A stretch of 64,000 nt of DNA, taken from positions 11,222,001 to 11,286,000 of the forward strand of contig OZ231126.1 in assembly GCA_965153355.1 (NCBI GenBank), in the 5' to 3' direction. Both the position numbers and the translations under genes were made by a program. Below, piece after piece: positions 1 to 64,000 of the stretch. The notes beneath the pieces were generated by a model. The model saw only the letters and a list, made by a program, of their open reading frames with translations. It ran no database searches and was not told the DNA's origin. Positions within the stretch are counted from its first letter, which is position 1, and the number at the start of each line of letters is the position of its first letter. The stretch comes from Flaccisagitta enflata. Taxonomy: Eukaryota.

Positions 1-583
1 TGCTACTTATCAGTTACTACTTAGACTGGGGATTGGGGACGCAGCTGACAAAGTGGGAGGCGTTTATTTAGGTTTTTGGGCGGGTTACGCTCTTTAAAAT
101 AAATGAGTTCTGAGGCCTTTGTTTAAAAAGATTTTCGGGTCCTACTCCTGTTGGCGACGTTGTGTATCAACTCTATATCGACCAACGATTACCGAAAACA
201 AAAGACATAGACTCAGAGAAAAAGTTTAACGGTAACTTCAATCGAATGATATGCACTGACGGGCACCAGGGCTACTTAGCAAGTTAGCATGATTCGGGAA
301 CATGCCTGAGATGCCCTGTGAGGGCTCAAAGTCGCCCTACTATCTTGGAATAAAAATCTTTCCTCCCGTTTTAACAAATATCTCTGGTGTTATACACCCA
401 ATCTTAAAAAAATCGGTGACGGAATTTAAGCCCTTCAAATTTGCAAGTGAGCTATGCAAACCGCATCTTTCCTGGTATGTCGTTTCTTAAAAGGGGCCCC
501 AAATCTGGCCCCATATCTTGATGCTGGATCTGGTTTTGAGCGATGACATATCACCATCTTTCTAACTTAAAGCGTTTAAAAGT

Positions 584-915
584 CACCGTATTTCCTGCAT
601 TTATCGCCCCCCCCCCCTTTTGAAGAAAGAAAGAGCTCATGACAGACTTTTATTTTTTAAACAAATCTGTTCAAATTTATTGTAAATCATGTTGTTCAAT
701 GAAATAAAAAATATAAGAATGGTATGCGATATAAAAATATTCTTTGTTTTAGTGCTTTATTGCATTGAAATATGAAATTTTTGTCTAAAACATTACGTTT
801 CCTTTAAAATCATCTATACATGAGTGTACGAGAGGCGCTAATTGCAGGTTGAAAATGACAATGTTTCACTTGAATTTCAAAAGCGCCCGGGGCGCTAATT
901 ACAGGAAATACGGTG
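584..915. mobile_element. MITE with CCGTATTTC-type TIRs (Tc1/mariner-pogo-like), lying inside older inverted arms (~413-475 / ~1015-1075)
   Basis: CACCGTATTTCCTG...CAGGAAATACGGTG terminal inverted repeat. Confidence 0.75.
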
Positions 916-1698
916 AACTGTAAATGAAATCTTTCAATTTAGCTTTTGCCATTTCTACACAATCTTCTTACAAATCACTTCACTTTTTTTTTAAATTACT
1001 ACTAAACGAGCTGGGCTAGACAGATGCGGTTTGCGAAGACTGCTTGCAAATTCAAAGGGCTTCATTTATGTCACCTACTGTTCAATAATTTGTAGAGTCT
1101 GTTTAGAGCTTCAAGTCTAAACTTAGCAAAAGAAGAGATCAAGAAAATGGCGTGAGTGGTCTGGTCTATATATTTTAAATTATTATGCACTCATGTTTAT
1201 ATCAATAAATGAACTTATTTTCAAAAAGGAAAGATTTTTTTTCCAAGATAGTATTAAGCCATAACTCTGGTTACTCAGGCTCTTATTCAGCCTTTGAATT
1301 TGCAAATTTACCCTCAAATCAGTCCCTAATATACCTGATATTTGCGCTCTAAGCAATCAAAACAGCCCTTAGATGTTCCCTCGTCTAGCCGGCTGGATAT
1401 ACAACCCTGTATTTTACAGGTCATCGGTCCTAAGAGGCTGATGCTGCTCCACTTCTTCAGCTAATGTGTTTTGTTTTGTGGCTTAAGTTTATACTCGTGC
1501 CATGGGATGGGATGGGATGTGGGTGGGTTTGAACTTAGGATTACGTGTGGTGTTAGAGAAGGAGTTGGGCTTAGAGGTGGTGTAGTGTAATGGATTAAGT
1601 TAAGAGTATGGCAGAGTGAAGGATTAAGTTACGGCAGAGTTGGGCTTCCGGTTGTGGTTTTGATTTCGTGCCCTCCCCCCCCCCCAAAAAAAAAAGTC

Positions 1699-2025
1699 AG
1701 GGGTGTACATAATTGAGTGGCTTTTGATATTTCCCCCCCCCCCTGCCTTTGATTTTCTTTCCCGCGCTGCATCGCGTCGCGTTACGAAATCTATGATTTT
1801 CTTCCCGATAAAGCAATAAAACAGTGTATGTAAGGTTTAAATAGTGTTAAATTGTGTTTTACTAATCAAGTTTCATGACATGGTACTGCCAAAAGTTATA
1901 TTTTCCCCAAATTTTCTATTTTTTATTTTTTTCCCCTTCCTTTCCCTTCCCCATCTCCAAACCCTTTGATTTCCCCCCCCCCCCCCCCCGCCGGGGCGGG
2001 GGGAACTCAATAACATACAGCCCTG
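1699..2025. mobile_element. Putative hAT-like MITE
   Basis: CAGGGGTGTACATAATTGAGT...ACTCAATAACATACAGCCCTG imperfect TIR; no clear TSD. Confidence 0.55.
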
Positions 2026-2157
2026 GTTAAAAAACACACACGAAAGAACAATTCGTTAAAATCGTGTTAGGCCACAACTATCGCCATAAAATACGATATC
2101 TCATCACGTGCTTGAATCTGCGAACGATCGTGCTTCATGCAAACAGGACCGTGGAAA

Positions 2158-2563
2158 AACAAGGCCAACACCTACAAGTCGCATGCAAGACATGAATAAC
2201 TTAAGATGACTTTCATTGACTCAAAATGACTTAAAATGACTCAAGACAACTTTAAATGACTTGAAAAGACCTAAAATGACTGAAATGACTCCTTTTACCT
2301 ATTTGACTTAAGTGACTTAAAATAACTTAGAATGACTTAGAATGACTTAAAATGACTTAGAATAATTTAAAATGACTTAGAATGACTAGAAATAACTTAA
2401 AATATAATAAAAAGGTTAAGTGTGACGGACCGACAGACCGACGGACCGACGGACCAACGGACCGACGGACCGACGGACGGACGGACGGGCTGACGGATGG
2501 ACGGATGGACCGACCGACGAACCGACAAAGCGGGTTGTAGAGTCGCGTCAACGCGACTAAAAA
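2158..2563 (-). mobile_element. HINE/DINE-1-like Helentron-associated element, family A, with an internal 10-bp tandem array
   Basis: AGTCGCGT..ACGCGACT palindromic head next to a T-run, (GGAC/CGAC)n microsatellite, (AAATGACTTA)n at ~2195-2400, AACAAGGCC tail. Confidence 0.75.
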
Positions 2564-2633
2564 CTCGTTAAATGTGTAAATTAGTGAGAAAAGATTCGCA
2601 GAGAATTCGAGAATGCGCAACCTGTTTCAACGG

Positions 2634-2680
<47 letters not shown>

Positions 2681-2900
2681 GCGTTTGTTTTTCTGTCTTT
2701 CCCTGTCTGTTCGCCTGTCTGTCTGTCTGTCTGTCTGTCTGTCTTTGTTTCTCTGTCTCTGTCCCACTGTCTGTATGTCCGCCTCAGTCTCATTGTCTGT
2801 CTCTGTCCGTTTGTCCGTTTGTCTGTATGTCTTTCTGTCTTTCACGTTCAGTTTGTTTGTCTATCTAGATGTCTTTCGTTGTCAGTTACTGTCTTCATCT

Positions 2901-3006
<106 letters not shown>

Positions 3007-4017
3007 CTCTCATTCATGCCTGGTTCAGGGCCGGTATGGGTTGGGCAATAGCTCATCGTGTTTTTGCTCGGTGATGTGGGGGTCATTAAAACAATCCGGG
3101 GGAAATTGTGAGAGAAATTTTCACTTTGATCCGTATCTAAAAATAAAGAATGAAAGGAAATGGATTATATTTGATTTTTGCAAAGAAAAAATGGTAAATG
3201 TGCGAGGTTTTGAGAAGGTTGTTCATCTAGAATCTTTTACTGTTTAGTGTTTCATTTAAGCAATTTATTATCTTGCCTTGGCCTTGAGATGCACTTTTCG
3301 AAATTCGACAGAGGTAAAATCAATTTAAAAATATTTAAAAAGACGTACACGCAGTCATGTTGTGACTTAGCAACATGCACATGCACATGCGCATTCGGTA
3401 TTCAGGGTTGTAAGCTTGAGCTTCAATATGAATCGTGTATTCTTCAGATAGTCGATGATTATTTCTGAATGAGCGACTGTGCTTGCAGCTTCATGCTTGC
3501 AGCTTCATGCATGCAGCTTCATGCTTGCAGCTTCTTGCTTTCTCCCATCCACACGGGATGGTGAAACCATGTCAGAGAGTTTACTGCAATTTGCAATATG
3601 CAATTTGTAACTTCGCTCACAAAATTGCCTACGAAATATTGCAAGCATGAATAAAAACTCGTGCCGCTAGGAGAGGCTAAAATGAAATCTTACCCTGCAT
3701 ATTTGAAAATGTTTTGAATTTTTTTTGTTTTTTTTTTAATTATTTTCTATTAAGTTAAAAATAAAAAGATTTTAGATGAATTCCCCTGGAAGAGAATAAT
3801 TTCCTTCATCTATCTTACATCACTCGTTGATGTTTAAGATAACTGTTTTTTTATTATTCAATAACAGAAAATGTTTTTATAGAAAATCAGAACAGAGAAA
3901 GAGGGCGAAATTTGAAGTTCTGAATGCAAATTATTGCGGGGAAAAAAGCAAGGCCGAAAACACGTCGCTGGCAGTTGGGCAGTGGCAGTAATATGGGTGG
4001 GCAAAGGCAGTACATGG

Positions 4018-4635
4018 CACAGTGGGCCTTAATCGGATATGAGTTAAAAAAAATCCTCGATGGTAGTGACATGTGTAATTAAATACAATTCATTGTTGAA
4101 AATTGATGTTGACCTTTAAAAAAAAATTTCCCTTGAAATTTTTTTGTAAAATTCATTAAAAATTATCAATTTTCCCTTATAATTATATATAAATCTGAAG
4201 GATATATCTATTCTAAAACTCTGATTCAAGATTCATATGCCTGATAAAATTTCCAATCATTTGATAGGTCACACTATATAGTTTCATGAAAAAATAAGTA
4301 TTTCATGTTTTATGCCACCGTTACTTTATTTGTAACGGTGGTATAGAAATTGAAAATTTTGTTTATTGATAAAATAATATAGTGCGACCTATCAAATGAT
4401 TGAATATTTTATCAGGAAAATGAATCTTGAATCAGAAATTCAAAACACATAAATCTTAAAGTTTTATATCAAATATTTGAAAAATTTGAAACGTTTTAGT
4501 CATTTTTGCAAAAATTTTTAAAGGAAATTTTTTTAAAGGGTCAACATTTATTCTCCATCAAAAATTGTACCAGCTTACACCAGTCACTACCAATGAGGAT
4601 TTTTTTGAACTCATATCCAATTAAGGCCCACTGTG
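4018..4635. mobile_element. Foldback/MITE, almost fully palindromic, with CACAGTGG...CCACTGTG termini
   Basis: CACAGTGGGCCTTAATCGGATATGAGTT vs AACTCATATCCAATTAAGGCCCACTGTG; arms pair through to a central hairpin near 4325. Confidence 0.85.
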
Positions 4636-5000
4636 GGGCTGTAACATGGCGGGGCAAGTCATCTCTAAACATCGCGTTACCATCCGACGGACCTCCCTTC
4701 GGACCCACACCCTCTTATACCGTCGTTTAGCCAGCGACAAAAAACTGACGATATGTGTTTTACATTGACACACTCGCCAAGGTCCCACACCCACTCAGAT
4801 CATACACACAAATTAAGAAGACAAACGTGTTAATCTGCTGTGTGAAGGGTAGATCGATCGAGAGCGGGGTTTGAAAAGAATCACTCAAAAAGTGGTTGAA
4901 CTCACGTACGTAACTATGTAAAGGACAGAAAAGATATTCGAGAAGAATTGAAATCGAATTAAATCGGCGGCTTTCTAGGGGCTATTCACGTCTCATGGTC

Positions 5001-6082
5001 TTTTTAGATGCGTCCTCGCATCTCTATAAGAGGGTCTGTCCTATGTATGTATGTATGTATAAAAACGCGGGAATTTCAAATGCGATTTCTAATGGTTCTT
5101 TCTATATATCTCTTCATCTCTTATGTCTCTTATGTCTTATTGTCTCTCTTTTCTTTTCTCTTGGTCTCTTTTGTCTCTTTTGTCTCTTTTGTCTTTTCTT
5201 TTTGTCTTTTTAGATGCGTCCTCGCATCTCTATAAGAGGCTCTGTCCGTAGGTAGGTAGGAAGGATGGTAACGCGAAAATTTCTAAGAGCAGATTTTCTT
5301 ATTTCTCTTATGTATCTTAGGTATCTTTTGTCTCCTATGTCTCTTATATCTCTTATGTGTCTTATGTCTCTATGTCTCTTTTGTCTCCTATATGTCTCCT
5401 ATATTTCTCCTATATGTCTCTTATGTCTCTTATGTCTCTTATGTCTCCTATATGTCTCATATGTCTCTTATATATCATATCTCTTATATCTCTTATGTCT
5501 CTTATCTATTATGTCTCTTATGTCTCCTATGTCTCTTATGTCTCTTCATGTCTCTTCATGTCTCTAAATGTCTCTTCATGTCTCTAAATGTCTCCTCATG
5601 TCTCATGTGTCTCTTGTCTCTCCATATGTCTTCCAGTCCCTCATGTCTCTTCGTGTCGGGGGGTGGGGAGGCGTGGGGGAGGAGGGGAGGGGGATGGGGA
5701 GGTGAGGTGGGGTGGGTAGGCGGGGGGTAGGGGTGGGAGGTGGGGGAGGCGGGGGCGGGGTGAGGGGGCGTGGGGGGAGGGGTGAGGCGGGGGGAGGGGG
5801 AGGCGTGGGGGCGGGGTGAGGGGGCGTGGGGAGGCGGGGGGGCGGGGAGGCGTGGGGAGGCGTGGGGGGGGGGTGGGGGAGGCGTGGGGAGGGGTGGGGA
5901 GGGGTGGGGAGGCGTGGGAGGGGGAGAGATGAATCAGTTTATATTTTTCTCTTTATCTCTGAATCTTTATATTTTCATATTATTACATCTTAATATCTAT
6001 ATATCTTATATCTTAATAATTTGTATGATTATATCTTACGTCTAAAGAGGACGCATCTATTGGACATCTCTTGGCCTTGTTT
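5001..6082 (+). mobile_element. HINE-like family B (two heads, at 5001 and ~5207) with a 9-bp array and a G-rich block
   Basis: TTTTTAGATGCGTCCTCGCATCT head twice; (TGTCTCTTA)n; G-tract block ~5655-5925; 3' GAGGACGCATCT subterminal repeat then GGCCTTGTT. Confidence 0.8.
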
Positions 6083-6169
6083 AAGTAACGTACGTGTACA
6101 AGCGACTCAATAACGCGACTCAACAGCCGGCTATGTCTCTCGATCAGTCGGTCCAACATTCACAGGCGG

Positions 6170-6509
6170 TTTTTAGATGCGTCCTCGCATCTCTATAAGA
6201 GGGTCTGTCCGTCCGTCCGTCCGACCGTCCGTCCGTCCGTCCGTCCGTCCGTCCGTCCGTCCGTCCGTCCGTCCGTCCGTCTGTCCGTCCGTCCGTCCGT
6301 CCGTCCGTCCGTCCATCCCTTTCGCCTCCTTGAAAATCGCAGTTTTTGGCACTTTTAAGCCGCGAAGATGTCATCTATCAAGTAATTAGAATATTTTGAG
6401 AGCCTCATTCGATACTAAGTCTTTATCTGTCTGTCTGTCCAAGTCTAGCGCCAAAGTCAATACACGCAGAGACACAGTCAGGACGCATCGTTGCCTGATC
6501 GGGCATGTT
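6170..6509 (+). mobile_element. HINE-like family B, nested in a family A remnant (~6083-6602)
   Basis: Head AGATGCGTCCTCGCATCT, (GTCC)n, 3' AGGACGCATC and hairpin GCCTGATCGGGC; flanks are the two halves of a family A copy. Confidence 0.8.
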
Positions 6510-6884
6510 ACATTACGGCTCCTACCCAAATAATTGATTGACCTATTTTAACATTGCCCTGCCCACCCTCACGCGACGTGGGTAACCATGTATCCGGCCT
6601 TTTTTAAAAAGGTGTGAAAAAAGTACAAAATCTCAGCCATATTTTCACTGCGTCTAATTGTAATAACTAAATAAAACAAAAGGAAAAGAAAAAAAACAGT
6701 TCCTGCTTAGAAATATACCAGTTAATGTGACAGCGATCATTGACAGCATTACTAGTTGTGGTAAGTGATAACTCATAAACGCAAAAATCCTGACATAAAA
6801 TTTGTCAACTTCTCCAAACTTGTCGTAAACCCTTTGATGTTGATAGGGTAAGTGATCATCATGTCAACTTTATACCAATCAAAC

Positions 6885-6983
<99 letters not shown>

Positions 6984-7422
6984 CAGACAGACAGATAGAG
7001 ACAGAGAGACAAAGAGGCGAGCGGAAAGATAGACCATGGGACAGAGGGACGCATAGACGAAATAATAATTTAAAGATGGCAATAAGAAGAGATAATGAGC
7101 GGGGAAAATCAATTGAATCCGATGTTACAGCAGATGTACACATTTACTGGGTCATTACGTTTGATTGTCATGCTCTAATCAGTTTCATCACGTAAATTTC
7201 TCTTTTACCTGCTCCTTTCCTCGTTTCTTCCGTTTCTTTCCTTTTTTGCCTCCTCTTCCTCTCTCTCCTTTTCCTCTTCCTCCTTTTTCTCGTCTTCCGC
7301 TCCTTTTCCTCCTCATTTAACTCCTCCGTTTTCTTCCTCTCCGTCATCATAGTTTTGTCCTTAACGTTTGCTAGTCTCTGTGAAATTAACTCTATAAAAC
7401 TCATCATCACTTTTGTTGTCCG

Positions 7423-8032
7423 TTTTTTTGGTGCGCCATAGCACCTCTATAGCTAGCTCTGTCTGTCGGTCAGTCGGTCGGTCGGTCGGTTAGTTGGTCG
7501 GTTGGTCGGTTGGTCGGTCACGCTCGAGTTGAAAATCTCAAAAAGAAGCAAAAATCACTGGAAATGATTCAGAAATATGCTAGGATGATTCCCAGGTGCG
7601 CCATAGCACCTCTATAAGAGGCTCTGTCTGTTCGTCCATCCGTCGGTCACGCTCGAATGAAAAATCGCTAAAAATGTTTGAAATCGATTGAAAACTAATA
7701 TTGTTCATCATTGATGATACTCGTCATTTCATTCTCAAAAATAATCAGCTACAGTTAGGTCTGATGGAGCTGGGGAAAGGTCAGAGACTCAGATAGGTCT
7801 GGTGATAGGTCGGATAGGTGTGGGGATAGGTCTGATAGAGCTCGGGATAGGTCTGATGGAGCTCGGAATAGGTCTGAAAGAGCTCGGGATAGGTCTGATG
7901 GAGCTTGGGATAGGCCTGATAGAGCTCGGGATAGGTCTGATAGAGCTAGGGATAGGTCTGATGGAGCTAGGGATAGATCTAAGAATAATACCGCCCGGCG
8001 CACCGCCTTGGCCCGTGTATTCGGCCTTGTTT
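7423..8032 (+). mobile_element. HINE-like family C with a duplicated head and a 21-bp minisatellite
   Basis: TTTTTTTGGTGCGCCATAGCACC head (again at ~7594); (GATAGGTCTGATAGAGCTCGG)n at ~7790-7980; 3' GGCGCACC plus GGCCCGTGTATTCGGCCTTGTT. Confidence 0.78.
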
Positions 8033-8295
8033 AAAGTCCAACTATTAGCATTATTGACGATTCCTTAAGTATTTAATTACGTCGCAACTCTTTGGTTGTA
8101 CGTTCCTCGGACGGTCCGTTACTAAAGGACCATGAGCTAGCATAGACCATGAGCTAACATTGATAAATTGAAGCTTGGTACACCGAATTCGTTATCAACA
8201 AGTTCATCGTAACAAGGACGCGTGTGTCAGTCCTTACAATCAAAATTTCTTACGAATATAAAAAACAAAAACAAATAGTCGCAAAAGCGTTAGAT

Positions 8296-8790
8296 GGTCA
8301 GCGGTACCCGTTGCCCCTTTGTGAATGTATGTGGGTGTGAGCTAGTTAGAGGGGCAGCGGCCCCGAAGGGGCCGGTGACCTATGCTGTTTTTATTTGAGC
8401 CTCAAGGCTGGAATTGGGGCCTTGAAGCTGGGATTTGAGCCTTGAGGCTGGGATTTGAGCCTTGAGGCTGGGATTTGAGCGTCAAGGCTTGGATTTGAGC
8501 CTAAAGGCTGGGATTTGAGCTTCGAGGCTGGGATTTGAGCCTCGAGGCTAGGATTTGGGTCTCGGGACTAGGATTTGAGCCTCAAGGCTGGGATTTGAGC
8601 CTCAAGGCTGGGATTTGAGCCTCAAGACTGGGATTTGAGCCTCAAGACTGGGATTTGAGGCTCAAGGCTGGGATTTGAGCCTCGAGGCTAGGATTTGGGC
8701 CTTGAGGGGGGGGTACGTAGAAGAAGAAGGAGAAATTTCCCCTGTGTGAAAGCATAGGTCATCGGCCCCTTCAGGGCCGCTGCCCAAAAA
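8296..8790 (-). mobile_element. HINE-like/inverted-repeat element, family D, with a 20-bp minisatellite
   Basis: ~35-bp inverted repeats (8352-8386 / 8751-8785), each containing GGCCCC..GGGGCC; (GCTGGGATTTGAGCCTCAAG)n at ~8395-8707; hairpin GGTCAGCGGTACCCGTTGCCC at 8296. Confidence 0.7.
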
Positions 8791-9141
8791 GCAAACATTC
8801 AAACAGGGCCTCGAAAGTTAAATTCGACTCGGGGATGCTCAAGAATGAAGGAGCAGCCCATAGGCAGTGTATGGTCAGCGGTACCCGAGCCCTGCTGTTG
8901 TGGTTTGTGATTAAAGTTGAGGGTGAGAGCAGGGTAGCGGCCCCAGAGTTAACGAAGCCATATTGTTGCTTCGTCTGAACCCTCGAATTTGAAAAACAAT
9001 TGATGGCCATTTTTTCCATTGATGAAAATATAACAATGCATTTTTTGATTCATTTGAAACCTTCATACTTAATTTCAACTGTACATTACAATATTTGGGT
9101 GTTGTGTGTTATTAAGTAATGGAGAAAAAAAATTGTTCACG

Positions 9142-9228
<87 letters not shown>

Positions 9229-9490
9229 CGCCACTCCTCATCCTCATAACTTCTCATCCTCCTCATCCTCTTCCTGCCCATACTTTTGCTGACGATCTCA
9301 GACTTTCGTCTGCCGTCTGTTGTTTGAAATTTAGCCAAGTATAAGAGAGTAAAAAGGTACTTGTATCAACAACAAGAAAAAAGAAACATCACTTAAGGTA
9401 ATGAAAAAAAAACGACAACAACCCAAAAACAACAACGACTCTTGTATCTCTGTTGTTTGAAATTCAGCCAAGTAAAAGAGAGAGTAAACA

Positions 9491-9694
9491 AAACAAGGCC
9501 GGATACACGGCTACCGAAGTCGCGTGCGGGTGGGCAGGGGCCATTTTTGAGGTCACTAGATCATTTGGGCAAGAGCAATGAGGTCAAAGAAATAAAATTG
9601 TAAAAAAAAGAAAAGTGTGACGGACCAACCGACAGACCGACAGACCGACCGACAGATAAAGCGGGTTGTAGAGTCGTGTGCACGCGACTTAAAA
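9491..9694 (-). mobile_element. HINE-like family A
   Basis: AACAAGGCCGGATACACGGC hairpin end, AGTCGCGTG subTIR, (GACC)n, AGTCGTGTGCACGCGACT head. Confidence 0.82.
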
Positions 9695-10300
9695 GTTACT
9701 TGTATCAACGTAAAGGGAAAAGAAACATCACTTTTGGGTATTGGCAAGAAAACAATAAAACGACCACTCTTGTATCTCTGATGTAGTCATCATTCTACGT
9801 TGTTTAGAGAAAAAGAATAAACAGAAAGTAGAAGATAAGAAAGATTCAAATCAAGTCCACATAGTGAATGAGATAAACAAATACGCTCCGACTTACGCGC
9901 TCATCCAAAAACGCTGTTTCTCTCGAGAGTAAAGACCGCGAGCGCGCGGACGACGAGGATATCCATTTTCATCGTGGAACATCCGTTGAAGTCGCGTAGC
10001 GCGGAACGCAAAAAAGTTGTTTTTGACGATGATGTAGTTTTTCGTGGTTGATCCTTTTTTATATGAACCTAGTCTGTCCACGTCCTCTCTCTCTTTAACG
10101 TGTAAGACAATCCCCGCCGAAAGCTACAACAGAACAAAAATAAAAGAAACAAAAAACAAGAAAAAAAAAAAGAAAAAAAAAAAAGAACGAGAAAACCCGA
10201 CTGAGATGTGAAAAGAAGATGAGAAAAGAATGAAACAAGATAGAAAAACAAGATAAAAAGAGAAAAGGATTGAGAAAAAGAAAGGTCTGCGAAATGAAAT

Positions 10301-10335
<35 letters not shown>

Positions 10336-11977
10336 AAAAAGGAAAAGGGAGAAAAAATTGTGAGAGAAACAGAGAAATTAAAGGAAAAAAAAGGAAATTG
10401 GGGGAAAAAACTCGCACATACAATTTAAAAAAAAGAAATCATTCAACATCAACTCGTCTGATTCGCGGAAATCCACCACCAGCATCAGAAAAAAAAAGAG
10501 AGGAAGAGAAAAAAAAAAACAGCAAAAAAACCGAAACAAAGTAGAATTGAAATAATGAAATAGCAAACGGTTAAACTTCAGCGTCTCTCTTTCTCTTTCT
10601 CTTGCATGCGCCGTCATCTGTACTATTATCAATGACTATGTCGAGGCCGGATGTGGACAGACCATCACTATTTTGTCGCCTCATCAACACCGAATTATGA
10701 TGTTGCTGTTGTGGATCTGATCGCTGGAACGCGCTGATGCTGTTGTGGTCGTTACAACAGCGACTGTCATAAGCAGGAGCTGTTGTGGTCGTTACAACAG
10801 CGACTGTTATAAGCAGGGGCTGTTGTGGCCGTTATATTGCAGCAACTGCACTGTCATCAGCTTCGCCATCTACATCATTATCATCACTATCTCATCGTCG
10901 TCATCGCCTTCGGTTGCTGTAAAAAGTAACTGGTGATTGTTCTTGTAAGTGTTGTGATTTTTTCTCTCTCTCTTTCTGTGGTGTTACTTTTTTCGACCTT
11001 CGAAGTGATGAGTTGAAAAAAAAAATCGGAGACTAGATTATAACCTTTTTTTTCGACAGTGGCTGCATTTTAAACGATTTTAAACGATTTCATCGGCAAA
11101 GAAAAAAAAACATTAGAAAAGAAAAACAAAAACAAAAAAAGACCAAAAGAGGTGAAAAACGAAAAAAAATTTTTTTCTCATCTGATTGGGTTGAATGTTG
11201 AAACATTCTTTTGTGCATAACCTTGCTTGATGTCATAGACCGCGCTGCATCTCAAACCAAATTCTGTATTCTTCTATTCTCTCTCTCATTGTCTTAATGT
11301 ATACACATCGCTTTCTCGCTAAAGAAACAAAGAATGAAACCAAAAAGATACAAAGGAAATAGAGTCTAAAAAAGTGGAATCGAAAAAAAAGAAAGAATTA
11401 TCGAAAAAATAAATTGTGAACGACCTTTCGCTGCGACCTTTTCGGGCCGCGCCTTCTGCGCTTGAAGTAAAGTGTTGCTCGCGCGTGCTTGCAAGACAAG
11501 AAATTCCTCTGCCGCTTCCATCATTTGTGTGTGTTTTTATTCTTTATTTTCTTTTGTAAACAAACATTGTAAACGTAAACAATGTATACCTCAATCGTTC
11601 AAGTTCCACCCGTGTTTACCATCAACAAAAAGGCCGCCGGCATTCCAAAAGACGAAACGTGGCAACCGCAAAACTTAGCTATCGGTGAGAAAAATAATCA
11701 ATGACCTATCAACCATAATTTGTAATCTATAATCTGCATTCTAAAATCTAGAATATAACCTATAACCTACGATCTACCATCTATGGTTTACGATCTATGA
11801 TCTATAATCTATTATCAATACCCTCTGATTGATAATCTATGACCCTATGAACAATCTATAACGTTCTAGATGTGATAAAATTGATAGGTTTTGATATGCG
11901 CTTCAACATTGGTTTAAAGCGTGAGCAACGAAAGCCAAAAAGAATGCGTGCTTGTGCGTGTTTGTTATAAATTTATT

Positions 11978-12104
11978 GTTAGGGGACCCTGTTGGAAAAA
12001 TGTTTTAGGACTTTACAGGCTATCCCTCGGGGCGGGCTTTTTACAATTCCCTTACATTGTAATTGCAGCGTTCTCGTAAATAGAATTCATTCATTCATTC
12101 ATTC
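11978..12104 (+). mobile_element. 3' end fragment of a related LINE
   Basis: GGACCCTGTTGGAAAAATG..GACTTTACAGGCTATCC resembles 50864-50906 and ends in (TTCA)n. Confidence 0.6.
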
Positions 12105-12288
12105 TTGAATGACAGTCTTGAAAGAAGGAACGAGTTCATGAATGAAAGACTAAATGAACGAATTGCTTAATGAATGAATGACCAAAACAAGGATTTGAAC
12201 GCAAAGTGTGGAAGCCGATATTTTTTCAGCTTTATCAGCTATAACAGGGTAAAATAAAAAAAGAATAAGTAAGAAAAAAGGTTAAATA

Positions 12289-13043
12289 CAGGGTGTTTCA
12301 TGCCAAATTAGTTATTAGAAAACGATGGCATTCTGCTTCTAAAAATACAAAAATAGATCTGAAAAAAAATTCAAAAAGCTTATAAGCTCAGGCATTTCAA
12401 AAAAAGATTTCATGGGTCTGGGTCAAATATTCTAGCCACAACATCAATTTGAAGGGAAATGGGCATTTGGAGGAGAAGCTCTTTGGACTTGATTTTGACT
12501 CTGAAAGTTCTTTTTTTATATGCTCTCATTTATAAACGGCTTAAGTCACAGATGCCGGATTGGTCCCAAATTAAAGCTTATCAAATTTTCTTTACTTTGA
12601 GACCAATCTGGCATCTGTGGCGTAATCTATTTAGAAATGAGACCAATTTAAAAGAAATCTTCCAGGATTACTATCATTGTTCCTTTTTTTGTCAACATTT
12701 ATATGCGACAATCCAAGCATCCATAAGATCCATAAGAGAATATTGAAAGTATAATCTTGCCTTCTCAAACATTTGCTCAATTGAGTCATTGCCGTAAAAT
12801 TCTCGTATTTGTCTGATACTCTGCCATTGGCAAAAACCAAAGGTTAATTGAAAATCAGCTGTGATTATTTATTTTACTTCATCCTGATATCATGGCTAAA
12901 CTATTTTACTCAGACCAATGAAATTTTCACACAAAAAACCAGAGCACAAGTGTTCTTTGAATTTTTTTTTCAGAACTACTTTTGCATTTGTAGAAAAAGA
13001 ATGGCATTGTTTTCTCATATCTTATTTGGCATGAAACACCCTG
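12289..13043. mobile_element. Tc1/mariner-type MITE
   Basis: TA|CAGGGTGTTTCATGCCAAAT...ATTTGGCATGAAACACCCTG|TA with long imperfect arms. Confidence 0.9.
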
Positions 13044-13641
13044 TAAATAAAAACAACTTAAACAAACAGAAGAAAATATAAAAATGAAAATTTTAGCGCC
13101 TTTCAATGGCAAAAAAACCGAAACAGTAAAAAAAAACCTGAAACTTAATGTTGTAATCTCGGTAACTATGGACCAATATCAAGCATATTCCCTCGATTGA
13201 TGGCCGAACGCACAACATAGAACAACATGTTTTACAGAAATAGGTGACTTATGATTTTGGTCAGTCTTTTTTCTCATTTTCACACTTCTATAATTAATGG
13301 TTAGTTTAAATTATCACAAAATGTTGCACAACTCATAAAATGTGTGAAATAGGGTGGTTACCCAAGGGCCTTGATGAATGGATATTTTAGAATTCAACGT
13401 TCGGTTAATCATGTATGAATGACTCAGACAAGGCCTATATTTAATCAAGGAACCCGCATGACAGCACTAATGGCTTTCAATGGAGTGAATGATTCGATTC
13501 TTGCATCGTGTTGCCGTGCGGACTCCCATTCAATTACCGACCTCTGCTTGTCTGATCCACCTGATGTGTATAGCTAATTGTATGACGAAGTTTAAACTCT
13601 ACCCATTAAAAAAAAACCTACTTGGTGTGAAAGATATCTTA

Positions 13642-14839
13642 TCGTATTTCTCCTATTTAGCGTCCCCTCCCTAAGTAGCGCCCCCTCTTATCTGAAAAAG
13701 AACAAGGCCAAGAGATGTCCAATAGATGCGTCCTCTTTAGACTTAAGATATTATCATACAATTTATTAAGATATTAAGATATTAAGATATAATAATATGA
13801 AAATATAAAGATTCAGAGATAAAGAGAAAAATATAAACTCCATCCCTTCCCCCCCAATGCCTCCCCACCCCTCCCCCCCCCGCCTCCCCACCCCTCCCCA
13901 CCCCTCCCCCCACGCCACCCCACGCCTCCCCACACCCCCCCCGCCTCAATCTCACGAAGAGACATGAAGGGACTTGGAGAGACATGGAGAGATATGGAGA
14001 GACATGAAGAGACATGAGGAAACATGAGGAGACATAAGAGACATGAAGAGACATGAAGAGACATGAAGAGACATGAAGAGACATAAGAGACATAAGAGAC
14101 ATAAGAGACCTAAGAGATATAAGAGACCTGAGAGATATAAGAGATGTTAGAGATATGAGATATAAGAGATATAAGAGATATAAGAGACATAAGAGACGTG
14201 AGAGACATATGAGACATATAGGAGACATAGGAGACATATAGGAGACATACAGGAGACATAAGAGACATAAGAGACATAAGAGACATAAGAGGCATAAAAG
14301 ACCCAAGATAGATAAGAGAAATAAGAGATAAAGGAGACATAATAGAGACATAAGAGACATAAAGGAGACAAAAGAGACAAAAGAGACGAAAGAGATGAAA
14401 GAGACAAAAGAAATATAAGAGACAAGAAGAAATATGAAGAGAAGTAAAGAGAAAACCTTAAAAATCGCGTTTTGAAATTTTCCTATTTCATACACTCAGA
14501 CAGACATTCAGACAGACAGACAGACAGACCAAGGGACACACCCTCTTATAGAGATGCGAGGACGCATCTAAAAATATGCTACAGCTATACAAACTTCAAA
14601 TCTTTCTATATTATTTCATGGAAAAGAATGAGAACATTAAAATGTTTCAAATTGAAGAATTTTTTTTCTTTTTGTCTTTGCTTTTTTTCACTACCTGTCT
14701 TTTTTTTATCTTTAATTCTTTCACTTTTTATAAAAGACAATAGGATCTAATGTATTCGAGGGGGCGCTAATGAGGGTAAAATGGCATGGTCAAAAAATGG
14801 TTTTACAAGCGCCCGGGGGGCTATTTAGGAGAATTACGG
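13642..14839. mobile_element. CCGTA-type MITE (TA TSD) interrupted by a HINE family B copy
   Basis: TA|TCGTATTTCTCCTATTTAGC...GCTATTTAGGAGAATTACGG|TA; related to 584-915. Confidence 0.7.
13701..14574 (-). mobile_element. HINE-like family B, inverted homologue of 5001-6082
   Basis: Same head, 9-bp array, C-rich block and tail in reverse complement. Confidence 0.85.
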
Positions 14840-15223
14840 TATCTTGTTACTAGACATTGAGGATTCTGGAAAGTGTTCACAGAAATGGTAAATTAGAAAG
14901 TTGGAGCGGCGGCATTCACAGAGCATTTAAAAAAAAATCGTCGTTTTTTTAAAAAACTATACTATGTTGTCTACTTCAATTCAAATTTAACATTGAACCC
15001 AAAGATATTTTGCCAATTATTCGTAGGATTTTAATTGCCAGGTAAAAAAAGCATATAACGATCTGAGATGAGAAAAAAAAACTTTCTTTATTTTTTATTT
15101 GAATACCGCCATTCAACAGTATTCTGACAGACACCTGTTACCGCTCTGGCTCTTGGTTTTAAAAATTCAGTTGTTCGTAAGCCAATTTTATCAAGTAACG
15201 AAAAATTGCAAGAAAAAAAAAGT

Positions 15224-15299
<76 letters not shown>

Positions 15300-15475
15300 A
15301 AGAGAGAGAGAGAGAAAGAAAAGAGAAAGTGAGAGAGAGAAAGAGAGACAGAGACAGAGACACAGAGAAACAGAGACACAGAGAAACAGAGACAGAGATA
15401 CAAATCCATAAACAATTCCAAATACACGCACACACAGCTAGACAGACAGACAGACAGACAGACACACACGCACAC

Positions 15476-15581
<106 letters not shown>

Positions 15582-15632
15582 GAAACATTGATCAAATATT
15601 GGATCTCACTCAACAACATCAGGTAGAGAGAG

Positions 15633-15885
15633 AAACAAGGCCGGATACACGGCTACTCCAGTCGCGTGCGGGTGGGCAGGGACCGTATTTGAGGTTACTT
15701 GATCACTTGGGCAGGATCAGTGAGGCCGTGGACCACAAAAACCCAAAAAAAGTAAAGTGTGACGGACCGACGGACCGACGGACCGACGGACCGACGGACC
15801 GACGGACCGACGGACCGAAGGATCAATGGACCGACGGACGGACCAACAAAGCGGGGTGTAGAGTCGCGTAGCACGCGACTGAAAA
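15633..15885 (-). mobile_element. HINE-like family A
   Basis: Full architecture: hairpin tail, AGTCGCGTG subTIR, (GACCGACG)n, AGTCGCGTAGCACGCGACT head. Confidence 0.85.
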
Positions 15886-16437
15886 GTCAACCAATTTCGC
15901 TTTTGTAAGAGAACACGAAAAAGAACCAAATTCATTGATTTATTTTTCGTGTTCACGATCAAGGATCGCAATTTGACTTTTTAAAACCGCACAAAAGAGA
16001 CCATTTATAAAAGCCTTTAAAACCTTTAAAGCAGAATTGATAAACTTTTTTCTCTCTCTGCGCGTCTTTTCTGTGGGCCCCAAAAATGAGAGACTATGTA
16101 CCACGCGTGTAAAAAAAAAAGACGCACTTTTGAATGGCTATTTATGAAAATGAATTTAACAAATACCTATTGAATTTCTAAACCATTGGAATACCCATTA
16201 AAAGTATTTTTATTTGGTTTCCATCCGGTATTTCTATCTTTTTTCATTTGGAAATGGCATGAGTCTGAATGAAAACTTTGCCATTTCAGTTTCACAATCC
16301 GTGTAGGTATCAAAATGCCTTTTAGCTGAATAGATCTCCTCTTTGGAGAGCTTTGGCTTTTAGACCATTTGAGATACAGACCTGGGATTGGCTTGGATTG
16401 AACGATATTTTGAAAATCTTCAAAAATGTTTTGATTA

Positions 16438-16733
16438 AAACAAGTGACACGGGGTCACATTATTGTTGCGGACGGGTGGGCAGCGGCATCCAAACCGCAT
16501 CCACACCCCAACCCACCCCCAACACTCAAACATACACAAAAAACCTCTACAACACAAGTGGTTATCGAAAATTTAGGCAAAATTATTTGTTTTTGCTTCT
16601 CTGCACTGTACCCTCCATCTTGAAATGACAAATCGTTTTCAGTACTCGTTTTCCCACTTTTCAACTCAATGACCCGGTAAGGACGGACGAACGGACAAAG
16701 CCTCTTACAGAATTGTGTGTCCACAACTGAAAA
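16438..16733 (-). mobile_element. Diverged HINE-like element (similar copy at ~48941-49100)
   Basis: GTTGCGGACGGGTGGGCAG...GGACGGACGAACGGACAAAGCCTCTTACAGAATTGTGTGTCCACAACT. Confidence 0.6.
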
Positions 16734-17300
16734 TTCATTTGCTATCTTTTTATATCTGTGTCATTAATGAAAAGAAGGGTTTTTTTAAACTCGTGTGGTA
16801 CATCGAGGATTGCAAGATAGAGAGATGCTTTATGGGACTCGATGTGTTATTTATTTCCCTACCCTCGGATTCAAGCATCGCCGTTTGTCATTAACCTCCT
16901 TCTACTGGTAAAACTAGGCCCTCTGATCTTCTCCTTTGTTAAGGTGCAGATCGCTACTTTTCGGTCGGTGGGCAGATTGGCAGCTGGGTAGCATATTTTC
17001 AGGATGGGAAGCATATTTTCAGGATGGGAAGCATATTTTCAGGATGGGATGGAGTTTTAAGCTTGATCTTGATCTTGATCTTGATCTTGATCTTGATCTT
17101 GATCTTGATCTTGATCTTCCTTCGTCCTTCGTCGTTTCTTTCTGTGCTTCTGCCCCTGCCCAAATTCTTGATTTGCTCTCAATCCTACTCCTACCCATTC
17201 GTGTTCCTGTGACTAACGCCATCTGGCCCTTAAAAAGTTTCTTTCTGTATCTCGGCTCCTCTCCAAACGCTTAATCAGCCTTCAATGCTACCCATACTCA

Positions 17301-17604
17301 TTAAGGCGGCTTCCTAAGGGTATTGATTAGTGAATATTTTAGAATTGGACATACAGTTAACCACGTATTCGATTTTAAATTCATAAATGAAATCAAAACG
17401 ACGGAGGCCAGTATCTGATCAAGAAACCTGCACGGCAACACAAATGAGTTTCTATGGACTAAAAAGTGCCTGCATAGATACTCTGCCGTGTGGGTTCCCC
17501 ATTCAAACACCGACCTCTACTTGACTTCTATTCTAGAGGCCGCTTAGCGTGTATGGTAAATTGTATGACGAATTTAAAATTTTGACCAAACATCACCCCT
17601 TGAA
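17301..17604. repeat. Interspersed repeat, diverged homologue of ~13350-13609 (possible TTAA-type MITE)
   Basis: Collinear shared motifs: ATATTTTAGAATT, ATCAAG.AACC.GCA, TGCCGTG, CCCATTCAA..ACCGACCTCT, AATTGTATGACGAA. Confidence 0.6.
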
Positions 17605-17798
17605 GAACCAGCCTTCTACTCCTTTGAATTCCCGCGACTAAGGCCATCAGGCCATCTTTCTGCTGCTCCTTCCCATTGAACAATGCCCTGATCAATGCTC
17701 TCAATGTTTCTCCTTACACACAGCTTCACTTCATCCCTCGTGTCAGTTTATTTTCAACTTCAAGCCTAGATCTTTCATCACATACTGGTTTCTAACCT

Positions 17799-18050
<252 letters not shown>

Positions 18051-18055
18051 ATAAG

Positions 18056-19082
18056 TTACGCCCACGAGTTTCAACTGGCACTGTCTATGAGCGTCTATCT
18101 GACTGACGACTTGTGGTGAAAGAAAGTTGGCCGATTGGAAAATAGGAAGGCGATCGTCTCGTTTATTCCATAAAAATTTCAACAACTGAAGAGAGGGGGA
18201 AAAATGAAAGGGAAAGTGGGCGTTAATGGTGATCAGCAAACGCAAAAGATAACATGAAATCGAGACAGGACACAATAAAGGACAGAAACAGCACATGACA
18301 ACATGTTCATCTTCTTCAGAGCCCATGCCACCTGATAATACCTGCCCCTGCCCCGGCCCATCCCATTAAATTCATCCATATCATCCCCATAGTAAGCTGA
18401 TCGGGCAAACGATAAAAAACCATACTAAAATCCGGCGATAAAAATGCAAAAATGCAAAAGACAAAAATAACAGACCGGAAGACAAGATAAAAACAACGTT
18501 ACTAAAAGCAAAAACGCGTCTATAAAACTTACTTTTAGGCCCACTTTCGTTGGTTTCAACCCACAGTCTGTCGAAGTCAAATTAACGTAATTTGTCCGTT
18601 CATAAGTTTATCTGCAATAAAAAGATGAGAGATTATTGAAATTAGTAAATTCCAAGGGCACATTCAATCAATCACGAAAAATCAATCAATCACTTTAGGA
18701 AGCAATGCCGTAAATAAAAATAAAAACAATCGATCCAAAATTGGATGACACGAAGACGAGTTACGTATGTTTGTTTACGTAATAAAAACAAATGGCATAA
18801 AATACAAGGCGCAACCATATGGTTACCCATCTAGCCTTCATTATAAGAAATGGCGAGAAACAAAAGACACCGGCATTGAATAATAAGGAAAGACGAAAAG
18901 CCAAAAGCACGCAAAAGAAACAAAAGCACACATACTTAATAGACGGACGGACATACATTTCTAACATTCTGCCCCATTTTTGGAATTTCACGAATTTCAA
19001 AAATCCGACATCTAGTTTCCGGTCGGGGAAACCCTACTAAAAAACCGATACTACCTTCCTTAAAAAAATTTACATAGATACA
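18056..19082 (-). repeat. 3' LTR of the BEL/Pao element (~1.03 kb)
   Basis: Starts TGT (19082) immediately after a G-rich polypurine tract. 18056-18887 matches the 5' copy, and it ends against a (CT)n microsatellite. The start is inferred from the PPT because the 5' copy lacks this part. Confidence 0.8.
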
Positions 19083-19106
19083 GCCCCCGCCCCTCCCCCC
19101 CCGTCC
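19083..19106 (-). promoter_or_regulatory. Polypurine tract (plus-strand priming site)
   Basis: Minus strand reads GGACGGGGGGGGAGGGGCGGGGGC directly followed by TGTATC, the canonical PPT-TG arrangement. Confidence 0.7.
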
Positions 19107-19576
19107 ACCGCCTCTTACATCCCCACCCTAATTATCAACGGATCGACGACTGCACGAATGATGATTCCCGTCCGGAAAGGATCCACCACCAGCAAATTTT
19201 CAGCGATCACGATACGGATGGAGGCAGGCGGCGAGGAAGGTTGAGGCGCCCGTTCTGAAAAAGTTAAGGGAAGGGGGGAAAGGGAACGGGCCTTGGAGCA
19301 CTCCAAGCCTGGGATTTGACTTGAGAGTGGAAAATAATAAGTGGGGGCATACTACTAAAACATGTCATACGAAAGTATTCGTAATAATGACTAAAAAGAC
19401 CATGTCTAAAACAAACACAACAAAAATGTACATGTTCCAAGGAACCAAACAAAACAAGACAAAATAAATAAGTTACTAACTATATATAAAAACGAATCTG
19501 TAAGGTAAAAAAAAATCAGCAAGCATCATGGAACGACCACATCACCTGCGCCTTCTCCATTACAGAGACGAGCGGG

Positions 19577-22122
19577 TCACTCCGGAAGCTCCAACACCTC
19601 GTCAATCCGTGGGCGAAAGGCGATGAATGATGTCGTCAACGGCGACCGCATCGAAAGGCGCAGGTGGTGCAGCCGTCTGAGAATGTATCCTCCCGAAGAA
19701 GAAGAAAAAAAGAGAAAAATGGGGGCAGATTGATTAGTAAAGTTCTTATCGTACACAGATTCAAATTTACCACAAAAACTCAACCTCAACCCTTCCCCAA
19801 ACCATGATACTTACGCGGGCGTTTTTCGCCAGGCCCCGGGGCGGACGTCATTCCCACGCCCCGGGTAGCGCCCCCGACTTGGCCGGCCTGTCCACCGATG
19901 GGATGAGGATGTGATGGTGGAATACGATCCTCAGCGAATGGCGGCGCTCTCCACGCCATGTTGCAAATTGGTAGTTAAATTGAACAGCAACTGGGCGTGG
20001 CACCAATCAGTGTTTAACTGGCGGTCTGATTTTTCCAAGACCTGGTTCGATTTTTCTTATTTCCAGGCTTGGGAGCGTCTTTTTGCGAAAGGATCTGCTG
20101 ACCGACTTTTTCTGCAGGAGAAGACGCTGGAGGTAGAGATGCTGCATCGCAATTCGGCGCCAGTCGAAATTTAGGACGCACAGCGGACGCTGTTGTGAAG
20201 TCGACGGCCATAGCCGCCTTCGCGCGTTCCACAGCTTCCTCTTTCTTCTTAGCCTTCATCGCACAGGCCTGCTTCTCCTTTTCAAGCTGCTTCTCCAGTT
20301 CCACGACTCGCTTATTACCTTTGACCACCTCATTGTCCGCAGCCATTGCTGCTTGACGAGCATCGTCTCTCTCCTTTTGGATGTTGCGGCGAATCCTCTC
20401 GTCTAAGACTTGACGAACCGCTTCAACTCGTTGGCGCGGATTGGCGGCTGTGAAGAAGTCTTTGAAACCTTGATGCTAAATTCTTCACCACACCCAATGG
20501 AGCATTTGAGGTCAGTGAAGAGGCTTCTCGTAGCAATGACTCGGCGATGTGGTGTCCATGCGCAGGGTCAAAGGCTGGATCCGACGGGGGAGGCGGGTTT
20601 TGCACTTGCTGCAGACCTTGGGCAGACTCGGTTTGCTGACGAGGCGCTACACCAGCTTTAACAGATGCTGAAGCACCGCCAACTAGTTCCGCTTCCTACA
20701 CTGCTGACGGCTGCGAGTGAAAGGAAGACGCTCCCGACTGCTGACCAGAGACTTGAAGTTGAACAGCGGACGCGGAAGCACATCAAGTAGAACCTCCCTT
20801 GGTTGCTGCTTTGTGCTTTTTCCAGCTCTCTTGGTCTTCTTCCCTTTTGCCGCTGCCCCAGGCGCCTGATTCAGCTTCTGGGTTGCTGCCAATGTTGCCG
20901 TCGACGAACCACTTGAAGCTTCTCCTTGGCCTTTGGGCGTTGCTGCAGGGGGCGCGCCTGGAGGCGCTTGAGAGGGCCTTTGCTTTTGGAATCTGGCCCT
21001 TTTTGTTGACTCGGCACATTGCTTTTGTGGAGTCTTTCCCCGACGTGATCTCTTCGATTGCTGTGAGGGAGTGGCGTCACGAGGACCCTGTTGCTGCTGA
21101 TTTGGGGGATGAACCAATCCAGGGCGCGATTGACGACTTCCTGATGCTGTAGAGTGAATTGCCGCTGATGCCCAGCTGCGGCTGCGTGGCACAAATACCG
21201 CTGGTGGAGTTGCGGAAGCGTCGCGGAAGTTGCTGCAGATGAAGTTGCAGCTGCATCAAGGAAGGCTCGGGGCCGCATTCTTCCTCTTCGTCGCCTGGAC
21301 CATGCGACGAACCTCATATCATGCTCCCTCCTTCTTTGTTGCTTTGGATTTTGCGCTCCCAGAGTCTCCGGCAAGCTCTGTTTGATTAGCCGATGAGCGC
21401 ATGAGAGTTTGTTTGTTGCAGCATACTGAAAGTTTTTCAAACTCTTTGAAGAGGAGAGATACTCCGACGTCCGGACTGATGATACGATACCACCAACGCG
21501 CCTGCATCCGTTGGTGCTTCTCTTCCGGCGTCGCAGTGTCCACTTCCGGGTCAATGTCTTTCTCCACCACCTCCCCATTCACCAACACCTCCTCCTCTGT
21601 TTCCATCCCCTCCTCCTCCACTCTTGCTCCATCATTGACCGATCTCTCTCTCTCTTCGCCCCCGCTGCGTTGACATGCAGCTGCAGACGCTTGATCACGA
21701 GACGCTGGGCGACCGAAATCAAGGCAGAATTGGCGAGGCGATGGGGGCAAATCCAATGATGACGACGCCGCCGCGGAAGTGGTGGATAAGTCCGTCGGCG
21801 GCCGATTGATCGAGATCCGCCTCGAACCTCCATCTCTGATGACCACCAATGGAGGAAGCGACGCGGGATCAACGGCGTTGGATGGCTGTTGGCGATTTTC
21901 AGCGCATCGTCTTGTTGACGCTTTTTCTTCGCCATTTGCGTCGGCGCCCGGGCGAGTCGCCATTGAAGGCTGCCAGCGCGACAGCCTCCTCCTCCGCCCG
22001 GCACGCGTCGTGGATGCAGATCCTTCTCGAGTCGAGCCGTCGTTGAAGAGTCGATGGAGATCCAAGGATCCGTACGACGTCGACACGTCGGCCTCTGCCT
22101 CGAGACGCTGCTGACGGGACAT
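19577..22122 (-). pseudogene. Accessory ORF3 of the retroelement, unknown function (disordered/basic regions plus coiled coil; frameshifted, probably spliced)
   Basis: GC-rich, codon-like sequence from ATG 22122 (MSRQQRLEAEAD) continuing through consecutive same-strand ORFs 21319-22353, 20683-21192, 20423-20605, 20014-20346 and 19577-19789. Coiled-coil-like ERDDARQAAMAADNEVVKGNKRVVELEKQLEKEKQ. No signal peptide or TM segment seen. Confidence 0.7.
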
Positions 22123-22473
22123 CTTGACTCCGACGAGCGACTTCAAGATGCGAACTGACTTCGTAGATGGAATGACGTCGTCAGCGGAAGCTTTGAAATG
22201 TTCGTTTTGAGAACTGATAATGGTAAGAACGGATTTTGGCACAATAATATGTACATATAGACAGAGCGAATGAATCAGTGTTTTGATGTGTAAGTGGAAA
22301 TGGACAACATAATTGACAAGAGGAAAGATGAAAGCATGGATAATCAGAACCAAATATGAATAATAACAACTCTTTGTAAATATAACAAGTCAGAGTTTCA
22401 ATCACTCATATCTATAGTTACTAATGGACAGGCCCATGCGCCTTTTTCTCTCTCTCTCAAAACTTAGCGTTTT

Positions 22474-23595
22474 TTATGAGTCCAATTCCAGCCGCACGAG
22501 CTTCGTGCGGTCTTTCGTCACGATCTTTCCATCTTGGCGCCGGATGTGAGCCCTCCGGACATGGGCTGATGATCCCTCGACGCCCATGACACGTCCTAAA
22601 CTCCAATTGTGACGAGGCAGCGTTTCGTCCATGACGATGACCATGTCATCAACCGCAAAGTCTCTCTCGGATCTCGACCATTTGCTTCGCGCGTGAAGAA
22701 GCGACAAATATTCGACCCTCCACGATTTCCAAAACGCATCCACACGCGATTGCGCACGCCTCCATTGAATCTTCGCGGAGTCAGCGTCAGAGTTGACGCC
22801 TTGTTGCACCAGATCTAGAGGGGCGTGACCGGATGTTGATGGATTGAGGATATGATTCGGTGTGAGGGCCTCAGAGTCATTTGGATCATCGCTGAGCGCT
22901 GTCAGAGGACGGCGATTGAGAATTCCTTCAACTTCGACAACGGCAGTATTGAAGGCATCGACGTGGAGGATGGCGCCAGTCGAGATGGAAGCAAGATGGC
23001 GCTTAAAGAGAGCGACGATTCTCTCCCACACCCCTCCATAGTGGGGTGTTCTCGGCGTGATGAAATCCCACCGAAGGCCGCGCCGCTGCAATTCGGGAGT
23101 TGACGAACGGTTCCAAGCTTCCATTTCCTTCTTGAGGATATTATTGGCGCCAACTAGATTCGTCCCGCAATCTGAAGTGAACCGGCGGATTCCTGGGCGC
23201 CTTGCTGCAAAGCGGATGATTGCATTTACCATCGCATCGGCTGACATGTTGAAGAGCAATTCCACATGGACGGCGCGTGACACGAAACAGGTGAACACTG
23301 CGATCCACACCTTGTGATCAGCACGCCCGTTCATTTTAACTAGGAAATGCCCCATGACATCCAATCCAGTCTCTGCAAAGACAGGCGCAGGATTGACGCG
23401 ATTTGATGGAAGATTGGCCATTTGCTGATTTGCGTTCTTTTTAAAGTTCTTCTGGCATCTGAAGCACGTGTTGACGACGCTCTTGACAGCCTGAAGACCT
23501 TTTGTAATCCACACAAATTGGCGTAATTGGCACAATGTATGCTTTGCACCCGCGTGAAAATCATTATGATGATAATGGCGAATTAATGATTTCAC
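22474..23595 (-). CDS. pol: Integrase (C-terminal part of pol; this segment is uninterrupted)
   Basis: HHCC zinc motif (YHHNDFH...CFRC), D-D-E residues in GLDVMG / SDCGTNLVGA / GGVWERIV, and BEL-type C-terminus WKSWRVEYL...WSLGRV...KLVRLE. Confidence 0.95.
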   Translation of the reverse strand: MKSLIRHYHHNDFHAGAKHTLCQLRQFVWITKGLQAVKSVVNTCFRCQKNFKKNANQQMANLPSNRVNPAPVFAETGLDVMGHFLVKMNGRADHKVWIAVFTCFVSRAVHVELLFNMSADAMVNAIIRFAARRPGIRRFTSDCGTNLVGANNILKKEMEAWNRSSTPELQRRGLRWDFITPRTPHYGGVWERIVALFKRHLASISTGAILHVDAFNTAVVEVEGILNRRPLTALSDDPNDSEALTPNHILNPSTSGHAPLDLVQQGVNSDADSAKIQWRRAQSRVDAFWKSWRVEYLSLLHARSKWSRSERDFAVDDMVIVMDETLPRHNWSLGRVMGVEGSSAHVRRAHIRRQDGKIVTKDRTKLVRLELDS

Positions 23596-23834
23596 ATTCT
23601 CGTCTTTTAGCGGCAGGATGAAGGGAAATTTAGCGTCATGTGCGTGTCGGCGTTTTTGTCGGCTGCCGACGCGAATGATACCGTCGTCGTCGACGAAAGT
23701 TCAATTTCCGCATCTCCTTATTTTTATGATGAAGTCATGACGGCTTTCTGGTTTAAAGACTTTTCCCAACTCCAATTGTTCAAAGACGTCGGAATAATGA
23801 TGCCGCTGCATTGACTTGACGAGCTGTTTGCGTA

Positions 23835-25341
23835 TTACGCCTCCTCCAAAACGTCTTGCGTCACTTCCGGTTTAGGAAGGAGATCCCTTGCTGCTCGTGT
23901 CTTCGCCCTTGGATACGCTCTCCACCTTTTGACTGCGTGAGAACCATGCCGATGATCCAACTTATGCATCCATTTTCCCCGAGAAGCTGCTGCAAGAAGT
24001 ATCGCGTCAGCCACTTGTTTCTTTTCACTTTCAGCCACATACAGAGCGGCGACTTGTGCAGAAATAGGGCACGTCGCGATGTTCGTCTTTGGCCATTGAT
24101 CTTCGGGAAGACGCAAAAATGCAGGACCGTGATGGAATTGACGCCATTTTTCGGCTTCATGGGCCTGGATGCCTCTGCTGCAGTGGTCCGCCGGGTTGTT
24201 GTGAGTCAACCCAGCGCCACTGTTGAGATCAGACCCACTATGGATCTTGGAGAGACGATTGGCGAAAATACAGGCCTCGGTTTCGCCGGATTATAAATCA
24301 TCTTCAGTGCAGATTCAGAATCAGACCAAAATCTGACGACAAGATTGTCCAAGTTGATGGTCCTTCCGACGAAGCGTTTGAGCTGCACTGCTTTTTCTGC
24401 GGATACAATCTCGACGCGTGGAACGCTGTTATGATGAGAGGCACGTTTTGGATTGAGTGGAATGACGTGAGATTTGGAGGCAATGAATGAAATGTGAACA
24501 TCTCCATCTCGATTGACTTGACGTCGATATGCAACTGCTCCATATCCGCCTTTTGGAGCCGCATCGCAAAAGATCTCGATTGTGATTTCCGCAATGTCGC
24601 TGTTGTCGACGCCGCCATTCCACCAGCGTTCAATTCGGTATTGTTGTAGAAGAGGCCAAGATGAAGTGTAGCGGAAGAAGGATTCCTCGACGCTCTCTTC
24701 CAAGGCGAATCCCATCCCACTTCCTGTGGACGACAGAGTTGAAGATGTCGTCTGCCGATGTATGCGCTTGGGCTCCAAAATCCCAATGGATCATAAGTTT
24801 GGCTTGCATGGAGACCAATTGACGAGTGTTTTGCTCTAAGAGTTTTGAATTCCTCGTCGCAGATGAAGATAAAGACGTCTTCCGCCGGAAGCCATGAGAC
24901 GCCCAACACCTTCGTCGGCGCATCATCTTGCTTATCTGAGATGGGGATTGGAACGTTTGGATCTCCATCCATCAATTGCCGCGCATTACTCTTCCATTTC
25001 ACAAGATCCATCCCGCCTTCAGCCATCGCCGCCACTGAATCCACCTTCAGCTGCAACGCTTCGTCGACCGAATCCCCACCCCCACTTCCGTCGTCGACGT
25101 AGAAGCCGTAGCGAATAAGATCGTAGACGTTGTAGGGATATTTGGGCCGGATTACTTCAGCATGCTTTCTGAAGGTGAAAGATGTGACGAATGAGCTGGA
25201 TTGGCTGCCGAAGACATGTGATAAGAACAGATTCAAAATTGCTTCTCGTAGAGTGCGGTCTTTGAACCAAAAGAATCTGAACAAATCAGCGTCGTCAGGA
25301 TGGACGCGGATTTGGTGGAAAAACGCCTTTATATCACACAT
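23835..25341 (-). pseudogene. pol: pol: reverse transcriptase core and RNase H (frameshifted)
   Basis: CDIKAFFHQI, FRFFW, HVFGSQSSSF, FYVDDG, TKVLGVSW, YDPLG; RNase H IFCDAAPKGGYGAVAY, ASKSHV, SVPRVEIVSA, FWSDS, NPADHCSRG, HGPAFL, spread over three frames. Confidence 0.93.
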
Positions 25342-26441
25342 AAAGGCGATTTTCCAAAACGCATGAGGATGTCCATCAAGCTATTCATCAAGTTTGGACC
25401 CCCGACGAGCAAATCATTGAGTGAGATTCCGTCGGTCGCCGCACGCGCATCGTGGCATACGCGCATCTTACCGCGCAATTCCACAACGTGAAGTGGTAAG
25501 TACCAGCGCGGCTTTTCAATGCTGTCGTCGTCGTCGACGCTGTTGATCTCAATCGCCACTCCCGTCTCGTAAAATTTCTCGATTTCACGGAAGACTCTTT
25601 CTTTGAAGGCTGGATCACGCTTGAAGCGGAAACGTTGATTGCAGAGCCGCTTCATCGCAGTAGGTCGTGACCTCACTCTTCTCAGAATTTCCATGATTTT
25701 TTCGTGATGAAATTTCCATGTGACAGGAGCAAAATACTTTTTCACAATTGGGCAAAAATATGTCTTTTCCTCTAACATTTTGCACGCTCTGATATTCTCA
25801 AGGGAATCACCCATCTCCTCTTGCGAAACGATTGATGATGCAAAGTCATGGTAGAAGATGCGGTCAATGTTGCTGTTGAGGACGCGATTGTCGAGGATGC
25901 GATCGATGTTGTCGTTGAGGACGCGGTCATCCGTTGCGATAGCGTTGATCGATGCAATATCTCGTCCTCTCTTCCCCGTCTTTCCACATACAGTCCAACC
26001 GAATAGACATCTGAAGCAAGTCAAAGATCCTGAAGGCCCTCGGCGGATTTCTTGAGCGACGGCGGCATCCGCATGCGCCGCTCCGATGATCATCATTACA
26101 CCGCCTTCAACTTCTGGAAATTTTATGTCTCTGATGTGAGGTTGGTCAGATAGATCGCGGAGAAAAGGAGGAATATCGCGTTCACTCGTTAACAAATCAC
26201 CCACCAACGCGTCGTTGACGTCGACAACATATTCCTCGTCGACCGATTGCATGGTGAATGACGTGATGAAACGATCCTCAACAACACGATTTCCTACAGT
26301 AATCACCGTCATTTGCACTGTTTTTGTTGGAATCAGAAGACTGCGAATGACACTGGTACTGATCACGTCGCGATCAGCACCTGAGTCGATCATAGCGTAT
26401 ATCGTCCTCTGCGCACCCGAAGAATTGTTTATGATAGTCAC
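25329..26441 (-). pseudogene. pol: pol: aspartic protease and N-terminal part of reverse transcriptase
   Basis: YAMIDSGADRDVI protease motif, LFGWTVCG, WYLPLHVV, KMRVCHDAR, SLNDLLVGGPNL; frameshift near 25335. Confidence 0.92.
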
Positions 26442-26507
26442 TGGAACGATCGGACGGACAACGTCGTCGAATGAAGAGACGGACCGCGACGTTGCCGTCG
26501 CCGCCAG

Positions 26508-29500
26508 TCATGCCGTGGCGTTAGGAGAGATCACTTCTGTTGGATCGGCTGCCTCCGTCGTCGCCAGGCTGTTGGTGCTGCTGCAGCATCCTCTGACTTT
26601 TGAAGGGAGCCAGCGGTACTTTATTTCCCTGCTTATTTTCTCCTTTCTTCTCTTCCTTTTCTTCTTTCTTGTAGGTGCGCCCGTGGAGAATAGTCGCGTG
26701 CCGCTTGCAGATCTGGCAAGTTGGTCTGTTCGCGCACCCTTTGGCGTTGTGTCCTGGCGCGAGGCGGTGGAGCAAAGGCGACGAGACATGATCTTCTGAA
26801 CTCTCGCGTCCACTTCCAACTCTGACAACTGATGACACTCTTCCGTTTGATGCATTCCACTGCAGACGTTGCAGCGGTCCGTCGACTGCACTTTTTGCTT
26901 GCCATTGGTCAAGGCATCCTCATATGATGATGGCGCCTCTTTTTCTGTCGTTGCAACTGCTGCCACTGATGCTGTTTTGCAGCTTGCGCCTTTGTTGCGC
27001 TGAATCACCGCCCATGTCTCAATCATATGAACCAAGTTATCGAATGAAAATAACTGTCCATTTTGGGCTGCTTCATGTTGCTTTTCCCAGAATTTATCTG
27101 CAAGATGAGGGACCCTCTTATTGAGGATCTCCTGCAGCAGCTCGTCACGATAACATTGTTGCACTTCTCCACAGGTCCTCGCAATCTTCTTTGCCTTTTG
27201 CAACCTTGCAGACAAATTGAAATGCCTTGCATGGTCGGCCGACTGGATCTTCGCCTCCGCGACGATTTCGTTGAACAGCGCCGCAATGTTGCAGCGCCTT
27301 GCCATAAAGACGACGTCCATTTTTGCGAAGGCGTCGTCAATCTCTCCTCTTGCTGTCGCTTCAGTTGCATCAATCGTCGCAGTTTCAATGATCTCTTTTG
27401 CCGGACCAGCAAACCACTTAGGCAATTCTAATAAGATGTCCATTTGCGTCAAGCCTTCATGCTTCTCAGCATCTTTGAACTTCCTCTTCCACATCATGAA
27501 GTCGGTGGATGAAAGCTCCTGCAGAGGCTTCTCGGGTCTTGCTCTCTCCAGCGGCACAGAGGCCGACCTCCCTTGCTCATGAGATCGTTGTACGCCGCTC
27601 TTTCCAAAAACATGTCCAGAGCCGGATTGTTGGGCATCTGAACGTGGACTTCCGGTTGGCGGGCTACTTGATGATGCTCCACTTGATGATACGCTGGGGG
27701 TTGTTGGGTAAACGCGTATTGACCCCCGACTTTTACCGGAGATCTCTTTTTGGTGGTTTTTACGCTCCACCCAACTTCTTCTTGCTGATTCATTTGTTGT
27801 TGACGATCATCTTGATGGAATCGGGGAGCATCAAAATCTTGGCGGACGTACTGTCGCTGTTGTTGTTCTTCTTTACGTTGTTTCTCTTCTTCTCTCGCTG
27901 CGGCAAGGTCAAAGTCTCTCTGCTGAATCTGCATCTTCAAACTATCCACTTCCTGCTGCAAACGTTGATTCTGCTGGATGACTTCCGCTTGAGGCGTTGC
28001 TAGAGGCGCTTGCGCTACTTTTGGCGCCTTCGGCTGCAATCCACTCATTGTCTTCTTGGGAGCGACTTTTCTTCTCTCCTTATCTTGCAGCTGCTGTGCC
28101 AACGCGTCAGCGGCCTCCTGCCCTCTGCCTCCTGCGCATCGCCTCCGTTGCATCACCTCCGCTTCCGGCTGTGTTGAAGACCTTTTCCTCTTGATGGGGA
28201 AGACCAGTCTCCCTTCTAGCAGAACCAATCTGCTTCTCGAAGATCACTTCCGGTGCGGTAGGGAGAATCGTTGCTGCTGGGGTTTGGTGATGCTGATCCT
28301 GATGCTGTTGCTGTTGTTGAAGCCGTTGCTGCTGCCACTGTTGATGTTGAAGCTGCTGTTGCTGGTCAGGATGCTGTTGCTGTTCATTCTGCTGCTGCAG
28401 TTGACGCTGACGCTGTCCTTGCTGCTGCTGCTGCTCCAACTGTTGCTGCTGCTGCATCGGCTGCTTGACGGACGTTTCCACTGACTGCACATGATGTTGC
28501 TGTACGTTCGAATTGAACAATCCCGGATTGAAATTTCTGAAGATAGATCGACGGTCTTTTGGCGGATGCTGCGGCTGCTGCTTGTCCAGCTCAGACAGTT
28601 GTCTAAGCTTCACATCCCGCTGCTCTAAAGCTCCACCAATGCCGCCGTCGTTCAGGCTATTCCAGTGCTTTCGTTGCATTTCTGCGCATTGTTGAATACT
28701 CCTGCTCTTCTATCTTCATCTCGTTGCTGCTGCTGGCGAAAGTTACACATTCTGTCGTATAACTTTGTCTTCTTGTGATGAGCTTCGCTGTTGGAATCTG
28801 TGCTTTTCCGCGACTGGCGCCTTTTGGGCTGTTGCTGCACCACCACCTTCACCTTCAGCCATCATGCGCAGACGTTGATCTGCAAGGCGTTGCTGTCTCT
28901 CTTCTTCTGTCTCCTCACTGACGTTCATGCTTTCTACAGGATGGTTATTTGACGCTGGAGGATCCACTACCACCGCTGGGATCGCGGCGGAAGGTTGCTG
29001 TTGCTGCTGCGGTTGCTGTTGCATACACATTCATCTGCATTATTTTGCGCTGTTGTTGTTGTTCATGCGGCTGCATGTTGCTGTTGTTGATGTTGTTGCA
29101 GCTCTTGTTGTTGTTGCTGTTGTTGCTGCTGCTGCTGCTCGTGTTGTTGCTGTTGTTGGACCACATGTTGTGGCGCCGGCTGCAAAATTTGACGTTGTTG
29201 TTGGTCTTGTTGACGAAATTGTTGAAGTTGCTGCAACTGCTGCTGCTGCAACAGCTCTTGCTGCTGCCGTTGAGCTGTCGTTTGCTGCTGCTCCTGTGGT
29301 CGGTGGAGTTGACGTTGCTGTTGGAGCTGCTGCTGCTGCATCTGCAATTGATGCTGCTGACTATTGCTCCTGTTGCTGTCGCTGCTCCTCCTCCGGTGTT
29401 GCTGCTGCATAATCATCTATCAGCCGCCGGCCTTGTCGCATTTCCTCCTCCAGCTGCCTACCCCATCTGTCTCTCTCCGCACTCCTGTTGACAAGGCGTC

Positions 29501-30258
29501 GCCTCGCCCTCTCCTGCGGCGTCAATCCGTTGATGACCCCACGACCTCTTGCAAGAGCATCGGCGTCTTCGAGATCCGCATAAGCATAACATCCCAGCTT
29601 GCTCCATCGGAAGAGCGCGGCATGGTTCAATTTCCGAGACCAAATCCGATACCCATTGATTGACGGCATCTCCTCTTTGGATCGGCGGCAGATTTAAAAA
29701 TTAGCCGCCAGTTGGAGAGATTGCGCACCATGTCGAGGGACCGGAAGTGGCAGATATTCGGATCCGTCGGGGTTTGGCGAAGGCGTTCGCATCCTTGGAG
29801 TCGGAGCGCCAGTAACATTGTCACGGGCGGCATGAGTGTCAGTTGGGAGACTGTTCCATGAGAATTCGTGGACGGGTCTTTCGCGATTCCCAATATCGTT
29901 GTGCACTGCGTTCACGATGTCAGCGTTGGAAGGGAAAACCTCTGGATAATTTTCACGATCAAAAGAAGCTTGTGGAGTTCCATTCGCGCCGGATTCGACG
30001 CAGAGTGGACGCCGTGAATCGAAGAGGGTCGCCGGGCATCGAGTCGAGCGCCATTTGCCTTGCGTATGATATAAAGTCGTAGACCATATCCCGAAGGCCG
30101 TGTCGAACGCCGTCTGATTCACATGCGGCGTCGTCGAAATCGTTCGATCCTTCGGTGCAAGTGGCAGCGGCGTCGAAAAGGCGCCGGCATCCTTCCATCT
30201 CCGCCGTGATGTCGTTCCTCATTGCGCGCAAACGATTAGACCTCGGACACTGATTCAA
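26508..30258 (-). pseudogene. gag: gag (frameshifted): long Gln-rich N-terminal region, capsid-like core, three Cys/His knuckles
   Basis: Overlapping ORF pieces (29959-30258, 29694-30122, 29361-29669, 29063-29416, 28743-29030, 28107-28679, 27494-28228, 26508-27770). Core DFMMWKRKF...LPKWFAGPAKEII; knuckles CNVCSGMHQTEEC, (C..)LAPGHNAKGC and CQICKRHATILH as in BEL/Pao Gag. Confidence 0.85.
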
Positions 30259-30379
30259 ACCGAAGTGAGATCCACGAGATGGCGTTGAAGCAGTCGAGAC
30301 GGTTATAAATGAATTACGCGCGGCATCGTGTCCAATTTAGTTTTGGTTGAAGATGGAAATAGTCGAGTCGTTTTTAAAT

Positions 30380-31209
30380 TGTTGAAGCCTAAATTACGCC
30401 CACCAGTTTCAACTGGCACTGTCTATGAGCGTCTATCTGTTTTGTGACTTGTGGTGAAAGAAGTTGTGATTGGAAAATAGGAAGGCGAGCGTCTCGTTTA
30501 TTCCATAAAAATTTCAACAACTGAAGAGAGGATAAAATAAAAGGGAAAGTGGGTTAATGGTGATCAGCAAACGCAAAAGATAGCATGAAATCGAGGCGGG
30601 ACACAATAAAGGACAGAAGCAGCACATGACAACATGTTCTTCTTCTTCAGAGCCCATGCCACCTGATAGTACCTGCCCTGCCCCGGCCCATCCCATTAAA
30701 TTCATCCATATCATCCCCATAGTAAGCTGATCGGGCAACTGAAAAAAACCATACTAAAATCCGGCAATAAAAATGCAAAATGCAAAAGACAAGAATAACA
30801 GACCGGAAGACAATATAAAAAAAACGTTACTAAAACAAAGACGCGTCTATAAAACTTGCTTTTAGGCCCACTATCGGTTGGTTTCAACCACAGTCTGTCG
30901 ATGTCAAACTAACGTTAGTTGTCCGTTCATAAGTTTATCTGAAATAAAAAGATGAGAGATTATTGAAATTAGTAAATTCCAAGGGCACATTCAATCAATC
31001 ACGAAAAACAATCAATCACTTTAGGAAGCAATGCCGTAAATAAATAAAAACAATCAATCCAAAATTGGATGATACGAAGTCGAGTTACGTATGTTTTTTT
31101 ACGTAATAAAAACAAATGGCATAAAATACAAAGCAATCATATAGTTACCCACCTAGCCTTCATTATAAAAAATGGCGAGAAACAAAAGACACCGGCATTG
31201 AATAATAAG
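30380..31209 (-). repeat. 5' LTR of the BEL/Pao element, apparently lacking its first ~195 bp
   Basis: Aligns by eye to 18056-18887 with scattered substitutions and indels. Homology stops at 31209 against an (ATCATT)n microsatellite. On the minus strand it plausibly ends ...GGCTTCAACA at 30380. Confidence 0.85.
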
Positions 31210-31212
31210 AAA

Positions 31213-31331
31213 TCATTGTCATAGTCATTATCATTGTCAGTTTAACTATCATTGTAATTATCACTATCATTATCATTATCATTATCATTATCATTATCAT
31301 TATCATTATAACTATCATTGTAATTATCATC

Positions 31332-31363
<32 letters not shown>

Positions 31364-31440
31364 CATTATCATTATCATTATCATTATCATTATCATTATC
31401 ATTGTTTTATAATCATCATTGTATTTATCATTATCATCAT
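31213..31440. repeat. (ATCATT)n microsatellite abutting the 5' LTR
   Basis: Direct reading. Confidence 0.95.
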
Positions 31441-31454
31441 CTTTTTCCTCCCAC

Positions 31455-31589
31455 CTGCATTTCCACCAAAACAGACTTCTTCCAATTGGCATTGAAACAG
31501 ATTTTGTGGAAGAGTCTCAAGGGAACAATCATCTGCCCATAGCTTCTTCAGATGCGATGAAGGAGGAAGATTTGGCAGAGTTCGTAATT
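31455..31589 (-). CDS. Leucine-rich-repeat protein, second coding exon
   Basis: Acceptor ATCAG| at 31591-31590; joins in phase to give ELRTLPNLPPSSHLKKLWADDCSLETLPQNLFQCQLEEVCFGGNA; donor CAG|GTGGGA after 31455. Confidence 0.85.
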
Positions 31590-31631
31590 CTGATTTAAAC
31601 AATACGCATTGATTTTTAAGTCCCTGGCCAC

Positions 31632-31761
31632 TAGGAATGTTGAAGCGGTCAATTTTAGTGCCGCTTCCACCGCTTCCGCTTCCGCTTCGATTTTGTAGTA
31701 CAAATACTAGTAGCTATCCCATCCTTCAAAATGGAAGCGGTCAAACGCTTCTACATCCCTA
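31632..31761. mobile_element. Tiny hAT-type MITE in the LRR gene intron
   Basis: TAGGAATGTTGAAGCG...CGCTTCTACATCCCTA; 8-bp TSD CTGGCCAC/CTGGCAAC. Confidence 0.8.
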
Positions 31762-32208
31762 CTGGCAACTCTGTGGATAATCATTTACATGAGTTTTTGT
31801 GGATGACTGCCTCCACCAAAATCATGCTGCTATTCTACTACAGAAACTAATCGAAACAAAGACAATAGAGTGAAAGTTGAAGATTGGATATGATCGTAAT
31901 GATTAGATGTTTTAGTGTAACATTGGAAAATTGGTTCTGAAATTTTCAAGGATAAACCTTCTTTTTCATTAGGTGATACAGAAAATGAGAAATACAGAAA
32001 TGAGCAAAATGAGAGAGACATAGGAAAGTGGAGTGATAGAGATGAGGATGAGGCTCTCCATCAACCTCATCCTCATTCTTCTCTCTATCTCTCCACTTTC
32101 TGAGTCTCTGTCTTTTTGCTCATTTCCAATATGGTCCAAAAACGTCCAATCATTTCCATCAAAACGCTCACAATTGGTTGTCATAAATCGCAAGCAATTT
32201 TCAATTAC

Positions 32209-32963
32209 CTTTGTTCTCATTAAACTTGACTTCTTTCAAAGTCTCAATCTCAAAAAGCCAAGATGGAACTTCACTTATCTTGTTTCCCCAAAAACACACT
32301 GTTTGGATAACTGGCAACACTTGGATTCCCCTTGGAATTGAATCAAGCTCATTTTTGCTCAATCGGAGAACATTCAAGTTTGGGAGTTCAGCAAAAGATG
32401 GAGGAATTTCTGCCATTTTGCTGCACGTGAGATCTATCTCTTCAATTTGCTGCATTTTCTCTATTCCTCTTGGCAGTAGATTAACATCTATCAGGCCTAA
32501 AGCTCTCATGGTCTTGATGTTGACAAACTCAGTTGGCAGGTCAAGTATCTCATTCTCTCTGCCAATTTGTAACTCCTCGATAACAGGCATGTTTTCAATT
32601 CCTTTTGGGACTGATTTGAGGCCACATTCGGAAAAGTCGACTTCAGTGGTGGCAGTGAGTTTCTCTGCCCCTTCTATCACTGCCACAGGATTTCTATTGA
32701 AATAGAGGCCTTTGATTTCCGCGGCAACTTCAGTCTCAACATCAACGACAATACGCGTGTAACCAGCTTTTTGTGGCAGACAGAATATACCTTTCTCCTT
32801 TTGCCAGTCCCACTTTTCATCTCGTCCTTCAAATGGTTTGAAAAAATCTGGTTGTACAAATGGCCTCGACTCCTTTGCAGCATGCTTATCCTTTGGTCCT
32901 TGTCCATAATTTCTGATGTAATCAGAATCCAGACGGAAAACCTTCTCTGACTCTGACTGTGAC

Positions 32964-33055
<92 letters not shown>

Positions 33056-33073
33056 TTGTTGTTGTTGTTGTTT

Positions 33074-33106
<33 letters not shown>

Positions 33107-33664
33107 TTGTTGTTGTTGTTGTTGTTGTTGTTGTTTTTGTAGTCTTAATCGTTTATGTCGTGGTTGTTGTTGATGTTTTTGTCGTTGCTGTTTTCTTATG
33201 CCACTTCTGTCCTTAACATCCAAAGCTGGAGTAGTAGAAGCAGCTGAAAAGGCATACACCGCTGGAGTGGCATCGCTGGCAGCTGCGGAAGTGGCTACAG
33301 CCGCTGGAACAGCGGAAGAAGGGGAGGAGGATGAAGCAGAAAAGACCACTGGAGTAGCAGGAGTAGTGGCAGCAGCCAAAGTGGCAGAAGTTGCTGAGAA
33401 AGAAAAAGCAGGGGAAGTGGCTGAAGCAGAGAAGACCACTGGAGTAGCAGTGGCAGCGGCCGAAGTAGCGGAAGCCACTGGAGCAGCAAAAGCAGGGGAG
33501 GAAGATGTAGCAGCATAGACTGCAGGAGTCGCATCGGTGGCAGCTACGGAAGTAGCTAAAGCCGATGGAGCGGTAAAATCCAGGGGAGCAGCCATTGGCG
33601 CGGCGACGAGAGGGGAAGGCGTTGAGGCAGAAAATGCCGCAGGATCAGGGGGGCGCCCTTCCAT
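32209..33664 (-). CDS. Leucine-rich-repeat protein, first coding exon (Ala/Ser/Thr/Pro repeats, polyQ, LRRs)
   Basis: 487-aa ORF with LRR units (EVDFSECGLKSVPKGI, EEIDLTCSKMAEIPPSF, NVLRLSKNELDSIPRGI, TVCFWGNKISEVPSWL). Phase-1 donor AAAG|GTAATT after 32209. Confidence 0.9.
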
Positions 33665-33937
33665 AGTCTCGTTGAAGAGCTAATCACATGGTCCAATCAT
33701 TGTCACAAGCAAGCGGAAAATTACACCTGCCCTGAGTCCATCAAATATATTTTTGAGCTGATTTATCGCTTGAATTACTGTAAATGGAAAAAGGAACAAA
33801 TAACAGTGTAACATATTGCTAAAATTTAAGATCGTTATAAAGATATTTCAAAAAATTTTTAAAAACATCTTTTTTATAGTTGAAATCCCTCAATCACGGA
33901 TCCTTGATGACATTGTAATATCAAGTTTTTTTTTTTC

Positions 33938-34081
33938 TTTTTAGTTGCGGAAACGCGACCCAACACTTTGCCGTGTCGGTCGGTCCGTCCGTCGGTAACA
34001 TTTTTGAAATGAAAGTGGTTTTTGCGTCACTGCCCCTACCCAACCGTCAACGACTGTCCTGCCGTGTATCCGGCCTTGTTT
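33938..34081 (+). mobile_element. Short HINE-like element
   Basis: TTTTAGTTGCGGAAACGCGAC head, GTCG/GTCC repeats, GCCGTGTATCCGGCCTTGTT tail. Confidence 0.72.
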
Positions 34082-34279
34082 CTATCAGTATAGTTTTTGC
34101 TCCTCAGAAGAGTCTTTTTTTTTTCCCTATATCAAGAATCGACAATGAGCGCCATTTAAAAGCCGCGGAAGAGTTGAAAACAAAATAACAAATTCAGGAC
34201 GGGATCGATATGATGATGAGAGAGAGAGAGAGAGAGAGAGGGAGAGGCGAGAGCGAGAGCGAGAGCGAGAGAGCAAGGC

Positions 34280-34330
<51 letters not shown>

Positions 34331-34368
34331 CAGTTGATTGATTGATTGATTCATTTACTGATTGACTG

Positions 34369-34427
<59 letters not shown>

Positions 34428-34438
34428 AGAGAAAGAGA

Positions 34439-34631
<193 letters not shown>

Positions 34632-34719
34632 ATTGATTGATTGATTGGTTGATTGATTGAGAGAGAGAGAGGAGAGAGAGAGAGAGAAGAGGAGAAGAAA
34701 GAAAGAAAGACAGACAGAC

Positions 34720-34768
<49 letters not shown>

Positions 34769-35883
34769 TGAAGACTGTGCTACAGATGGACAAACAAATC
34801 GATGGTAACGCGAAAACCGCTCACAATTTACCAATATTATCAAATGTTTCGACAGACGGACCAATGTACAATCCAAATAATACAGCAAGGCGTAGAGATG
34901 CGTGACGCAACAAAAAATTACATTATCATGACAATGCAGTAAAGATTCGTGTTCTTACACAAATAAAGATTGGTGATGATGTCGACCGTTCTTGTCAGTC
35001 TTAACAAGAACAAAAGGACGGACTTTACCTCTTATAGAACTGGAAGAAATCTCGAAAAAAAGCGACGATTTAAGAGGCCGCCGATAAGTTAAAAAAGTTG
35101 ACGGCTTTCTGCACTTGTCCGGCCGTCTGTTGGTCCATCAGATTACTTTTTCAGCGTTTTTGGCAGTTTTTGTATTCCTTCTTCTGCTCAAATACATGGT
35201 TAGCCTTTTTATGACTGCCCCTGACCACCCGCATGCGACTTGGGTAGCTGTTTAACCGGCTTCATTTTATATAAACCTTGTTTACAAAAACATCAACAGA
35301 GACTTTTGTAAAATCCAAGTCGGAGTTTGGTTTACTTGTAAATATGCATGGATTCAGGAGAAAATGTTCATGGATGTTAAATAACACGGAACTCTCGTGA
35401 CCCAGAGACATTTGTAAAATCCGTCGGACGTTGGTTGTGATCTGAAACAATACAATACGGCTGGCATTCGGCGCCGTTGGGGTGCAGTAGCGGCTAAAAC
35501 AAAGGCCATTAGGCTATTAGTGCAGCGACACTACCGGATGGTTGTCATTAAAAATGAAAATTCTGAACATGAATATGTCTTTTTTGCACAATATCTTTTC
35601 AAGTTCATAAGCCTTTCTCGATTTGAAAAAGACATAACTTTTTTTTGAACAGACAGAAAAATAGACAAATGAACGGACGGACAGACAATCAGACAGAAAG
35701 TTGAAGCAATGGATGGACATTAAGGTAGACTGTTAGACAGACAGACAGACAGACAGACTGACAGATAAACATACTGCACATTATTTAAACAAAGGCCCCG
35801 CTAGAATGGATACACAAAAGACTGACAAACAAATACTCTGTACAGTCACGTCCACCACTAAGAATAAAATACAAGGACACATA

Positions 35884-36435
35884 CAGGGTGATCAATCTCA
35901 TCTGGCAAAAAGTATTAAGCTTTTACTGCCAGATGCATCGTTTAATTAATTTAAAGAATCGTTTATGCTGTAACGTACTGTGTTTGATGTTCTTTGTGTC
36001 AATTTCATTAGTCTGAGATGAATAGGTTGCCCACAGCATCAATTTGAAGTAGAACAAGTAATTTCAACTGTTGATCAAAAGATCCTTTTTATTCAAAATA
36101 ATTTTTCTTTAAAAAGCTCCAATTGATACAACAGTAATCTCAAATGACAAAGATTTTTATTATGCTTCATTTGAGACCAATCTTTATCAGAAATTGAGTG
36201 TATTAAGAAAAAAAAAAAAACAAATAAAAAAGTTTTGTGTGAAAAAAATTTATTGAGCTCTGAAGTGTAAATGTTTATTTGTTCTTCTTCTTAATGCTGT
36301 GGGCACACTATTCCATCTAAAACACATGAAATTTGGATAAAAAAAACGTCGAACATGAAACAAATGATTCCAGATTAGTGAAGATAAATATTATATGATA
36401 AAAAACAATAACAACATTGAGATTGAATCACCCTG
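35884..36435. mobile_element. Tc1/mariner-type MITE related to 12289-13043
   Basis: CAGGGTGATCAATCTCA...TGAGATTGAATCACCCTG; shares CATCAATTTGAAG and TTGAGACCAATC motifs. Confidence 0.75.
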
Positions 36436-37581
36436 CTGCCGGTATTACGCAATCCACAGCTGCAGTGACAATTTTTGGGGAAAGAAGAGGAAGAATCAGA
36501 GACCAAATCAAACTGGGCTAGGCACGAAAGACAGGGCGCAAGTCATAACTAAGTAACCCAAGCTTCGATAAGGCGGATGTTTCTTCATATTCCAGTCAGA
36601 AGAGGAGATTATAAGCAGAATGCCCGATGATTACGCCAAATGTGTGGGCACATAGCCTCTCCTTGCTATGCGAGTGAAGCCCAACGTAAAGCAATATACA
36701 GCCGGGTACGATCCCAGCTAGAGTTCCAGCGCAGGTTCTACTAGTCCCCGGCAACAACAACAACAACCCGTTGACCTAGCCTCAATAAGTCTAAGATTCA
36801 TCCCCCATGAGTCCATGACTTCCCTCCAAAGCGCAAAATTTTCGCAAAACCTCTGCATAGTTCCGTTGATTTTCTATCAGTCTAAACACCTTGGTTTCAT
36901 ATTTGCTCTAATTTTTCCTACCAAAATAAACAACTGTACATGTCCTTTGTTTTTACCACTTTGTCCACCCATCTGCCCCCTCCCCCTCTTATCTGACACA
37001 CAATTCACTCTACCCATTTAACAAGGCCGGATAACAATCCAGTCGCGGACGGTTTGGCAGGAGCAGTAATGCGAAAACAGCAGGCTGTAAACAACAACTG
37101 GTTGTAGAAATTACATTCGCTGTATCTTTAAAGTCAGCAAAAATCCTTTAATAGAATAGAACATGACTAGCATATTCATAATCCTGATGAAATTCTGAGA
37201 AGTTTGACATGTCACACTTAACATTTTTAGTAAGAAATATAATCTTTAAGCATTGTATCATAACTTTGATAAACATTGATAAACAATTTTTAATTTCATA
37301 TAAAAGTGTATGTTGTGACATATCAAACTTGTCATTTCACCAGAATAACAAATTTATGAGTCTCATTCTATTTGCTTGAGATAGTTTTACCACTATATCA
37401 GCCAGCTGTAATTTTTGCATAGTTCCGTTGATTTTCTATCAGTCTAAACACCTTGGTTTCATATTTGCTCTAATTTTTCCTACCAAAATAAACAACTGTA
37501 CATGTCCTTTGTTTTTACCACTTTGTCCACCCATCTGCCCCCTCCCCCTCTTATCTGACACACAATTCACTCTACCCATTT

Positions 37582-37722
37582 AACAAGGCCGGATAACAAT
37601 CCAGTCGCGGACGGTTTGGCAGGAGCAGTAATGCGAAAACGGCTTGGAATTCAACAATGAGACCGATGGACGGACGGACCGACCGACAGAACAAGGTGTA
37701 GAGTCGCGTGCACGCGACTAAA
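37582..37722 (-). mobile_element. Short HINE-like family A copy
   Basis: AACAAGGCCGGATA tail, AGTCGCG subTIR, AGTCGCGTGCACGCGACT head. Confidence 0.78.
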
Positions 37723-40700
37723 GATAGGTATTGGCGGAGGATTGTCGCAAATTTCGAGACGCAAGAATCGTACCATGTGTAACATTAGAATTCCCTGTTT
37801 CAAGATTTTAAGAGAGATCAAGCAAACACAATAGTAGTCGCAAAAGATACTATTAGACTGATGAAAAGACGAAAGTAAAAAAGAAAGAAAGAAAGAAAGA
37901 ATTAAAGATAGGAAGAAAGACAGAAAAAAAAAGACGAATGAAAGGGCTGATGTACACGGAAATTGTATGGATGATATTACGGATAGTACAGATAGGGCTA
38001 CCTGACCATGAATTCAAACTGTCATTTTTCGCTTTGAGCGGAAGTTATAACCCGTAATCTTTTGGAAATCAGCAGCAGCAGTCGCATCAGGAATTTTTGA
38101 AAGCATGAAGCAGGATTGATCCAGCAGCTTTCGCGCTGCAGCACCTTTGCCGTAAAACAGCTTTCTCTTACTCTTGCATTTGAAATTCCTTACTCATGAT
38201 AACTTGTTCTTAACCGAGTTTATCCAGCTTACATAGGTTGTTTTTGGTTGTTTTTTCTTTCTCAAAGGTTCAGCTTCGTCAGAGCCCCATGGTTACTTCA
38301 AGGTTTTGAAATGGGCGGATTTAAGGGTTGGCGATCTGATTTCTAACCTGATTTGAGGCTATAGCTAAGCTCACTTAGAATTCTAGGGGGCCGAGTTAGA
38401 GATCAAGAGGCAATATTTGGTTGGAACAAATAAGACTTGTCTCTCTACTGGTCGTCCTTTCTTTAAGTCAAGGACTACGGAATCTTTAGTAGGCTTTGGT
38501 CCGTCCGTGTGTTGGTCAATCTGTTATGCATGAGTAAAAAAGTGAGGAGATGTACCTTAGGGACGCCGCTCCTTAGTTGAAGGGAGAGGGGTCGTGGATG
38601 CGCCCCTGCCCATCCGTCTGCGACAAAACATTGATCCGACATTATAAATCTTCGCCAGGACCTGTCAAGGATTCTCAGGGTACAGATATAACGACCGTGT
38701 CCCACCGTTCTCTCGTGAGTTTGCGTGAAATTGCGTGTACTAATGGGGTGTTCCAGGTGGTCCGCTCTCTTGCAATCTTTATGATCTTTTTTAAGACAGT
38801 CGAGAATGAAATTTATAGGGTAAGTAAATTTAATAATTCTCTTTCATTTGGCGCCAAGCAGAAGTCTCTGGGACAAATATTTTTCGCGCTATGATTTTTT
38901 AAAGATTTATTTATGAAAAATAAAAATAGAATTTTTTTTTATTTTTTAAGATTTTGTGTAGGATCAATAAAGGAGTGTATATATGTTTACTTGAGCATGC
39001 AAAAATTGCAAAAAAACGTTTATAGGCACAGCTGCTCAGCTCTGTGAGGGCATTTTTGAGCATTTTAGCTCATTTAGCTCACTTGGCTTAGTCTAGTCTT
39101 TCTGATTTCAAAAACAACAAATGAATAAATATTTTCACTTGTTTAAGCAAGCAAAATAAAAAAAAACATGTCAGTGAACAGAGCTGCTCATCTATAGGGC
39201 ATTTACAATTATTCTAGCTCATTTAGCTCATTTACCTTGCTCTTTTACTCTGATTTTAAATAGGATAAATACAATAATGTTTTGACCTTAGCATGCAAAT
39301 ACAATAAAGCATGTCAGTGAGCAAAGGTGGTTGTCTGGTTGAATTTGGAATATTTTAGCTCATCTAGCTCATTTGGCTCAGTCCTATTTTTCTCTGATTT
39401 TCAGTGCTATCAATACATACAATTGCTTTTGATTTGATCTAACAAATAAAAAAAATTCAGTGACTGAAGATAAAAGCATGGTGGAAAGTGACCAATGCTT
39501 ACGACTTTTTTTCCTCACGGCGACAAAACATTGATCCGACATTATAAATCTTCGCCAGGACCTGTCAAGGATTCTCAGGGTACAGATATAACGACCGTGT
39601 CCCACCGTTCTCTCGTGAGTTTGCGTGAAATTGCGTGTACTAATGGGGTGTTCCAGGTGGTCCGCTCTCTTGCAATCTTTATGATCTTTTTTAAGACAGT
39701 CGAGAATAGTAACAGAAATCTGGGCATCTGTAATAAACATTGATCATTTGGGAAAACATGACTAGCTCAACCGAAACAAACATCTATAAAATCATTGTAT
39801 CATACTGACTCTCCTGGTTTGAGCTGACAATTTTTCTTTGGTTTGTTGTGGGGAAGATTTGCTTGACTTGACTTGCTCAAAATATAAAAATAATTTTAGT
39901 TAAAAAATACCGAAGCTCTTTTCAAAGGAGCAAAAGTTTTCTACAATGGATTCACAAGAGCTCTCCGGCCTCACTGCTTCTGCCCAAATGATGGAGTGGC
40001 CTCAAATATGGCCCCTGCCCACCCGTACGCGACAGGGGTAGCCGTGTATCTGGCCTTTTTCTTTGGTTTGTTGTGGGGAAGATTTGCTTGACTTGACTTG
40101 CTCAAAATATAAAAATAATTTTAGTTAAAAAATACCGAAGCTCTTTTCAAAGGAGCAAAAGTTTTCTACAATGGATTCACAAGAGCTCTCCGGAAAAGAT
40201 CCACCACAGATATCATCCATCGAAACTCTAAAATGAAAGATTTTCAAAAAAAAAGTCTTATCTATCAACGAAGTCTCAGTTTTACGATTTCAAAATTGTT
40301 GCTAGGCTCAATCGATAAAGGGCAAAGTCCCTCAAAAGTTCTATTTTATATATCAAGCGAATGAAAAAATAGATAAAAATTGCGAAACGAAAGAACAAAT
40401 GAATGAACTTACAACGATCAAACAACAGAAAAACTAAAAAACAATACAAGAAGAAAAGTGTAGAATAAGATAATCATTTTAGGGGAAAAAACGCCGTTTA
40501 GAAAAAGATGTTATAAATTGACATCATAGATAAAAAATGATGGATATTTTTGATTTTGCTGCCGACGGTCAGAAAAATTTCACGTAAGTAAAAATTGAGT
40601 CATTAAAAAAGGCAAAATTTATTGGTTTTATCAGGCTGGTACAGTATGATTGTTTTTGTTTGTAACATTTTATGACGATATAATTCCAAAAGTAATGAAA

Positions 40701-41141
40701 ATAATTGAATTCTGAAAAAAAGTTCCTAAAAGACTATGAAAATACATTTTATAATATATCAATCAAAGGATCTACTTAGAAAAATCGAATTCTCTCATGT
40801 AAATATGAATGACAGTACCAACTTGACAAATTGCCAATTTGAAAAATTTAGGAAAATTTAACAGATGGACTGTTTATCTTTAAATTGTTCTCCTTTCTAA
40901 ACGGTTTGAGCTACAAATGCCAGATTGGTCTCAAATGAAAGATAATTTGATCTAGTTTTAAGGTTTTTGGAAAGGTAAGCACTGATCTGATGTTTTGAAT
41001 ACAATTTTTTAAACTATAGGCAGGCACTTTTTTTAAATTTTCAACAGGGTGAAAAAATGAAAAGATGAAAAATATAGAACATTCTTCACTTTTGGTAGTA
41101 CTAAAATGAAATATTCAAGTACTTCTAGTGTAGATTTACTG

Positions 41142-41199
<58 letters not shown>

Positions 41200-41329
41200 C
41201 TGTTGGTCAATTCGTTCAGAAATAAGAGCAATCCAAAGAAAAACGGATTTATCTTATAATATGAAAAACTGTTCATTTCAGCTCAAATATGCCTTACAAC
41301 TTCAATAAAAAAATCTGGTTTCGAATTTT

Positions 41330-42435
41330 TGTTGAAAAAGTCTTGGAAAGCAATATCATAAAACGGCCAGGAATCTCGATGGAGAAAATCTCAATTTTAG
41401 GGTTTAAAAAAAAAAAAAAAAAGGACTCATCCCAGATTTTTGCACAGGGGACCTTTAAAGGCTGTAGAACAAGATTCTGATGTTCATTTTGACCTAACAG
41501 GCACAAAAAAAAAAGAAATGGGTTTTAGTGCAAAAAACAGCTATTTTTCCTAAAATGGCATTAAATGAAATATTTTTGGCCCTTTTTTGCAGAAACATAA
41601 AGTACCAATAGTAATTGCTGTTTGGTGGAATGTAGAACAATTTTTAATAGGTCTATGAGGTTCAAAAATAGCATTAAGTGCTCCAAAATGAAGAAATGAC
41701 CTAAGAATTAAAAAATCATCAAAACTGATGATTTAGAACAGTTTCTTAGGGAAAAATATGTACCTGTCAGAATGAGTGCCTATCCGATTTTACTTAAAAA
41801 ACATAGCGTGATAGCGAAAAGCATAAAACCACAATATGCAAATGAGATCAAGTGCCAATTTTGCAAAAAATGGCAAAACATGTTTTCTTTTTATAGAAGC
41901 TAAACACAATAGAATATTAATTACTTACCTTTCCAAAGCCATTTTTGCAAAAACCGCATTGACCTCATTTGCATATTGCGGTTTTGCGTTTTGTATCACG
42001 GCTATGTTTTTAAGTAAATCGATGGAATTCCATACTGACAGCATATTTTACCTAAACTGTTCCAAAACATCAGTTTTGATAATTTTTAATATTTAGGTCA
42101 TTTCTTCATTTTGAGCATTTTTAATGCTATTTTTGAACCTCATAGACCCGATTCAAATTGTTCACAAGTCACTCAAATATCAATTACTAGTAGGACTTTA
42201 TGTTTCTGTAAAAAAAAAGTCAAAAAATGTCATTTAATACTATTTTTTAGGAAAAATAGCCGTTTTTATAATAAAAACCGTTTCTTTTTTAGCTCCAAGT
42301 CAGTCAAAATGGTATCAATCTTGTTCTACAGCCTTTTAGGTCCCCTGTGCAAAAATCTGGGATGGGTCCATTTTTTTTTTTTTTAAATTTGCAAGTGAGA
42401 CTTCTGGCCGAAAATGTATTTTCAAAACCTTTCAT
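41330..42435. mobile_element. Foldback element with ~0.5 kb imperfect arms
   Basis: CATCCCAGATTTTTGCACAGGGGACC vs GGTCCCCTGTGCAAAAATCTGGGATG; CAATATGCAAATGAG vs CTCATTTGCATATTG; centre near 41900. Confidence 0.82.
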
Positions 42436-42690
42436 TATTTTTTTTCTAAACGGTTTGAGCTACAAATGCCAGATTGGTCTCAAATGAAAGATAATTTGAT
42501 CTAGTTTTAAGGTTTTTGGAAAGGTAAGCACTGATCTGATGTTTTGAATACAATTTTTTAAACTATAGGCAGGCACTTTTTTTAAATTTTCAACAGGGTG
42601 AAAAAATGAAAAGATGAAAAATATAGAACATTCTTCACTTTTGGTAGTACTAAAATGAAATATTCAAGTACTTCTAGTGTAGATTTACTG

Positions 42691-42935
<245 letters not shown>

Positions 42936-42997
42936 GATATTCAAATATACATAAAAAAAGACACGTACGCATAACTGTTATTTTGCTAATGACCTAA

Positions 42998-43221
<224 letters not shown>

Positions 43222-43555
43222 GGGTTGGGATGTGGATGGGGGTTGGACGCCCCTACCCACCCGTCCGCAACGATATCGTAACCTTGTTATTTGTTCTTGA
43301 GCAAACGATCCTATTTGGTGACAGATCAATCTCATAGCAACATGAATGCAACATTGAATTGAAAGCCCAAATTCCTAGGCTGACTCTGAGCCGGATCAAG
43401 CTACCGCAGGGCCCTAGGCTTAGGAGCTACCTCGGGGCCCCCTAGCCTTCCCTCTCCACTTCCCCCCCCCCCCCTTTGCTCTCACAACCTTCCCACCTTT
43501 TTAGTGCAGCTAAACTAGAAAGGCATTTATCTTTCTAAGTTGATGATTTTTTTTC

Positions 43556-43723
43556 TTTTTAGTTGCGGATACGCAACTCTATAAGAGGCTTTGCCATCTG
43601 TCCGTCAGTCTGTCGGTCCGTCCATTGGTCCGTCCATGGACACAAGTCGAAAATTAGGAAAACGCGCATTTCCGCCCCTGCCCACCCGTTCGTGACTGGT
43701 ATGGGCCGTGTATCCGACCTTGT
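43556..43723 (+). mobile_element. HINE-like element (AGTTGCGGATACGCAACT head)
   Basis: T-run, palindromic head, GTCC/GTCG repeats, GGCCGTGTATCCGACCTTGT tail. Confidence 0.78.
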
Positions 43724-44297
43724 CAACTTCTTTTTTCTTTTTTTCCTTTTTTTTCCTTTGCATTTTTTTTAGAAATGTTTTTAAGTCAAAACAAAAAACT
43801 ACAGATGATTCAATATTCATCAGGCTTAATCTACTTCTCTTCTTTCCCCGCCACTCAAACTTGTTTTTTACTACCTCCCCCCCCATCCCTTCCAAATCAT
43901 ACAAGGAGGACGCGGCCTGATAAAGAACTTGTTAAAACAAATTGTTGAATACTTAACAATTACTTATTCTGCATGTCTTGACTTAATTGACGACGTGCAG
44001 GAGTGGTGAAGACAAGTACGAAATGATGTGTGGTTTGAGGTTGTTTATTACTCGATAGTTTCACGTGAGAGCAGACTTAAGTGAACAAGAGGGCGATGAA
44101 CGACGAGGAATAATGAATGATGAAGTAAGATGAACGACGATGAATAATGAATGATGATGTAAGATGAACGACGATAAATGAAGATGAATTAGTTTCCGTT
44201 TTCCAAACCCATTACATAAATCCCAAATTTCGGTGAAAGAATATTGAGACATTTTCAAGTGACGACTGATGTAAATCTTTATTTCTCTCCGTCTTCC

Positions 44298-44369
<72 letters not shown>

Positions 44370-44409
44370 GAGATTTATTTCAAACTTTCAACACGACACG
44401 GGTGTATAT

Positions 44410-44624
44410 AAACAAGGCCGGATACACGGCTACCCTAGTCGCGTGCGGGTGGGCAGGGGCAATATTTGAGGTCAGTGGAGCATTTGGGCAGGAGCAGTAG
44501 AGCCAAAACGCTGAAAAAGTAAAGTGTGAGCTGTGAGGGACGGACGGACCGACGGACGGACAGACCGACGGACCGAGGGACGGACCGACAAAGGGGGGTG
44601 TAGAGTCGCTTAGCACGCGACTAA
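44410..44624 (-). mobile_element. HINE-like family A
   Basis: Same architecture as 15633-15885. Confidence 0.85.
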
Positions 44625-45067
44625 TAAGCAACGATGCGGCATCAGCGGTAAGAATCGGCTGGAACGATAACTTACATCATGATGTTGTTTTGTTATTGTT
44701 GTGGTGTTGTTGTGGTGTTGTTGTTGTGGTTGTTAAGTTTTTGTTGCGGTTGTGGTGATGTGTTATGGTTGTGTTGTTGTTTTTGTGTTGTGTTGTGGTT
44801 GTTGTGTTGTGTTGTGGTTGTTGTGTTGCGGGTCGGTTGTTGTGTTGTGGTGTTGTTGTAGTTTTGTTGTGTTACTGTTTTTGTTGTTTTGAATGTTGTT
44901 GTTGTTGTTGTTGTTGTTGTCGTTACTGTTGTGGTTGTTGGTGTGAGTGTGTGTATGTGTGCTGTACGAGTTCGGCAAACTCATGTGAACTGAAAATGTC
45001 ACAGGCTGGAGAACTTATCCACGGAAAGTCAAACAAACCAACCGACCCAAATGCAATAGGTGAAACA

Positions 45068-45156
<89 letters not shown>

Positions 45157-45211
45157 TGTCTTTTTTTTATCATCACTGATGTTTTTCTTCTGGTAATGAA
45201 GTGGTGGTTGA

Positions 45212-57804
<12,593 letters not shown>

Positions 57805-58821
57805 CTAAAGGAATAAAAACAAAGACAGTCGTCTCCGCCGTTTCACGGCAGTCCCGGGCCGCCGCCGCCGCCGCCGCTCACGCCTCCTCCTAGGTTATAT
57901 CCGGGCTTGTCACCCCCAAACCTGGAAGTGGACATCATCCGGGTCACCCTCAACGCCCGCTGCATCCCGGGTCGGGACCTTTGGGGGGTTTGCCTCATCA
58001 TCATCATCACCCTTTGGGGTCGCCGGGCAGCGGAGGAGGAGAGCCTCCTTTAACGGATCTCAAAGACGGGAATCACTCTCCCAACGACGACGCTTTCATG
58101 CAAAATCTGTAGGGTAAGTTTATCTTTAACGTGATTTCTAAAACTCGCGCTCTTCATGTCTGTCCATTATCTCCTCTTCGTGGGGTTGTCAAATGTCAAT
58201 CTCGGGGAGGTGAGGACAAGCTTGCTAGTCAACTAGCTTGACGGTCGCTGCTCGGCGGGGTGGCTCCCCCGCCATTTAAAAATACCCCCAGAAGGTAATC
58301 CGGAAGGGTCTCTAACACGAATTTCATGATGATTTTCCGGGATAGACAAGTGATGTATATTTGTTGTTTGAGGGGTAAAAATCATGTCCATCTTAGTCGT
58401 TGCTCAATTATGGGTGCGCCGAAAGGTTCAAAATGTTTTAAAATTCTTCAAGTATTTCGTTAGGAAGCTTTATACGTGCATTAGTTATCGCATTGCACAG
58501 CGCGGAAGCTTTTGCGAAATTATGTCATTGTAAGCCAAGAAAGAAGCAGAACTACTGCATTATGCAAATTAGTTTTTTCATACCCAACGAAGATGTATTC
58601 GCCTGTGACCTTTAAAGGAACCGGCAATTTAAGTCCGATTTCTTTTTTTATCATCCCTGCGCAATAACGTCCACAATTACGCTTGAAAGAAATTTCTTCG
58701 CCCACTGGGACAACAATGGTCGAAAGACAAGAATGAGGACCGGACTGAGCGCCACTTTTCGGCAGGTAAGGGAAGATCTCGGCAGATAACGGAAGAAGAC
58801 GGAGAATAAGAGGAACAAAGG

Positions 58822-59007
58822 AAAACAAGGCCGGATACACGGCCAATACCAGTCGCAGACGGGTGGGCAGGGGCGGAGTTGTGTGTTTTCCCACTTTCCG
58901 ACTCGATCACCACGGACCGACCGACCGACCGACCAACCAACCGACCGACCGACCAACGGACGGACGGACAAAGCCTCTTATAGAGTCGCTAGTCCGCGAC
59001 TAAAAAA
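58822..59007 (-). mobile_element. HINE-like element
   Basis: AACAAGGCCGGATACACGGCC tail, AGTCGCAG subTIR, (GACC)n, AGTCGCTAGTCCGCGACT head. Confidence 0.82.
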
Positions 59008-59216
59008 GAAAGAAGTAGAAAAGGGCAAAGAGAGAAATGAACCAGGAAGAGTGACAATTGTTGTCAACATGAAGATCCTCATTTGCATAATGCAGTTTGA
59101 AAATAACTGTTATGGTAATGGCGATAATTCTGAATACAATCAGTATGAGTTGGAACATAGATTTGAATGAATATTCTTTTCGCGGTTTACCCGAAAGAAA
59201 AAACCTTATGCATAGC

Positions 59217-59864
59217 CAGAGATTAGGTATCGAGATCCGGCAATCCGTGTAACGGATAGGATATATGGGATAACGAATAACGGATAAATGACCATGAAAA
59301 CCGATTTTTCCTCTTCCTCCTCCTCCTCTTCTTCCTCCTCTTTCTTCCTCCTCTTTCTTCTCCTTCTTCTCTTCTATTCTTCCAAGATCCTTTGTTTCTT
59401 TCAGTCGATCTTATACCGCTTTTGGTGTGTGCTCTCTCTCTCTCTGAAATGAATAGAAGAGGGCCTTGTTTAGTAAGTATTGTAACTATAGAAAGTATAG
59501 TAAGAAAAGTAAAAATAGTAAGTATAGTAAGTATAGTAAGTACAGTAAGTATAGTAAGTATAGTAAGTATAGTAAGTATAGTAAGTATAGTAAGTATAGT
59601 AAATATAGTAAGTATGGTATGGTAAGTATAGTAAGTTTAGTAAGGATAGTGGTAATGTTGTCCATCTTTCATAACGAGGATTTCCATGAGTCATATGCAA
59701 TGAACCTTTTACAAAATCTGTTCCTTTTACTTAGATAATGTTTGACCTTATACAAATAACGTCCAGTTATTTAGGGATAACGACCTTAGCATAAAATGGC
59801 TGATTTTTACCATATAACGACCTCATAACGGCCGACCACTGACGCTCAGTAACGCTAATCTCTG
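59217..59864. mobile_element. hAT-type MITE with an internal 9-bp array
   Basis: TIR CAGAGATTAG...CTAATCTCTG; perfect 8-bp TSD TGCATAGC; subterminal TAACG repeats; (AGTAAGTAT)n at ~59470-59640. Confidence 0.9.
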
Positions 59865-60661
59865 TGCATAGCCAAAAGCTATCAAAATCGCTTTGCATCA
59901 TATCTAGTCCTATCCGCAATACAGATTGATATGGATAAAACAACAACTAGTGAAATCAAGCTCCATCGAAACTGGCGGGAAGAGCGGCGTGGATGCCAAG
60001 AGACCGACTCAGGATCAGGAATGAGGGTATGTGACCTGAGAGTGCCCGTGAGCTTGGTCGCCAAACTAGATACTTAGGATCTAGATCTGGATACTTTTTA
60101 GGGGTGCCTAGATACCTGAAAAGGCATTTGGATCCTGGTTACTAATCTGGATATTTTTGGGAGAAAAATTTAGATACTCCAGTTCAAATCTGGATACCTG
60201 AAATAGTGATATTAAGATATCTTTTAAAACATGCTCAACTACTTTTTTTAAGTAATGGACTTAAATCTGGGCTAAGAAAATGAATATTTTATCTTTGTTA
60301 AGCATATGTGTACCTGCTATAAATGTTCATATGTTTGTGAGTCAGTTGCTTGATTTTTTGAATTATGCAAATTTGGCCATAGAATTTTTTAAGGGCTATA
60401 TTGCCTTAGCCCCTGCTTACCGGCTAATCATCCAATATTGTTGTTGAATCAATTCAAGATGCTCTTATTAAATTCATAGTGTTCCTTAAGCCTTCATAGC
60501 CTTTATAGCCTTCATAGTTTTCCTAAAGAAGCCCCAGATTTCTCATAACATTATAAACAATGTTTTTAGTTTTGGACACACAATTCTAGAACTTGCTATA
60601 TTGATCTGTCTGTTTGTCCATCTGTTTATTTGTTGGAAACTTTTTTAAAATGTGAGCAGTA

Positions 60662-60858
60662 TTTTAGTTGCGTGCTATGCAACTCCACCCTGTATTGTTT
60701 GTCTATTCATCGGTTGGTTGGTTGGTCCCTTTTTTATTTTTTTGACATTTTTTAACTTTTTTGAGCTAACCCCTTCTGCCCAAATGCTCCGGTGACCTTT
60801 TCTTTCACTGCTCCTGCCCACCCACACGCGACTGGGGTAGCCATATAACCGGCCTTGT
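60662..60858 (+). mobile_element. HINE-like family A nested in 60053-62270
   Basis: TTTTAGTTGCGTGCTATGCAACT head; CACGCGACT subTIR; CCGGCCTTGT tail. Confidence 0.75.
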
Positions 60859-61128
60859 CACTATACTGCCTTAGCCCACCTGTCTGCAACTAGCGGGAGT
60901 GTATAAGGCCTTGTCAATGAAAATAGCCTTTACGAAATATATCTATTCTTTCTAATCTTTCTAGTTTTATTTTTAGTTCTAATTGTACCAAATCAAGTGG
61001 TACCTGTAGGGATTGGCTTTGTACATCAAGGCGTGCCATTTTTTTTTTGCTATTAGATTAATTTTACTTATGGGTGCCGCTTACATTACTTTTTGTTATA
61101 AAATAAAGGCGATGCTGGGGCCAAAATA

Positions 61129-61877
61129 CACCGTCTTTGGATCGAATTGAAAAATGTTAAACCTTTATAATTCCTAAACTACTTTGTAAAAAGTTTCCAA
61201 ATTTTCAGGAGACATTGCTGACATGTGACCGTTTTGTTATGCAAAAGCTTAGATATAGATGTTGATGAATTGGAGTACAGCAAAATACTGAAAGAATCAG
61301 CATGTTTAAGCCATAATTAATTTTTCTTCCGTTTTTTTTGAAGAAGCTGTCTTTTTCTTCTGGTTTTTGTTAAACAAATCAAACTAAAATGTTGGGATTG
61401 GTACAAAATCATTGGTAATTAGTTGTAGAAAACACATTTTTTGAAAATAAAGAAAAAGTTGGATACTAAACGGGATTTTCACAAATTTTGGATGATTTTT
61501 GAGAATCGTTAATGGCAAACATGGAAAATCAATCAATTTTATTCAAAACTAATGAAAATCATTTTATTTTCAAGCAAAATGGAAGTGTATGTATGTTCAT
61601 CATTAGTCTGTAAGTGTTTTTGGGGTTCTAGTTCAATTAGTTCAGCAGCGTAAGACAGCTTCTTCTAAAAAAAAGTGAGAAAAGGTTTAACTTGCTTCAA
61701 AAATGACCGTTTTTTCAGGGTTTTGCTGTACCTTGATCATTCAGTATCTATATCTAAGGTTTTGCATAACAAAATGGTCACATGTTAGCAATGTTCACTG
61801 AAAATTTGAAGACTTTTTGCCTAGTAGTTTAGGAGTTATAAAGGTTTAACATTTTTCAAATTCATCTAAAGACGGTG
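61129..61877. mobile_element. Tc1/mariner-type MITE nested in 60053-62270
   Basis: TA|CACCGTCTTTGGAT...ATCTAAAGACGGTG|TA with long arms. Confidence 0.88.
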
Positions 61878-62283
61878 TACTTCCTGTACATTTTCATTGG
61901 GAGATGAAGAGATTAGGGGTTTTGAGCAAAATAATCATATGGCTATAAAACTATGACGTGCAATATAATCCCTGCTGTTACAAGCCAACTTGACTACATA
62001 AGTTTTCTATGGCAATCTTTTCTCAGATCCTCTTTACATTGTTGATTTAAAGGGTTATGAGCTCAAGAGTTGCAGCATCTTCTATATAAATCAGTCTATT
62101 TATACCACCCAAATGTTTTTTTTTGATGAATATCATTGTTCATATTGATTTCTTTAATAAAACATTATCTAGATACTAATTTAGATACTAGCAAAAAAAT
62201 CCTAGATACTTTCTGGATACTTTTTGGGGTTCCTTTAGATACTTTGCCTCCACTACATTTGGCGACCGAGCCCGTGAGTTACA

Positions 62284-62793
62284 CAGTGGACAAAACAAAA
62301 TAGGTAGAGAGCTCACTCTGATCCAAATTACTGTTATTAAACAGCAGGCTGTAAATAACGATTGGTTGTGAAAATTGTAGCCGGCTGTCATCTTACAAAG
62401 TCGGCAAAAATCCAACCTTAATAGAATAGAACGTGACTAGCATATTCATAATCCTGATGAAATTCTGAGAAGTTTGACATATCACACTTAACACTTTTTA
62501 TAAAGAATAATCTTTAAATATTATATTATACCATTATTAAACATTGATAAACAATGTCTATTTTTATGTAAAAGTATATGTTATGACATATCAAACTTGT
62601 CAGAATTTTACCAGGATTATAAATTTGCAGGTCTCATTCTATTTGGTGAAAGTTGGATTTTTGCTTACTTTGTGGCATAACAGCCGGCTGTAATTTTTAC
62701 AACCAGTTGTTGTTTACAGCCTGCTGTTTGATAACAGTAGGTTGGATCAAAGTCAACAGAGTGAGCTCTCTACCTATTTTGTTTTGTCCACTG
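62284..62793. mobile_element. Foldback MITE (partial copy at 37079-37415)
   Basis: Perfect TIR CAGTGGACAAAACAAAATAGGTAGAGAGCTCACTCTG; arms pair to the centre. Confidence 0.9.
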
Positions 62794-63722
62794 ACTGTAA
62801 AATGAATTACGCTCTGAACGTGTATGTTCATTCGAGGGACAGATAGAGGCACAGGCCCTCTATAAAAACCCAGGAAGCATCTGTGATTCGCTTCGGCGGG
62901 GTAGATCGTGTGGAGACGGGCAATTCTATGATGGCTTTGGGGTGCTACAACATCTCGCCGATGCTCAACCTGTCGGGAAATATTTTGCTTAATAAGTAAA
63001 TCCTCGCCCAAATAAAACCAACCATCATCGGGTGACTTCCACATCCTCGAAAATGCTTCGTCAAAATCGCGTTCGAATCTTGACGATAGTTGACCATGCG
63101 GCGTTTTGACGGGTTTCTTTGTCTGTCCTTCGTCATCGTCAACGTCATCGTCATCGTCGTCGTCGCCACCGTCCTTATCCCTCATCAGTTCGGCGAATGC
63201 GGCTATGGTGGACGTTGAGGAATTCTGATAGTTGTTAATCTTGATCGCGTTATTAGAGGACGTAGCCAGCGTTATCATTCGCGGTTGCGTTTTGTTTTCA
63301 TTTTCATCGTGCTTTAGACTATCGTCGTCGTCGTCGTCGTCGTCGTTTTCCTTTTCGTGGTCGTTGTTGCCCGATTGACGATCATTTGGATAAACGGGTA
63401 GAATCGCCGCGTTCGTGATGCCTTCTGAAGGAGACTGACTAGGGCTTCCACCGGAAATGGATTTCCCGTCGATTCTCGACGACCTCTTCGTCGATACTCC
63501 GATGTCTCCGCGTCTCCAATCATCATCTTCATCAACGCGACGCTGACCGGAAGTGACTACCAAATCATCGTCTGCTCGGAGACGATCCTCTTCTGAGTTA
63601 CAAACGCTCAAAATGGTGATGCTTTGACTCGGGTTCTCTGTCATTGGAGCAGGTGTCACGCGATCGTGATCCTCTTCGACGGAATGAGCCCGAACGTTTT
63701 CGCGGGATTTCTGTGTAGACAT
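62794..63722 (-). CDS. Large acidic/disordered ORF or exon of unknown function; its 3' end runs into a foldback element
   Basis: 341-aa ORF (62697-63722) with protein-like composition, not explained by simple repeats. Bases below 62794 belong to a TIR element. Any link to the gene at 57804-45212 is unproven. Confidence 0.6.
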
Positions 63723-64000
63723 GAACCAAGACTTGTGGGTGCGGTAACTTACACATTTAGCTTGAAAAATCCGGTAAAAGCCGCCACGCTAGTGTTAAAC
63801 TCATAGGCTATTAACCATATGCAGGCTTTTCCCCTTCCCTAGATCTAGACCGATGTCCTCTTCCGCTTATCTTTCTATAGTGGACAAACTGCTCACCACG
63901 TAGTAAGGGCCTGGAAAAGATCGCATTCCTATTAGTGCCGAAAAGTTTTTTTGTTTGTGCATTCCCTCTGACAAAACGAAACCGTGCTGAGAAATTGAAT

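Follow-up and report, generated by a model that had tools for sequence, protein, structure and literature searches.

BEL/Pao retrotransposons (Belpaoviridae) have been described with gag, pol and, rarely, an env-like gene, Tas being the ICTV example (PMC8742986). Atlas virus of nematodes has a phlebovirus-like Env (PMC9094657). Non-env ORF3s have been reported for LTR retrotransposons of bdelloid rotifers, where GDSL esterase, DEDDy exonuclease, 'CC' and 'TM' types are distinguished and the authors caution against taking an ORF3 to be env by default (PMC5408684). In plants, the aORFs of LTR retrotransposons are family-specific, lie between pol and the 3' LTR, lack similarity to database entries and are conserved like gag-pol; some of them encode nuclear proteins, and a role in regulation has been suggested (PMC7264820). 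The Drosophila MDG1 group of Ty3/gypsy is env-less, and its accessory sORF1 and sORF2 serve the element, as stated in the part of the preprint at hand (bioRxiv 10.1101/2025.03.14.642691). A 2009 survey places LTR-retroelement accessory genes in Retroviridae, Caulimoviridae and some Ty3/Gypsy clades, Bel/Pao being unnamed in the portion available (PMC2774666). Our literature search, in which the family name was in part matched poorly, returned no description of a non-env third ORF in BEL/Pao; similar elements might be among the supplementary element sequences of PMC3118150.

Here, we analysed an element in a 64,000-nt stretch of DNA from Flaccisagitta enflata (the window). The initial annotation of this locus had proposed that a segment following the integrase, here called ORF3, is a real gene of the element, is not env and belongs to no known family. 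Relatives, null homology searches and protein features uphold this core claim. We estimate at roughly 80% the probability that one BEL/Pao lineage has in ORF3 a genuine third gene and that the copy in the window is dead and decaying neutrally.

The element and its features

The BEL/Pao LTR element occupies ~13.1 kb of the minus strand, from 31209 to 18052. Its features are listed in 5' to 3' order of the element, in window coordinates.

31212-31427: (ATCATT)n microsatellite, abutting the 5' edge of the 5' LTR
30390..31209, minus strand: 5' LTR, homologous part (direct-repeat families D7-D14 with a spacing of ~12.33 kb; LTR alignment)
29671..30389, minus strand: leader, from the 5' LTR to the gag start (read from the sequence; the relative P0070 maps from 29664 downward)
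27247..29670, minus strand: Gln-rich N-terminal extension of gag, ~650 aa ahead of the capsid-like part, frameshift-broken in the window copy
26508..27806, minus strand: gag capsid/nucleocapsid part with the CX2CX3HX4C knuckle CNVCSGMHQTEEC
22474..26507, minus strand: pol, spread over four shifted ORFs (25329-26507, 24304-25380, 24206-24790 and 22474-23700) that cover protease, RT, the Pao signature region and integrase
22123..22473, minus strand: AT-rich spacer of 351 nt (A.28, C.21, G.17, T.34)
22212..22217, minus strand: first TCAGTT, within ttcttaccattatCAG/TT (22227-22212)
22158-22153, minus strand: second TCAGTT (A at 22156), with AGTCA at +28 to +32 (22129-22125) and an ATG at +35
20014..22122, minus strand: ORF3, decayed copy of a 710-codon gene, stop codon 20016-20014 (frameshift-aware alignment with the relative P0007; tblastn in three pieces)
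21340..21640, minus strand: most conserved ORF3 block, an acidic patch EEEGME..DPEVD followed by QARWWY..SLLFKEF.KLS.CCN..RSSA.Q (two alignments)
20160..20540, minus strand: ORF3 C-terminal helical domain, P0007 residues ~531-655, modelled by AF2 with pLDDT 87-97
18888..20013, minus strand: 3' region after ORF3, containing a G-rich tract (19125-19080)
18052..18887, minus strand: 3' LTR, homologous part (direct repeats and LTR alignment), then (GA)n and 8-nt repeat arrays

Judged by its sequence, the element is a member of BEL/Pao (Belpaoviridae), with a Pao-type pol signature, the order PR-RT-RH-IN, LTRs and a CCHC knuckle. Pfam matches to pol comprised Peptidase_A17 (E 6.9e-17), DUF5641 (E 9.8e-20), Integrase_H2C2 (E 2.7e-09) and rve (E 8.8e-05), together with weak matches to Asp_protease_2 (E 0.0025) and RVT_1 (E 0.0089) that lie in the expected order along the minus strand. 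The integrase ORF (22474-23700), which has its stop at 22474, carries DUF5641, Integrase_H2C2 and rve. Via the ORF at 27494-28243 we found P0070 (805 aa, 44 member sequences), which maps in several frames to 29664-27246 with 82-91% identity. The C-terminal part of P0070 is matched by the N-terminal part of the gag ORF at 26508-27806, an ORF that had no Pfam match and no gag model.

Alignment of the 5' LTR with the 3' LTR gave 93.9% identity (770 of 820 positions, 10 gap events) and a K2P distance of 0.064. The homologous LTR lengths, ~836 and 820 nt, fall inside the 0.2-1.2 kb range given for BEL/Pao. The leader holds an 87-codon upstream ORF with its ATG at 30222. In BEL/Pao an 18-nt PBS complementary to tRNA-Arg or tRNA-Gly adjoins the 5' LTR; here, no PBS starting with TGG directly follows the LTR, which ends at 30390, and TGGACACGATGCCGCGCG is found in the leader, ~60 nt beyond that end. 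The tRNA scan of the 64-kb window gave 0 genes for comparison, and Rfam gave 0 matches on 17500-31700.

No protein match maps to 18888..20013, and there is no evidence of coding there. The PPT that had been annotated downstream of ORF3 corresponds to the G-rich tract at 19125-19080. The tract is present; its assignment as PPT is unsettled, since in BEL/Pao a short PPT immediately precedes the 3' LTR, whereas this tract lies ~190 nt upstream of the point at which LTR homology begins (18887-18896). Another candidate is the shorter run AAAAATGGGGCAGAA, with TGT after it near 18966. An intron-like pair in the same region, GTAAGT (19813) and a polypyrimidine-CAG (19502), was rejected as unsupported: the joints listed contain none here, and RNA run X18 covers 19456-19794. 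The bin 19117-19455 is without cover in X18.

ORF3, its relatives and its product

The window copy of ORF3 is dead and non-functional. When aligned in a frameshift-aware manner with P0007, an intact 710-aa relative, 694 codons could be aligned, 646 of them identical (93.1% identity), with 12 frameshifts and 1 in-frame stop. The frameshifts are found around 22000-21900, 21360-21220, 21020-20820 and 20467, and the stop near 20698. This decay is consistent with the age of the LTRs (K2P 0.064, 10 gap events per 820 nt). The same-strand coding sequence of the initial annotation is real, with a length of 2.1 kb (22122-20014) instead of ~2.5-3 kb. The consecutive frameshifted ORFs in which it had been read are also present, with more breaks than had been noted, and the ordered block quoted from it, RMQARWWYRIISPDVGVSLLFKEFEKLSVCC, was found in the ORF at 21319-22389.

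With the 267-aa translation from the ATG as query, 6 of 2898 candidates were relatives at E <= 0.01. Among longer proteins, a profile search found 5 full-length relatives of 692-710 aa, which represent 87, 81, 11, 4 and 92 member sequences. All 15 members listed for the P0007 cluster have at least 703 aa, and 12 of the 15 listed for the P0011 cluster have 692 aa. Long intact frames, which the initial annotation had expected of a consensus, thus exist among the relatives. At least four lineages, just 37-66% alike, have intact ORF3 relatives of 673-710 aa, and the order of blocks is kept: it is common to P0007, P0066 (673 aa), P0011 (692 aa), the partial P0068 (513 aa) and the fragments P0018 and P0024. 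Other lineages share 50-66% identity in the conserved core versus 37-52% elsewhere in ORF3. With P0007 or the alignment of its relatives as query, no related locus was found in viral contigs and metagenome contigs.

The GC content of 51-60% across 19500-22000 and the presence of plus-strand ORFs of 129-139 aa in the ORF3 region would suit a segment that is no gene at all, consisting of chance ORFs in GC-rich non-coding DNA or of a nested, unrelated element. This reading is barely credible, since the relatives match at E 1e-95 to 1e-134 and exclusively in minus-strand frames, the segment is not flanked by repeats or termini, and the order integrase-spacer-ORF3 recurs in other lineages.

Linkage of ORF3 to the element was seen in proteins as well as in contigs. 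P0022, a chimeric ORF, runs from integrase (window 23559-23095) into the C-terminus of ORF3 (20584-20380). In P0032, which is from a divergent lineage, the integrase 3' end and spacer (22496-22407 and 22360-22331) are joined to the ORF3 core. In divergent lineages, the linkage rests on these two short chimeric ORFs and on translated pieces of the spacer. A 1693-nt contig spans 20762-22439 in RNA runs X4 and X14, a contig of X18 (22219-22722) crosses the integrase stop, and contigs bearing proteins of the P0011 cluster are up to 12.7 kb long. The expectation that other copies carry the segment was borne out by bridging contigs in three runs, and among the joints listed just one rare deletion joint lacking ORF3 (19761 to 22287) was encountered, in one X1 contig.

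Searches with ORF3 led to no known family. Pfam gave 0 families at E <= 1 for P0007 and P0011 and, in the same two proteins, no recognisable catalytic domain (GDSL esterase/lipase, DEDDy exonuclease, dUTPase); across these proteins and all ORF3 pieces of the window, the sole Pfam match, to DUF4472 (E 0.009), was sub-threshold and was rejected. A PDB sequence profile gave 0 matches at E <= 1, and Foldseek against PDB gave 0 at E <= 0.001 (best E 1.6); its J-domain rows, with probabilities <= 0.08, were rejected. The VIA wide search returned generic coiled coils and long helices alone (Z <= 6.2), and the best ESM Atlas values, 0.81 for the whole protein and 0.88 for the C-terminal part, were both under the counting level. 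A profile scan of 1,835,955,588 proteins gave 29 matches, all of them pieces of the ORF3 family. The initial annotation had named a host gene, another TE and a known env or accessory ORF as possible sources of the segment; among the 1.84 billion representatives neither of the first two matches ORF3, and no known env or accessory family does.

Could ORF3 be a passenger, that is, a host gene or foreign segment transduced once behind pol, of no service to the element and with ORFs intact as most copies are young? Its family has been seen just in environmental assemblies and one organism, most of the protein is of low complexity and is modelled as disordered, no function can be assigned to it from family, fold or sequence searches, and the rare joint described above lacks it. 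We nevertheless consider a passenger improbable. The 1.84 billion representatives contain no host-like or other-TE relative, the upstream spacer is conserved too, and lineages 37-66% alike retain a 673-710-aa frame with its ordered blocks, the core being kept better than the linkers. A neutral frame of 2.1 kb would not stay open across the divergence of these lineages; the window copy, at an LTR K2P of 0.064, already has its 12 frameshifts.

The product had been annotated as basic and as lacking a signal peptide and TM helix, and both descriptions hold for the intact relatives. The maximum Kyte-Doolittle mean over 19 residues is 1.32 in P0007, which has a charged N-terminus (MSRQQRLEAE), and 0.77 in P0011; the pI is 9.84 in P0007 and 9.6-9.8 across the two proteins. 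The protein contains 6 Cys and 5 N-x-S/T sequons. Basic clusters at its residues 67, 265, 282, 360 and 434 are NLS-like, a motif-level reading, as are the splice sites below.

ORF3 occupies the place of an env gene, after pol and ahead of the 3' LTR (PMC8742986), and has a long helix in addition to its sequons, as might a very divergent envelope or cell-to-cell transmission protein. Such a protein is very improbable here, given the lack of a signal peptide or hydrophobic segment, the small number of Cys, the high pI, the multiple basic clusters and the lack of any match to a viral glycoprotein or fusogen by Pfam, Foldseek, VIA or PDB profile; likeness to viral fusion glycoproteins was likewise not found by Pfam, PDB sequence or Foldseek.

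The AF2 model of full-length P0007 had a mean pLDDT of 49.5, with 514 of the 710 residues below 50 (~72% low-confidence or disordered), and the ~100-aa acidic-plus-helical core folded alone had a mean of 56.7. The C-terminal domain includes an 85-residue charged helix in the place of the coiled coil of the initial annotation. The heptad pattern of this helix did not exceed chance, being attained in 3686 of 5000 shuffles, so that a single charged helix may be present here; the dimer model nevertheless passed its controls. In that model, the C-terminal long helix (P0007 residues 525-662) is predicted to form an antiparallel homodimer, with a score of 0.47 versus 0.00 for the best of three controls, agreement between runs in at least 91% of contacts and a partner pLDDT of at least 71. 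Among proteins solved as one-chain pairs, 21 of 30 attained a mark of 0.47, and among solved single chains 0 of 23 did; on eukaryotes the corresponding numbers were 17 of 29 (animals 7 of 16) and 0 of 30, with 1 of 7 for proteins without an older solved relative. The pass may reflect a memory of generic coiled coils.

Intact relatives, linkage and protein features together lead us to regard ORF3 as a genuine third gene, conserved and distinct from env, in one lineage of BEL/Pao.

The spacer and expression of ORF3

Both TCAGTT motifs reported earlier for the spacer (22217-22212 and 22158-22153) and the ATG following them (22122-22120) were confirmed on the minus strand. Translated pieces of the spacer recur in P0004, P0005, P0006, P0032 and P0036 and map back to the spacer of the window. 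Over the 24 codons ahead of the ATG, the window and P0004 are identical at 14 of 24 positions by eye, the P0004 protein being 36-38% identical overall. There is no ATG in about the last 130 nt before 22122, and the ORF3 frame has no stop in the 89 codons that precede the ATG, a length attained in 52 of 20000 shuffles. Additional protein-coding sequence was rejected as a reading of this open frame, since the conserved pieces lie in different frames across lineages and copies.

The spacer (22123..22473) is a candidate internal promoter or splice-acceptor region. At the motif level, TCAGTT is taken to be Inr-like and AGTCA to be DPE-like. At somewhat under even odds, we favour a transcript that would start within the spacer, with TCAGTT as initiator and AGTCA at +28 as downstream element; ORF3 would then be translated from its own short-leader mRNA. 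The internal promoter of foamy viruses, which drives Tas/Bet, is an analogue for such a spacer promoter.

Alternatively, ORF3 might be expressed from a spliced subgenomic mRNA, as retroviral env and many ORF3s are, with a donor in the 5' leader and the polypyrimidine-CAG at ~22214 as acceptor. By eye, the first TCAGTT is also a possible 3' splice site, ttcttaccattatCAG/TT at 22227-22212 being followed by an ATG-free stretch down to 22122, and the 89 stop-free codons would fit as well. The ORF3s of LTR retrotransposons are said, in the accessible part of the bdelloid study, to be made typically from spliced messages (PMC5408684). Among the 15 joints listed for four RNA runs, which have a further 387, there was no joint from the leader to 22214; these runs were examined as assembled contigs, which may include DNA, lose rare splice forms and leave starts and strand invisible. 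The sequence immediately ahead of the ATG is conserved between lineages, which also argues against splicing. As the second TCAGTT has the DPE-like AGTCA exactly at +28, a start at this motif is favoured over splicing, which we keep as a serious contender.

ORF3 among known third genes

The closest known counterpart by position is the env-like third ORF of BEL/Pao, which in the available texts occupies the same sense-strand slot, from integrase to the 3' LTR, in the same family (PMC8742986; PMC3118150). In contrast to such an ORF, ORF3 encodes a basic, mostly disordered protein without signal peptide, membrane helix or homology to glycoproteins. The element is also longer, ~13.1 kb versus the 4.2-10 kb stated for BEL/Pao, a descriptive range that does not exclude membership. 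Its gag, with a Gln-rich extension of ~650 aa, and its non-env third gene both differ from the family description.

Like the bdelloid elements, as far as the excerpts describe them, this is a metazoan LTR element with an acquired sense-strand non-env ORF after pol (PMC5408684). However, Juno, Vesta, TelKA and Mag of the bdelloids are not BEL/Pao, and in the same text the enzymatic types have recognisable domains, whereas Pfam found none in ORF3 (PMC5408684). The plant aORFs belong to Ty1/copia and Ty3/gypsy elements, are in many cases antisense (PMC7264820) and have no sequence relation to ORF3. The Drosophila sORF2, in the accessible part of that report, is a short transmembrane fusogen-like protein, whereas ORF3 is long and without a membrane segment (bioRxiv 10.1101/2025.03.14.642691).

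We infer that the ORF3 product is an accessory protein that would stay inside the cell, probably in the nucleus, associate with itself and act in trans for the element. Rev, Rex and Rec, and Tas and Bet, are basic nuclear proteins of small to medium size that oligomerise; their genes lie 3' of pol, and each has its own mRNA, which is either spliced or initiated internally. The comparison with these proteins is one of how they work: ORF3, at ~700 aa, is far larger and has no sequence or fold similarity to them, and the hints in their direction are its motif-level basic clusters and the modelled dimer of its C-terminal helix. By this analogy, our best single guess, offered with considerable doubt, is that the protein would regulate or chaperone the RNA of the element, or its transcription, in the manner of Rev, Rex or Tas. 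A still more speculative and rather unlikely extension is that the element would be a 'complex' belpaovirus, the first such, with a large disordered nuclear regulator of de novo or untraceable source, expressed from its own Inr/DPE promoter in the spacer, that might control transcription or RNA fate of the element or counter host silencing and might have aided its very high copy number in a marine animal.

Domain-based TE pipelines would miss or mislabel ORF3, the spacer and the Gln-rich gag extension. With a conserved 100-aa core, a modelled dimerising helix and a conserved upstream region as candidate control, ORF3 would be a tractable orphan. Its function could explain why an element of such unusual length (13 kb) is abundant in a widespread marine animal. 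A conserved intracellular third protein of 700 aa, if true, would extend the 'complex' organisation to a third family of reverse-transcribing elements.

A broken BEL/Pao element and its third gene

The minus strand of the window carries an LTR pair, detected as direct repeats ~12.33 kb apart and then aligned: 770 of 820 aligned positions are identical (93.9%), with 10 gap events and a K2P of 0.064. The features are as follows:

30390–31209, minus strand: 5′ LTR, homologous part
Between the LTRs, minus strand: BEL/Pao pol, four shifted ORFs (Pfam)
In pol, minus strand: Peptidase_A17 (Pfam E 6.9e-17)
In pol, minus strand: DUF5641 (Pfam E 9.8e-20)
In pol, minus strand: Integrase_H2C2 (Pfam E 2.7e-09)
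In pol, minus strand: rve (Pfam E 8.8e-05)
22474, minus strand: end of the integrase ORF
22473–22123, minus strand: spacer
22122–20014, minus strand: ORF3, third gene after integrase
18052–18887, minus strand: 3′ LTR, homologous part

Protease and RT in pol gave weak Pfam matches. The element is an old, broken BEL/Pao copy of ~13.1 kb, longer than the 4.2–10 kb of the family description (gag, pol and sometimes env; PMC8742986; excerpt of PMC3118150) because of a gag extension and ORF3 together. The gag (27247–29670, minus) has a ~650-aa Gln-rich N-terminal extension, and several of its frames match P0070, an intact 805-aa relative with 44 member sequences. The GC-rich leader that separates the 5′ LTR from gag holds an 87-codon ORF with an ATG (29959–30222, minus); Pfam gave no match for the ORF enclosing it. 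The 5′ LTR merges at its 5′ edge with an (ATCATT)n array (31212–31427), while (GA)n and tandem repeats of an 8-nt unit lie beyond the 3′ LTR (17729–18094); no target-site duplication was readable at the LTR outer edges, where these microsatellites lie. Further arrays with 8–9-nt units occupy 14050–14450, 15176–15420 and 34190–34670. Leucine-rich repeats (LRR_14, E 4.3e-10) occur in an open frame of 492 aa at 32201–33679 (minus). This frame, which also holds three 84–90-nt tandem repeats (33277–33540) and a long (TTG)n run (32963–33139), is probably a host exon adjoining the element. A second reverse-transcriptase ORF (49666–50688, plus; RVT_1, E 2.2e-11) shows that the window holds another retroelement.

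The initial annotation had proposed a gene of ~3 kb after integrase, in consecutive frameshifted ORFs. Overlapping minus-strand ORFs do follow the ATG (21319–22389, 20871–21578, 20683–21255, 20423–20695 and 20014–20475), and the gene stands at a reduced length of 2.1 kb; the PPT placement had to be corrected. The 267-aa translation from the ATG matched 6 proteins at E ≤ 0.01 among 2898 candidates, including P0001 (85% identical), which runs through the frame breaks of the window, and the distant P0002 (51%) and P0004 (36% over 95% of the query). A profile of these first matches, run against longer proteins, gave five full-length forms, namely P0007 to P0010 (703–710 aa) and P0011 (692 aa, 37% identity), backed by 87, 81, 11, 4 and 92 member sequences, respectively. 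Of the 15 members listed for each cluster, all in that of P0007 have at least 703 aa; those in that of P0011 comprise 12 proteins of 692 aa and 3 fragments. In a frameshift-aware alignment, P0007 covered 22122–20017 with 646 of 694 codons identical (93.1%), and the breaks now number 12 frameshifts (near 22000–21900, 21360–21220, 21020–20820 and 20467) plus one in-frame stop near 20698. Judged by its sequence, ORF3 is evidently a gene. The window holds one copy only, which is a dead insertion decaying neutrally, since its small-indel load matches that of the LTR pair and most contigs of sequencing run X1 keep, at several indel sites, the letters that it has lost. No sign of coding was found in 20013–18888. 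Past the ORF3 stop, 19502–19813 (minus) has an intron-like pair (GTAAGT ... T-rich tract-CAG), with no joint there among the contig joints listed.

Linkage to the element and conservation

Several relatives join ORF3 to integrase or spacer. P0022 is a natural deletion form in which residues 28–145 match integrase (23559–23095) and residues 143–211 the ORF3 C-terminus (20584–20380). In P0032, from a divergent lineage, the last integrase codons and the spacer start (22496–22407, 22360–22331) lead into a segment that is 30% identical to the ORF3 core; P0004, P0005, P0006 and P0036 carry translated spacer ahead of MSRQQRL. We also compared contigs with positions 18100–28250 of the window. A 1693-nt contig spanning 20762–22439 was found in X4 (marine DNA metagenome) and X14 (metatranscriptome), and a contig of X18, an oligo-dT RNA run, crosses the integrase stop with ~250 letters on either side (22219–22722). 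X1 placed 32,543 contig pieces, covering 30 of 30 bins. Only one joint among those listed removes ORF3 (19761 to 22287, one X1 contig, 12 other letters between), which makes that contig a rare deletion variant. In whole or in part, the stretch was present in 20 runs belonging to 13 studies; most are marine metagenomes, and 6 of the runs are recorded as RNA.

The protein alignment A6 covers six lineages: P0007, P0066 (673 aa), P0011 (692 aa), P0068 (513 aa, N-terminally incomplete) and the fragments P0018 and P0024. All keep the block order of P0007.

Blocks of ORF3 in alignment A6
1: N-terminal helix
2: AAF.GDL
3: PPSPR.F
4: acidic patch EEEGME..DPEVD
5: QARWWY and SLLFKEF.KLS.CCN..RSSA.Q
6: basic helix
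7: RPGLVHPP
8: low-complexity basic stretch
9: FDP..GHHI.E.LL..LPKDF
10: long helix
11: KDAPK..KK.RTR.W tail

Identity to P0007 is 50–66% in the core (residues 161–265) and 37–52% elsewhere. An open 2.1-kb frame with ordered motifs kept at such divergence argues for purifying selection.

The protein and its possible expression

P0007 has a pI of 9.84, a charged N-terminus, an acidic patch (net −12, residues 151–200) and basic clusters at residues 67, 265, 282, 360 and 434; with a KD19 of at most 1.32, it lacks any hydrophobic segment. The product is not an env. Full-length relatives, integrase and spacer joins and the missing hydrophobic segment support the proposal of a non-env accessory gene carried by the BEL/Pao element, a reading to which we give a probability of about 0.8.

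Pfam found no family in intact ORF3 proteins, a PDB sequence profile no match and Foldseek no hit at E ≤ 0.001; the VIA structure search returned generic long helices only (Z ≤ 6.2), and Atlas, with scores of just 0.81 and 0.88, gave no family or fold. A profile scan of 1,835,955,588 representative proteins yielded 29 at E ≤ 0.001, all pieces of the ORF3 family itself. AlphaFold2 modelled P0007 (26 sequences) with a mean pLDDT of 49.5 and 514 of 710 residues below 50; the confident parts are helix 254–284 and residues 531–655 (two short helices and an 85-residue helix), and the core by itself reached 56.7. The long helix is 45% charged, and its heptad pattern is no better than chance, being reached in 3686 of 5000 shuffles. 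Two copies of residues 525–662 were modelled as an antiparallel homodimer, scoring 0.47, against 0.00 in the highest-scoring one of 3 controls; contacts agreed by at least 91% between runs, and partner pLDDT was at least 71. This mark was reached by 21/30 proteins solved as one-chain pairs and 0/23 solved as single chains; for eukaryotes the counts were 17/29 (animals 7/16) and 0/30, and for eukaryotic proteins without an older solved relative just 1/7. The model thus supports a putative self-association of the C-terminal helix. A role as a nuclear, self-associating regulator or chaperone is a tentative reading of its function, well short of even odds.

The spacer runs for 351 nt after the integrase stop (A.28, C.21, G.17, T.34). 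TCAGTT motifs (minus) lie at 22217–22212 and 22158–22153, ahead of the ATG at 22122; every coordinate of the initial annotation proved correct on the minus-strand reading. Compared by eye with P0004, the 24 codons that precede the ATG agree at 14/24, the first 24 ORF3 codons at 15/24 and the protein overall at 36–38%; the upstream codons are thus kept about as well as the protein's first 24 and better than the whole. Spacer blocks (GAWACP.VTI, FIFGS..PC, LSIC.Y, KASAD) recur between lineages in differing frames and therefore reflect conserved nucleotides, not protein. The ORF3 frame before the ATG (22123–22389, minus) has 89 AT-rich codons without stop or ATG (52/20000 shuffles equal), and its read-through accounts for certain cluster members of 755–803 aa.

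These sequences would fit an internal promoter as well as a spliced subgenomic RNA. Counted from the A at 22156 in the second TCAGTT, AGTCA occupies +28 to +32 and the ATG lies at +35, an arrangement that we take to match the arthropod Inr plus DPE pattern; production from an internal promoter is a tentative reading, somewhat short of even odds. The first TCAGTT sits within ttcttaccattatCAG|TT, a sequence that can also be taken for a candidate 3′ splice site, and the ~130 nt upstream of 22122 lack an ATG; splicing might produce ORF3 with a likelihood nearer one in three. The source of P0001 and P0070 bears the label 'merc' and is presumably a transcript-derived marine eukaryote catalogue, a weak hint that ORF3 and gag relatives are transcribed.

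Third ORFs after pol

Retroviral accessory genes are one case of third ORFs after pol. A few BEL/Pao elements have an env-like third gene there (PMC8742986; excerpt of PMC3118150). Rotifer LTR elements carry ORF3s of GDSL, DEDDy, 'CC' and 'TM' types (excerpt of PMC5408684), plant LTR elements have unexplained aORFs after pol, some nuclear (excerpt of PMC7264820), and the Drosophila MDG1 group has small accessory ORFs (excerpt of bioRxiv 10.1101/2025.03.14.642691). In the excerpted text of a 2009 survey of accessory genes of LTR retroelements, Bel/Pao is absent from the listed carriers (PMC2774666). In our literature search no account of a non-env third gene in BEL/Pao turned up, although the slash in the family name made part of that search less sensitive. 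We rate the orphan, conserved and apparently intracellular ORF3 in Belpaoviridae as a probable new form of the known third-ORF theme.
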